Shown here piece by piece: positions 1 to 43,805 of a stretch of DNA of 43,805 nucleotides (positions are counted from its first letter, which is position 1; each line of letters begins with the position of its first letter). The translations under genes were made by a program, and so were the position numbers. The DNA is from Elusimicrobiota bacterium (GTDB taxonomy: Bacteria; Elusimicrobiota; Elusimicrobia; Elusimicrobiales; Elusimicrobiaceae): the NCBI GenBank assembly GCA_023393825.1, contig JAEXBW010000012.1, positions 1-43,805 on the forward strand. The letters run 5' to 3'. The notes below the pieces were generated by a model. The model made no database searches, was not told the origin of the DNA, and saw only the letters and a list, made by a program, of their open reading frames with translations.

Positions 1-587
1 AAAAACAGGCGGCAGCCGCCGTCGGGCAAATAGAACTTTCAACTATGTATCAGCAAATCTTGGGCATTAAAAAAATAAATGCCGCCCAAGTGCTTTTAAC
101 GCAGGAAAACGCCAACGACGAACACACCTTTATCAATGCCGTTGCCACGCTTAAAACCCTTTTAGAAATGAACGCCGTCCCTATAATTAACGAGAATGAC
201 ACCGTTACAGCCGAAGAAATTAAATTTGGCGATAATGACCGCCTTAGCGCGGTTGTTGCGCAAATGGTTGGCGCGGATATATTAGTTTTACTTTCCGACA
301 TTGACGGCCTCTACGCCGAAGACCCCAAAGAAAACCCGAAAGCTAAATTTTACCCCGTTATCAAAAAAATCACGCCAGAAATTGAGCAAATGGCCTCGCC
401 CACAAAAACGGCTTTAGGCACCGGCGGTATGAAAAGCAAACTTATGGCGGGGCAAATTTGCCTTGGCATAGGGTGCAATATGGTTATAACCACGGGTAAA
501 GAACTTTACCCCGTGCGCCGCCTTGTCAGCGGGCAAAAATGCACTTGGTTTACGGCGGAGGAGAAGAATGCTACAACAGTTAATTAA
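1..587 (+). CDS. proB: Glutamate 5-kinase, 5'-truncated by the window edge (reading frame starts at nt 3)
   Basis: The frame is open from the window start (KQAAAAVGQIEL...) to the stop at 585-587. Kinase-fold motifs are present: NENDTV, FGDNDRLSA, GTGGMKSK. proA and proC follow directly. No PUA domain follows the kinase domain. Confidence 0.85.
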   Translation, partial: KQAAAAVGQIELSTMYQQILGIKKINAAQVLLTQENANDEHTFINAVATLKTLLEMNAVPIINENDTVTAEEIKFGDNDRLSAVVAQMVGADILVLLSDIDGLYAEDPKENPKAKFYPVIKKITPEIEQMASPTKTALGTGGMKSKLMAGQICLGIGCNMVITTGKELYPVRRLVSGQKCTWFTAEEKNATTVN

Positions 588-1815
588 AAATATAGCCTCC
601 GACGCTAAGGCCGCCTCTCCCGCCCTGGCCTGCGCCTCTGCCGAGCAAAAAAACAATGCACTTATTTTTGCCGCGCAAGAAATAGAAAATAATATCCCGC
701 AAATTTTAGCCGCAAATCAAATTGATTTACAAAATATTACCGCAGGTAAACCTGCTTCTTTTAAAGACAGACTTTTATTAAACGAACAGCGTATTTTGGC
801 GATGTCTAAAGGCTTAAGAGATATTGCCGCATTGCCAGACCCCATCGGCAAAGTGCTTGCAGGCTGGCAGGTGCCGAGCGGGCTTAAGATAGAACGCGTT
901 ACAATCCCACTTGGCGTTTTGTGTGTAATTTTTGAAGCGCGCCCTAATGTGTGCGCCGATGCTTTTGCGCTTTGCCTTAAGGCTGGCAGCGCAACAATAC
1001 TGCGCTGCGGCGGCGATAGTTTTAACTCGTGCGTTGCCATTTTTGACTGTCTTAAAGAAGGCGTTATTAAAGCAGGTCTTCCGCCCGCTTCCGTGCAGCT
1101 TGTTCCCGTTAAAGAACATGAAGCCGTAGACGAACTTTTAAAGCAGGACGCTTATATAGACGTTATTATCCCGCGCGGCGGCAAGAAGCTTATAGAAAAA
1201 GTTTCATCGGGCAAAATACCCACTTTCAAACATTTAAACGGAATTTGCCACACTTATATCCATAAAGATGCCGACGTAGAAATGGCAAAAAAAGTTTTAA
1301 TAAACGCCAAATTAAGACGCACCTCCATTTGCGGCGCGACGGAAACTTTACTTGTTGATAGAGCTTTAGGCGAGCAGAAAATAAAAGATATTATTAATGC
1401 TCTTGCCGACGCTGGTTGCGAAGTCCGCGCAGACGCTTTTATTAAATCTTTTATGCCCAATCTGCCTTGCGCGACGGAGGAAGACTGGGGGACCGAATAT
1501 TTAGACGCCATAATATCGGCCAAAGCGGTTGACGGCGTGGCGCAGGCGTGCGAGCATATCCGCAAATACGGCTCCGACCATACGGAAGCCATAATAACCG
1601 CCAACGCGCAAGCCGCGCAGGAATTTTTAAACACAGTTAATAGCGCGGTTGTTATGCACAATACCTCCACGCAATTTTGCGACGGCGGGGAGTTTGGCAT
1701 GGGCGCGGAGATTGGTATATCAACAGGCAAACTGCACGCGCGCGGCCCCGTCGGCTTAGAACAACTTGTAACCTTTAAATATAAAGTTTACGGCAGCGGA
1801 CAGGTGAGAAAATGA
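568..1815 (+). CDS. proA: Gamma-glutamyl phosphate reductase
   Basis: The ORF spans 523-1815. I prefer the ATG at 568 because GGAGGAG lies at 557-563. This start overlaps the proB stop by 20 nt. Motifs: IIPRGG, a catalytic-Cys region RTSICGATETLLVD, HTEAI and STQFCDGGEFG. Confidence 0.9.
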   Translation: MLQQLIKNIASDAKAASPALACASAEQKNNALIFAAQEIENNIPQILAANQIDLQNITAGKPASFKDRLLLNEQRILAMSKGLRDIAALPDPIGKVLAGWQVPSGLKIERVTIPLGVLCVIFEARPNVCADAFALCLKAGSATILRCGGDSFNSCVAIFDCLKEGVIKAGLPPASVQLVPVKEHEAVDELLKQDAYIDVIIPRGGKKLIEKVSSGKIPTFKHLNGICHTYIHKDADVEMAKKVLINAKLRRTSICGATETLLVDRALGEQKIKDIINALADAGCEVRADAFIKSFMPNLPCATEEDWGTEYLDAIISAKAVDGVAQACEHIRKYGSDHTEAIITANAQAAQEFLNTVNSAVVMHNTSTQFCDGGEFGMGAEIGISTGKLHARGPVGLEQLVTFKYKVYGSGQVRK

Positions 1816-2630
1816 CAAACAATAAAATAATTTTTATGGGCTGCGGAAAAATGGGCGGTGCGCTTTTAAAAGCCTGGTCCGTGGGCGGCCTTGCGGATAA
1901 AAAAGATTTTTTGATTATAGAGCATAATGCCGACCTTGTAAAACTTTACAAAAAGCAGGGTTTTGACAGCGTAACTTCGGCGGAGAAAGCCCCCAAAAAC
2001 ATTACCGCAAAACTTATAGTTTTTGCAGTAAAGCCCAATATTCTTAAAGAAGCTTTAGCGCAGTCCGCGCCGTTTATCGGCAAGCAAACAATAATACTTT
2101 CCATAGCGGCTGGCAAGACGGTAAAATTTATAGAAAGCGCTCTTACGTCCAAATTACCAGTCGTTCGCGTTATGCCAAATATGTGTGTAAGCGAAGGCCT
2201 TGGTGTAAGCGGAATGTTTGCAAATGCCGCCGCAAAAAAAGCGCAAAAAGATTTTTGTTTTAAGCTTATGGCCCAAACGGGTTTATCTTTTTGGGTGGAT
2301 AAAGAAACTGATTTACATATAATAACCGCCGTTAGCGGCAGTAGTCCTGCGTATATTTACAACGCGGCTTTAATGCTTGCCAAAACGGCGGAAAGTTATG
2401 GTATTAAAGAAGATTTGGCGCGCAAAATTGCGGTTAATATTTTGCTTGGTTCCGCTTTGGTTTTTGCCAACGGCGGCACTACGCTGGAAGACGCAATAGC
2501 GCGCATAGCCACACCGGGTGGTACGACAGAAGCCGCCATAAAAACTTTTAATAAAAACGACGCTTTATTTAAACTTTACAGAAAGGCTGCTGCGGCCTGT
2601 ATAAAACGCTCTGAAGAACTAGGCAAATAA
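1812..2630 (+). CDS. proC: Pyrroline-5-carboxylate reductase
   Basis: ATGA overlap with proA. N-terminal Rossmann motif GCGKMGGAL and a C-terminal P5CR signature TPGGTTEAAI. Confidence 0.85.
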   Translation: MTNNKIIFMGCGKMGGALLKAWSVGGLADKKDFLIIEHNADLVKLYKKQGFDSVTSAEKAPKNITAKLIVFAVKPNILKEALAQSAPFIGKQTIILSIAAGKTVKFIESALTSKLPVVRVMPNMCVSEGLGVSGMFANAAAKKAQKDFCFKLMAQTGLSFWVDKETDLHIITAVSGSSPAYIYNAALMLAKTAESYGIKEDLARKIAVNILLGSALVFANGGTTLEDAIARIATPGGTTEAAIKTFNKNDALFKLYRKAAAACIKRSEELGK

Positions 2631-4135
<1,505 letters not shown>

Positions 4136-4136
<1 letters not shown>

Positions 4137-5668
4137 TGCAAAAAGAAATTATTTTAGTTTGTGATTTTTGCGGGCAATACAACCAGTTAATAGCGCGCCG
4201 TGTAAGAGAACTTGGCATATATTCGGAAGTTGTGCCATTTACCAAAATACTGGCAAAGGCAAAAGAACTTAAGCCTAAAGGTATTATCTTTACGGGCGGT
4301 CCCGCCAGCGTGTACGAAAAGGGCGCACCGTCGGTAGAAAAAGAACTTTTTGAACTTAATATTCCTGTACTGGGTATTTGTTACGGTGCGCAGCTTACCG
4401 CGCAAGTTTTAGGCGGCAAGGTATTAAGCCCCAAATTTAAAGAATACGGCAGTGTGGAACTTAGCATAAACGCCAAAAGCAAATTATTTAAAGGCGTACC
4501 AGCCAAAAGCATTTGCTGGATGAGCCATCGCGATTATGTAGGCACGTTGCCGAAAGGTTTTAAAGTTACCGCTAAGACGGAACTTTGCCCTGTTGCCGCT
4601 ATGGAAGCGGAAGATAAAAATATTTACGCCCTGCAATTTCACCCCGAAGTTTTGCACACAAAATACGGCGGTAAGATGTTGGAAAATTTCTTAAAAAATA
4701 TTTGCGCCTGCGCCGGCGATTGGAAGATGGAAAGTTTTTCCGCCCGCGAGATAGAAAATATAAAAAAGACAGTTGGCAATAAAAAGGTGCTTTGTGCTTT
4801 TTCGGGCGGGGTAGATTCCGCCGTGGCGGCTGTTCTTGTGCATAAAGCCATAGGTAAAAACCTTACCTGCGTGTTTGTGGACCACGGTCTTATGCGCCAT
4901 AACGAAGGCGACGAAGTTGAACAAACTTTTAAAAAGCAATTTAAGCTTAACCTTATTCGCGTAAATGCGGGCAAACAGTTTTTGGCCAAGCTTAAAGGCA
5001 TAGCCGACCCTGAGCAAAAGCGTAAAATAATCGGCGCGGAATTTATAAAAGTTTTTAATAAAGAAGCCAAAAAACTGGGCAAGATTGACTTCCTTTTACA
5101 AGGTACAATTTACCCCGATGTTATTGAAAGCGGCTTAGGCGATTCCGCCGTCATAAAAAGCCATCATAACGTAGGCGGACTTCCAAAGAATATGAAGTTA
5201 AAATTATTAGAGCCGCTTCGCCCCTTATTTAAAGACGAAGTGCGCGCGCTCGGCGAAGAACTTGGCATACCCAAACATATCGTTTGGCGTCAGCCCTTCC
5301 CAGGCCCAGGCCTTGCGGTGCGTTGCCTTGGCGAAATTACGGAAGAGAAACTTAAAATTATTCGCCTTTCCGACGCTATTTTTAGGGAAGAAATTGCCAA
5401 AAATAATTTGGACAGAGAAATTTGGCAGTATTTCACCTTCCTGCCTAATATCAAAAGCGTCGGCGTTATGGGCGACAGCAGAACATACTTTCACACCGTC
5501 GGCATAAGGGCTGTAACCTCCACCGATGCTATGACCTGCGACTGGGCTAAAATTCCTTTCCCCGTGCTGGATAAAATATCTTCACGCATTGTTAATGAGG
5601 TGGAAGGGGTGAGCAGGGTGGTATATGATATAACCTCCAAACCTCCCGCCACCATCGAATGGGAGTAG
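4136..5668 (+). CDS. guaA: GMP synthase (glutamine-hydrolysing)
   Basis: GATase-1 Cys motif [12 protein letters not shown], the ATP-pyrophosphatase P-loop SGGVDSAV, and the C-terminal PPATIEWE. The start overlaps the guaB stop by 1 nt. Confidence 0.95.
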
Positions 5669-5828
5669 TCTTTTGCGATAATACGGCGTTGCTTCGTCAG
5701 TCGGATACGCGGGGGCGCCGCCCCGCTCGAGGTATACCTCCTTCCTTGCGCCTTGTCTTATCGCAAAATACCAAAGAAAGAGGAGACAGCAACTTTATAA
5801 ATTAATAGAACAAGTAAAATATAAAAAA

Positions 5829-5862
5829 TAAAAAAGCCGCTTACAAAAGTAAGCGGCTTTTA
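5829..5862. terminator. Bidirectional rho-independent terminator between convergent guaA and the permease gene
   Basis: A 10-bp stem AGCCGCTTAC / GTAAGCGGCT with loop AAAA. An A-run lies on the left and a T-run on the right. Confidence 0.85.
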
Positions 5863-5886
5863 TCATTTGTCTTTCAACTTTAAAAC

Positions 5887-7464
5887 TTAGGCATTGCCTT
5901 CTTGCCCTACGGCTGCTGCAGCGTCAGCGGCTTCTGTTTCCACATTAGCGTGCTGCGTGCTGTGTTTAATGCCGTATGCAAAGTAAACGCCTATGCCTAT
6001 GGCCATCCATATCAAAAGTCGCAGCCATGTCATAAGCGGAAGGGACGTCATTTGTACCAGACAAATTATAACGCCCATTATAGGCACAAAAGGCACCAGC
6101 GGTGTTTTGAACGGTCTGGGGCGGTCGGGCTGGGTATGGCGCAGTCGCCAAATGCCAAGGCACACTAAAGTAAAAGCCAATAAAGTGCCTATGGAAACCA
6201 TTTCTCCCAAAATACCTATCGGCAAAAAGCCTGCAAGTATCATTGCTATTATGCCCGTTACTATTGTTGTAACGTGCGGCGTTTGATATTTTTTATGCAC
6301 TTTGCGGAAGACCGGCGGCAAAAGCCCGTCTTTTGCCATTGCAAAAAATATACGCGGCTGGCCTAAAAGCAAAACCAAAACTACAGAGCTTAAGCCCGCT
6401 ATCGCGCCCAGTTTGATAATGGGGCGCAGCCATAAAAGCGAACTGCCCATAGCGTCAACGCCTACGGCAATAGGGTCAGGTACGTTAAGGAAAGTGTATT
6501 TAACAATACCCGTCAGCACAAGCGCGACTGCTATATAAAGTATCGTGCAGACTACTAAGGAAACTAATATGCCAAGGGGCATATCCCGCTGAGGGTTTTT
6601 AGCTTCCTGCGCCGCGGTGGAAACAGCGTCAAAACCTATGTAGGCAAAAAATACAACGCCTGCGCCGCGCATAATACCGCTCCAGCCGAAGTTACCAAAC
6701 CCTCCGCTGTTTTGCGGGATAAAAGGCGTTAAGTTTTCCGCCTTAATGTATTTGATACCAAGCAGTACAAACAAAAGAACAACACCCACTTTAAGAAAAA
6801 CTATAACATTGTTAAGTCGGCTTGATTCTTTTATGCCAAGCACAAGTAAGGCCGTTAACAGCCCTATGATAAATACGGCGGGCAAGTTTATAATGCCGAC
6901 GGCGTGGGGAAGCATAGCCATATCTATGCCCTGCGCCGCAAGTGCGGAGGCTGTATCAGCCCCAACCGATATCCAGCCCTGGTGCGGCAGCTGCACAAGG
7001 TGCGTGCCTATCGCGTTGCAAATTTGCGGGGGAAGGTATATGCCAAAATCAGCTAAAAAGCTGGTTACATATCCGCTCCAACCAACGGCAACCGTTGACG
7101 CGCCAAAGAGGTATTCCAAAATTAAATCCCAGCCTATAATCCAAGCCAGAAATTCGCCCATAGTGGCATAGGCGTATGTATACGCGCTGCCCGATATCGG
7201 CAACATTGACGAGAACTCCGCATAACAAAGGCCCGCAAAAGCGCAACCTACGGCGGAGATGACAAAGGATAATATAATCCCCGGTCCCGCGTACTGTGCG
7301 GCGGCTTGGCCCGTAAGCACAAATATGCCAGCGCCAATAATGCAGCCTATGCCTAAAAAGATAAGGTCCATAGGGCCTAATATTTTTTTAAGTGAACCGC
7401 TTTTTTCGTTTGATTGGCGCATAATACTATCCACGGACTTAAGCGCCAAGAGTTTTTCTTTCAT
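5887..7464 (-). CDS. Amino acid permease (APC superfamily, about 12-14 TM)
   Basis: A 525-aa polytopic membrane protein with an APC-type N-terminus (LGPMDLIFLGIGCIIGAGIFVLTG) and a later FxAYIGFD motif. SD GGAGGAA lies upstream of the ATG. Confidence 0.9.
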   Translation of the reverse strand: MKEKLLALKSVDSIMRQSNEKSGSLKKILGPMDLIFLGIGCIIGAGIFVLTGQAAAQYAGPGIILSFVISAVGCAFAGLCYAEFSSMLPISGSAYTYAYATMGEFLAWIIGWDLILEYLFGASTVAVGWSGYVTSFLADFGIYLPPQICNAIGTHLVQLPHQGWISVGADTASALAAQGIDMAMLPHAVGIINLPAVFIIGLLTALLVLGIKESSRLNNVIVFLKVGVVLLFVLLGIKYIKAENLTPFIPQNSGGFGNFGWSGIMRGAGVVFFAYIGFDAVSTAAQEAKNPQRDMPLGILVSLVVCTILYIAVALVLTGIVKYTFLNVPDPIAVGVDAMGSSLLWLRPIIKLGAIAGLSSVVLVLLLGQPRIFFAMAKDGLLPPVFRKVHKKYQTPHVTTIVTGIIAMILAGFLPIGILGEMVSIGTLLAFTLVCLGIWRLRHTQPDRPRPFKTPLVPFVPIMGVIICLVQMTSLPLMTWLRLLIWMAIGIGVYFAYGIKHSTQHANVETEAADAAAAVGQEGNA

Positions 7465-7706
7465 AATTCCTCCGGCTACTGCAACACTTTTAATTTTTAT
7501 TTTTGAGATTGGTGGAACTGCTTAGAAGTTAGTTTGAGGGTGTGTACCTTATATCTTTTTTACTTAAACAATATATTGTAACTGCTTTGTTGTAAACTCT
7601 GCATTCGGCATTTTGCGCGGCCGAGCGGCGGTATAACAAAAGCGTAAATATATACATGCCGTAATGCTTTCTGTAAAAGCATTCCAAAACCGCCTTGCTT
7701 TAGTTA

Positions 7707-7785
7707 AAAACTTATAACCCGCTCGGCTGCCGGCGCGGTGTGCGCAGGCCAATTAATATAACAGTATAATTATATTATTTTTTAA
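7707..7785. repeat. Copy A of a 79-bp intergenic repeat with a GC-rich core followed by TATAAT
   Basis: Sequence AAAACTTATAACCCGCTCGGCTGCCGGCGCGGTGTGCGCAGGCCAATTAATATAACAGTATAAT... It is nearly identical to 20784-20862, with a few mismatches. Confidence 0.9.
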
Positions 7786-7973
7786 CGGTGTGGGAAATAT
7801 TTTTTAAAATACTAATCTACCCTGTTTTATTACTCTTTAAACAGATTTGTGTTGTATATGTATGGAAATTTAATAATATAATCGTATGGATTGTTATAAT
7901 ATTTTGTATAAAGTCTTATAATTAGTACAAATATTTAAGTCTGCCACAAACGGAGCCGATAAAGGAGAGATGT

Positions 7974-8708
7974 ATGAATAATATTTATGCCGGTTTTTGG
8001 AAAAGAGCATTAGCCATTTTTATTGACCAAGTTATTTTAGTTGTTATATTGTTTGTGCCGGTATTGGGGGGAATTATTCTTCCTAAAGCTATTGTTAGTC
8101 TTGTTTTTCTATTTTATTTTATTCTTATGGAAAGTTCTCCTTTGCAAGCAACTGTGGGCAAGTTAATGTTGGGTATAAAAGTTGTAGACGGAGACGGGAA
8201 AAAGATTTCTTTTTTTAGGGCATTTTTTAGAACTATTTCAAAGATATTATCTTCTGTTTTATTTATAGGTTATATTATTGCCGCTTTCACACAAAAGAAA
8301 CAAGCCTTGCACGATTTATTAAGCGGCTGCCTTGTTATAAACCAAGATGCCGAGAGGTTTTTTGCAAAAGATTCTATATACAGCAGGAGGACGGAAATTT
8401 CCGCCAGGGATTACACCCAGGGCTTATCACCGCTTATGGCGGCTGTTATTGAAGGCGACAATCATAAAATAAGTCAGCTGGGGGCTGCTTCAGCTAATAT
8501 TAACGAGGTAAACCCATCAACGGGAACAAATGCTTTATGGATGGCGGCATCTTTCGGTAATCTTGAAGCGGTTAAAACTCTGATTGAATGCGGCGGTGAT
8601 CTTACAAATACCAATAAGGACGGCATTAGCGTTAAAGAATCCGCCAGACAGCGCGGATATGACGATATTGTTAAACTAATTGAAGAGTATCAATTTAAAT
8701 CTCATTAA
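7974..8708 (+). CDS. RDD-family membrane domain fused to C-terminal ankyrin repeats
   Basis: N-terminus YAGFWKRALAIFIDQVIL plus three hydrophobic segments and ALHDLLSGCLVI (RDD-type). The C-terminus has ankyrin-like repeats (SPLMAAVIEGDNHKI..., TNALWMAASFGNLEAVKTLIECGGDLTNTNKDG). SD AAGGAGAG lies upstream. Confidence 0.8.
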   Translation: MNNIYAGFWKRALAIFIDQVILVVILFVPVLGGIILPKAIVSLVFLFYFILMESSPLQATVGKLMLGIKVVDGDGKKISFFRAFFRTISKILSSVLFIGYIIAAFTQKKQALHDLLSGCLVINQDAERFFAKDSIYSRRTEISARDYTQGLSPLMAAVIEGDNHKISQLGAASANINEVNPSTGTNALWMAASFGNLEAVKTLIECGGDLTNTNKDGISVKESARQRGYDDIVKLIEEYQFKSH

Positions 8709-8738
8709 TTGTTTCCTTACTATCTCTTTGACTTAGCT

Positions 8739-8792
8739 CCAAATATAAATAAAAAACCGCCCTTGCGGGCGGTATATGTTTCAAATATGGCG
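8739..8792. repeat. Copy 1 of the terminator-hairpin / ATGGCG repeat family. It serves as a bidirectional terminator between convergent genes.
   Basis: Sequence CCAAATATAAATAAAAAACCGCCCTTGCGGGCGGTATATGTTTCAAATATGGCG. Stem CCGCCC/GGGCGG with an A6/T6 run. Confidence 0.85.
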
Positions 8793-8853
8793 AAGAGGAA
8801 CATTTTAGCAATAATATTATGTTCGTAACTTCTTTTGCTTTTTTAGAAATATA

Positions 8854-9327
8854 TTATAGCGGTATTGTCGGATCTTGGCCTTTTGCGTAAAATATTTCTC
8901 TCGTATCAACAAAGAATATTTTTTTGTTTTTCTCGTCAAAATAAATGCGGAAGCTATTCTTAATATATTGTTTGGGGTCAAAATCAAATTTATGGCTTTT
9001 ATATTCTTTGCCATCTGGTGTTTTTACAATAATGGTAAAGCTCTTTTTCCCTCTGTAAGTTGCTTCCATAATATCGGCAAAAACAGCTTCTTCAAATAAA
9101 TTGGAAGTTATCAAGCGGTTTGGGCGCGTTAATATCTTGGAAATTATAGCGTAGCCAGCACTGTCTGCAATAATCATAAAAATACAAAATATAGAAAATA
9201 TTTCTATAATTTCTTTCTCAAAATCTAAGAAATAAAACAAAGTTGTTAGTAATGCAAGGATTAATATCCCTGCAATAAGAGCAAACTTTATAAACTTAAG
9301 GATTGGTATTTTATAGGAGGGATTCAT
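8854..9327 (-). CDS. Hypothetical small membrane protein (two N-terminal TM segments)
   Basis: A 157-aa ORF with SD AAGGAGAAA upstream of the ATG. Hydrophobic N-terminal half, AT-rich, no recognisable family. Confidence 0.55.
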   Translation of the reverse strand: MNPSYKIPILKFIKFALIAGILILALLTTLFYFLDFEKEIIEIFSIFCIFMIIADSAGYAIISKILTRPNRLITSNLFEEAVFADIMEATYRGKKSFTIIVKTPDGKEYKSHKFDFDPKQYIKNSFRIYFDEKNKKIFFVDTREIFYAKGQDPTIPL

Positions 9328-9416
9328 ATTGTTTCTCCTTGGGTACTTGTCTTGGCAAAATATTTACAGGTTAATTATATAAAATTTACAAGAATGCGCA
9401 GAAAAAGGTAAAACAT

Positions 9417-9553
9417 AAAAAACATCGCTGCGCCTCAGGGGTGCGCTTACGCACTTCTCATCCCTACGAAAGCCAAGCAGCTGGCTTTCTTTGCCGCCGC
9501 CAAATATAAATAAAAAACCGTCCTTGCGGGCGGTATATGTTTCAAATATGGCG
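9417..9553. repeat. Copy 2 (long form) of the hairpin / ATGGCG repeat family
   Basis: It begins AAAAACATCGCTGCGCC, contains the hairpin GAAAGCCA-AGCAGC-TGGCTTTC, and ends with the same 54-bp core as copy 1. Confidence 0.85.
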
Positions 9554-9655
9554 TTTTATGATTGTTCGCCTTCCGATAATTTTACTGACGTAAAATTTCT
9601 GCAGGCCGGGCTCGCGGTTTTTGCCTTTCGCCGCCAAACGTCCCGCGGCTCAAAC

Positions 9656-9804
9656 AAAAACATCGCTGCGCCTTTCTCATCCCGACGAAAGCCAAGCAGT
9701 TGGCTTTCTTTGACTCCGCCGCCAAATACAAATAAAAAACCGCCCTTGCGGGCGGTATATGTTTCAAATATGGCGGAGTGCCCAGGTAATGTAGCTGTAT
9801 GCTT
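9656..9804. repeat. Copy 3 (long form with right extension) of the hairpin / ATGGCGGAG repeat family
   Basis: Same left arm as copy 2. It contains TTGACTCCGCC (9711-9721), identical to the 3' acceptor end of tRNA-Asp. The core ends TGGCGGAGTGCCCAGGTAATGTAGCTGTATGCTT, as in copy 4. Confidence 0.85.
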
Positions 9805-9820
9805 ACCTTCCCCCCGTCTC

Positions 9821-9965
9821 AAATTCCCTAAAAAACAGGCAATTTACAGGGAAAATCGCATATTTTAGGCCATTTTAGCCGCTTCGTAACTATTTTTAAG
9901 CGAAATCTTCCTGTACAAATCTTTTGAGCTCAAAAAAATTCCCTGCGCAACTTAACAGGGAATTA
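9821..9965. repeat. Paired-hairpin module, locus A
   Basis: AAATTCCCT-N-AACAGGCAATTTACAGGGAAAAT at 9821-9856 and AATTCCCT-GCGCAACTTAAC-AGGGAATT (a perfect 8-bp stem) at 9937-9964. Homologous to 28361-28482. Confidence 0.7.
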
Positions 9966-9985
9966 AAAATAGATATCAGTGAAAA

Positions 9986-10117
9986 TTAACGAGCAGCTAA
10001 CTCTTTTTCTAGTTTTGTTATTTCAGCTTTACACCATTTTATACTGCATTGTAGTTGTTTTTCAGTCATCTCTGTTCTTTTAACCTTTCTGCCGCATATT
10101 CTGCAAGGGTTACTCAT
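9986..10117 (-). CDS. Possible 43-aa CxxC...CxxxC small protein
   Basis: Translation MSNPCRICGRKVKRTEMTEKQLQCSIKWCKAEITKLEKELAAR. AGGA lies about 10 nt upstream of the ATG. It is too short for the ORF track. Confidence 0.3.
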   Translation of the reverse strand: MSNPCRICGRKVKRTEMTEKQLQCSIKWCKAEITKLEKELAAR

Positions 10118-10461
10118 TTTTGTATCATCCTATGTTTTTGTGCTATCTTTTTCTTGGTGTTTTTTGTCAACTTGATCTTTCCCCATATTTAGGACAGTTG
10201 CCAGTTAGAGTGTTTTTGCCTTTGTTTTGTCCTTCTTTATTCTACATTATATAGTATTTATCTTAGCCGCGGTTTTCCTCTTTTCTTGCTCCATAAACTC
10301 TCTTGGCGTAATATTGTTTAAGCCTAAAATATATTACCTCTTTAGGCTTTACTCTATCTCTTATCTGTCCGTGTTTCGTTGAGCTAGTCATCATAATATC
10401 ATTATAAAATACTTTAATAGTTCATTTTTTCACCCAGGCACGACAAAAGAGGGATAGAAAT

Positions 10462-10507
10462 AGTTTCTAAAGAAACTGTTGACAAATAAACAATTTATTT
10501 GTATACT
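10462..10507 (+). promoter_or_regulatory. Sigma-70-like promoter with two perfect palindromes (candidate MarR operators)
   Basis: TTGACA at 10479-10484, a 17-nt spacer, and TATACT at 10502-10507. IR1 AGTTTCT-AA-AGAAACT (10462-10477) abuts the -35. IR2 CAAATAAA-CAA-TTTATTTG (10483-10501) fills the spacer. Confidence 0.7.
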
Positions 10508-10537
10508 ATTTAAAACTGATAGCAAAATGGAGGCGTT

Positions 10538-11008
10538 ATGGGTGATTTTGAAAGATATGGCATCTTGCCGCAAAAAGGCAGAAAGTACGAAAACATAATT
10601 TATGTTATGGCTTTAATTTACGGCCTTATTAATAAAGAGGTGGAAGAATACTTCCGCAAGTTCAATTTAACTTCATATAAGTTCAATATTTTAATGGTGG
10701 TCGGCTTTCAGAACGAAGGCAAAGGCATAAGCCAGGTGGAGATAGGCCGCCACTTAATTACAACCCCGGGCAATATAACTAAACTTGTGGAGGCTTTGTG
10801 TAAAGAAGAGCTTGTAACCCGCGTGCAAAACCCGGCCAGCCGCAGGGAGAATATAATAAAAATAACTCCCAAGGGCCGCAAACTTATAGATAAGTTGTGG
10901 CCTGAGTATGACGCACTGTTAAAAAGCAGGACAGATATTCTTCCTAAAGATAAGCAGGAAGAACTGGCAGAAATACTTAAAAACTGGTTTTTAGGTTTGC
11001 AGAAATAA
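10538..11008 (+). CDS. MarR-family transcriptional regulator
   Basis: Winged-HTH region ISQVEIGRHLITTPGNITKLVEALCKEELVTRVQNPASRRENIIKITPKGRKL. SD GGAGG at 10529-10533. Confidence 0.9.
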   Translation: MGDFERYGILPQKGRKYENIIYVMALIYGLINKEVEEYFRKFNLTSYKFNILMVVGFQNEGKGISQVEIGRHLITTPGNITKLVEALCKEELVTRVQNPASRRENIIKITPKGRKLIDKLWPEYDALLKSRTDILPKDKQEELAEILKNWFLGLQK

Positions 11009-11017
11009 GGAGACAAA

Positions 11018-14000
11018 ATGAACAGTATTATAAGAATCATATTTAAAAGATCTTTCTTATCATTATACATAGCGCAGTATCTGGGCGCGTTTAATGATAA
11101 CTTCTTCCGTACCGCCATGGCCACTTTTGTTACCTATGGAATGGTTACGATGTCCTCCCAGTACAAGACGGTGGTGGTATCTATGGCGGTCGGTTTGTTT
11201 ATGCTGCCCTTTTTCCTTTTTTCTGCGTTGGCTGGTGAGCTTGCCGATAAATACCGCAAGGATTTAATTGTAAAAGTAACTAAACTTATAGAGGTGATTA
11301 TAGCCGTTTTGGCCATTGCGGGTTTTATGTTGCAAAATATCCCCTTACTTTTATTTGTGCTTTTTCTTATGGGGACACAGGCCGCGTTTTTCGGGCCGAC
11401 AAAGTATAGCATCCTGCCCGATATTTTGGGCGAAGATGAACTTATAGCCGGCAATGCTTTGATTGAAGCGGGCACTTACGCCTCAATATTGCAGGGCACT
11501 ATTGTCGGCGGGTTGATATTCACACTGGGTATGCAATATGTCCCGCTTATCCTTTTGGGCGTTGCCCTTTTGGGTTTTATCTCCAGCTTGTTTATGCCCA
11601 AACAAAAACCCGCTTCCGCCGACCTTAAAATAAATAAAAACTTCCTTAAAACAACTTGGGATAATATGAAATTTGCCAAGCAGACAAGGGAAATCTTCCT
11701 TTGCATTTTGGGTATCTCATGGTTTTGGCTTTTAGGCGCGGCGCTTATCGGGCAAATGCCTGTTTTAAGCAAAGATCTTTTGCACGGCGACCAAAATGTT
11801 TTTACCTTTTTGCTTACATTATTTTCTGTGGGCATCGGGGTGGGCTCTATTGTCTGCCAGTTTTTGGTAAATGGCAAAATTACAAGCAAATACGTTCCGC
11901 TTAGCGCAATTTTAATGACGATGTTCTTGGTGGACCTTGCCTTTGCGGTTCATAATCTTTCTTTACCAGAAACGGTGCTGAGTATAAAGGGTCTTCTTGC
12001 TTCCTTCAGCGGTAAAAGAGTTGTGGCGGACCTTTTCTGCTTTGCGTTTTGCGGCGGGCTGTATATAGTGCCGCTTAACACTATGTTACAGCACTTGGGC
12101 GGGGAGGAGACACGCTCCCGCGTTATTGCCACAAATAATATCATCAATGCGCTTTTCATGGTTGCGGGCAGCGGAGTCTGTGCCCTATTCTTAACATGGG
12201 GCAAAAGTTTACCCTGGTTGTTCGGCTTTATTGCGGTAATTAATACCGTGGTTGCCGTTTACATAGTCGGGCTTTTGCCGCAGCATATCATCAGGATGAT
12301 TGCCAAGCGTATATTAAACTTTATTTACGAAGTAAAACTTACTGGCGAAGAAAATTGCAAAAACCTTAGCGGGAATGTTTTGGTAATCGCCAATCACACT
12401 TCTTTTTTGGATGCGGTTTTGCTGTGGGTATATATGCCCGAAGAGCTTTACTTTGCCGTGGATACTTTTGTTTCTAAAAAGTGGTGGGTTAAGCCGTTTC
12501 TGCACCTTGTAAAAAACTTCCCCATAGACCCTACCAACCCTATGGCTGTTAAAAGTATTATTGAGGAAGTTAAATCTGGCAAACGCGTGGCGATATTCCC
12601 CGAAGGCCGCATTACCACCACGGGCTCGCTTATGAAAGTGTACCCCGGCCCTGCTATGATTGCGGATAAAAGCGCGGCGCAGATATTGCCTGTTTATATA
12701 GAGGGCAGCCAGTATTCTTTATTTTCTCGTTTCGGGAACAGGTTTAAAACGCGCCCCCAAAGCAAAATAACAATAAATATTTTGCCGCTTACCGCGTTAA
12801 ACATACCCGAGGGAATTCAGGGCCGCACCCGCAGGGCCGCCGCCGCAAGACGCTTATACGAAATTATGTGCGAGATGAAATATCTCTCCAGCCCGCTTAA
12901 ACAGACTTTAATGGACTCTTTGCTTGACGCAAAGTCTTTAGTGGGCCGCAATAAGAAAATTATTGAAGATATTTCCAGAAAGCCTTTAAGTTTCGGACAG
13001 TTCTTAACGCTTATTTTTGCTTTGGGCAAACAATTTTCCAAGCAGAACAAACAGGGCGAATACGCGGGTTTTATGCTGCCAAATTCCATTGCCGCGGCCG
13101 GGGCCTTCTTCGGCCTTAGAACTTTTGGCATTACGCCCTGTATGCTTAACTTTTCAACAGGCGTCAAAAATATGCTTTCGTGCTGCCGCGCGGCGCAAAT
13201 AAAGAAAGTTTACAGTTCTAAACTCTTTATAAGTCAGGCGGGTTTGCAGGAAACTGTTGACGCTATGGTAAAAGAAGGGATAGAAATAATTTATCTTGAA
13301 GATATCAAAAAGCAAATATCTTTTGCAGATAAACTTATTGCCATGGCTGCCTCTTACTTTCCGCGCCGTTACTATAAAATGGTTCGCGGTAAAACCGCGC
13401 CTGAAGAAGCTGCCGTGGTGCTGTTTACCAGCGGCTCGGAAGGCACGCCCAAAGGCGTTGTGCTTAGCAACGAAAACGTTCAGGCTAACCGCTATCAGCT
13501 GCAAAGCGTTTTGGATTTCGGCCTTATGGATAATGTGTTTAACGCCATGCCTATATTCCATTCTTTCGGTCTTACGGGCGGGTTGCTGCTGCCATTACTT
13601 TCCGGCATAAAGGTGTTCTTTTATCCCTCGCCGCTTCATTACAGGATAATCCCAGATATGATTTACGACCGCAATGCAACGGTTATTTTCGGCACTGATA
13701 CATTTTTAAGCGGCTATGCCAAAACAGCCCACCCGTACGATTTTTACTCCGTACGTTTTGCCGTCGCAGGGGCTGAAAAACTTAAAGAAGAAACATACCG
13801 CAAATATACGGATACCTTTGGCGTGCGTATTTTGGAAGGTTACGGCGCGACTGAAACCGCGCCCGCAATATCCATCAACACGCCGATGCACTTTAAGCGC
13901 GGCACTGTAGGCAGGCTTTTACCGGGAATAGAGCCCAGGCTTGAGGCCGTTGCGGGGATGAACGAAGGCAAACGTCTTTTTGTAAAAGGCAAAAACATAA

Positions 14001-14419
14001 TGCTTGGTTATCTTAAGGAAGATAAACCGGGTGTAATACAACCGCCGCAGGATGGCTGGTACGACACGGGCGACATTGTGGATATAGACGAAGAAGGCTT
14101 TGTCGCAATAAAGGGCAGAGCAAAAAGATTTGCCAAGATAGCGGGCGAAATGGTTTCCCTAAGCGCAGTTGAGACTGCTTTAAATAAACTTTGGACGCAG
14201 GAAAGCCATGCAGTAATATCAATACCCGATGAACGTAAAGGCGAGCAGCTTGTGTTGTTTACCACGCGCAAAGAGGCGCAGTCGCAAGAAATCTCTGCTG
14301 CTTTCAGGGCACAGGGATTAAGCGAATTGTCTGTCCCCAAACAAATAAAGGTGTTGGAAGAAATACCTTTAATGGGCACGGGCAAAGTAGATTATGTTAA
14401 GTTAAAGGAGCTTATATGA
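11018..14419 (+). CDS. aas: Triple-fusion MFS (LplT-like) / 2-acyl-GPE acyltransferase / acyl-ACP synthetase (Aas-like)
   Basis: 1133 aa. N-terminus has about 12 TM segments of MFS type. PlsC motifs NHTSFLD (HX4D) and FPEGRIT. ANL motifs LFTSGSEGTPKGV, GYGATETAP and YDTGD...GRAKRFAKIAGEMVS. Confidence 0.9.
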   Translation: MNSIIRIIFKRSFLSLYIAQYLGAFNDNFFRTAMATFVTYGMVTMSSQYKTVVVSMAVGLFMLPFFLFSALAGELADKYRKDLIVKVTKLIEVIIAVLAIAGFMLQNIPLLLFVLFLMGTQAAFFGPTKYSILPDILGEDELIAGNALIEAGTYASILQGTIVGGLIFTLGMQYVPLILLGVALLGFISSLFMPKQKPASADLKINKNFLKTTWDNMKFAKQTREIFLCILGISWFWLLGAALIGQMPVLSKDLLHGDQNVFTFLLTLFSVGIGVGSIVCQFLVNGKITSKYVPLSAILMTMFLVDLAFAVHNLSLPETVLSIKGLLASFSGKRVVADLFCFAFCGGLYIVPLNTMLQHLGGEETRSRVIATNNIINALFMVAGSGVCALFLTWGKSLPWLFGFIAVINTVVAVYIVGLLPQHIIRMIAKRILNFIYEVKLTGEENCKNLSGNVLVIANHTSFLDAVLLWVYMPEELYFAVDTFVSKKWWVKPFLHLVKNFPIDPTNPMAVKSIIEEVKSGKRVAIFPEGRITTTGSLMKVYPGPAMIADKSAAQILPVYIEGSQYSLFSRFGNRFKTRPQSKITINILPLTALNIPEGIQGRTRRAAAARRLYEIMCEMKYLSSPLKQTLMDSLLDAKSLVGRNKKIIEDISRKPLSFGQFLTLIFALGKQFSKQNKQGEYAGFMLPNSIAAAGAFFGLRTFGITPCMLNFSTGVKNMLSCCRAAQIKKVYSSKLFISQAGLQETVDAMVKEGIEIIYLEDIKKQISFADKLIAMAASYFPRRYYKMVRGKTAPEEAAVVLFTSGSEGTPKGVVLSNENVQANRYQLQSVLDFGLMDNVFNAMPIFHSFGLTGGLLLPLLSGIKVFFYPSPLHYRIIPDMIYDRNATVIFGTDTFLSGYAKTAHPYDFYSVRFAVAGAEKLKEETYRKYTDTFGVRILEGYGATETAPAISINTPMHFKRGTVGRLLPGIEPRLEAVAGMNEGKRLFVKGKNIMLGYLKEDKPGVIQPPQDGWYDTGDIVDIDEEGFVAIKGRAKRFAKIAGEMVSLSAVETALNKLWTQESHAVISIPDERKGEQLVLFTTRKEAQSQEISAAFRAQGLSELSVPKQIKVLEEIPLMGTGKVDYVKLKELI

Positions 14420-15003
14420 AAAAAATAATGATAGCAGTTTGTCTATTAACGGCATTAACAGCCTGCAACGCCGGTCCGTCTGCAGCGGATAAAGATATTG
14501 CGATGTTGGCGGGCAAAGTATTGTTTATCAGAGATTATATAGAAACAAATAAAACGGCGACACCTTTAAGAGATGAAGAAGGGAACACCTCTTTTGAAAT
14601 AGGCAAACTTCCCTCCGCCACATCAGAAGGCTGTGAACAAAAGGAAACAACTTCATTTTGTAAAGGGTACATCGTGGAGGTTATTGATGATATTCGTCAA
14701 AACGGAGATAGAAAAGAAGACGGGACGATAGACCCCGCTACTATTCATTACCAAGGCTGTCTAAGGATAAGCGCTTTACAAAAAGATGAGGATGGCAAAT
14801 ATAACGGCATTGAATATACCACCTACATAACAGCCCCTTGGGATAAGCCTTTTTATGATACATGTTCTGCAAAAAAAATTGGCCCAAGCCGTAAGGCCTG
14901 TGAAAATTTGGGAGGGCGGCCTAATGGTATTTCCACATGGACAACGGTAGACTATGATGTTCCCGCAGATAAAGCGGCTCAAATTAAAAGAGTGGCAATA
15001 TAG
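14416..15003 (+). CDS. Lipoprotein, tandem paralog 1
   Basis: ATGA overlap with aas. Lipobox LTALTAC. Shares its N- and C-terminal blocks with the next ORF. Confidence 0.8.
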   Translation: MKKIMIAVCLLTALTACNAGPSAADKDIAMLAGKVLFIRDYIETNKTATPLRDEEGNTSFEIGKLPSATSEGCEQKETTSFCKGYIVEVIDDIRQNGDRKEDGTIDPATIHYQGCLRISALQKDEDGKYNGIEYTTYITAPWDKPFYDTCSAKKIGPSRKACENLGGRPNGISTWTTVDYDVPADKAAQIKRVAI

Positions 15004-15034
15004 TGAATAAAAGTTAATGAATAAAGGAGCTTAT

Positions 15035-15619
15035 ATGAAAAAAATAATTATGGCCATTGTTGTACTGACAACAGTAACAGCTTGTTCCGTGGGGGCATCT
15101 TCTGCGGACAAGGAAATAGCAATGCTTGCAGGGAAAGCATTATTTATCAGAGATTATATAAAAGCAAACAATGCGCTTAAAATTATTAAAGATGGAGAAT
15201 TTGCTTCTTTTCGCCTGATAAAGCCGCTTGTTATTACAGACCCTAACTGTAAAGACACTGGAGGGAAGATATTTTGTGACGGCTATTCGTTGGAATTTAT
15301 AAAGGATATGCGCCAAAATGCCGACAGGAAAAAAGATGGGCTTATAGACAGAAGCACCGCTGCCTACGAGGATTGTTTTAGAATAACCGCTTCAAAACAA
15401 GACAGAGACGGGAAATATCTTGGCCTTTCCTATACAACGTACATAACAGCAGATGGCGATAAGCCTTTTTATGATACATGTTCTGCAAAGAAAGTTGGCC
15501 AAAGCGGTAAAGCCTGTGAGAAGTTAGGCGGTCGTCTGAACGATGTTACCACATGGACAACGGTAGACTATGATGTTCCCGCAGATAAAGCCGCCCAAAT
15601 TAAAAGGGTAGCTATATAA
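15035..15619 (+). CDS. Lipoprotein, tandem paralog 2
   Basis: I prefer the ATG at 15035 over 15017. It has the same AAGGAGCTTAT-ATGAAAAAAATAAT context as paralog 1. Lipobox LTTVTAC. The C-terminal TWTTVDYDVPADKAAQIKRVAI is identical to paralog 1. Confidence 0.8.
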   Translation: MKKIIMAIVVLTTVTACSVGASSADKEIAMLAGKALFIRDYIKANNALKIIKDGEFASFRLIKPLVITDPNCKDTGGKIFCDGYSLEFIKDMRQNADRKKDGLIDRSTAAYEDCFRITASKQDRDGKYLGLSYTTYITADGDKPFYDTCSAKKVGQSGKACEKLGGRLNDVTTWTTVDYDVPADKAAQIKRVAI

Positions 15620-15678
15620 TAGGAAAAAACCAGAATTTATAAAGGTAATGCAGTAGATAAAAACAAAGAGGACAATTA

Positions 15679-16668
15679 ATGCTGAATATAAAAATAAAAT
15701 CAATCGGCACATATATACCTAAAACAACAGTGACCTCCGGAGAGTTGGAAAAAACACATAACATTCCTAAGGGCTGGATAGAAAAAAGTACCGGTATAAA
15801 AACGCGCCGCTATATAAATTTTGAAGATGAAAATATGATTACGGCGGGCGCGGGCGCGGCAAGAGAAGCTCTTAAAAATGCAAACTGTAAAATTGAAGAG
15901 GTGGATTGTATTATCTCGGCTTCCGCAAGCAAATACAGGCCTATCCCTTGCACTGCGTCTTTTATGCTTAAGGAATTATCCGGGGATAATCTGCCGATAG
16001 CTTGTTTTGACATAGATTCCACCTGTTTGAGTTTTGTGGTCGCATTGGATATGATGTCTTACGCCATAGCTGCGGGCAGATATAAAAATGTTTTGATAAT
16101 TTCCTCCGAATGCTGTTCCTGCGGTATTAACTGGAACCAAAAGGAAAGTGCAGCTTTAATCGGCGATGCCGCGGCAGCTGCCCTTATAAGCGCGGACGAT
16201 GCTTCTAAAATTCTATATGCAAAGATAGAAACTTTTACTAACGGAATTGAGTATGCCACTGTGCGCGGCGGCCTTATGATGCTAAATCCTTTGCAGTATA
16301 ACGGAGAAAATAAGGAAGACTACCTTTTTGATATGAACGGCAGGAGCATTTATAAAATTGCTTCTAATGTATTGCCGTCATTTATTAATCAGGCTTTTAC
16401 GGAAACGGGTTTGACTATGGACGACATCAAAATGTTTATCCCGCATCAGGCCAGCATGCTGTCTATGAAGTTAATGCAGCACAAACTGGGCATTCCCGAA
16501 GGAAAAATGAAGTATATTATTCAAGACTATGGCAATAGTGTTGCAGCTTCAATCCCCTTGGCCTTAAAAATAGCTATTGATGAAGGGGAAATAAAACGCG
16601 GCGATAAAGTAATGCTGCTTGGCACATCGGCGGGCCTTTCCGTAGGAGTGATGATACTTGAGTATTAA
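15679..16668 (+). CDS. FabH-like 3-oxoacyl-ACP synthase III family condensing enzyme
   Basis: Candidate Cys-His-Asn triad: DSTCLSF, PHQAS and YGNSVAAS. 329 aa, which is typical for KAS III. Confidence 0.85.
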   Translation: MLNIKIKSIGTYIPKTTVTSGELEKTHNIPKGWIEKSTGIKTRRYINFEDENMITAGAGAAREALKNANCKIEEVDCIISASASKYRPIPCTASFMLKELSGDNLPIACFDIDSTCLSFVVALDMMSYAIAAGRYKNVLIISSECCSCGINWNQKESAALIGDAAAAALISADDASKILYAKIETFTNGIEYATVRGGLMMLNPLQYNGENKEDYLFDMNGRSIYKIASNVLPSFINQAFTETGLTMDDIKMFIPHQASMLSMKLMQHKLGIPEGKMKYIIQDYGNSVAASIPLALKIAIDEGEIKRGDKVMLLGTSAGLSVGVMILEY

Positions 16669-17755
16669 AAGGATTTTATTTACAGGCGCCCGCTCTCCCG
16701 CGGTGTTAGCATCGGCAAGGACCATGGCCCGTTGCGGCTACACTGTCTTCGCTGCAGACAGTACAGATGCTAATCTATGTTTGTTTAGCAACAAAGTCAG
16801 CAAGTTTTTTAAATTACTGCCGACTAAGGATAAAAAATATAAAGAAACTTTAATCGGTATCGTAAAACGAGAGAAAATTGACTTAGTCATTCCCTCTTGT
16901 GAGGAGATTTTTTTCATATCTGCTTTTTTAGACGAATTGGGACAATATTGCAAAGTATTTTGCGACGAGCAAAGGAAATTACTCGCATTACATGATAAGT
17001 GGACTTTTTACAGATATCTGACAAGTAAAGGATTAAAAACTCCCAAGACAAATTTATCTTCCGCAATGCCGCGGCAAATGGATAAAAAATATATTATAAA
17101 ACCCCGATTTTCCCGCTTTGCGTCAAAGGTTATCTGTGCCTCCGAAATAGATAATAAAAGGCATAATGATTCATATATAGTTCAAGACTTTGTTAAAGGA
17201 CAGCAATATTGTTCTTACGCTCTGGTAGAAAACGGGAAAATTATTTCCCGCAGCACTTATATAACATTGCTTAACGCCGGCAGAGGCGCAGGGATTTTAT
17301 TAAAATATATTGAAGATAAAGAGATAACTGGAATTGAGGCTTTTATAGCCAAAGATTTTAATTTTACCGGTCAGTTGGCTTTTGATTTTATTAAAGATGA
17401 AAACGGGGATATATTTATTATCGAATGCAATCCCAGAATGACGAGCGGGTTGGTATTTATTGAGGATGCTTTTTTGCCCGTGGTATCAGGCGGTTGCAAT
17501 AAGTGTCGGGCAGGCGGATATCTTGCCTCGCTTCTACTGGCTGTTTTAATTTATATGCCTTTACAGTTGTTAAGAACCTTAAGGTGTGCAAGAGAGATTT
17601 GCTTTGCCAAAGACATAGTTTTTGACAGAACAGATTTAATGCCGTTTTTTATGCAGATACCAATAAGCTTATATTGGCTTATTAAGAGCATTTTTTACAG
17701 CGGGCCTACTGCGGCCTCTACAATAGATATTGAGTTTAATATGGAGAATAGATGA
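16658..17755 (+). CDS. ATP-grasp domain protein
   Basis: TTG start with AGGAG 9 nt upstream, and an 11-nt overlap with the KS gene. Motifs IIKPRFS, VQDFVKGQQYC and FIIECNPRMTSG. The C-terminal region is hydrophobic. Confidence 0.75.
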   Translation: MSIKRILFTGARSPAVLASARTMARCGYTVFAADSTDANLCLFSNKVSKFFKLLPTKDKKYKETLIGIVKREKIDLVIPSCEEIFFISAFLDELGQYCKVFCDEQRKLLALHDKWTFYRYLTSKGLKTPKTNLSSAMPRQMDKKYIIKPRFSRFASKVICASEIDNKRHNDSYIVQDFVKGQQYCSYALVENGKIISRSTYITLLNAGRGAGILLKYIEDKEITGIEAFIAKDFNFTGQLAFDFIKDENGDIFIIECNPRMTSGLVFIEDAFLPVVSGGCNKCRAGGYLASLLLAVLIYMPLQLLRTLRCAREICFAKDIVFDRTDLMPFFMQIPISLYWLIKSIFYSGPTAASTIDIEFNMENR

Positions 17756-18732
17756 AAATACTGGTCACAGGCGCGAGCGGATTTTTAGGGGGAAGGGCCG
17801 CTGTTATGCTTGCGGGAGAGGGGTATGAAGTTATCGCAAGCGGGCGTAATTTATCAAAAGCGCCAAAAGACAGCTCCGTTAAATTTATACCTGCGGATTT
17901 AAATAAAGAACTACCACCTGAGTTATTTGAAGGCGTGGACGCTGTTGTGCACGCGGCGGCCCTTTCAAGCCCATGGGGAAAATATGATGACTTTTACCTT
18001 GCCAATGTGTTTGGTACAAAGCAGCTTCTGGAGCAGGCTTTAAAGCATAAGGTAAAGAAATTTATATATATCTCTTCTCCCAGCATATACTTTGAGTTTA
18101 AAGACAAAGAAAATATTAAAGAAACGGAGCCTTTACCTTTTAAAAAAGCTAATTATTACGCCGAAACGAAATATCTTGCCGAACAGGAAGTATTACAGGC
18201 TGTAAAAAGGGGGCTTCCTGCGATTATTCTGCGTCCGCGCGCTATCTTCGGCACAGGAGACAATGCCCTTCTCCCCCGCGTTATAAAGGCAAATAATGAA
18301 AAATTTGTACCGCAAATGCGTACTGATAAAGGCCCGTTGTGCGATTTAACCTATGTAGACAATGTAGTATATGCAATAAAACTTGCGCTGAATTCAAAAG
18401 ACAGCTGCATAGGGCAAGCCTATAATATTACAAACGGAGAACCTGTTTATTTGTTGGAGATCATAAGGGAATTAGCAAAAGAATTAGGGTTTAAATATAA
18501 CGTCAGAAAAATACCATATTTTTTAGCTTTTAACTACGCGCGTATTTTGGAGTTTGCGTATAGTTTTATTTTAAAAAACAAAGAACCTGCTTTTACCAAA
18601 TACAGCATAGCTTTGCTATATAACAATCAAACGCTTGATATAACAAAAGCAAAAAAGGAACTGGGTTATTTGCCGTTGGTAGATATGAAAGAGGGCTTCA
18701 AAAGGACAATATCGGGATGGAATAATGATTAA
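17752..18732 (+). CDS. NAD(P)-dependent SDR (epimerase/dehydratase / 3-beta-HSD-like)
   Basis: ATGA overlap with the preceding gene. Rossmann motif VTGASGFLGG and catalytic YAETK (YxxxK). Confidence 0.85.
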   Translation: MKILVTGASGFLGGRAAVMLAGEGYEVIASGRNLSKAPKDSSVKFIPADLNKELPPELFEGVDAVVHAAALSSPWGKYDDFYLANVFGTKQLLEQALKHKVKKFIYISSPSIYFEFKDKENIKETEPLPFKKANYYAETKYLAEQEVLQAVKRGLPAIILRPRAIFGTGDNALLPRVIKANNEKFVPQMRTDKGPLCDLTYVDNVVYAIKLALNSKDSCIGQAYNITNGEPVYLLEIIRELAKELGFKYNVRKIPYFLAFNYARILEFAYSFILKNKEPAFTKYSIALLYNNQTLDITKAKKELGYLPLVDMKEGFKRTISGWNND

Positions 18733-19498
18733 AATTAAAGAGTTTTCATGCGGGTATTGCCGCCAGTTTGAAAAATTTGCTTTTAGTGGCGGAAAGTGGC
18801 GCATGAAGAAATTTCCCGCAAAATGTTTTTTGATTTCTGCGGACGGCGAGTATATTCTATTTGATACAGGATATCCCTCTGATTTCAATAATATTATGCG
18901 CGCCTGGCCCGATATCCTGTATAAATATTTAGTTCCCGTAAACATACGTAAGCAGGAAACGTGCGCAGAACAGTTACGGAAGGAAAATATCAGAACAGAG
19001 GACATAAAATATATTTTTATATCACATTTTCATGCCGACCACATAGGCGCGTTAAGAGATTTCCCCAACGCTCGTTTTGTATGCTCAGGTATAGAATATA
19101 ATAAGTTAAAAAATATGTCGGCTTTAAGACAAATTTTAAACGGTTTTGTTAGCAGATTTATTCCTGCGGATTTTGAAAGCAGAGTTATTTGTATTGAGCG
19201 GTTAAATATAAAAAAGGATAATATTTTTTCGTCTTGTTATGAGCTGCCTTTTATAAATGATATTTTTGCCGTACCTTTGCCCGGACATACGGCGGGACAA
19301 TTTGGATTGTGGCTGTCTACGGAAAAGATATTGCTTGCAGCCGACAGCGCTTGGATGAAAGAGAACTACACGCAGGCTTCTATGCCGCATGGAATTGCGC
19401 TTCGTTTTTGCGATGACAAAACATCCCTGCTTAAGACATTAACATTGTTAAAAAGTTTGAAAAATATAAAAATTTTCCTATCTCACGGAGAGAATTAG
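18725..19498 (+). CDS. MBL-fold metallo-hydrolase
   Basis: 8-nt overlap with the preceding gene. HxHxDH motif (SHFHADHIG) and a later PGHTAGQ. Confidence 0.85.
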   Translation: MIKIKEFSCGYCRQFEKFAFSGGKWRMKKFPAKCFLISADGEYILFDTGYPSDFNNIMRAWPDILYKYLVPVNIRKQETCAEQLRKENIRTEDIKYIFISHFHADHIGALRDFPNARFVCSGIEYNKLKNMSALRQILNGFVSRFIPADFESRVICIERLNIKKDNIFSSCYELPFINDIFAVPLPGHTAGQFGLWLSTEKILLAADSAWMKENYTQASMPHGIALRFCDDKTSLLKTLTLLKSLKNIKIFLSHGEN

Positions 19499-20782
19499 AT
19501 GTTTTATAAAATTATTATTTTATTTTATTATCTTAAAACAAAATATTTTCATAATTTTGCAAACAGGGCTGCATTGGAAAAATGGCAAGAGAATAAAATA
19601 AATAAAATCATTTTAAGGGTTATTGCCAAAAGTCAGTTTTACAACGGTTATATTAAAAACCCCTATTGCTCTCCGCTGTCGGGCCTGCCGCCGATTAATA
19701 AAACAGTAATGATGGATAATTTTGACGATTTTAATACGGCCCGCATTAAACTGGAGGAGGCTCTAAAGATTGCGGCAAAAGCGGAAGAAGATAGAAACTT
19801 CAGCCCGAAACTGGGTAAATACAGCGTTGGATTATCTTCCGGCACATCAGGCATACGCGGTGTGTTTTTAGTAAGTCCTTTTGAGCAGGCAAAATGGTGC
19901 GGAACAATTTTGGGTAAAATGTTGCCCTGTTCTATTTTCAGGAGGCAGAAAATAGCCTTTTTCCTTAGGGCGGATAATAATCTTTATGAGAGTATAAAAA
20001 GTAACAGCCTTAACTTTTGTTTTTTTGATTTAAAAAAAGATGTAAATGAGAATATTAAGAGGTTGGGAGAATTTCAACCGAATATTCTGGTTGCCCCGCC
20101 CAGCATGCTTAATCTTATAGCAGAGGCCCAACAAAGCGGAGATATAAATATTTATCCTTATAAAATAATCTCCGTAGCGGATGTTTTGTATGCAGATACC
20201 GCGGGAAAATTGGAGAGTGTATTTAAACAGAAAATACATCAAATATACCAAGCCACAGAGGGCCTTATCGCTTGCACCTGCAAATGCGGCAGACTTCATT
20301 TAAACGAAGATATTCTTTCTGTCAGAAAGAAGTATTTAGACAAACCTTCGGGCAGATTCATTCCGATTATTACGGATTTTAACCGGATTACACAGCCGAT
20401 AATTAATTATGAGTTAAATGATATTCTGGTAGAATCGACGGAAAAATGCCTGTGCGGAAGTGTTTTTACCGGTATAGAAAAAATAGAGGGCCGTTGTGAT
20501 GATATCTTGTATTACACGGATAACAAAGGGGTTAAGCATACCGTATTCCCTGATTTTATAATAAGAACAATATTAAAACATATTCCCAAAGCGGGCGATT
20601 TTCTTTTTGCCCAAACAGATATTAATACGGCTGTTTTGTTTTTGGAGACAAATGAATGTTCGGAAGGACTATTGCAGGCTTTAAAAGAAATTATTCCGAT
20701 AGAGATAACTGTTGAGGCGTTGCAGCGGCCCGCAAATTTATCCGTTAAGCGGAAACGGGTTGTCAGAAAATTTAATCCTTGA
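19499..20782 (+). CDS. PaaK / coenzyme-F390-synthetase-related adenylate-forming enzyme
   Basis: The start abuts the preceding stop (TAGATG). Motifs GLSSGTSGIRG, YQATEG, HLNEDI and IEGRCDDI. Confidence 0.8.
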   Translation: MFYKIIILFYYLKTKYFHNFANRAALEKWQENKINKIILRVIAKSQFYNGYIKNPYCSPLSGLPPINKTVMMDNFDDFNTARIKLEEALKIAAKAEEDRNFSPKLGKYSVGLSSGTSGIRGVFLVSPFEQAKWCGTILGKMLPCSIFRRQKIAFFLRADNNLYESIKSNSLNFCFFDLKKDVNENIKRLGEFQPNILVAPPSMLNLIAEAQQSGDINIYPYKIISVADVLYADTAGKLESVFKQKIHQIYQATEGLIACTCKCGRLHLNEDILSVRKKYLDKPSGRFIPIITDFNRITQPIINYELNDILVESTEKCLCGSVFTGIEKIEGRCDDILYYTDNKGVKHTVFPDFIIRTILKHIPKAGDFLFAQTDINTAVLFLETNECSEGLLQALKEIIPIEITVEALQRPANLSVKRKRVVRKFNP

Positions 20783-20783
20783 T

Positions 20784-20862
20784 AAAACTTATGACCCGCT
20801 CGGCTGCCGGCGCGGTGTGCGCAGGCCAATTAATATAACAGTATAATCATATTAATTTTTTA
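20784..20862. repeat. Copy B of the 79-bp intergenic repeat
   Basis: It starts 2 nt after the stop of the adenylating-enzyme gene and is nearly identical to 7707-7785. Confidence 0.9.
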
Positions 20863-21018
20863 CAATAGCAGTAATTGTTTTTAGGCAAATTTGAAATGTA
20901 TGTATAAGGTATATTTTAAAGAGTGAATATTGGCATAACCTTTTAATACTTGTTGTATAGTTATTTAATAGTATATATAATGAATAAATAAAAAAAATGT
21001 TTTATTGAGGAGATAATT

Positions 21019-21417
21019 ATGAATAAAAAGTTTATTATGTTTTCCGCAGTTTTGTCTGTGTTGTTTCTAACGGGATGTGTTGGAACAACTAAGACAATAA
21101 AAGATGGGGATAAGCTTACGGTTGCAAAAGTTCAAAGAGAGATAAAGGTTGGAATGTCTTCCTCTGATGTGGTAGAGGTACTGGGGACACCAAATATGGT
21201 TACGACCGATGATGCCCGCAGAGAAACATGGGTATACGACAGAATATCCACTCAAGTAGATTCTTCAGGTTCATCAAGTGGAGTGTGGCTTTTAATTGTT
21301 GGCGCAAGCGGCAATAAAAGCTCTACGACCTCATCTCAACGTACCCTTACCATTATTGTTAAATTTGATGAAAATAGTAAGGTGAGAGATTTTTCTTATA
21401 GGACTTCAAGCTTTTAA
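21019..21417 (+). CDS. Lipoprotein with a BamE/SmpA_OmlA-like domain
   Basis: Lipobox LTGC. KVGMSSSDVVEVLGTPN...ETWVYD resembles the BamE fold motif. A Ser-rich segment follows. SD GAGGAG upstream. Confidence 0.65.
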   Translation: MNKKFIMFSAVLSVLFLTGCVGTTKTIKDGDKLTVAKVQREIKVGMSSSDVVEVLGTPNMVTTDDARRETWVYDRISTQVDSSGSSSGVWLLIVGASGNKSSTTSSQRTLTIIVKFDENSKVRDFSYRTSSF

Positions 21418-21419
21418 TT

Positions 21420-21935
21420 ATGAGAAACTATATCATGATTATTTTGTTGGCGACATTCGCTATCGGCTGTTCCGCCAACTATAAGAACCTATATCTCCCA
21501 GACCAAAATTATTTGGCACGTAGAAACATAGAAACAAAGATGTTTGATACCGACAATGAAAAATCTATCATTGTAGCAAGTGCTCAGGTTCTTCAGGATA
21601 TGGGATACACAATAAAAGAATCTGAAGTTTCTCTAGGAATAATCACTGCCGAAAAGAATAGAGAAGCTGGCTCAACAGCAGGAAAAGTGGCAATTGTGTT
21701 TTTATCTGCTCTTGCGGGGACACAGCCGCAATATGAAGATACTCAGCGCTTCTATGTTAACATCGTTACTACCAAGATGGGTCATGGCGTAAAAACTAGA
21801 GTGTTATTTGCAAGGCGGTCTTGGGATAATTATGGAAGGTTATTGAAATTGGAAAAAATAGAGGATGAAGCGTTGTATAAAGATTTTTTTGAAAAATTGA
21901 GTCAATCTGTATTCTTGACAGCAAACGATTTGTGA
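21420..21935 (+). CDS. Lipoprotein, paralog of the next ORF
   Basis: Lipobox AIGC. Shares the blocks TKxFDT, QDMGYTI, LGxxT and the C-terminal QSVFLTANDL with 21945-22352. Confidence 0.7.
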   Translation: MRNYIMIILLATFAIGCSANYKNLYLPDQNYLARRNIETKMFDTDNEKSIIVASAQVLQDMGYTIKESEVSLGIITAEKNREAGSTAGKVAIVFLSALAGTQPQYEDTQRFYVNIVTTKMGHGVKTRVLFARRSWDNYGRLLKLEKIEDEALYKDFFEKLSQSVFLTANDL

Positions 21936-21944
21936 GGATAAGCA

Positions 21945-22352
21945 ATGAAAAAAATTATACTTTTAGCTTTATTTGCAGGTATTTTATGTGGCTGTGTAAG
22001 CGTAAATCAGCGGGCGTTAGATAGTGGGACATCTCAACTGGCAATGAGAAATTATCAAACAAAGTCATTTGACACTGCGGACAGCGACAATGTTATAAGG
22101 AATATAGTCTCTACAATGCAAGATCTTGGCTTTATAATAGATAAGGCAGATAAAGATTTAGGGACGGTAAGCGGATTTTCTTTTAATAGTAAAACAAATA
22201 TGACTGTTACTGTGCGTCAGAAAGGGAAACAGTGTCTAGTTAGGGCAAATGCCGAATATAACAATAAAGCAATAACAGAACCAGTTGCATACCAAAATTT
22301 CTTTAATGCGCTTGCTCAATCATTGTTTTTAACGGCAAATGATGTAATATAG
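21945..22352 (+). CDS. Lipoprotein, paralog of the previous ORF
   Basis: Lipobox LCGC. Shares the blocks TKSFDT, QDLGFII, LGTVS and the C-terminal QSLFLTANDVI. Confidence 0.7.
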   Translation: MKKIILLALFAGILCGCVSVNQRALDSGTSQLAMRNYQTKSFDTADSDNVIRNIVSTMQDLGFIIDKADKDLGTVSGFSFNSKTNMTVTVRQKGKQCLVRANAEYNNKAITEPVAYQNFFNALAQSLFLTANDVI

Positions 22353-22384
22353 TTTTTTAGTATTTCTACAGAATAATGTTGTTC

Positions 22385-22432
22385 AGCTTTCCATACCACA
22401 CCCTAAATGGGTATGTTATGGAAAGCTTTTTA
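22385..22432 (+). terminator. Rho-independent terminator of the lipoprotein operon
   Basis: An 11-bp stem AGCTTTCCATA / TATGGAAAGCT followed by TTTTTATT. Confidence 0.8.
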
Positions 22433-22473
22433 TTATTGATGTTAAGATAACGCAGATATGTCCACCAAAATGG

Positions 22474-22548
22474 CAAATAAAAAACCGCCCTTGCGGGCGG
22501 TATATGTTTCAAATATGGCGGGGTGCCCAGTTAATGCGCTGTATGCTT
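22474..22548. repeat. Copy 4 of the hairpin / ATGGCGG repeat family (with right extension)
   Basis: Sequence CAAATAAAAAACCGCCCTTGCGGGCGGTATATGTTTCAAATATGGCGGGGTGCCCAGTTAATGCGCTGTATGCTT. Confidence 0.85.
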
Positions 22549-22609
22549 GCTGTCAAGTTTTAGCGCATGCAGCAACGTGCACGCAGCGCAAATATAACCA
22601 ATAATGGTT

Positions 22610-22625
22610 TGGCATATCACTTGCA
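22610..22625 (+). promoter_or_regulatory. Sigma-54 (-24/-12) promoter-like element
   Basis: TGGCAT-ATCAC-TTGCA against the consensus TGGCAC-N5-TTGCW, with correct GG/GC spacing. It lies about 230 nt upstream of the autotransporter ATG. Confidence 0.4.
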
Positions 22626-22855
22626 AAAAGTACATAAAAATTACATTGATTTTATGGCTTTAATATGTCAAAATATCTATGTTCGTATGCCACAATGATT
22701 TATGGGAACTTGCCTGAACTCTTCGAGTTTGCGAAAACCTTAAATCCGTACAGTCTCAAATCTTTAAATAGCAGTACAATGTATCCCCTAAAAAATATGC
22801 TGTAAAGTTTTAAATCGACCAAACGGCCGATATATGTGTAATAAAAGGAAAATAA

Positions 22856-25800
22856 ATGAAAAAAACGTTAGTTGTTTTGGTTTCTGTAGTATTTCTTATA
22901 TTGCAGAACACGGCTCCACTTTTTGCAGCAAACGCTGCTAACTGGGCGGAACTGTACAACAATTCAGTCTCTGCCGTCAGCAGCACGTTAACAAATTCGG
23001 TCGTTAGGACCTCGGGAGATCCTGTAGTTGCTTTTCCGTCAGGATACTCTTTATACATAAATGGCGGGTACGGTATTTCCACCGCTGTCGGCGGGACAAT
23101 GTTTTCCATTGCTTCCGGCGGATCGCTTGATCTTGCAACAGGTTCTTATGTAAGCGGCGGGATAGTAAATAACGGTGTATTGTCTTTTTCTAATATATCT
23201 TCTGTTTCCGGCGGGATTTCGGGTTCTGGTTCTTTACATAACTACGCCGCTCTAAGCACAAACGACAATATCTCTCAATCCACATTAACAAACAGCGGAA
23301 ACATAAATAATTACGGCACAATCACAGCGTCCTCTATTCAAAATGGAGGCGTGCTCTCAAGCCGCGCAAACACGCTTTATGGGCTTATCATAAACGGAGG
23401 TACATTAAACCTTACCGGCGGAAGCAACACAAACACTATCCGCAATTCAGCGGGGGATACCGCTTCAGGTACGGTCAATTTTAGCGGCAATTCCGATAAC
23501 AATGCCATTGTCACACAATACGGCGTAACAAACAGCGGCTTTTTAAATAACAATGCCGTAGTTACGGTAAACACGCTGACCAACAATGCCTCCGCTATTT
23601 TAAATAACAATGCTCTTATCACCGCAGGGGGCGTCATCGGAAACGCAGGCACAATTAACACCAATGCCGATTTGCTTTTGGCCTCTTCTGTGGTCAATAG
23701 CGGTGTTGTAAACTTTGAAAGCGGCACAAACAGAAACACAATCGTTAATGCCGCGGGCAATACTTCAGTAGGTACGGTCAACTTTACGGGCAGCACAACG
23801 AACAATGGCACAATTACACAAAACACGGTAAGCAACAGCGGCACATTAACAAACAATGCCGTAATTACCGCAGCTAAAGTTGAAAACTCAGACGTTATCA
23901 TAAACAATTCTTCAATAGTTGGCGCTCTTCGCAACACTGGTACAATTTCCGGCAGCGGCAGTTTAGCGATGACGGGAAACTCCACCAATAACGGTTCAAT
24001 CTCTCAATCGGCATTGTCTAACAGCGGTAACTTTACAAACAACAGTTTAGTTGAACTTACCGGAGTGCTTACCAACTCGGGCACAGTTACCACAAAGGCA
24101 AATTTAGTTACCGCTTCTTCCATAAACAACAGCGGGCAGGTATTTTTTACGGAAGGCATAAACGCTAATGTTATCTCTGGCGCAGGCACAACAAACTTTG
24201 GAGGCGTATCCGTAAATAACGCTTCCGTAGCGCAGGGAACGGTAAACAATACAGGCACATTAACAAGTAATTCCGCAATAAGCGCGGCAACAGCGCTTAA
24301 TAATGCGGGCACTTTAACAAGCAATGCCGCCATCACCGCAGGGGCGGTAACAAACAGCGGAACGTTAAACAATAACGCGTTGCTTTTCGCCTCTTCCATT
24401 GCAAACACGGGCGTATTAAGCAATAATGCTTTATTGCAGTCCGCAACGGGCACCAACAGCGGTACTATTACTTCTTCCACCGCCAATTATGATATCGCAG
24501 CTTTAGCCAATAACGGCACTTTAACATTAACGGGTGCGGGTACATTGGGTTCTTCAGGCGATTCAATAACAGGCACAGGCACAACAACGCTTAATGGCGG
24601 CGTGGGCGGTATTACCAATAATACGGCAATCAGCCAAACAACAGTTAATAACAATGGTGTGTTCAACAACAATGCCTCTGTTTCCGCAACAACGTTTAAT
24701 AACACCAGCTTAGTTTATACAAACGCATCTAACTTATCAGGCACAGTAAACAACAGCGGCACGGTTACCTACACTGGCGGTACACAAGCAGGAGCCTCCA
24801 TAACAGGTACGGGTAATTTAAGCATTAACGGCAACACAATTCTTGCCGGTAATAATACTTACACGGGTGTTACAACCTTAAGCAGCAACCTTTCAATAGG
24901 TGACCAGCGCAATATAGGTACTGGCGATATTCTTTTCTACGGCGGTGTTTTGCAGACAACCTCTGCTGCCGCTTTAGATAATGACCTTACCTCAATAGCA
25001 GGCAACAACGTACAGATACAAAGTCTTGCCGCTTTATCTTTGGGCGGAACTATTACGGGCGCGGATTTTATTAAGAGCGGCGCAGGGGATTTAACCCTTG
25101 CGATGGCTTCCAACGCCTATAATAATACTTTTGTCCAAGCGGGCAAATTGATAGGCACTACCGCTAACATCAACGGTAGCGTAAATGTTTCTTCAGGCGC
25201 AACGGCAGAGTTTACCGATACCGTCACAAACACTTTAAATACCGTTACAGGCAATGGTACGGTATTAAAGAGCGGTAATTCCTTAACCAATGTTACCAAC
25301 AATTTAACGGCAAATACGGTAAACGTAACGGCCGGTAAACTTGCTGTTAACACAGCCAACTACAACGTAGGCACTACCAACATAGGTAATGCTGCTGCAA
25401 TAGGCGGCAATGGCACAATAACAGGTAATGTTAATATTCTCAGCGGCGCTACTCTTGCTCCAGGCAACAGCGTGGACACTATTACGGTTGCAGGTAATTT
25501 GAACCTTGCATCAGGCAGCAATACAACAATTGAAGTTACCAACACTCCTACGGTTGCGGCTGATAAAACAATAGTAACAGGCAATGCCACAATTAACACG
25601 GGCGCAAATCTTGCTGTTGATAATATCGGCAACGACAGGTTTTTTGAATGGAAATCTTTTAATATATTGGAAGCGGCCGGTACTTTAAGCGGCGCATACA
25701 CTTATGACGGCTCTATAAGCAACTATGACTCTTCCAGAATCGGCGGTTCTTTATCTTACGATTACACCAACGGGACAGTAACCCTTTTGGCAAAAAGAAA

Positions 25801-26929
25801 AGCTACAAACTACACAAACACGGTTGCGAATCTTTCGCACAATCAGGCGCAGGCTGCTCAGATTGTTGATAAGATGACAGCAACCAGCCTTACGGGCGAT
25901 ATTACAAACCCGTTGCTCCAGCTTGAAGCTTTGGCAGGTCTTAATCCCCAGGGCATTACGGCTGCAACAGGGGCCACAATCAATTCCGCTCTTGCGGATA
26001 TGGACGGAGTTTTATACGCAAACAGCGCATTAACCTCTCTGTTTAACGCAAAGAGCGCGCATGTATACGACAGAATATCATCAAGAAGAGCCGCACCCGC
26101 AACGGGCTGCCCTACTTGCCACGACAATGTTTGGACTCAGTATTACAATCAGTACAATAAAGTTTATGCTGATTCTAATTCCCCCAGATATACAAACAAT
26201 GTATCAGGCGTAATGGCCGGGTACGACAGATATTCCGAAGATAACTCCTTCCTGTTAGGCGCTTTTGCAGGCAGCAGCAAGGCAGACTTAAGACAATATA
26301 AAGACACCATGGATATCAACGATGTTACCGTTGGCGCATACGGCGGTTATTTAGGTGAAGACTGGACCTTTAAAGGTGTTTTATACATGGGTTATCAAGA
26401 TTATGACGGCAGCAGAAGAATAGCCTTTATGAACAGAACAGCCCACGCTCAGTACGACGGTCACAACATTGCTCTTGACCTTGAAGCGGCTTACAACATC
26501 CCCGTTCTCGCGGGTGTCAACGTAAAGCCCTTTGCAGGTTTACTTAACTCATACTCGCACCAGCAGCACTTTAACGAAACGGGCGCGGATTCCCTTAACC
26601 TGAACGTAGAAAGCAACAATGCTTACAATATTCAGGCAAGACTCGGCGCGCAAGCGGAAGGAAAAGTAAGCAAGTTTAATTGGTACGCCAATATGACGGT
26701 AAAGCAATTCTTAGGCAATGATTACGATAGAATAAACGTCTCTCTCTCCCTGCCTGATACAAAGATGGATATTATCAGCGCCAAGCTGGGTAAAACATAC
26801 TTCAGCAGCGGCGTAGGCCTAAGCTATTCCTTAACGGATAACTTAAATATCTTTGGCAACGGCGAAGCAGGCGTAGGCCGTAAAGCTGCAAACTGCTACG
26901 GCAATATCGGCTTTGCCTATAATTGGTAA
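22856..26929 (+). CDS. Autotransporter (type Va) with a long N/T/S/G-rich beta-helical passenger
   Basis: Signal peptide ...NTAPLFA/AN. Degenerate repeats of the type NSGTLTNNAxITA. Autotransporter-associated beta-strand repeats (GNNTYTGVTTL). The C-terminal beta-barrel domain ends GNIGFAYNW. Confidence 0.9.
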   Translation: MKKTLVVLVSVVFLILQNTAPLFAANAANWAELYNNSVSAVSSTLTNSVVRTSGDPVVAFPSGYSLYINGGYGISTAVGGTMFSIASGGSLDLATGSYVSGGIVNNGVLSFSNISSVSGGISGSGSLHNYAALSTNDNISQSTLTNSGNINNYGTITASSIQNGGVLSSRANTLYGLIINGGTLNLTGGSNTNTIRNSAGDTASGTVNFSGNSDNNAIVTQYGVTNSGFLNNNAVVTVNTLTNNASAILNNNALITAGGVIGNAGTINTNADLLLASSVVNSGVVNFESGTNRNTIVNAAGNTSVGTVNFTGSTTNNGTITQNTVSNSGTLTNNAVITAAKVENSDVIINNSSIVGALRNTGTISGSGSLAMTGNSTNNGSISQSALSNSGNFTNNSLVELTGVLTNSGTVTTKANLVTASSINNSGQVFFTEGINANVISGAGTTNFGGVSVNNASVAQGTVNNTGTLTSNSAISAATALNNAGTLTSNAAITAGAVTNSGTLNNNALLFASSIANTGVLSNNALLQSATGTNSGTITSSTANYDIAALANNGTLTLTGAGTLGSSGDSITGTGTTTLNGGVGGITNNTAISQTTVNNNGVFNNNASVSATTFNNTSLVYTNASNLSGTVNNSGTVTYTGGTQAGASITGTGNLSINGNTILAGNNTYTGVTTLSSNLSIGDQRNIGTGDILFYGGVLQTTSAAALDNDLTSIAGNNVQIQSLAALSLGGTITGADFIKSGAGDLTLAMASNAYNNTFVQAGKLIGTTANINGSVNVSSGATAEFTDTVTNTLNTVTGNGTVLKSGNSLTNVTNNLTANTVNVTAGKLAVNTANYNVGTTNIGNAAAIGGNGTITGNVNILSGATLAPGNSVDTITVAGNLNLASGSNTTIEVTNTPTVAADKTIVTGNATINTGANLAVDNIGNDRFFEWKSFNILEAAGTLSGAYTYDGSISNYDSSRIGGSLSYDYTNGTVTLLAKRKATNYTNTVANLSHNQAQAAQIVDKMTATSLTGDITNPLLQLEALAGLNPQGITAATGATINSALADMDGVLYANSALTSLFNAKSAHVYDRISSRRAAPATGCPTCHDNVWTQYYNQYNKVYADSNSPRYTNNVSGVMAGYDRYSEDNSFLLGAFAGSSKADLRQYKDTMDINDVTVGAYGGYLGEDWTFKGVLYMGYQDYDGSRRIAFMNRTAHAQYDGHNIALDLEAAYNIPVLAGVNVKPFAGLLNSYSHQQHFNETGADSLNLNVESNNAYNIQARLGAQAEGKVSKFNWYANMTVKQFLGNDYDRINVSLSLPDTKMDIISAKLGKTYFSSGVGLSYSLTDNLNIFGNGEAGVGRKAANCYGNIGFAYNW

Positions 26930-26947
26930 TGGTGGAGAAATAAAATT

Positions 26948-27478
26948 ATGAAAAATCTTATAATACTTTTTCTCTCTTTAGGTTTAACGGGTTGCTTTAT
27001 ATGCACTAAACAGCTTCCCCCTGCCCCGAAGGAAGAAAAAATTGAAGTAATTGTTATTCAGCCGGAACCCACCCCTGTTATAGAAGAAGTTGTCGCCCCC
27101 GCGCCTAAACCTGCGGTAAACGAAACTTCAATCATCGGCGCGGTTACCTTTGAATCTGATAAAGCGGACTTAAAGGATATGGACCTTGAGGCTTTTGATA
27201 AATTATGTCAATATCTTAAGGAAACTCCCTCCGCGGCATTAGTTATTGAGGGACATACGGATAACAGCGGCACAAATGAACATAACAATGCTCTTTCCTT
27301 GGAAAGGGCGCAAGCCTTGGCAGGTAAATTTGTTGAAGCAGGCGTTACAAACAGTATTGAAGTTTTAAGCTATGGGGCGGACAAGCCCGTAGCTTCAAAC
27401 GATACTGAGGAAGGCCGCTCTGCAAATAGAAGAGTTGATGTTTATATTAAAGCCGCGCAGGAAGCCTCTGCCGAGTAA
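26948..27478 (+). CDS. OmpA-family lipoprotein (peptidoglycan-binding)
   Basis: Lipobox LTGC, a Pro-rich linker, and the OmpA_C motifs FESDKADL, IEGHTDNSGT...NxxLSLERA and NRRVDV. Confidence 0.9.
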   Translation: MKNLIILFLSLGLTGCFICTKQLPPAPKEEKIEVIVIQPEPTPVIEEVVAPAPKPAVNETSIIGAVTFESDKADLKDMDLEAFDKLCQYLKETPSAALVIEGHTDNSGTNEHNNALSLERAQALAGKFVEAGVTNSIEVLSYGADKPVASNDTEEGRSANRRVDVYIKAAQEASAE

Positions 27479-27500
27479 ATAAACCTTAACACACCAATAT

Positions 27501-27537
27501 AAAAACCCCTTTAGGTATTTGCCTAAAGGGGTTTTTT
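27501..27537. terminator. Rho-independent terminator after the OmpA-family gene
   Basis: Stem ACCCCTTTAGG / CCTAAAGGGGT flanked by A5 and T6. Confidence 0.85.
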
Positions 27538-27564
27538 ACTATCCGTGTAAACTGCAGGCGCAAG

Positions 27565-28080
27565 CCCGTAGAGGAAAGGCTCCCCTCCTTCCTCTTTAGT
27601 GCAATCTAAACATGCAAAAACATGCCCATAGTCGCGTCTACTATTGCAGATACGATCTTGTCATGTCAACCAAAAACGGCAAGAGAATATTGATATGTGG
27701 ACTATATATAACGCTCCAATATGGACTTAAGAAGTTTGTCCGAAGACATCTTGAGATAAAGTATAGAAGAAATAACTCATGGCAAAAACCATATTCATAT
27801 TTTAATATCGATGCCACCGAAACTTAGTATAAGTGAGGTGATAAGACTATTAAAATGCAGTACAAGCAGAGAAATAAGGAACAAGTTCAAATTTCTGGAT
27901 ACAATATATTTTGATAGTGATGGTATTTGGTCAGAATGATATTTTATATCAACAGCCGGAATAGATGGATCCGCCGTGAGGAAAGATATAGAAGAGCAAC
28001 GGCAATAAGAGTAAGGGCAAACAGCAACGTTGTTTGAGCTTTAATAAAAATCCCCGTCGGGCGTAATGCCGAACGGGGAT
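27565..28080 (+). mobile_element. Decayed IS200/IS605-family element (Y1 transposase remnant with hairpins near both ends)
   Basis: Imperfect hairpin at 27571-27594 upstream and an 8-bp-stem hairpin ATCCCCGT...ACGGGGAT at 28050-28080 downstream of the tnpA remnant. Confidence 0.6.
27612..28008 (+). pseudogene. tnpA: IS200-type tnpA pseudogene (frameshift plus in-frame stops)
   Basis: Recognisable blocks are spread over two frames: HAHSRVYYCRYDLVMSTKNGKRIL, then HIHILISMPPKLSISEVIRLLKCSTSREIRNKF, then GIWSE*YFISTAGIDGSAVRKDIEEQ. Confidence 0.75.
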
Positions 28081-28360
28081 TTTTATTGTTATTTTATAAA
28101 TAAATGGCGGAGATTTCAGTATTAACAGCAACCTTCTCTAAAGCTGGGGTAATTTGTTGAGATGATTTTGCGGTTATTTTTTATTTGGTGCAACGAAGTG
28201 CGATGGCGCACCCCCAGTATATCGTGATCGGGCGGAGCCCCACATATATGAGTGAAACAGAAAATAAAAAAGAGCCGCTGCGGTGTGCTTCACACCAAAA
28301 GGGCTCAAAAAACGGAGTACGAAGGAAGATTAGCTCAATGTTGTAGTTTATTATTGGCAA

Positions 28361-28482
28361 CTTCCCGTGAAACAGCGAATTTACAGGGAAAATTAGCGTT
28401 TTTTGCTATTTTAAGCTGATTTTTCAGGCAAGTTCACCTATACGGCGATAAGAAATTCCCTATAAAAAATAACAGCGAATTA
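28361..28482. repeat. Paired-hairpin module, locus B
   Basis: AACAGCGAATTTACAGGGAAAAT at the left and AAATTCCCTATAAAAAATAACAGCGAATT at the right. AACAGCGAATT recurs exactly 100 bp apart (28371 and 28471). Homologous to 9821-9965. Confidence 0.7.
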
Positions 28483-28804
28483 TATTTTTGTTTCAAGGAT
28501 TTAATTTCTTTTAACAGACAAATAATATAAACATAAAATGATTATTATTTTAACTGAGATAGTCTCTATTTTGTTAAAAATATAAAACTTTATTAATTAT
28601 AACTAAAATATTAAAAGTTTATTATTATTAGTTTTAAAAATCACATTCAAAATTTTCGCCAAGCGCATTTAGTCTTCCATTCACCTCAGCCACATAAAAT
28701 GCAAACGGATCAAATTCTTCACAATCCTCTTCTTCCCAACATAACCAATCTTTATAATCTTCTTTTTCTTGTGATACCTTGCCTTTTATTACTTCTATAA
28801 AATT

Positions 28805-30016
28805 TTATAACTCTATGCCTTGGTTCTTTAGTTGGTTTGCGATATCTAATAGCTCGTTAATTTTTTCTTTATAATATGTCAAAGCGGCATTATCTTCATT
28901 AAATAGATATTTTACGGTCTCTAATTCCCAAAATCTAAAACTATCAATACGGTATATTAACGGCCACCAGGGGGTCTGCTCGGCGCCGAAGTTATTTTTT
29001 ATACCGGTTCTTATGTGATTATTATCTGTTTTATCGCTTAAAAAGCGAAAGCCGTAAATACCGGTATTGCCCTCTAAATTAAAGCAAAGGCAGATTTTCT
29101 TCCACTCAGGTATATTTATGCGGAATCCAGATAGACCTTGATCATTCGATATGGTTTCCATTTGTATATAGGTATTCCGTTCTTTTAAAAATACCTCAAG
29201 AGGTTGTAGCAATCGGTTTATGATGACGTTGTTCTTCGCTTCTTTCAGATTACTAAATACATCTACTGCGCCAGAAAAACTTTCTTTATCTTTTATTAAA
29301 ATATCTATTATTTCTTTGGTCATTTCCGGGTTTCTCCCTTGTCCTGTTAAATCTTTTATGAGTAGAATGTATTGCTTAATAGCCATTGATATAAATGATG
29401 ACTCCTTGGATACGGCTAGGCATTTCTCCAGCCACTTTAAAATGTGTTTTTGATAGGACATAGGATAGTATTTTTTGGACAAACTCCATAAGCTGTCCTT
29501 CGTGGCATCCTTTCCGTTCATTGTCAGGTAAATTATTTCTGCATCTGGACACGCTTTATTATACCTGTATAATTGTTTGGGCTGATCACCGGCGTATATT
29601 ACCTTATTTTCTATCACAAGCTGCTTTTTGCCACTTTTTATAAAAATATCTATACGGCCGCCGCTTTCATAGTCTTTACTGACTGGACCTATGTATTTTT
29701 CGGTCTCCACCTGTACAGTACCATCTGAGAAGCCTGAGAAATATGATTCTAATTCTTTATACTCCTCCTGCAGCGTTTCCAAAAATAACTTTAAAAATTG
29801 ATTATTATTTTCGGGGCTTGTTTGTGAATCCAGAAGCCTAGATATAAAATAGGAGTGGAGTAACTCTTTCTCGTAGTCCGTTTTACCTATCGCATAGAAG
29901 ATATTCCAATTTTCGCCGGCAAGGGCGGATTTTTCATCATACTTATGCCTAATGGTGGAAAGTTGTTTAAGGATATTTCCCAACACAACTTCTGTATTAT
30001 TAAATTCTGTGTTCAT
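28805..30016 (-). CDS. PD-(D/E)XK nuclease family protein (PDDEXK_4-like architecture)
   Basis: N-terminal block NIFYAIGKTDYEKELLHSYFISRLLD. Catalytic core GGRIDIFI...LVIENKVIYAGDQPKQLYRY (D...ExK plus QLxRY). The C-terminal half, about 200 aa, is of unknown function. Confidence 0.8.
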   Translation of the reverse strand: MNTEFNNTEVVLGNILKQLSTIRHKYDEKSALAGENWNIFYAIGKTDYEKELLHSYFISRLLDSQTSPENNNQFLKLFLETLQEEYKELESYFSGFSDGTVQVETEKYIGPVSKDYESGGRIDIFIKSGKKQLVIENKVIYAGDQPKQLYRYNKACPDAEIIYLTMNGKDATKDSLWSLSKKYYPMSYQKHILKWLEKCLAVSKESSFISMAIKQYILLIKDLTGQGRNPEMTKEIIDILIKDKESFSGAVDVFSNLKEAKNNVIINRLLQPLEVFLKERNTYIQMETISNDQGLSGFRINIPEWKKICLCFNLEGNTGIYGFRFLSDKTDNNHIRTGIKNNFGAEQTPWWPLIYRIDSFRFWELETVKYLFNEDNAALTYYKEKINELLDIANQLKNQGIEL

Positions 30017-30070
30017 ATATGCTCATTATTATTCTTAATGGTGCCTACAGATATATTTTACATATTGAAG

Positions 30071-30088
30071 GCGACATATGCCTGTCGC
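30071..30088. promoter_or_regulatory. Palindrome GCGACA-TATGCC-TGTCGC between the WYL gene stop and the nuclease gene
   Basis: Perfect 6-bp arms that abut the WYL stop codon (30089-30091). The core CGACA-N6-TGTCG is the same as at 31030-31047. Confidence 0.5.
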
Positions 30089-31012
30089 TTAATTTATATT
30101 TTCTAAATATTTATTTATCTTTTTCTTTATATCTTCTGCCAAATTTTGTGGAGATATAACTTTTATATATGGTATCCAATGTAAAATTATGGGTGTTATT
30201 TCCAGAAATCTAGCCGCCTGACAGGTTATTATCAAGCTGCCATCCTTCTTTTCTTTTTCCATTTTTTGCAGAGGAAAATATTCTTTGTTTTTGAAATATC
30301 CTGCTATTTCTCTAGATATCACCATTTTTACTTCAATATTTCTACTCTCTTCAAACCATATGTTTACACTTTCCTGGATAATCTTATTTATATTGCCTGC
30401 ATATTCAAAGTGCACATCCGACGGACTTGCTTTAGTTATTTGCTCTAAGCGAAATTTCAGAAGATATCCTTGTGTGCCAACAGCCAATAAGTACCAAAAA
30501 CCTTCATACCATGCTATTTTGAGAGGCTTAAGCTTATAATATCCAGGTTTTGCACCACCAACATAATAGATACTAAGTATTTCTTTATTTTTTATTGTGG
30601 TTTCTATTGTTCTGGTAATATCAGTGGATGCATATCGTGTCCCTGCCGGTATTTTTATAAAGAACGGATTGTCTTCATGTATGTTTATAAATTTCTTCTG
30701 GAGCGAGGAAAATGATTTAGAAAAATCTCTGCCGAGTGCGCCCGCAGTTTCAGATATGAAAACAAGTAAAGCGGCTTCTTTATCAGAAATTTTCATTTTA
30801 CTTAAAGAGAAATTTCTCTCAAATGCGTATAAACCGGGTTTTGGGCAGTATAATGGGAAGCCCGCATAATCTATTGATTTAACATCACGTTGCAGGGTAC
30901 GAGAGGAAACTCCCAAGCTTTCAGCCTGTTTGGCTAGGTTTATAGTTCCGCTATCTAACTCATTAAGAAGATATAAAATACGGGTTATTTTATTCCGCAT
31001 TTCTTTATTCAT
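30089..31012 (-). CDS. WYL-domain transcriptional regulator (wHTH-WYL-WCX architecture)
   Basis: HTH region LGVSSRTLQRDVKSI. WYL domain ILSIYYVGGAKPGYYKLKPLKIAWYEGFWYLLAV. I prefer the ATG at 31012 (GGAG 6 nt upstream) over the TTG at 31024. Confidence 0.85.
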   Translation of the reverse strand: MNKEMRNKITRILYLLNELDSGTINLAKQAESLGVSSRTLQRDVKSIDYAGFPLYCPKPGLYAFERNFSLSKMKISDKEAALLVFISETAGALGRDFSKSFSSLQKKFINIHEDNPFFIKIPAGTRYASTDITRTIETTIKNKEILSIYYVGGAKPGYYKLKPLKIAWYEGFWYLLAVGTQGYLLKFRLEQITKASPSDVHFEYAGNINKIIQESVNIWFEESRNIEVKMVISREIAGYFKNKEYFPLQKMEKEKKDGSLIITCQAARFLEITPIILHWIPYIKVISPQNLAEDIKKKINKYLENIN

Positions 31013-31029
31013 ACAAGACTCCAAAGTGT

Positions 31030-31047
31030 CCGACAGTATGTTGTCGG
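31030..31047. promoter_or_regulatory. Palindrome CCGACA-GTATGT-TGTCGG in the divergent WYL / 31102 promoter region
   Basis: Perfect 6-bp arms, 18 nt upstream of the WYL ATG. It shares CGACA-N6-TGTCG with 30071-30088. Confidence 0.5.
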
Positions 31048-31101
31048 GTATCTAAATTATACTTTAATATATCTCAAAAAACATAAATGGAGGAGTCATA
31101 A

Positions 31102-32118
31102 ATGTGGATTAACCCTTGCCAATCAAAAGGAACGGAATATTTAGAAGATACGCGCTCTCAAATACGATCTGTCAGGAAGAGGATTAAAGATAAAAGAAGT
31201 AAAAAATGGCTCATATTTAATAAATATATAAAATACAATAAAAATGGGGACGTATCATTAGAAAAAACATTCTTCCCAGACAAAGAATCTTCGTTAAAAT
31301 ATAAATATAATCAGGCGGGGCAATGTATAGAATACACGGAGGAAAGTTCTTGTGGTTCTTTTAAACGTTCGTTGCGTGAAATTGATGAGAATGGCAATGA
31401 TAGTTATTCTTATTTCTTTAGGCTTGACCCCAAAAAAGGACCATATGGTAGCGTCTCTATCAACACGTTTGATAAAAAAGGACGTAAAATAGATACTGAT
31501 ACTTATTTTGCTGATGGAGGATATACGAAGCATAAATATTTTTATAGAAATAATACAAAAGTAGCATTTATATATAACTCTCTGGGCAAAATTACAGCCA
31601 AATATAAGCTAAGAGGCAAAAACAACTCTTTTGCAGACTCTATTAATGAGAGTGTTTATTTTATTGGCAAAAGAATTGAAAGAAGTTATAGCGAACAGAA
31701 ATGTAAATATGACTCCGGAGGTTATAAAATTTTAGAAAAATCAAGATGGGTTAGTAGCGACTCAAGGCAAGGATCACCCAATATATATTTAAATAAAACA
31801 CAAAGAAAAACCGAAATAAAATATAAATATGATAAAGCTGGTAATCTTGTACAGAAGTACTATTATAACGACGGAAAAATACACAGTAAAGACATTATCA
31901 CCCATGAAACGACAATTGAGCATGGGAAGAGAGTTTGCATTAGGTGTGAGGATTGCTATCAGTGTGGAAAAATAGTTTTTAGAGCAATTTGCAAACATGA
32001 AAATTTTGATAAAAAGGGAAATTGGGGAATAGAAACCACATCTTTGGAAAAAATTGAACACAATAAGACTTCTATTTTATGTTTTCATAAAGAAGAAAGA
32101 AAAATCCAATACCGTTAG
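31102..32118 (+). CDS. Hypothetical cytoplasmic protein with YD/RHS-like hairpin repeats and a C-terminal Cys cluster
   Basis: SD GGAGGAG upstream and no signal peptide. Repeats: KYKYNQAGQCIEY, TFDKKGRKIDTDTYF, KYKYDKAGNLVQKYYYNDGK and NFDKKGNWGIE. CIRCEDCYQC lies near the C-terminus. Confidence 0.6.
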   Translation: MWINPCQSKGTEYLEDTRSQIRSVRKRIKDKRSKKWLIFNKYIKYNKNGDVSLEKTFFPDKESSLKYKYNQAGQCIEYTEESSCGSFKRSLREIDENGNDSYSYFFRLDPKKGPYGSVSINTFDKKGRKIDTDTYFADGGYTKHKYFYRNNTKVAFIYNSLGKITAKYKLRGKNNSFADSINESVYFIGKRIERSYSEQKCKYDSGGYKILEKSRWVSSDSRQGSPNIYLNKTQRKTEIKYKYDKAGNLVQKYYYNDGKIHSKDIITHETTIEHGKRVCIRCEDCYQCGKIVFRAICKHENFDKKGNWGIETTSLEKIEHNKTSILCFHKEERKIQYR

Positions 32119-32534
32119 AGTTAATATGCCGCAATGATATATTTAGGCAGTCACAAAAGCTAAAACTATTTTTTCTGTTTTAGGATAGGTAAGCATCTTT
32201 TTAAATATTTCATAAGTAAGTTGAGTATCATCTTATAAAAGAAAGGGCCCATAAATTTATAGCTTCTTATAATAAAGAGGACTTATTTCCTGAAAAACTG
32301 ATTAAAGAGGATGATATCTCAAACATTGAAAACATTCTCCTGCCAAAAGCAAATATGGTAGCAGAAATGGGGAATTCATATTATGGAACGACAACCGGCA
32401 AATGCTTTGGTGTTGATCCTTATGGTAGACCCCTTGATCCAACTGAATCAGAACGCGACTTTAAAGAAATGCAAGACGAAGTAAAGAGTATTATGAAGAA
32501 TCGTAAGTGATAAGTGTAAAGGTGACTGCGAAAA

Positions 32535-32574
32535 GGGCAAACAGAGAATTTTTGGCTGTTTGCCCTATATTTTT
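32535..32574 (+). terminator. Rho-independent terminator
   Basis: A 10-bp stem GGGCAAACAG / CTGTTTGCCC followed by TATATTTTT. Confidence 0.75.
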
Positions 32575-32636
32575 GGCTAAAATGGCTTTAGAGAATGGGT
32601 ACAGAGAAAAATACCTAAAAACTTCCGACGAGAGGT

Positions 32637-32681
32637 AAAAAAATGCCCCGGTTTAGAGGGGACTTTCTCTAAATCGGGGCA
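32637..32681 (-). terminator. Terminator downstream of tRNA-Asp
   Basis: Long hairpin TGCCCCG...CGGGGCA with inner arms TTTAGAG/CTCTAAA, followed on the minus strand by T7. Confidence 0.8.
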
Positions 32682-32686
32682 CTAAA

Positions 32687-32764
32687 TGGCGGAGTCAACG
32701 GGATTCGAACCCGCGGTCTCTGCCTTGACAGGGCAGCGTGTTAACCAGGCTACACCATGACTCC
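32687..32764 (-). tRNA. tRNA-Asp (anticodon GTC), CCA encoded
   Basis: Hand-folded cloverleaf: acceptor GGAGTCA/TGACTCC, D stem GTGT/ACAC, anticodon stem CTGCC/GGCAG with loop CTGTCAA, T arm GCGGG-TTCGAAT-CCCGT, discriminator G, CCA. Confidence 0.9.
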
Positions 32765-32839
32765 GTTTTACTTCTTATAGATATATTCTATCTTTTATAG
32801 AATTTTCAGTCAAGCAAAATAGTTTTGAGAGGAGAAAAA

Positions 32840-33739
32840 TTAAAATTTTCCCCATAAAATCTGCTCTAATTCCAACATTTTGCCCGTTTGCGCCAACACG
32901 CGTTTTTGCACTTCTTTTATAAGATTATTTATATCATTTGCAGTTGCATTCTTATAGTTTATAATAAAGCCCGCGTGCTTTTGCGATACCATCGCCCCGC
33001 CGACGCTAAAACCTCTAAGCCCGCAAACATCTATCAGGCGGCTGGCGTAATCACCCTCGGGGCGTTTAAAAACGCTGCCCGCGGAGGGAAAATCAAGCGG
33101 CTGCTTTTCCGCACGTTTTACCAAAACTTCCGCGCGTTTTGCGGCCACGGCGGCTGCGTCCTGCGCTTTTTTGGGTTGCCACGTCGCACTTAAAACTATG
33201 CAGTTTTGCGGCAGAGCAACGCTTCTGTATGCGTGGGCAACATCGTCTTTTTTAATGGTTTTAATTTCACCCTGTTCGGTTAAAATCGTAAAGTGTTTAA
33301 GGCAATCAAAAGTTTCCGCATTAAATGCGCCTGCGTTCATATAAACCGCTCCGCCGACGCTGCCCGGTATGCCCGAAAGGCCTTCCATACCCTCAAATCC
33401 CGCGTTTACGGAGGCTTCCACAACTTTGTCTAAAGCTGTCCCTGCCTTGGCGGAAATTGTGCCGTTGCCAACTTCTATGCCTTCTAATTTTCTAAGGCAG
33501 CAAGTTATACCCTCAAGCCCTAAATCGCTTACCAAAATATTTGAGCCGAGGCCTAAAATTCTTAAAGTTATTTTATTTTCTGACGCAAAAGCGATAATAT
33601 TTTCTATCTCTTCTTGCGTTTTTGGCAAAGCCAAAACTTCAGCCGCGCCGCCCGCTTTATACGTGGTATAAAGGTTCATCGGTGCGTCAAAAATAAATTC
33701 CGTTTGCAAAGATTCTGTTAAATTTTGTTTCCAGTTCAT
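32840..33739 (-). CDS. murB: UDP-N-acetylenolpyruvoylglucosamine reductase
   Basis: FAD-binding N-terminus (GGAAEVLALP, GLGSNILVSD), GIPGSVGGAVYMNAGA and the C-terminal SAGSVFKRP. Confidence 0.9.
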   Translation of the reverse strand: MNWKQNLTESLQTEFIFDAPMNLYTTYKAGGAAEVLALPKTQEEIENIIAFASENKITLRILGLGSNILVSDLGLEGITCCLRKLEGIEVGNGTISAKAGTALDKVVEASVNAGFEGMEGLSGIPGSVGGAVYMNAGAFNAETFDCLKHFTILTEQGEIKTIKKDDVAHAYRSVALPQNCIVLSATWQPKKAQDAAAVAAKRAEVLVKRAEKQPLDFPSAGSVFKRPEGDYASRLIDVCGLRGFSVGGAMVSQKHAGFIINYKNATANDINNLIKEVQKRVLAQTGKMLELEQILWGKF

Positions 33740-33777
33740 TTTTATATATTATATAAAAAGATTACGGAGGTATTTTT

Positions 33778-35328
33778 ATGGTACACAAGAACGCCGGCAC
33801 CCTGCCAAAAGAACATTTGGATTTAGAAAAATTAAGAGCGGAATTTTATAATCCCTCCTCCGCGCCTGCGCCAGTTAAGTTTGGCACGTCGGGCCACAGG
33901 GGTTCTTTGGGCGGCGGTTTTTGTGCGTTGCACGCGCGTGCCATAGCCCAAGCCGTAGCCAAAATGCACGCCGAGCAAAACATAAAAGGCAAAATATTAG
34001 TTGGCGGCGATACGCGCCTTACCAGCCGCGCCACGGCGGAAATTTGCGCCTGCGTACTTGCCGCAAACGGTTTTAAAGTTGTTCTGCCAGATATTGCAGT
34101 ACCAACCCCCGTATTTTCTTTTGAAATTTTATCCAAGCGCGTTTGCGCCAGTCTTAACGGCACTGCCAGCCATAATCCGCCGCAGGATATGGGGCTTAAA
34201 TATAATCCCTCCAACGGCGGCCCTGCGTCGTCGGAAGTTACCGCAAAGATAGAAAAGTACGCAAATTACTTTTTGCAAAATCCGTCTGAAATTAAAGAAA
34301 TTTCTTTGCAAGAAGCCAAAGCAAAGGGCCTTGTGGAAAGTGCCGACGTTATAAAACCTTATGTTGAGGCCTTGGGTAAAAAAATTAATTTTAACGTCAT
34401 TAAATCTGCGGGTATTAAAGCCGCCATACACCCTATGGGCGGCGCAAGTTTGCCTTTTTACGACGCGATAAAACAAAAATACGGGCTTGATAATATGGAA
34501 GTTGTAAACAGGCAGCAAAACCCCGCGTTTGATTTTATCCCGCTTGACCACGACGGCAAAACCAGAATGGACCCCTCTTCCCCATATCCTATGAAGCCGC
34601 TTATAGATTTGGTAAAAAGCGGCAAGTACGCTTTTGCCGGCGCAAGCGACCCCGATAGCGACCGCTTTGGTTGCGCGACGGCAAAGGGCGGTTTGATACA
34701 GCCCAATCACGCGCTTTGCGTTATGCTTTATTACCTTATAAAAAATAAGAAACCCGCAAAGTCCGCCAAGGTTGGCAGGACGCTTGGCACCACGCATCTT
34801 ATGGATAGAATAGCCGCTGCTTACGGCCACGATACAATGGAAGTTAATGTAGGTTTTAAGTATTTTGTTGACGGCCTTATGGAGGGCAGTTTATTTTTGG
34901 CGGGGGAAGAAAGCGCGGGAATGTCCGTCGATAATTGGGTTACGGAAAAGGACGGTATCTTGGCTGTTTGCCTGCTTTTGGAAATTATGAGTTTTACGGG
35001 GCAGGATATTGCGGGGCTTTATCATCAGCTTGCCGCCCTTTACGGTAATTCTTTTTATACACGCATAGATATGCCCGTTACGGAAGACGCTAAGGAAAAT
35101 ATTAAAAAACTTAAGGCGGAAAATTTTGCCGCGCTAAAAGAAATAGCGGGCGAAAAAGTGCTTAAAGTGCGCGACAGCGACGGCCTTAAAATTTATTTGG
35201 AAAACAGTTGGATTTTAGTGCGCCCCTCGGGTACAGAGGCTATTGTTAAATTTTACGCCGAAACTTTTAAAAGCCAAGAGCATTTGGACTTGCTTATAAA
35301 AGAAGGCGGGAAAGTATTTAATATTTAG
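33778..35328 (+). CDS. pgm: Phosphoglucomutase (alpha-D-phosphohexomutase family)
   Basis: FGTSGHRG, the active-site Ser loop GTASHNP, the metal loop ASDPDSDR and GEESAG. SD GGAGG at 33766-33770. Confidence 0.9.
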   Translation: MVHKNAGTLPKEHLDLEKLRAEFYNPSSAPAPVKFGTSGHRGSLGGGFCALHARAIAQAVAKMHAEQNIKGKILVGGDTRLTSRATAEICACVLAANGFKVVLPDIAVPTPVFSFEILSKRVCASLNGTASHNPPQDMGLKYNPSNGGPASSEVTAKIEKYANYFLQNPSEIKEISLQEAKAKGLVESADVIKPYVEALGKKINFNVIKSAGIKAAIHPMGGASLPFYDAIKQKYGLDNMEVVNRQQNPAFDFIPLDHDGKTRMDPSSPYPMKPLIDLVKSGKYAFAGASDPDSDRFGCATAKGGLIQPNHALCVMLYYLIKNKKPAKSAKVGRTLGTTHLMDRIAAAYGHDTMEVNVGFKYFVDGLMEGSLFLAGEESAGMSVDNWVTEKDGILAVCLLLEIMSFTGQDIAGLYHQLAALYGNSFYTRIDMPVTEDAKENIKKLKAENFAALKEIAGEKVLKVRDSDGLKIYLENSWILVRPSGTEAIVKFYAETFKSQEHLDLLIKEGGKVFNI

Positions 35329-35360
35329 CTTTCCGCAGCGCAAAAAGTTTTAGTGAAAAT

Positions 35361-35394
35361 AAAAACCCCCGTTCTTTTTAGAGCGGGGGTTTTT
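35361..35394. terminator. Bidirectional terminator between convergent pgm and 35404-36513
   Basis: Stem CCCCCG / CGGGGG flanked by A5 and T5. Confidence 0.8.
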
Positions 35395-35403
35395 GGGAGT
35401 GCA

Positions 35404-36513
35404 TTACATTGTTTGGATAGCGTTGAGAGCTTTTCTTAAGGCGGGGCTTCTGGGTAACAGGCGGCCTGGGTTAAGGTCCACGGTGTCGCTGTTTTTAACA
35501 ACTTTTATTTCGCCTTCAGCCACAACTTCTCTTGTAAAAACTTTTTCGTCAAACTGTACGGGTGCGTCGGTAAACAAACTTAAAATATCCAAAAGCGCCA
35601 TATCGTATTTTGTCTTTTCGGAAGAAAACTGCAGATTGGCGTTAATTGCCTGCAAGCCTGCAAGGCGGATAAGGGCTTCCCTCTGCGCTTCTTTGTCCAC
35701 CCAACGGTTTGAAAAATGCGGTTTGGAGTCATCTTTAGATTTATTAATGCACGTTCCGCCATTCATAAGTTGTGTTACATTCTCGTTTAATATAGAACCT
35801 TCCGCAGCGCTGTTTACAACCGCGTAGCCGTTGGCATTATTTTCTAAATATCTGTATTTAAGCAGGCGTTTTGTAAGGTTCGCGTAAACATTGTCCATAA
35901 GTTCCTGCCCTAAAATTGTAAACATTTCCAGCATAGCTACAACAAAAAGTGTTCTGCCAAGGCTTACCGTCGCGTAAGATGCCGCAAGAGTTGTTGATGT
36001 TGCCGTTGCGCCAAACCACGCGCCCGCACCCGCTCCGCCGTAAAGGCCTGCCGCGGGAGCGCACAAAACAAGCAGGGCGCCCATTGCAATACCGTTAACG
36101 CAAGCCATGCCCGTATCCATCCATTGCCTTTTATTTACTTCCTTTTGATAGCGCGGATTTTTTGCAAGCAGATATGCCATTTTTTTTGTTTCGTACTTCA
36201 TATTTTCCAAAACTTCACTGGGCGTAAATTTAGCTGCGGGGTGGTTTCTGTAATCTTCAACCGTGGCATTATATGTCTTCATTGTTTTAGCTATTACGGC
36301 CTGCGGATATTTTTTATCAAATATCGGCGGCAGTCTGTCAAAAGGATTCTGATTTTTTTGCGCCTCTTTTGTTATGTTATTTAAAAAATCAACGGAAGAA
36401 TTAGGGTTAAAATTATTTGCTTTATTTGTTTTTATAATTGCCTGCGCAAAAACAGGCGCATTGGAAGCGCATAAGAAAATAAAGGCAAGGGTAAGATTTA
36501 AAAAGTTTTTCAT
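35404..36513 (-). CDS. Hypothetical secreted/membrane protein with a Gly/Ala-rich hydrophobic core
   Basis: SD AAGGAG upstream. Signal peptide MKNFLNLTLAFIFLCASNAPVFAQA. Internal segment GALLVLCAPAAGLYGGAGAGAWFGATA. No family recognised. Confidence 0.65.
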   Translation of the reverse strand: MKNFLNLTLAFIFLCASNAPVFAQAIIKTNKANNFNPNSSVDFLNNITKEAQKNQNPFDRLPPIFDKKYPQAVIAKTMKTYNATVEDYRNHPAAKFTPSEVLENMKYETKKMAYLLAKNPRYQKEVNKRQWMDTGMACVNGIAMGALLVLCAPAAGLYGGAGAGAWFGATATSTTLAASYATVSLGRTLFVVAMLEMFTILGQELMDNVYANLTKRLLKYRYLENNANGYAVVNSAAEGSILNENVTQLMNGGTCINKSKDDSKPHFSNRWVDKEAQREALIRLAGLQAINANLQFSSEKTKYDMALLDILSLFTDAPVQFDEKVFTREVVAEGEIKVVKNSDTVDLNPGRLLPRSPALRKALNAIQTM

Positions 36514-36654
36514 AGGCTGTTTCTCCTTACATATATATTAGCAGTGCTTACGGCAAAAGCGAAAGAGTCCTTTTTCCCATACAAACATGGGTCATAAGGC
36601 CTAAGTTTGTATAAAAGTAATTTTTACGGGCGTTTTTTGTATAATAACTAAGGT

Positions 36655-38031
36655 ATGTCCACTTTAACTCCGCTGGATGGCAGATACTCTGCCAAAGTTG
36701 CAAAACTTGCTTCACTTATGGGAGATGAGGCCCTGCTCCGCCGCAGAATAGAAACCGAATGTGCTTACTTTGTTGCTTTATCACGCCTCGGTTTACTGCG
36801 CCTGAGCGCAAGGGAACAGGCTTTTATAAGTGATGCTGCTTCCGTCATATCCGCAGAGGATATTAAGACGGTAAAAAGCATAGAACTCGGCGGGCATAAA
36901 ACAATAAAACCCACTAACCACGATGTTAAAGCCGTGGAATATTATTTAAAAGAAAAATTTGAAAAGACAACCTTAAAAGACAGAACGCAGTGGCTGCATT
37001 TTGCTTTAACTTCAGAAGATCTTAACAGCATTTCTTATGCTTTAATGGCGCGCGACGCCGTGGAGCAGGTTTTGCTTCCCTCGCTTGAGGAAATACAAAA
37101 AAATCTGCTAAAGGCTGCCAAAGCAAATGCCGATACCGTTATGCTTGCACGCACGCACGGTCAGCCTGCCGTACCGACGACATTCGGTAAAGAATTTAAA
37201 GTTTTTCACTACCGCCTTGCCCGCCAGATAGCGCAGCTTAAAAAGCAGGAGATTTCCTGCAAACTGGGCGGCGCGGTTGGCAATTTTAACGCGCATACCG
37301 CGGCATTCCCGCAGGTAAACTGGCCCAAGTTTGCAAAAGATTTTGTGGCCTCCTTTAATAAAGGGCATAAAACAAAAATAATTTTATTTGAAGTTACCGA
37401 CCAAAACGACCCGCACGACACCCTTGCCGAACTGTTTGATAATATAAGACGCATAAATATAATTCTTACCGATTTAAGCCAAGATATGTGGCGGTATATA
37501 AGCGACGGGCTTATAAAACAAAAAGCGGCGGAGGGGGAAGTTGGATCCTCCACAATGCCGCAAAAAATAAACCCGATAGATTTTGAAAACGCGGAAGGCA
37601 ATTTGGGTTTGGCAAATGCTTTGCTTGGGTTTTTCAGCCAAAAATTGCCTGTTTCCCGCTTACAGAGGGACCTTTCCGACTCCACAGTTTTGCGTAATAT
37701 AGGTACGGCCTTCGGCTATAGCGAAGTTGCCTATCGCTCCCTTATAAAAGGTTTAGGCAAAAGCGGTGTTGACGCCGCCGCCTGCCGCCAAATGTTGCTT
37801 GCCCACCCCGAGGTTATCGCCGAGGCCCTGCAAACAATTTTGCGCGCGCACGGCGTTAAGGACGGCTACGAAAAACTAAAAGATTTCACGCGCGGTAAAG
37901 CGCTTTCTGCGGAAGATATTAAAGCTTTTATAGACAGCCTTAAAGTTTCCCCGCAGCTCAAAACCCTGTTATATAAACAGGATTTATTAAAATACACAGG
38001 AACAGCCGCAAAGACGGCAAGGAAGGCTTAA
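36655..38031 (+). CDS. purB: Adenylosuccinate lyase
   Basis: Fumarate-lyase signature GSSTMPQKINPIDFENAEGN. The length (458 aa) and layout match the E. coli-type PurB. Confidence 0.95.
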   Translation: MSTLTPLDGRYSAKVAKLASLMGDEALLRRRIETECAYFVALSRLGLLRLSAREQAFISDAASVISAEDIKTVKSIELGGHKTIKPTNHDVKAVEYYLKEKFEKTTLKDRTQWLHFALTSEDLNSISYALMARDAVEQVLLPSLEEIQKNLLKAAKANADTVMLARTHGQPAVPTTFGKEFKVFHYRLARQIAQLKKQEISCKLGGAVGNFNAHTAAFPQVNWPKFAKDFVASFNKGHKTKIILFEVTDQNDPHDTLAELFDNIRRINIILTDLSQDMWRYISDGLIKQKAAEGEVGSSTMPQKINPIDFENAEGNLGLANALLGFFSQKLPVSRLQRDLSDSTVLRNIGTAFGYSEVAYRSLIKGLGKSGVDAAACRQMLLAHPEVIAEALQTILRAHGVKDGYEKLKDFTRGKALSAEDIKAFIDSLKVSPQLKTLLYKQDLLKYTGTAAKTARKA

Positions 38032-38032
38032 G

Positions 38033-39055
38033 ATGATTGATATAGTATCAGGCGGTCAGGCAGGGGACGAAGGAAAGGGTAAAATTTCCGCCTATCTTTC
38101 CTATAAAGGCAATTACAGCTATTGCGTGCGCATCGGCGGACCGAATGCGGGGCATACGGTTTTGCATAAGGGCAATAAATATACGCTTAAAAATATACCT
38201 TCAGGCTTTTTAAACCCAAATACCAAACTTGTTTTGGGCGCGGGCGCGTATACAAAAACCGATTGGCTTTTAAAAGAAGTTGAACTTACAGGCACAAGGG
38301 ACCGCCTTATAATAGACCCTATGGCTGTTCTTATAGAAGATAAGCATACCGATGCGGAAAAGGGTGACGCACATTTTATGTCCGCAGTCGGCAGCGTAGG
38401 CACAGGCCTTGGGCAGGCCGTTAAAGACAGAATTGAAAGACGCCCGATGAAATTTGCAAAAGACGAACCTTTGCTTAAAGAATTTATTAAAGATGTTCCC
38501 GAACTTTTAAATAAAGCCTTAGCCAAAGACCAAGATATATTGGTGGAAGGGACGCAAGGGATAAAACTTTCTATTATGCATGGGGAATATCCTTTTGTAA
38601 CTTCCAGAGATACAACCGCATCCACCTTTTTGGGCGAAGCCGGTTTAGGCCCCAAAGCTGTACGCGACTGCTGGGTTATCTTTAAACCTTATGTAAGCCG
38701 TGTAGGCCCCGGTCCTTTAGATTTTGAAATTACTGACGAAAAAGAATTGGAACTTTACCACGGCAAAGGCTGCGAAATAGGCAGCGTAAGCAAACGCTTA
38801 AGAAGAATAGGCCGCTTTGAAGATTCCTCCGCCAAAAAAGCAATTATGATAAATACGGCTACCAAATTAGCCGTAACACACATAGACCTTTTTGACGGCA
38901 ATGACGCAGGCGCAATAAAAACTTATGCCGATTTTACGCCCGACGCCAAAAAGTTCTTGGACCATTTGCAGGCGCTTGCGGCCCAAACATATCCGTATCC
39001 CAAGCTTAAATTTATATCAAACGGCGCGGAATTGGAAGATATGATAATTCTGTAG
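38033..39055 (+). CDS. purA: Adenylosuccinate synthetase, short (about 340 aa) form
   Basis: P-loop GGQAGDEGKGK, GGPNAGHTV, EGTQG and SVSKRLRR. About 90 aa shorter than typical bacterial PurA. It starts 2 nt after purB. Confidence 0.85.
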   Translation: MIDIVSGGQAGDEGKGKISAYLSYKGNYSYCVRIGGPNAGHTVLHKGNKYTLKNIPSGFLNPNTKLVLGAGAYTKTDWLLKEVELTGTRDRLIIDPMAVLIEDKHTDAEKGDAHFMSAVGSVGTGLGQAVKDRIERRPMKFAKDEPLLKEFIKDVPELLNKALAKDQDILVEGTQGIKLSIMHGEYPFVTSRDTTASTFLGEAGLGPKAVRDCWVIFKPYVSRVGPGPLDFEITDEKELELYHGKGCEIGSVSKRLRRIGRFEDSSAKKAIMINTATKLAVTHIDLFDGNDAGAIKTYADFTPDAKKFLDHLQALAAQTYPYPKLKFISNGAELEDMIIL

Positions 39056-39077
39056 AAACAGTGTTTTTGCAATGTTG

Positions 39078-39111
39078 CGCGCGGGTATAAAAGCCCGCGC
39101 GTTTCTTTTTT
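39078..39111 (+). terminator. Rho-independent terminator after purA
   Basis: Stem CGCGCGGG / CCCGCGCG followed by TTTCTTTTTT. Confidence 0.85.
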
Positions 39112-39243
39112 ATTATATAAGGGGTTGCAAATTTGCAAAAAGTTGTCCATAATTAAGGATAAGGATATTAAACAATTTAAGCAGTCTTAAGTGCGCCGTG
39201 ACCCAGTAAAAATTTTTTTTGACCGGTGATAGGAGGTTTGTCA

Positions 39244-41148
39244 ATGAATTTCTTAGATAAGAACGGATTTAGAGCCGCTTTGGTGATAGCCGTCATATTT
39301 TTAGCAATGCCTTTTATGTTCCCTGAGAGGGTTCCCGTAAACGTTAAGGGCAGTGCGGAGGATTCCTCGCAACCCGTAAAATCCAAAAAGTTTTTAACGG
39401 GAGTTTACGATAGAATCGGCAATTTTTATAACTTTAAAAAGAATAAAAAATCAGCCTTAGACCTGACTCTTGAACAACTTAAGAACGAAGCTGACGCCGC
39501 CGCGGCAGATAAAAAAGCCGCTGATGCTGCTGCGCAAAACTCTTTTGATAAAGCAGCAGGTGCGGATGCGGGTTCTTCGTTCTCAGGCGGTTCTACCGAA
39601 AGTAGTTCCTTTAGCACAGGCTCTTCTTCTTCCAAACTGTCATATTCCGCAGCTGCGGCTAAGGCCGGCGCAAAGCCCAAGCTTTCAATAGGCGGTAAGG
39701 AATATGAAGTTGTAAAAGACCTTTACGGTAATGACTATGCTATTACGGGTAAGGGTCCCGTTGCAGTAAGTTCTTTGCTGGCAAAGGGCGGTGTTTTAAA
39801 ATATCCTTCCGGTAAAACGGTTTCAAGATCAAGAGTGTCTTCAGAAGCATACAATGCAGGCGGCGGTGCAAATCCGTATAGTTCTTTAACAGCTTCTTCT
39901 AAAGCTTCCGGCGGCTCATATAAGGGCGGCAAGAGAAGCGGCGGCGTAGCTTCTACCCGTAAAATATCAAGCGGATTTAGTTTAAGCGGCGGTAAAGGCG
40001 GCGGTGGCGGAAAAGATATTCGCAAAAGTTCCGGCGGGCGCGCCTATGTGGGTGATTTTACAGGCGCCGTTGATATAGAAGACGCTTATAACAGCATCCA
40101 ATCAAAAACTCTTGAAGCAAGGAACAATAGCTATGCCGCTTCAGAAACTTATTACGAGCCCGCCTATGCCGCCGCGTTTCCTTCTGCAGTCCCGTCCGCG
40201 GCCCCTGCTCCATCTCCTTATGCTGCTGTTGCTCCTGAAATTTTACAAAAGGAATCCATGTTTGAAAGCGGCACTAAAGCTTCCGCTAAAGCGGATGGAA
40301 CAGCGGTTGAAACAGTGGTTAAACAAGCCAATGTAAGCCTTGACCTTAACGATCTGCCTAAAATCCCCGCTGATACAAAATCTGTATCTTCCGGCGAAGC
40401 CAAGAAAATAGCCGTTGACATAAATATAAATAAAGGTACAGGGGTTATTCCCAAAGACAAAGATGTTCTTCAGTCAATGACAAACCAGCTTTTGGGCGAA
40501 AATGTTATTTTTGAAAGTGTGCCGGGCAACTCCAAAACAAGCATACAAAACCCATGGGTGTTCCCTACCAAAATACCTGCGGCTTCGGAGAAGGGTGATT
40601 TTAAAGAGTTTTCTGTAGCGTTTTGGGAAGAAAATAAAGATGCCCTTTCCAAAGCTAAAACAAACAATAAAGGGCAATCTTATTCCGACCCTGAAACTTG
40701 GAGAGCCAGCGACAAGGACAATTATGATGTCCATGAATATATAAAATCTAAAAACATACCTGTTAATGTTGTGGTTTTAGATGGCGTTGGGACAGGGTCT
40801 TCAAAGAACTATTTCCAGCAAATGGCAAATTATATTACAGGTAATAGTCCTTTCTTAAAGACTAATCCCACTATTTATGTATATAAAGACGAAAAAGATT
40901 TGGAGGGCATTAAAAGCGCTCACTTAGTTCCGCACCCTATGACCATTACGCCGGAAGAAAATAAACAGTTAGGCATAAAAATACAGACGCAAGTTGAAAG
41001 TATAGAAAATGCTTCTAAAAACCATGGTTTATCCAAAAATTCGGTCAAAGATGTCATAAAGGAAGATTCTTCCGATAAGAAGAAAAACATTACAAAAATA
41101 GGCAAACAAATTGAGCAGATTCAGGTAAAGTCCGAAGGACCTAGATAA
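39244..41148 (+). CDS. Hypothetical N-terminally anchored protein with S/G/A-rich low-complexity regions
   Basis: AGGAGG at 39231-39236 favours the ATG at 39244 over the GTG at 39226. One N-terminal TM segment. GNFYNFKKNKK motif. Long Ser/Gly/Ala tracts. Confidence 0.7.
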   Translation: MNFLDKNGFRAALVIAVIFLAMPFMFPERVPVNVKGSAEDSSQPVKSKKFLTGVYDRIGNFYNFKKNKKSALDLTLEQLKNEADAAAADKKAADAAAQNSFDKAAGADAGSSFSGGSTESSSFSTGSSSSKLSYSAAAAKAGAKPKLSIGGKEYEVVKDLYGNDYAITGKGPVAVSSLLAKGGVLKYPSGKTVSRSRVSSEAYNAGGGANPYSSLTASSKASGGSYKGGKRSGGVASTRKISSGFSLSGGKGGGGGKDIRKSSGGRAYVGDFTGAVDIEDAYNSIQSKTLEARNNSYAASETYYEPAYAAAFPSAVPSAAPAPSPYAAVAPEILQKESMFESGTKASAKADGTAVETVVKQANVSLDLNDLPKIPADTKSVSSGEAKKIAVDININKGTGVIPKDKDVLQSMTNQLLGENVIFESVPGNSKTSIQNPWVFPTKIPAASEKGDFKEFSVAFWEENKDALSKAKTNNKGQSYSDPETWRASDKDNYDVHEYIKSKNIPVNVVVLDGVGTGSSKNYFQQMANYITGNSPFLKTNPTIYVYKDEKDLEGIKSAHLVPHPMTITPEENKQLGIKIQTQVESIENASKNHGLSKNSVKDVIKEDSSDKKKNITKIGKQIEQIQVKSEGPR

Positions 41149-41234
41149 GAATAGGCCATTAAGCCCTTGTAAACATATTGTGTTTTTATTATCTTTTTAA
41201 CATAGCAGTTTTTATAGCGGAGGATTTTATATTT

Positions 41235-41909
41235 ATGACGTTTAAAAAAAGTTTTGTTATGTTTATGTTTGCCTTGGTCAGTTTGTTTGTAGCCGAGCAA
41301 GCTTTTGCAGCTTACTGTATATGGAACCTTAGAGACGGCTCAAAAGTTAAATATAACATAGAAGAAAGTATTGTTGCAGGCGTATCTGATCAGGACATAG
41401 AACAACTTCACGCTTGCTGTGAGGCCGACCCCAGCAGCTGCGGTAAGTATTGGATTGGCGCTGCAGGTCTTTATAATGTTCAGCTTGCGGCAAAATATAA
41501 CAGAACCAATACTGTAAAATACCTTTTGAAATACAGAGATTGTGCGGAAACTATAAACAGATTCGGGCATCCCAGCCGTCCTTCGGAGTTTAATGCCCTT
41601 ATGTTTGCAATAAAAAATTTCAATAAGGAAATGGTTCTGTGGTTATTGCATTACAAAGCAGACCCTACCGTTAAGAACAATTTAGGCAGAGATGCAAAGT
41701 ATTATGCCGAAAAGCTTGATAATAGCAATGCGGATTCCGCAGAGATAGTAAAGATGGTTGTGGACGCTTGGAATAAAGTTATGGGGTACTCCCAAAATCT
41801 TATACAAGAAAAAAAGGAAAACCTTATAAAGCAGTTGAACGGAGAGAATATAAAAGAGCAGATAAAGCTGCTTAAAGGTAAATATAACCCCCGTTCTTTT
41901 GTAGGCTGA
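41235..41909 (+). CDS. Secreted ankyrin-repeat protein
   Basis: GGAGGA at 41219-41224. Signal peptide MTFKKSFVMFMFALVSLFVAEQAFA. Ankyrin-like repeats (LAAKYNRTNTVKYLLKY, NALMFAIKNFNKEMVLWLLHYKADPTVKNNLGRDA). Confidence 0.75.
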   Translation: MTFKKSFVMFMFALVSLFVAEQAFAAYCIWNLRDGSKVKYNIEESIVAGVSDQDIEQLHACCEADPSSCGKYWIGAAGLYNVQLAAKYNRTNTVKYLLKYRDCAETINRFGHPSRPSEFNALMFAIKNFNKEMVLWLLHYKADPTVKNNLGRDAKYYAEKLDNSNADSAEIVKMVVDAWNKVMGYSQNLIQEKKENLIKQLNGENIKEQIKLLKGKYNPRSFVG

Positions 41910-42054
41910 AAAAGAATTTATTTTTCCAGGCAAGTCCCGCGTAGAAGTTGTGACTATGCGGGTTTTTGCCCTTAAAAACAGTATGTTTATGGCGCGGAAG
42001 CGGTAACGTAAGAAAAAATTTATTTGTTTTATTGTTTTGGGACAGGGAGTTATT

Positions 42055-43805
42055 ATGAAAAAAAATAAGTCTTATTTAAAAAGTTTTGTTTGGGCGGGTT
42101 CTTTGTTGGCTGTTGCTTTTTTGGTCCTTCCTGCCATATTCCCTGAAGACGCCGCTCTTGCGGACAAAAAACTTTCAGCGGAAGCGGCCGCCGCGCAAGA
42201 GGCGCAAGATTCCGCTTTGCCTGTTGTTTTCAGCGATAACCCTTTATCTAAATTCTTTAAAAAACTTTCAAAATTTTACGGTTTTGGTAAAAAATCTCCA
42301 TCAACCCTTATCGCTGGCACCGCAGATTACCGCGAGGTTTTCCCTCTTTCAGATTCCGCCCAAGATCCTTCTACCGTTGTTTTCGGGCAGGAAGGCGGCG
42401 CTTCCGGCGCTGCGCCTATATTCTTTGCCGCCGCCGATGGCACATTGGTAGAACCTGATGCAAACGGATATACCTACGGCGGGCAATATTATAAGAACGG
42501 GGAATATCCTTCCGAAGAGTTAAAACAATCAATAGAGAGTGCTATCGCAAGGTATCACACTTCGGCCTCCGCCTCGCAAGGGCTGAAACCTGTTTATGTA
42601 CAAAATCCTGACGGGTCGCTTAAAGTGCAATATGTTTCCGGCGAAGACTATGACAGATATATGGGCGGCGCAACCATGGCGTCGGACGGTACTCCGCAAA
42701 GCCAATTTTTAGCTTCTTCAGGCAGATATTCGGGCGCTAAAGTAGCCTCAAGAGGGGAGAGCGGTTCTGGTTCTTCCTCCTCCTCAGATGGCAGCGTTGC
42801 AAAAGACGGATTCAAGTCTTTTTCCGATGACGGTAGTTTAAGCGGCAAATTTGCAAGCCTTACAACAAGGTTAAATAATAATAAGACCGAAACCGCCAAG
42901 GAAGCCGCCGCGCAGGAACAAAAAACAAAAGAAGAATTTGAAATAAATAAATTGCAGCTGCTCAACGCCACAGGCAAATTCCGTGAGTCCAGATATGTAG
43001 AGCCTGCCGACGGTAAAAGAACAAGTCCCGCATATGATGCCAAAACATTTAAAGATAAACCTTTAATAATTGATAAATCTTTTGCCAAGGAATTAAAAGA
43101 GAACTTTGGTCTCAAAGATGATGATTTCAACAATAGTGTCCGCAGAGACGCAAATCTGACATGGCCCGGGCGCGAAGGCAGAGAGCAAAATTTCCTTGCT
43201 AATATACAAGAGCAGATAAAAGGCGCGGAAGTATTTAAAGTGTTGTCCGGGCAAAGGAGTGAACCTCTTTTACATTCCATTCATGCCCTTAAAAAGCAAT
43301 ACGGGGAAGACAAATTGTTCTTTGACCACGTCGGCGTTCCTGTAAATGATCCAAGTAAAAAAATGAGCGAGAGAAAAAGTTTTACAGATACTTTTTTTAT
43401 AGACACAGGCCTTAAGGATGTTTTAATCGCCGCAGATGTAAAAGAAGATAAGATTAAAGCCATAGAAGAAGAGTATAAAACGCTTGATGAACGTCGTAAA
43501 ATTTTCTCGGGTGTTCTTAGAGATGTGATATCAAAAGACCCTAATTTGAAATCTTTAGAAACACCATCGACATTTTTATTGGGCTCAACGCCTGACGGCT
43601 CTGTTGTGGTGGGTTCTGACCAAGCGCTTTTCTACAACTATTCCACGCCCGCTTCTGCATGGATAAAAGCAAGGTCTAAACAAAATCCGGAAAAGGCATA
43701 TATTTCCGTGCCTGTGGAAGAATTTATCTCTCATCTCAAAGATAAAGGCACGATAATAATAGTTACAAACCCGAAGGCAGAAGAAAAGCTTAAAGCATTA
43801 GGTGC
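42055..43805 (+). CDS. Hypothetical N-terminally anchored protein, 3'-truncated by the window edge
   Basis: The ATG at 42055 has GGGAG 6 nt upstream. The frame is open to the window end, with frame checkpoints at 42661, 43381 and 43801, which is why it is missing from the ORF track. One N-terminal TM segment and a SKFYGFGKK motif like that of 39244-41148. Confidence 0.65.
   Translation, partial: MKKNKSYLKSFVWAGSLLAVAFLVLPAIFPEDAALADKKLSAEAAAAQEAQDSALPVVFSDNPLSKFFKKLSKFYGFGKKSPSTLIAGTADYREVFPLSDSAQDPSTVVFGQEGGASGAAPIFFAAADGTLVEPDANGYTYGGQYYKNGEYPSEELKQSIESAIARYHTSASASQGLKPVYVQNPDGSLKVQYVSGEDYDRYMGGATMASDGTPQSQFLASSGRYSGAKVASRGESGSGSSSSSDGSVAKDGFKSFSDDGSLSGKFASLTTRLNNNKTETAKEAAAQEQKTKEEFEINKLQLLNATGKFRESRYVEPADGKRTSPAYDAKTFKDKPLIIDKSFAKELKENFGLKDDDFNNSVRRDANLTWPGREGREQNFLANIQEQIKGAEVFKVLSGQRSEPLLHSIHALKKQYGEDKLFFDHVGVPVNDPSKKMSERKSFTDTFFIDTGLKDVLIAADVKEDKIKAIEEEYKTLDERRKIFSGVLRDVISKDPNLKSLETPSTFLLGSTPDGSVVVGSDQALFYNYSTPASAWIKARSKQNPEKAYISVPVEEFISHLKDKGTIIIVTNPKAEEKLKALG

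Follow-up and report, generated by a model that had tools for sequence, protein, structure and literature searches.

The five coupled genes found in the window (the whole 43,805-nucleotide Elusimicrobiota stretch that was analysed) are one copy of a real and widespread pathway that is so far uncharacterised. The core of this pathway consists of a KS III enzyme and a fixed block formed by an SDR, an MBL hydrolase and a PaaK-type, F390-like adenylating enzyme, with the position of the KS gene varying around the block. The most likely product, which we propose tentatively, is a fatty-acyl-derived lipid with a beta-hydroxyl.

The cassette and its surroundings in the window

The five open reading frames between positions 15679 and 20782 of the + strand are all intact (Table 1). 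Since their coordinates coincide exactly with those of the original prediction, the gene junctions are also as described there: overlaps of 11, 4 and 8 nt followed by a 0-nt gap. The ATP-grasp open reading frame starts with TTG and has a GGAG sequence 5' of the start, at 16645. The motifs that had been read from the letters (DSTCLSF, PHQAS, YGNSVAAS, ECNPR, GASGFLGG, YAETK, HFHADH, SSGTSGIRG and YQATEG) were each found in the translations, and the assignments to the KS, ATP-grasp, SDR, MBL and F390-like families were upheld by Pfam and NCBIfam profile matches. No acyl carrier protein is encoded among the cassette genes, an observation that speaks against a lipid product.

Table 1. Features of the cassette and its neighbourhood in the window
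Feature	Coordinates	Strand	Description
Best sigma-70-like promoter match	10479..10507	+	TTGACA-17-TATACT, 11/12; upstream of MarR gene
MarR-family regulator	10538..11008	+	Pfam MarR, HTH_27
LplT-Aas fusion	11018..14419	+	PRK06814, 1539 bits (cut-off 1349); MFS_1, Acyltransferase, AMP-binding
Lipoprotein paralogue 1	14416..15003	+	No Pfam/NCBIfam match; between Aas and KS
Lipoprotein paralogue 2	15017..15619	+	LPAM_1 lipobox model, 19.7 bits, sub-threshold (cut-off 20)
KS III	15679..16668	+	329 aa; ACP_syn_III 2e-19, ACP_syn_III_C 3e-27
ATP-grasp ligase	16658..17755	+	365 aa; ATP-grasp_3 4e-14
Extended SDR, 3-beta-HSD/OleD type	17752..18732	+	326 aa; Epimerase 3e-33, 3Beta_HSD 6e-32
Di-metal MBL hydrolase, lactonase-like	18725..19498	+	257 aa; Lactamase_B 2e-19
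PaaK-type adenylate-forming enzyme	19499..20782	+	427 aa; TIGR02304 'F390 synthetase-related protein'
First strong G+C-rich hairpin downstream of cassette	22484..22501	+	7-bp stem, 6 GC pairs

The best promoter match in the region 9800-23000 could mark where a MarR-Aas-lipoprotein-cassette transcript begins; it was scored against the consensus only, in a region that holds fewer such matches than shuffled sequence (30 vs 38). The hairpin downstream of the cassette is followed by a T-run only on the - strand and is therefore not a clear termination signal for the operon, which is read from the + strand. It also belongs to a 42-nt repeat with four copies in the window, where none would be expected by chance. 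The two lipoprotein paralogues share 61% identity, and paralogue 1 is missing from three other loci (L003, L088 and L086). The MarR protein is 50-51% identical to those found at the same position upstream of Aas in the related Elusimicrobiota loci L003 and L088.

The LplT-Aas fusion combines three domains, an MFS lysophospholipid transporter, a PlsC acyltransferase and an acyl-ACP synthetase. The proposal that the cassette is fed by the upstream Aas agrees with the gene adjacency in this Elusimicrobiota lineage and in one Alphaproteobacteria MAG, but not with what is seen elsewhere. Aas adjoins the cassette in only four of about 90 loci (the window, L003 and L088, with 68-69% identity, and L004, with 45% and a downstream location), which represent two distant lineages and differing positions. 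Aas is a lineage-specific neighbour outside the conserved cassette.

Distribution and variants of the cassette

A search of GTDB contigs, with one genome per species, produced at least 586 confirmed loci. In about 80 fetched loci, belonging to ten or more phyla, the genes recur mostly in the same order, and among complete genomes of E. coli about 12% carry a related form of the cassette. Because the same gene order is found in dozens of unrelated genomes, the arrangement is far beyond chance, and the co-conservation across phyla that had been set as a check on the original prediction is strong. Neither the literature nor curated names yielded a function or product for homologous cassettes, and the RefSeq names are generic, an outcome in favour of the original prediction.

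Among 83 clustered loci, MBL was present in 78, SDR in 75, KS in 74 and ATP-grasp in 62. When only well-flanked loci were considered, ATP-grasp was found in 57 of 68 and was missing in 10. This ligase is an optional accessory module outside the core; the idea of five genes forming a single cassette is right with regard to their co-conservation across phyla but not with regard to the ATP-grasp gene. A sixth gene of unknown family, G6, partners ATP-grasp in 41 of the 57 loci that carry the ligase. The window copy has ATP-grasp without G6, its usual partner, and so may not make the same end product as most relatives.

Other variants carry enzymes of lipid type. Of the 10 loci that lack ATP-grasp, 4 have a GT21 gene (ceramide-glucosyltransferase family) beside or within the cassette; none of the 57 loci with ATP-grasp does. 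In E. coli, which has its copy in a narI-tyrT island, and in Providencia, where ATP-grasp is likewise absent, PAP2, sterol-desaturase-family and acyl-CoA desaturase genes are translationally coupled to the core. Fusion proteins were also found, PAP2-F390 and MBL-F390. Taken together, GT21, the PAP2 and desaturase variants and the PAP2-F390 fusion point to a membrane lipid whose hydroxyl takes head groups. Neighbours elsewhere include MsbA-type ABC and EamA exporters, Rieske oxygenases and a CDP-alcohol phosphatidyltransferase; these, the adjacency of Aas in two lineages and the fatty-acid synthesis genes beside the core described below add to the lipid context. Brevibacillus loci have EamA exporters downstream and two-component systems upstream, cyanobacterial loci have ABC exporters inside them, and a conjugative Bacillus mycoides plasmid bears the cassette between IS elements. 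The exporters and two-component systems by some copies would also suit a secreted small molecule, against the lipid reading.

The enzymes and alternative readings

The catalytic residues were compared with those of 74-84 homologues from other loci. The Cys-His-Asn triad of the KS (C116/H256/N286) was kept in a proper alignment, with a conservation of at least 95%. The same level of conservation was observed for G7..G13 (GxxGxxG), S108, Y136 and K140 of the SDR; for H101, H103, D105, H106, H188, D207 and H254 of the MBL, which complete the metal-ligand set HxHxDH...H...D...H; and for the P-loop S113-G118, Y250-Q-x-T-E-G255, R332/D334/D335 and K417 of the F390-like enzyme. In this last protein, hardly any variation is seen in the P-loop, in the hinge GRxDD or at the C-terminal Lys417.

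The KS scored 394.5 bits against PRK07204 (cut-off 402) and failed the fabH model TIGR00747 (206 bits vs a cut-off of 292). Among solved structures, MxnB (2e-55) and CorB (7e-55) match it best and FabH (1e-49) comes next, while OleA is distant (about 1e-16). CorB/MxnB outscore FabH for 73 of the 74 cassette KSs. Judged by sequence, the KS falls into the PRK07204 / CorB-MxnB clade, whose pyrone synthases join chains, and does not group with FabH. The surroundings of the active Cys are similar (TCLSF vs SCLSF), and an insertion common to both is missing from FabH. The settings differ: CorB and MxnB act on carrier-bound beta-keto chains inside large trans-AT PKS/NRPS clusters (corallopyronin, myxopyronin), whereas the cassette has neither PKS nor carrier protein, and a pyrone or any head-to-head product would be hypothetical here.

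As KS III enzymes are initiation enzymes, the cassette could instead prime fatty acid synthesis. After processing by the MBL and SDR, the PaaK-type enzyme would turn an unusual acid into an acyl-CoA primer, and a primer-specific KS III would join it to malonyl-ACP, so that FAS II would make fatty acids with an unusual omega end. CoA thioesters of small or aryl acids are typical PaaK-family products. In addition, in an Erysipelotrichaceae MAG (L074) the arrangement PPTase-SDR-MBL-F390-KS runs directly into accB-accC-accDA-fabD-fabF, and in a Saccharibacteria MAG (L050) the block leads into a biotin-carrier gene before the contig ends, the same start as that of the fab-operon junction. We consider this reading unlikely, since such adjacency occurs in only 2 of about 90 loci, the KS fails the fabH model and has nearer relatives in CorB/MxnB than in FabH, and ATP-grasp, G6, GT21 and PAP2 would be left without a role.

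The Arg32 residue of the SDR suggests NADPH as cofactor. Its best curated family is OleD (2-alkyl-3-oxoalkanoate reductase), matched over the full length with 209 bits, well short of the cut-off of 580; the next is HpnA, with 116 bits. The best solved relative is NSDHL (6jkg, 9e-24). The substrate of OleD is a beta-keto acid, and NSDHL likewise acts on a beta-hydroxy/keto acid. Weaker matches include NAD_binding_4 (5e-20), the thioester-reductase domain TIGR01746 (1e-25) and the MxaA/AusA reductase domains.

The adenylating enzyme reached 475 bits against TIGR02304 (cut-off 252), confirming its place in the PaaK/F390 clade, and the curated families matched assign no function. The AF2 model (pLDDT 87.5) had as best folds BT_0428 acyl-CoA ligase, PaaK, NatL2, AjiA1, ClxA and HCL. 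The known products of PaaK and HCL are CoA thioesters. NatL2, AjiA1 and ClxA make esters or amides directly, their adenylates being captured by OH or NH2, and DdaG, whose family matched weakly (1.5e-3), pairs with the ATP-grasp ligase DdaF in dapdiamide synthesis. NatL2, AjiA1, ClxA and DdaG share the fold with the F390-like enzyme, with 14-18% identity in structural alignments, but they use aromatic or small acids and lie in secondary-metabolite clusters without KS, SDR or MBL partners. Long fatty acids are not the usual substrates of PaaK-type enzymes, which mostly take small or aromatic acids, and this counts against a lipid product. The nearest curated family of the ATP-grasp ligase is PRK06849, named 'hypothetical protein', and its AF2 model (pLDDT 90.7) had as best folds 2pn1, PylC and the L-amino-acid ligases RizA and BL00235.

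The original prediction saw analogues of Ole steps in these genes. In a strict form of this idea, the KS would generate a 2-alkyl-3-keto acid by head-to-head condensation, the SDR would reduce it, the F390-like enzyme would close a beta-lactone by way of the acyl-adenylate, the MBL would open or decarboxylate it, and ATP-grasp would add an amino acid. What holds is the likeness to OleABCD: a thiolase-fold condensing enzyme, a 3-beta-HSD-type SDR whose nearest family is OleD, an adenylate-forming enzyme and a hydrolase, with the three downstream enzymes as a fixed block and the condensing enzyme separable, as in OleBCD plus OleA. Non-decarboxylative chain joining by CorB/MxnB, the lactonase-like MBL and the presence among the structural matches of NatL2, which forms esters from adenylates, fit as well. 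However, all four tests of Ole membership failed: the KS is outside the OleA clade, the SDR is below the OleD cut-off, the adenylating enzyme is a PaaK-type TIGR02304 protein and not OleC, and an MBL takes the place of the alpha/beta-fold OleB. ATP-grasp is an extra. Beta-lactone closure by the F390-like enzyme would be pure analogy. The PaaK clade has no known beta-lactone synthetase, and if the lactonase hydrolysed the beta-lactone made by the ligase, the cycle would be futile. Furthermore, the head-group enzymes of the relatives (GT21, PAP2), which Ole clusters do not have, require a lipid that is stable and hydroxylated, and not an olefin or a reactive lactone. This pathway is therefore improbable.

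The best matches of the MBL are AHL lactonases (AttM family, 1e-20; PDB 9khq, 4e-11), all far under the family cut-offs; PqsE and glyoxalase II are not among the matches at E <= 1e-3. Trp210, conserved in at least 95% of homologues, presumably occupies the position of AiiA Tyr194, as placed by eye from the unaligned sequence. The resemblance to lactonases, not to known MBL thioesterases, is a point against the lipid reading.

In alkylquinolone synthesis, PqsA is an ANL ligase, PqsD a KS III and PqsE an MBL-fold thioesterase. By a parallel logic, the ligase would turn an acid into a CoA thioester, to which the KS III would add one extension. Reduction, release by the MBL as a thioesterase, amidation by ATP-grasp and export as a signal or antibiotic would follow. 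The KS has detectable homology to PqsD (1e-22), and the exporters and two-component systems of the Brevibacillus and cyanobacterial loci and the IS-flanked plasmid copy would be suitable for such a product. We give this reading little chance, because the MBL is lactonase-like and not PqsE-like, no receptor gene is consistently linked, and a lipid is favoured by the membrane-embedded partners (GT21, the PAP2 fusion, di-iron desaturase and hydroxylase). The cassette also differs from Pqs in its ANL clade, in having SDR and ATP-grasp and in not having PqsBC, PqsH or anthranilate genes. Least probable of all is a Lux-like route, where the MBL frees an acid (cf. LuxD), the F390-like enzyme, of the same ANL branch as LuxE, adenylates it, and the SDR reduces it to an aldehyde or alcohol for decoration by head-group enzymes: the thioester-reductase matches of the SDR and the need of GT21 and PAP2 for a lipid alcohol as acceptor fit it, but the OleD/3-beta-HSD matches are much stronger (209 vs 90 bits), a carrier domain is absent and the KS has no role.

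A possible route to a beta-hydroxy lipid

For the preferred product, the beta-hydroxy lipid, we infer a series of steps and their order from family resemblance only. The KS would carry out a Claisen condensation of one acyl thioester with another, or with a malonyl thioester. The resulting acyl thioester would have a beta-keto group, and possibly an alpha branch, and the OleD/3-beta-HSD-type SDR would reduce the keto group with NADPH. The lactonase-like MBL would then cut a thioester or ester and release the acid. The PaaK-type enzyme would adenylate a carboxylate, either to pass the product on in the form of an ester, an amide or a CoA thioester, as the chemistry of PaaK-fold relatives would allow, or to load the starter. 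In the window version, ATP-grasp may join a carboxylate to an amine. A similar enzyme logic is known from the mycolate system FadD32/Pks13/CmrA, in which adenylation, Claisen condensation of two fatty chains and beta-keto reduction lead to an alpha-alkyl beta-hydroxy acid to which a head group is attached. In contrast to that system, the cassette lacks a carboxylase and a carrier domain, and there are no family-level homologues between the two.

In other genomes, the core is combined with differing enzymes for attaching or tailoring lipid head groups. The cassette of this organism and its relatives lies behind MarR-Aas, which could supply acyl-ACP from scavenged fatty acids.

The cassette in the window and its setting

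Five consecutive ORFs encoding a KS III, an ATP-grasp protein, an extended SDR, an MBL protein and an F390-like adenylating enzyme were found in the window (table). Their junctions, overlaps of 11, 4 and 8 nt followed by a gap of 0 nt, match those of the original prediction, which had described a five-gene cassette with an Ole/beta-lactone-like logic, and all the motifs quoted there were found in the translations. The ATP-grasp gene starts with TTG, with GGAG ahead of it, and this start agrees with the N-termini of the homologues. On the same strand, 5′ of the cassette, lie a MarR gene, a gene for a three-domain LplT-Aas fusion, which is canonical (PRK06814, 1539 bits), and, between the Aas and KS genes, two lipoprotein genes. 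The latter are tandem paralogues that are 61% identical and have conserved cysteines; they belong to no known Pfam or NCBIfam family, and none were found in the related loci. The top promoter-like site in 9800-23000 is located 5′ of the MarR gene and there is no strong terminator-like hairpin before 22484, where the T-run of the first one is on the − strand only. A single long transcript from the MarR gene through the cassette is therefore possible. Across the cassette the G+C content drops from about 45% to 36-40%.

Several other features of the window were recorded. A 42-nt element, in which a constant tail accompanies a G+C-rich hairpin (ACCGCCCTTGCGGGCGGT), is present in four copies, while none are expected by chance. 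Two of the copies lie within a tandem duplication and the set flanks the MarR-to-lipoprotein block on both sides; the element looks like a REP-type repeat. Directly 3′ of the cassette, beyond an AT-rich gap of 236 nt, a BamE-like lipoprotein gene is accompanied by two small predicted lipoprotein genes without known family, none of which were found in the loci L003, L004 and L086-L088. Farther along are a gene for an autotransporter, an OmpA-family lipoprotein gene and, adjoining a tRNA-Asp gene, a stretch of low G+C content that resembles a small mobile or defence island. The gene coding for an RDD membrane domain joined to ankyrin repeats represents a pairing unusual for a bacterium, and the adenylosuccinate lyase is nearest to those of Elusimicrobiota MAGs (65-67% identity), followed by those of Elusimicrobium species (60-61%).

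Coordinates of the features discussed in the text
Feature	Location	Coordinates	Strand	Family or description
RDD-ankyrin protein gene	window	7974-8708		N-terminal RDD domain, C-terminal ankyrin repeats
42-nt element, four copies	window	8751-8792, 9512-9553, 9734-9775, 22479-22520		Candidate REP-type repeat
Tandem duplication, ~220 bp	window	9450-9775		Holds two copies of the 42-nt element
LplT-Aas fusion gene	window	11018-14419	+	PRK06814
Lipoprotein paralogue genes	window	14416-15003, 15017-15619	+	
KS III	window	15679-16668	+	Pfam ACP_syn_III + ACP_syn_III_C
ATP-grasp	window	16658-17755	+	Pfam ATP-grasp_3
SDR	window	17752-18732	+	Pfam, extended, Epimerase/3Beta_HSD type
MBL	window	18725-19498	+	Pfam Lactamase_B
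F390-like adenylating enzyme	window	19499-20782	+	TIGR02304
BamE-like and two small lipoprotein genes	window	21019-22352		
Autotransporter and OmpA-family lipoprotein genes	window	22856-27478		1357-aa protein with autotransporter beta-domain and long Asn/Thr/Ser/Gly-rich passenger; then OmpA-family lipoprotein
Low G+C stretch (33-35%)	window	27500-32764		PD-(D/E)XK nuclease (PDDEXK_4), WYL/WCX/HTH regulator, 338-aa ORF without family
tRNA-Asp	window	32687-32764	−	
Adenylosuccinate lyase	window	36655-38031		
G6	L003	11272-12402		
G6	L086	7773-8903		
G6	L090	9329-10474		
B12-binding radical SAM gene	L086	8928-10214		
Seven-gene E. coli relative (L089/L091)	NZ_CP016497.1	1473450-1480331		

Co-conservation and variation of the cassette

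The main test proposed for the cassette was its co-conservation across phyla. Of 8000 candidates scored in a sequence search with the F390-like protein, 3532 had E <= 1e-5, and an exhaustive HMMER scan at E <= 1e-30 yielded 476 clusters at 50% identity. A separate scan, with one genome per GTDB species, gave at least 586 confirmed loci. The five window proteins were mapped onto the best 80 of these loci and all ORFs found there were clustered. The same genes recur, mostly in the same order, in at least 10 phyla. Among 83 loci with an F390-like gene, the MBL is present in 78, the SDR in 75, the KS in 74 and the ATP-grasp in 62, and the window, where the KS, SDR, MBL and TIGR02304 genes are neighbours that share a strand, has the gene order found in most of them. 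The order SDR-MBL-F390 was constant wherever it was mapped in the best loci compared. The KS gene is mostly first, and it is located 3′ of the F390-like gene in six loci (L050, L052, L056, L074, L075 and L078), on the opposite strand in one of them. The taxa with the cassette include Elusimicrobiota, Alpha- and Gammaproteobacteria, Cyanobacteria, Sericytochromatia, Actinomycetota, Saccharibacteria, Victivallaceae, Bacteriovoracaceae, Bacteroidota, Campylobacterota and, within Bacillota, Paenibacillus, Brevibacillus, Metabacillus, the B. cereus group, Clostridia and Erysipelotrichaceae. One copy lies between IS elements on a conjugative B. mycoides plasmid. Of 5426 complete E. coli genomes, 674 (about 12%) have a seven-gene relative, located between narI and tyrTV; its overlapping genes code for KS, SDR, MBL, F390-related enzyme, PAP2, a sterol-desaturase family protein and an acyl-CoA desaturase, and the Providencia locus L081 is of the same type. 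This cross-phylum co-conservation indicates that the cassette is real and is either ancient or highly mobile.

Most loci include an additional gene, named G6, that is translationally coupled 3′ of the F390-like gene in 47 loci and remains beside the ATP-grasp gene where the order is rearranged (L075, L079). G6 codes for an uncharacterised family of about 380 amino acids (376-386) with ~30 invariant residues, for which no Pfam, NCBIfam or PDB match was found, even when a 37-sequence profile was used. In 68 well-flanked loci, ATP-grasp and G6 occur together in 41, ATP-grasp without G6 in 16, and neither in nine. From this pattern of occurrence, the ATP-grasp is an optional module of the cassette. 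A tblastn search did not find G6 anywhere in the window, though the nearest relatives of the cassette (L086/L087) and of the organism (L003/L088) carry it. The cassettes of L086 and L087, 61-73% identical to that of the window, have the order KS-ATP-grasp-SDR-MBL-F390-G6 followed by a B12-binding radical SAM gene and are without Aas. Those of the Elusimicrobiota loci L003 and L088 are 47-56% identical and have the same order through G6, preceded by MarR and Aas; the L088 cassette is near MurB and PGM, as is that of the window. Since the window Aas is nearest to Elusimicrobiota copies (68-69% identity) and the cassette is nearer to the Aas-less L086/L087, the locus looks mosaic, which suggests that the cassette was replaced in place. 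The radical SAM gene, which in L086 is directly 3′ of G6 and is absent from the window, may provide a further tailoring step.

Loci that lack the ATP-grasp have other accessory genes, such as the PAP2 and desaturase genes of E. coli and Providencia. A gene for GT21, the ceramide-glucosyltransferase family, adjoins the cassette or is part of it in L014, L016, L039 and L056, i.e., in 4 of 10 loci without ATP-grasp versus none of 57 with it. Rieske oxygenase genes are neighbours in two cyanobacteria, in Flavivirga and in Sulfuricurvum. Genes for a CDP-alcohol phosphatidyltransferase, for a classical SDR and for exporters of the MsbA-type ABC or EamA kind are also among the neighbours. Natural fusions of PAP2_3 with an F390-related enzyme (P0362, 642 aa) and of MBL with an F390-related enzyme (P0492, 705 aa) show a physical link of the F390-related enzyme with the MBL and with a phosphatase or phosphotransferase of the membrane. 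In an Erysipelotrichaceae MAG (L074), PPTase-SDR-MBL-F390-KS runs into accB-accC-accDA-fabD-fabF, and in a Saccharibacteria MAG (L050), SDR-MBL-F390-KS is followed by a biotin-carrier gene and then by the contig end. The cassette could conceivably prime fatty acid synthesis with an unusual starter, but we consider this improbable. An acyl carrier protein was sought in and near the cassettes and none was found, and a PPTase is present in one locus (L074). There was no support for the idea that the KSs encoded 3′ of the F390-like gene near fab operons are housekeeping FabH enzymes, as their scores versus CorB/MxnB and versus FabH are about equal (the difference ranging from −1 to +59 bits).

Placement of the individual enzymes

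The KS nearly reaches the cut-off of its best NCBIfam model (PRK07204, 394.5 bits versus 402) and is well below that of the housekeeping FabH (TIGR00747, 206 bits versus 292). Among solved structures it is nearest to MxnB (2e-55) and CorB (7e-55), then to Aquifex FabH (1e-49) and PqsD (1e-22), while Xanthomonas OleA structures (3row, 3s21, 4ktm and others) match at about 1e-15 to 1e-16. The KS is consequently placed nearest CorB/MxnB and outside the OleA clade. MxnB and CorB are KS III enzymes that join two chains, forming the alpha-pyrone of myxopyronin and corallopyronin. In the alignment the Cys-His-Asn triad is in register (C116/H256/N286), as had been proposed from the motifs, and the KS shares with CorB the type of its TCLSF motif and contains an insertion absent from FabH. 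All but one of 74 cassette KSs score higher versus CorB/MxnB than versus FabH (L078, −1 bits); the margin is 15 bits for the window KS and reaches a maximum of 82 bits. Residue conservation was assessed across 74-84 homologues from other loci with a threshold of at least 95%, which the triad satisfies, as do the glycine motif, Ser108, Tyr136, Lys140 and Arg32 of the SDR. OleD is the top curated family for the SDR (NF042422/NF042423, 208.7/197.5 bits over the full length, below the cut-off of 580), followed by HpnA (116 bits), and its best solved relative is NSDHL. The substrates of OleD and NSDHL are beta-keto or beta-hydroxy acids.

In the MBL, His101, His103, Asp105, His106, His188, Asp207 and His254 are conserved, so that the set of metal ligands is complete. 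Trp210, which we take to occupy the position of AiiA Tyr194, is conserved as well. The protein is most like the AHL lactonases but lies outside the AiiA/AttM/AhlS families, since its best score, 73.9 bits versus AttM (cut-off 390), is far from the curated cut-offs of 375-475 bits. A role in defence or anti-defence was rejected, because the weak Anti-Pycsar_Apyc1 matches reflect the general MBL fold and the context is biosynthetic. Catabolism of a lactone by a lactonase, a CoA ligase, a dehydrogenase and a thiolase was judged unlikely because the condensing enzyme has Cys-His-Asn and the thiolase triad is Cys-His-Cys.

The F390-like enzyme is a member of TIGR02304 (475 bits versus a cut-off of 251.9, model positions 3-428 of 430) with conserved P-loop, YQxTEG and GRxDD motifs and C-terminal Lys417. 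Its predicted structure (pLDDT 87.5) matches the PaaK family, including BT_0428, PaaK1/2, NatL2, AjiA1, ClxA and 2-hydroxyisobutyryl-CoA ligase, a fold that supports CoA ligation as well as direct ester or amide formation. The ATP-grasp protein exceeds the Pfam ATP-grasp_3 cut-off (53.6 versus 23.2 bits), and its top family, below the cut-off, is PRK06849 (266.9 versus 406 bits), named "hypothetical protein" in NCBIfam release 20. K148, E256, N258 and R260 show no variation across 25 homologues. The nearest structures to its model (pLDDT 90.7) are 2pn1, PylC and L-amino-acid ligases, which would fit an enzyme that joins a carboxylate and an amine. Both models are confident folds with generic neighbours only, and the substrates were not identified by them.

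These placements bear on the Ole analogy, of which the architecture stood and the membership in OleABCD did not. The fixed SDR-hydrolase-ANL block, the separable condensing enzyme and the OleD-like SDR are Ole-like, and the KS clade is known for non-decarboxylative joining. However, the long-form PF00501 ANL enzyme expected of OleC is absent, the cassette enzyme being a TIGR02304 protein of PaaK fold (20.6 bits versus PF00501, cut-off 29.9), and no alpha/beta hydrolase equivalent to OleB was found in 10.5-22.5 kb, where the hydrolase is of MBL fold. A strict Ole-like route is unlikely; a lactone synthetase and a lactonase working together would form a futile cycle. A secreted molecule made in a Pqs-like manner has an equally small chance: the KS matches PqsD, at an E-value far above those for CorB/MxnB, and no PqsE-type MBL was found, PqsE being absent from the MBL matches at E <= 1e-3. 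Least probable is a Lux-like reduction of an acid, as thioester reductases match the SDR more weakly than OleD and 3Beta_HSD do.

Candidate product and significance

The partners that are embedded in the membrane or transfer head groups, i.e., GT21, PAP2 (including its F390 fusion), the CDP-alcohol transferase, Aas, and the desaturase and hydroxylase genes of di-iron type, and likewise the adjacency to fab operons, favour a lipid that bears a free hydroxyl over a soluble metabolite. The simplest scheme, to which we give somewhat less than an even chance, has five steps, each of which we infer. Condensation by the KS would generate a beta-keto acyl thioester, possibly alpha-branched, that the OleD-type SDR would reduce to the beta-hydroxy form. 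The MBL would then cleave the thioester or an ester, the PaaK-type enzyme would adenylate a carboxylate for onward ligation and, in the window version, the ATP-grasp would form an amide. This pathway logic, thiolase-fold condensation, beta-keto reduction and adenylation, is of a known kind.

A broader and rather speculative proposal is that the core KS-SDR-MBL-F390 builds an unrecognised class of bacterial lipid anchors with interchangeable, lineage-specific head groups. The anchor would be hydroxylated, possibly alpha-branched, and mycolate- or ceramide-like, and it would be made by KS III Claisen condensation in place of a PLP-dependent or PKS route. The head groups could be added as an amide through ATP-grasp and G6, as a sugar through GT21 or as a phospho-group through PAP2 or the CDP-alcohol transferase. 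If this proposal is true, the pathway would span at least 10 phyla and would be present both in Elusimicrobiota of the gut and in ~12% of the complete genomes of E. coli.

No paper on the cassette was found in the full-text literature, but subscription journals were mostly outside the coverage and a prior characterisation is possible. RefSeq (2026) gives the cassette genes generic names only, also in E. coli. There is a real chance that the product belongs to a new lipid class. A cassette of four to seven genes without an assigned product is conserved in at least 10 phyla, and its function is open to direct testing through the copies in E. coli and Bacillus. If a membrane lipid is made, the cassette would represent a new lipid-anchor pathway, would give first functions to TIGR02304, PRK06849 and the G6 family, and could be relevant to properties of the envelope in uropathogenic E. 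coli and in commensals of the gut.

Follow-up and report, generated by a model that had tools for sequence, protein, structure and literature searches.

A lineage-wide palindrome and a -35-less composite promoter point to a WYL-domain regulator as candidate activator of a PDC-S26 nuclease gene in an Elusimicrobiota bacterium

In the window, the 43.8-kb stretch of Elusimicrobiota DNA analysed here, a WYL-domain transcription factor gene and a PD-(D/E)XK nuclease gene lie one behind the other and are accompanied by two copies of one palindrome (Table 1). On the strength of motif counts across related loci, the palindrome gCGACA-N6-TGTCGc is a predicted lineage-wide operator shared by this WYL clade, and together with a -10 element at fixed distance it forms a predicted composite promoter, palindrome-N11-TAnnnT, that is devoid of a -35 element. 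The best explanation of the whole, and one that is rather probable, is that the WYL protein is an ssDNA-sensing activator of the DriD/PafBC/SiwR/DdaA kind and not a de-repressor; this reading is suggested by the protein being closest to DriD and PafC and by the PafBC-like geometry of the promoters. The nuclease is classed by its family match as a stand-alone, single-gene phage-defence candidate of the known PDC-S26 family.

Table 1. Features of the regulator-nuclease locus and its surroundings in the window
Feature	Position	Strand	Basis or remark
IS200-like Y1 transposase gene fragment, left side of islet	27790-27936	plus	Pfam Y1_Tnp, E 8.2e-10
PD-(D/E)XK nuclease ORF, 403 aa	28805-30016	minus	PDDEXK_4, PADLOC PDC-S26 match
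Predicted -10 TAAAAT, nuclease promoter	30055-30060	minus	11 nt past TGTCG (register analysis)
Operator 2, GCGACA-TATGCC-TGTCGC	30071-30088		Abuts WYL stop codon; upstream element of predicted nuclease promoter
HTH-WYL-WCX transcription factor ORF, 307 aa	30089-31012	minus	Pfam HTH_11, WYL, WCX
Operator 1, CCGACA-GTATGT-TGTCGG	31030-31047		18 nt before WYL ATG, between WYL and divergent gene
Possible -10 TATAAT, WYL gene's own promoter, uncertain	31056-31061	minus	Sequence reading
Predicted -10 TATACT, divergent-gene promoter	31058-31063	plus	11 nt past TGTCG (register analysis)
Divergent orphan gene, 338 aa	31102-32118	plus	Faint YD/RHS-repeat similarity
tRNA-Asp, right edge of low-GC islet	32687-32764	minus	GC profile for islet

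The WYL reading frame starts with an ATG preceded by GGAG, its stop codon occupies 30089-30091, and 72 nt separate it from the nuclease gene; the gene coordinates, palindrome positions and motifs given by an earlier, sequence-only reading of this DNA were all correct on re-examination. With at most one mismatch allowed, CGACA-N6-TGTCG occurs in the window at the two sites only, against an expectation of 0.23, and only 4 of 100 shuffles of the window reach two such motifs. When an in-register -10 is required in addition, again only these two window sites are recovered (shuffle mean 0.375), and a chance origin of the two palindromes is excluded. The exact motif is found 103 times in 765 kb (0.77 Mb) around 85 WYL-clade loci and not once in 1.03 Mb of control loci from other phyla, counts that are not fully independent as the WYL-clade loci are related to one another. 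Most motif sites (91 of 107) lie between genes, and 92 of the 107 precede a gene start by at most 250 nt. These counts bear out the suggestion of the sequence-only reading that the two palindromes represent a common operator, and we infer that the neighbouring WYL regulator binds to both. The specificity varies within the clade, since several WYL homologues at 38-45% identity lack an exact motif nearby; some Bacteroidota WYL genes located beside PDC-S26 genes have operators with an N5 spacer, for example CGACA-CATTT-TGTCG in locus L033. When viral contigs were scanned for the composite promoter, the outcome (at least 120 matches) was uninformative, since by a rough estimate a pattern of 14 specified bases would be matched about this often at random.

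The position of the -10 element relative to the palindrome is highly constrained. The sequence TAnnnT is present at offset 11 after TGTCG in 105 of 198 half-site flanks, with counts at other offsets of 1-25 each and mostly below 10, and an in-register TAnnnT is found on at least one side of 87 of 99 sites and on both sides of 18. The consensus of 108 non-redundant in-register promoters is gCGACA..a.gtTGTCGc-N10-TAtacT, and the best -35 match among these promoters reaches just 1-3 of 6 positions. The lack of a -35 is meaningful because the tRNA-Asp promoter of the same organism has a normal arrangement, TTGACT-17-TAGAAT at 32813-32785. The palindrome thus stands in for the -35 element, with a fixed spacing to a canonical -10, as do the sites of WYL activators. 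A TGn extension is seen at 43 of the 108 sites.

Within the window, operator 2 is in register with TAAAAT, reading toward the nuclease gene with a predicted transcription start near 30048 (minus strand), and operator 1 is in register with TATACT, reading toward the divergent gene with a predicted start near 31070 (plus strand). Both genes are therefore likely targets with in-register promoters, in keeping with the earlier proposal that the WYL regulator controls the nuclease and possibly the gene at 31102. That the same palindrome lies upstream of both the WYL and the nuclease genes holds as far as position goes, but the promoter register of the 31030 site faces the divergent gene and not the WYL gene, for which the register analysis returned no in-register -10 on its side of operator 1. 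The putative TATAAT of the WYL gene overlaps the plus-strand -10; with this -10 in use, operator 1 would span about +1 to +25 of the transcript of the WYL gene and lie between the -10 and the ribosome-binding site. The gene itself is probably expressed constitutively or under negative autoregulation, given the missing in-register -10 and this placement of operator 1. The same layout is seen in a 71%-identical WYL homologue (L003).

Operator 2 directly adjoins the WYL stop codon, and a hairpin at this place might serve only to terminate WYL transcription, or might be a dispersed repeat, without any part in regulation; a consensus scan does call a terminator-like site at 30071-30088, although on the plus (antisense) strand. 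This explanation is very improbable. The sense strand has no U-tract after the stem, the predicted RNA fold uses just 4 bp of the stem (z = -1.67), and sites of this class always precede genes and have an in-register -10. Moreover, the operator-promoter is kept upstream of the nuclease gene in three other loci, L001 (with one mismatch), L002 and L171, although in none of them does a WYL gene end at this place. With its weak stem and a sense strand lacking a U-tract, the terminator reading of the 30071 hairpin was rejected.

The regulator scores above the cut-offs of the Pfam families HTH_11, WYL and WCX, which confirms the assignment of a wHTH, a WYL domain and a C-terminal extension and places it in the wHTH-WYL-WCX (YafY/PafBC) superfamily. 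A profile search of the PDB gave DriD as the best match (E 7e-7) followed by PafC, with only DriD and PafB/C returned at E<=10 and BrxR and CapW absent even at this threshold. The AF2 model of the protein matches DriD, PafBC, CapW and BrxR in Foldseek with a probability of 1.0 in each case, in the order DriD (4e-14), PafBC, CapW (8e-9) and BrxR (7e-8); CapW and BrxR rank last among the WYL structures by fold, and the protein does not group with the BrxR-CapW cluster. It is nearest to DriD and PafC and not to BrxR or CapW, contrary to the likeness to the latter two drawn in the sequence-only reading. In the recognition helix, R38 and R42 are invariant in an alignment of 20 clade members; they align with the RRTAER segment of DriD and correspond to R46/R50 of PafB and R38/R42 of SiwR, and they form the pair of arginines (i, i+4) with which WYL activators read the GTC triplet.

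The sequence-only reading had favored control of the BrxR/CapW type, in which a WYL dimer seated on both palindromes would block RNA polymerase until ssDNA or another signal frees the WYL, nuclease and divergent genes. There is precedent for this in WYL repressors of defence loci that use inverted-repeat boxes before the regulator and before the system (PMC9122601), and the BrxR/CapW regulators share with the present protein its domain architecture, diverse defence-gene neighbours and two operator boxes; CapW is also reported to sense ssDNA (PMC11662680). The 31030 site, between TATAAT and the WYL ribosome-binding site, is in a roadblock position and, on the side of the WYL gene only, fits a repressor operator lying over or downstream of a core promoter, and the cargo is a potentially toxic nuclease. 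The two in-register promoters do not fit such an operator, however. They have no -35 and carry the operator in its stead at an invariant 11 nt from the -10, as in PafBC, SiwR and DriD, whereas BrxR/CapW operators have 11-bp arms and are downstream of the -10 for roadblock repression (PMC9122601, for the BrxR boxes). The half-site and spacing equal the activator motif of PafBC, and BrxR and CapW are the WYL structures most distant from this protein. Repression is accordingly rather unlikely as the general mode of control, and activation is the preferred reading, although a repressor with an operator overlapping the -35 region would give identical site positions. Other observations that sit less well with activation are the nuclease promoter, which has no TGn extension and is followed by a weak ribosome-binding site, the departure of the window WYL gene from the usual self-promoter layout of its clade, and the presence in the regulon of genes that do not look like defence genes, namely those for TPR proteins, an outer-membrane beta-barrel protein and PAD_porph.

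Among the known WYL activators, mycobacterial PafBC, which stands for the mode of action called 'sigma adaptation', recognizes the motif tGTCgg(N10)tA(N3)T, with a -26 element, in promoters with no -35 (PMC8635444). The half-site and geometry found here, TGTCG(c)-N10-TA-N3-T, are the same, both proteins are of the wHTH-WYL-WCX type, and both have an RxxxR recognition helix. PafBC is a heterodimer on a non-palindromic site that controls about 150 DNA-repair genes, whereas the sites here are full palindromes, implying a homodimer, with local and largely defence-type known targets, and the 18 two-sided sites appear to serve both directions. SiwR of M. smegmatis is a homodimer bound to a palindrome at -26 and loses binding in the R38A/R42A mutant (PMC10693628); it resembles the present protein, as read here, in being a homodimeric WYL activator of adjacent genes, with R38/R42 invariant in this clade, but has DinB-like targets and another motif in another phylum. 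DriD of Caulobacter is the nearest solved relative by sequence and fold and likewise a homodimer, whose palindrome has a CGAC/GTCG core, although the identity is just ~20%, the core is CGAC-N7-GTCG compared with CGAC-N8-GTCG here, and its regulon concerns cell division and repair. Its sites cover the -35 position with a constant spacing to the -10, and in the divergent region of driD the complex faces and activates the neighbouring operon and not driD itself (PMC13004042). DdaA of Moraxellaceae, with the motif CGWCA-N5-TGWCG, activates RM and CRISPR systems (PMC12392091) and has near-identical half-sites (CGWCA/TGWCG); its homodimeric state and its activation of defence systems on DNA damage would likewise be shared with the present protein. 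It is a global regulator that replaces SOS, and its spacer is N5 as opposed to N6 in all 103 sites here, such that the operator of this clade differs from that of DdaA as compared by the published motif.

With activation as the preferred reading, a homodimeric wHTH-WYL-WCX factor would pick up ssDNA arising from DNA damage or phage replication, the ssDNA-loaded dimer would occupy the -35 position, and the bound dimer would allow the housekeeping RNA polymerase to initiate at promoters that are otherwise unusable. Operator 2 with TAAAAT would drive the nuclease gene and operator 1 with TATACT the divergent orphan gene. The nuclease gene is probably a self-contained and horizontally mobile cassette of operator, -10 and gene, which in this genome would have landed straight behind the regulator gene and be switched on in trans. 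The likely job of the induced nuclease would be to cut invading or damaged DNA.

The nuclease matches Pfam PDDEXK_4 (E 2.3e-27, aa 38-217) and, over its full length, the PADLOC PDC-S26 model PDLC04980 (E 2.8e-80, residues 13-397 against model positions 7-386 of 389). The peptides earlier reported as an intact PD-(D/E)XK core and a PDDEXK_4-like block are present, and all 29 homologues compared retain D123, E136 and K138. The AF2 model (pLDDT 85.6) has strands at 102-108, 121-128, 131-138 and 159-165, and the catalytic D...(D/E)xK residues sit on the alpha-beta-beta-beta-alpha-beta core of this superfamily. Foldseek returned weak matches to this model, exclusively to generic PD-(D/E)XK domains, and the PDB search by sequence gave no solved relatives. 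The PADLOC check proposed with the sequence-only reading thus substantiates the nuclease as a defence candidate, while its statement that no named system with exactly this pairing came to mind is superseded as far as the nuclease goes, as the family is already catalogued as PDC-S26; our literature search found no published functional test of it.

The idea of a compact module in which the WYL protein gates the nuclease is not upheld by gene context. The two genes are adjacent in 1 of 60 WYL-clade loci, which is not the conserved adjacency of an obligate two-gene system, and the co-occurrence check suggested at the time gave a WYL gene within 100 nt in just 4 of 79 nuclease loci from other phyla, with a co-directional one within 1 kb in 10 of the 79. 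Of the three closest nuclease homologues examined, none has a WYL gene next to it. In L001 the nuclease is 89% identical and its WYL gene is 3 kb away, and in L002 and L171 the homologues are 46-48% identical with no WYL gene within 8 kb. On the evidence of the 60 WYL-clade loci, the 79 nuclease loci and these three, a conserved two-gene module was rejected. The PDC-S26 family is mostly found alone (about 75% of the 79 loci lack a WYL gene within 8 kb) and typically in defence islands; the nuclease of the window carries a promoter predicted to depend on a WYL activator.

A further alternative puts the WYL protein at the head of a local regulon for DNA damage, with the nuclease serving in repair or processing and not as an anti-phage effector. 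DriD, PafBC, SiwR and DdaA all govern DNA-damage genes, PD-(D/E)XK nucleases are common in repair, and recurrent targets in the clade loci include a DnaB_C/KaiC-like ATPase, Cas4-like DUF2779 nucleases and a double-AAA ATPase. The distribution and setting of the nuclease make a repair role quite unlikely. The family is patchy and its homologues have defence-island neighbours, with GmrSD, an S8 peptidase with an AAA protein, and type III RM in L001, Cas9-Cas1-Cas2 in L002 and AbiEii in L171; the nuclease matches PDC-S26, and its gene in the window lies in a low-GC islet beside a tRNA gene and an IS remnant. A search for att-like direct repeats flanking this islet gave none that were convincing. 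In 0.88 Mb of clade loci, tblastn with approximate E. coli RecA, RuvB and SSB queries found no recA, ruvB or ssb, and the same search with a LexA query returned one LexA-like ORF, in L159.

A defence role for the nuclease is thus preferred, and other predicted targets in the clade loci include PDC-S01, PDC-S23/S05 and IetA-like AAA ATPases, with one that matches AbiEi; the AbiEii gene of L171 has an operator site of its own. The 338-aa divergent protein of the window gives only sub-threshold RHS/YD matches, and searches of 5.8 billion proteins and 1.84 billion representatives returned no homologues except itself and one marginal match. From these observations a broader proposal can be framed, which is possible but doubtful at present: horizontally acquired defence genes in this Elusimicrobia-type lineage may carry a portable palindrome-N11--10 promoter that plugs any new cassette into one resident ssDNA-sensing WYL activator, through PafBC-like -35 replacement outside Actinobacteria and often bidirectionally. 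If true, the operator would be a direct handle for new immune genes, such as the 338-aa orphan, the double-AAA ATPase operons and the DUF2779 nucleases. Should the WYL protein indeed be an activator, the inducible control of immune genes by WYL activators, so far shown for DdaA in Moraxellaceae, would extend to a distant and little-studied phylum and would follow the promoter architecture established for PafBC in mycobacteria. The composite promoter gCGACA-N6-TGTCGc-N10-TAnnnT can be scanned for in genomes of the lineage, which would yield a regulon list of untested defence or repair candidates, and the uncharacterised PDC-S26 nuclease family gains a concrete regulatory context. As a separate observation, promoters of this form stand before PDC-S26, PDC-S01, PDC-S23/S05 and AbiE-type genes, while GmrSD instead follows immediately on a WYL gene with a promoter of this kind, 9 nt downstream of it in L001 and apparently in one operon.

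The two palindromes on either side of the gene for the WYL protein, a putative regulator, are the only places in the 43.8-kb window that match CGACA-N6-TGTCG with at most one mismatch, far beyond the 0.23 expected by chance, and the sequence-only reading was right about their positions and about the order and domains of the genes. In 765 kb of loci carrying homologues of the WYL protein (the WYL clade), the exact motif occurs 103 times, and it is absent from 1.03 Mb of nuclease loci from other phyla. Palindrome sites are intergenic in 91 of 107 cases and lie at most 250 nt upstream of a gene start in 92 of 107. In the aligned sites a -10-like TAnnnT follows the proximal TGTCG by exactly 11 nt, an offset present in 105 of 198 flanks, with every other offset counted 1-25 times and mostly under 10, and this in-register box occurs on at least one side of 87 of the 99 non-redundant sites. 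The 108 in-register promoters yield the consensus gCGACA..a.gtTGTCGc-N10-TAtacT, with TGn before the -10 in 43 of them and a best -35 hexamer match of just 1-3 of 6 positions. The palindrome is the predicted operator of the WYL clade and part of a composite promoter, and the WYL genes of most other clade members have in-register promoters of their own. The host uses ordinary -35/-10 sigma-70 promoters, as seen from that of its tRNA-Asp gene. Both sides are in register in 18 of the 99 sites, including L004 5406, L007 5825, L091 843 and L092 7951, and one such palindrome may drive two divergent promoters.

Features of the WYL-nuclease islet and its borders
Feature	Position	Strand	Details
IS200-like Y1 transposase remnant	27790-27936 (wider 27612-28006)	+	frameshifted; Pfam Y1_Tnp, E 8e-10; left side of islet
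Nuclease gene	28805-30016	-	403 aa; 72 nt after WYL gene; Pfam PDDEXK_4, E 2.3e-27
Nuclease-side predicted promoter	TGTCG 30076-30072, 11 nt, TAAAAT 30060-30055	-	points to nuclease
GCGACA-TATGCC-TGTCGC	30071-30088		immediately after WYL stop codon
WYL gene	30089-31012	-	307 aa; GGAG precedes ATG; Pfam HTH_11 + WYL + WCX
CCGACA-GTATGT-TGTCGG	31030-31047		18 nt before WYL ATG
Orphan-side predicted promoter	TGTCG 31042-31046, 11 nt, TATACT 31058-31063	+	points to 338-aa gene at 31102
Orphan gene	31102-32118	+	338 aa; downstream of in-register promoter; faint YD/RHS-repeat similarity
tRNA-Asp	32687-32764	-	borders one side of low-GC islet
tRNA-Asp promoter	32813-32785	-	textbook TTGACT-17-TAGAAT

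The proposal that the same palindrome serves the WYL and nuclease genes holds at the nuclease site, but the site at 31030-31047 is in register for the divergent orphan gene, whose suggested place among the targets fits its plus-strand TATACT. Upstream of the nuclease homologues, L002 reads CGACAGACAGCTGTCG-gacattatatg-TACAAT-...AGGAGG-ATG, L171 CGACAGACATTTGTCG-gccattatatg-TAAAAT and L001, with one mismatch, TGACAGACATATGTCG-cccttaatatg-TAAAAT, all visibly homologous to window 30055-30088. The nuclease gene carries the predicted operator-promoter along with it, and because of this homology the site at 30071-30088 is the left edge of the nuclease cassette promoter rather than an element belonging to the WYL gene.

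A search for homologues of the WYL protein gave 559; the closest are 45-71% identical, and the named close ones are Elusimicrobiota ('Ca. Avelusimicrobium', 'Endomicrobia'). Searched by sequence against the PDB, the protein has DriD as its sole match (E 7e-7), the clade profile retrieves DriD first and PafC and PafBC next, with BrxR and CapW unmatched at E<=10, and the fold ranking is DriD > PafC/PafBC > CapW > BrxR; known activators are its nearest relatives. PafBC promoters, tGTCgg(N10)tA(N3)T, lack a -35, contain a '-26 element' and depend on 'sigma adaptation' for activation (PMC8635444); their half-site and spacing are identical to those found here. SiwR, a WYL activator, binds as a homodimer to a palindrome in the -26 region, and its DNA binding is abolished by R38A/R42A (PMC10693628); the present clade likewise has invariant R38 and R42. 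The DriD site ATACGAC-N7-GTCGTAT overlaps the -35 position at a fixed distance to the -10, and in the driD divergent region the DriD complex faces the neighbouring operon (PMC13004042), a parallel to the site at 31030-31047. DdaA of Acinetobacter binds CGWCA-N5-TGWCG and activates DNA-damage genes, RM and CRISPR-Cas (PMC12392091).

In contrast to these four, BrxR represses through steric block from 11-bp inverted repeats located downstream of the -10 (PMC9122601). BrxR-like repression by the WYL protein is the main rival explanation. The WYL side of the site at 31030-31047 has no in-register -10, the ATG being 18 nt off, and a minus-strand TATAAT (31061-31056) overlaps the plus-strand -10; its use would place the palindrome at the start of the WYL transcript, and the layout is the same in L003 (WYL protein 71% identical). 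Such repression is nonetheless unlikely, as the protein comparisons, like the predicted promoter layout, favour kinship with activators. Control through the operator, as originally proposed, stands, but the repressor role most likely gives way to that of an activator of the PafBC/DriD/SiwR/DdaA type. The WYL protein is probably an ssDNA-gated homodimeric activator: upon DNA damage or phage attack, ssDNA would gate the homodimer, which would bind both sites, stand in for the missing -35 at palindrome-N11-(-10) promoters, and switch on the nuclease and the orphan gene.

The nuclease belongs to the single-gene defence candidates already on record: its entire length matches PADLOC-DB family PDC-S26 (E 2.8e-80), which agrees with the defence-type cargo anticipated for the islet, and it is not half of a conserved pair. 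Its catalytic core (D123, E136, K138) and PDDEXK_4-like N-terminal block (G34/N38/H54-S55), both noted from the outset, are conserved in an alignment of 29 homologues. One paper counts PDC-S26 among the commonest defence systems of pipolins in Enterobacterales (PMC11551731); the literature yielded no functional study of this family, and no solved structure is related to the nuclease by sequence. Its AF2 model is confident (pLDDT 85.6), with weak Foldseek matches to generic PD-(D/E)XK domains. The neighbours of the closest nuclease homologues are defence genes: WYL and GmrSD, dynamin-like GTPases, an S8 peptidase and AAA pair and type III RM in L001 (89% identity), Cas9-Cas1-Cas2 adjoining in L002 (46%) and AbiEii in L171 (48%). 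A role in repair instead of defence, a separate point from the mode of control, would suit induction by DNA damage and is, beside such neighbours, quite improbable.

The compact WYL-nuclease module that had been proposed is not a conserved pairing: among 60 WYL-clade loci with downstream sequence, the nuclease directly follows the WYL gene in the window only, and its homologues in L001, L002 and L171 have no adjoining WYL gene. The genes after the WYL homologues are mutually unrelated, the clade being well conserved while its neighbours vary. In a set of 79 nuclease loci taken from GTDB genomes, for the most part Bacteroidota, a WYL-like ORF lies anywhere within +/-8 kb in about 20, co-directionally within 1 kb in 10 and within 100 nt in just 4; the pairing, though facultative, thus does recur. 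In translations inspected by eye, a gene bearing a DEDDh (DnaQ-like) exonuclease motif (…HHDALSDA…) sits beside or between the WYL and PDC-S26 genes in L030, L042, L047, L053, L025 and L065 (Flavobacterium and other Bacteroidota), which suggests a recurrent three-gene arrangement in Bacteroidota. DdaA-type palindromes (CCGTCA-TATTT-TGACGG, CGACA-CATTT-TGTCG, GGTCA-TTTTT-TGACC) precede WYL genes beside PDC-S26 in L030, L033 and L085, with a Bacteroidetes-type -7 box (TAnnTTTG-like) 11 nt after the palindrome in L030 and L085; read by eye, the palindrome-to-box geometry seems the same across phyla.

The recurrent genes of the predicted regulon are the WYL gene, a 600-670-aa double-AAA ATPase, DUF2779/Cas4-like nucleases, a 134-155-aa protein divergent from the WYL gene, and FtsA-like, TPR and PAD_porph genes. 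Variable members match the PADLOC models PDC-S01 (L101), PDC-S23/S05 (L130), AbiEi, IetA-like AAA ATPases and PDC-M72A, and further members are PDC-S26 and, in L171, AbiEii. GmrSD has no motif of its own; in L001 it begins 9 nt after the motif-driven WYL gene (58% identical to the window's), and the two look operonic. Given these members, the regulon is mixed yet clearly rich in defence candidates, and the sharply defined promoter motif is of practical value for mining it. Apart from the WYL gene, the member found most constantly is the double-AAA ATPase (two PF00004 domains; IetA/TRIP13-like in PADLOC), with the motif upstream in L001 (4829), L006 (2970), L096/L097/L098 and L089; the L001 copy is the first gene of a minus-strand cluster of four that includes an acetyltransferase. 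For the orphan protein, two very large protein collections contain nothing homologous except the protein itself. A WYL-clade gene in L159 is followed, 1.7 kb downstream, by a LexA-like (S24 peptidase) ORF (4138-4644), and an SOS-type repressor may also be present in at least some members of the lineage.

The WYL, nuclease and orphan genes lie in a stretch with a GC content of 0.32-0.36 versus 0.42-0.47 in the flanks, and no att-like repeats were found around this islet. The identical WYL protein occurs on seven contigs, and three of these, from as many samples, show on close reading the same gene arrangement. The side with the transposase remnant also has about 1.3 kb free of any convincing gene, and so is the roughly 0.8 kb (28006-28805) that follows the remnant. 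Past the nuclease TAA, 54 sense codons continue in frame (28640-28801, minus strand), the first 38 without ATG, GTG or TTG; the peptide (…DWLCWEEEDCEEFDPFAFYVAEVNGRL…) has no Pfam match and no counterpart in the other loci, and same-species contigs encode it without change. It may represent a readthrough extension or what is left of a gene, or be due to chance. Unrelated to the finding, a 1357-aa autotransporter with long Asn/Thr/Ser-rich repeats (22856-26929, plus strand) and an OmpA-family lipoprotein gene (26948-27478, plus strand) sit just to the left of the islet.
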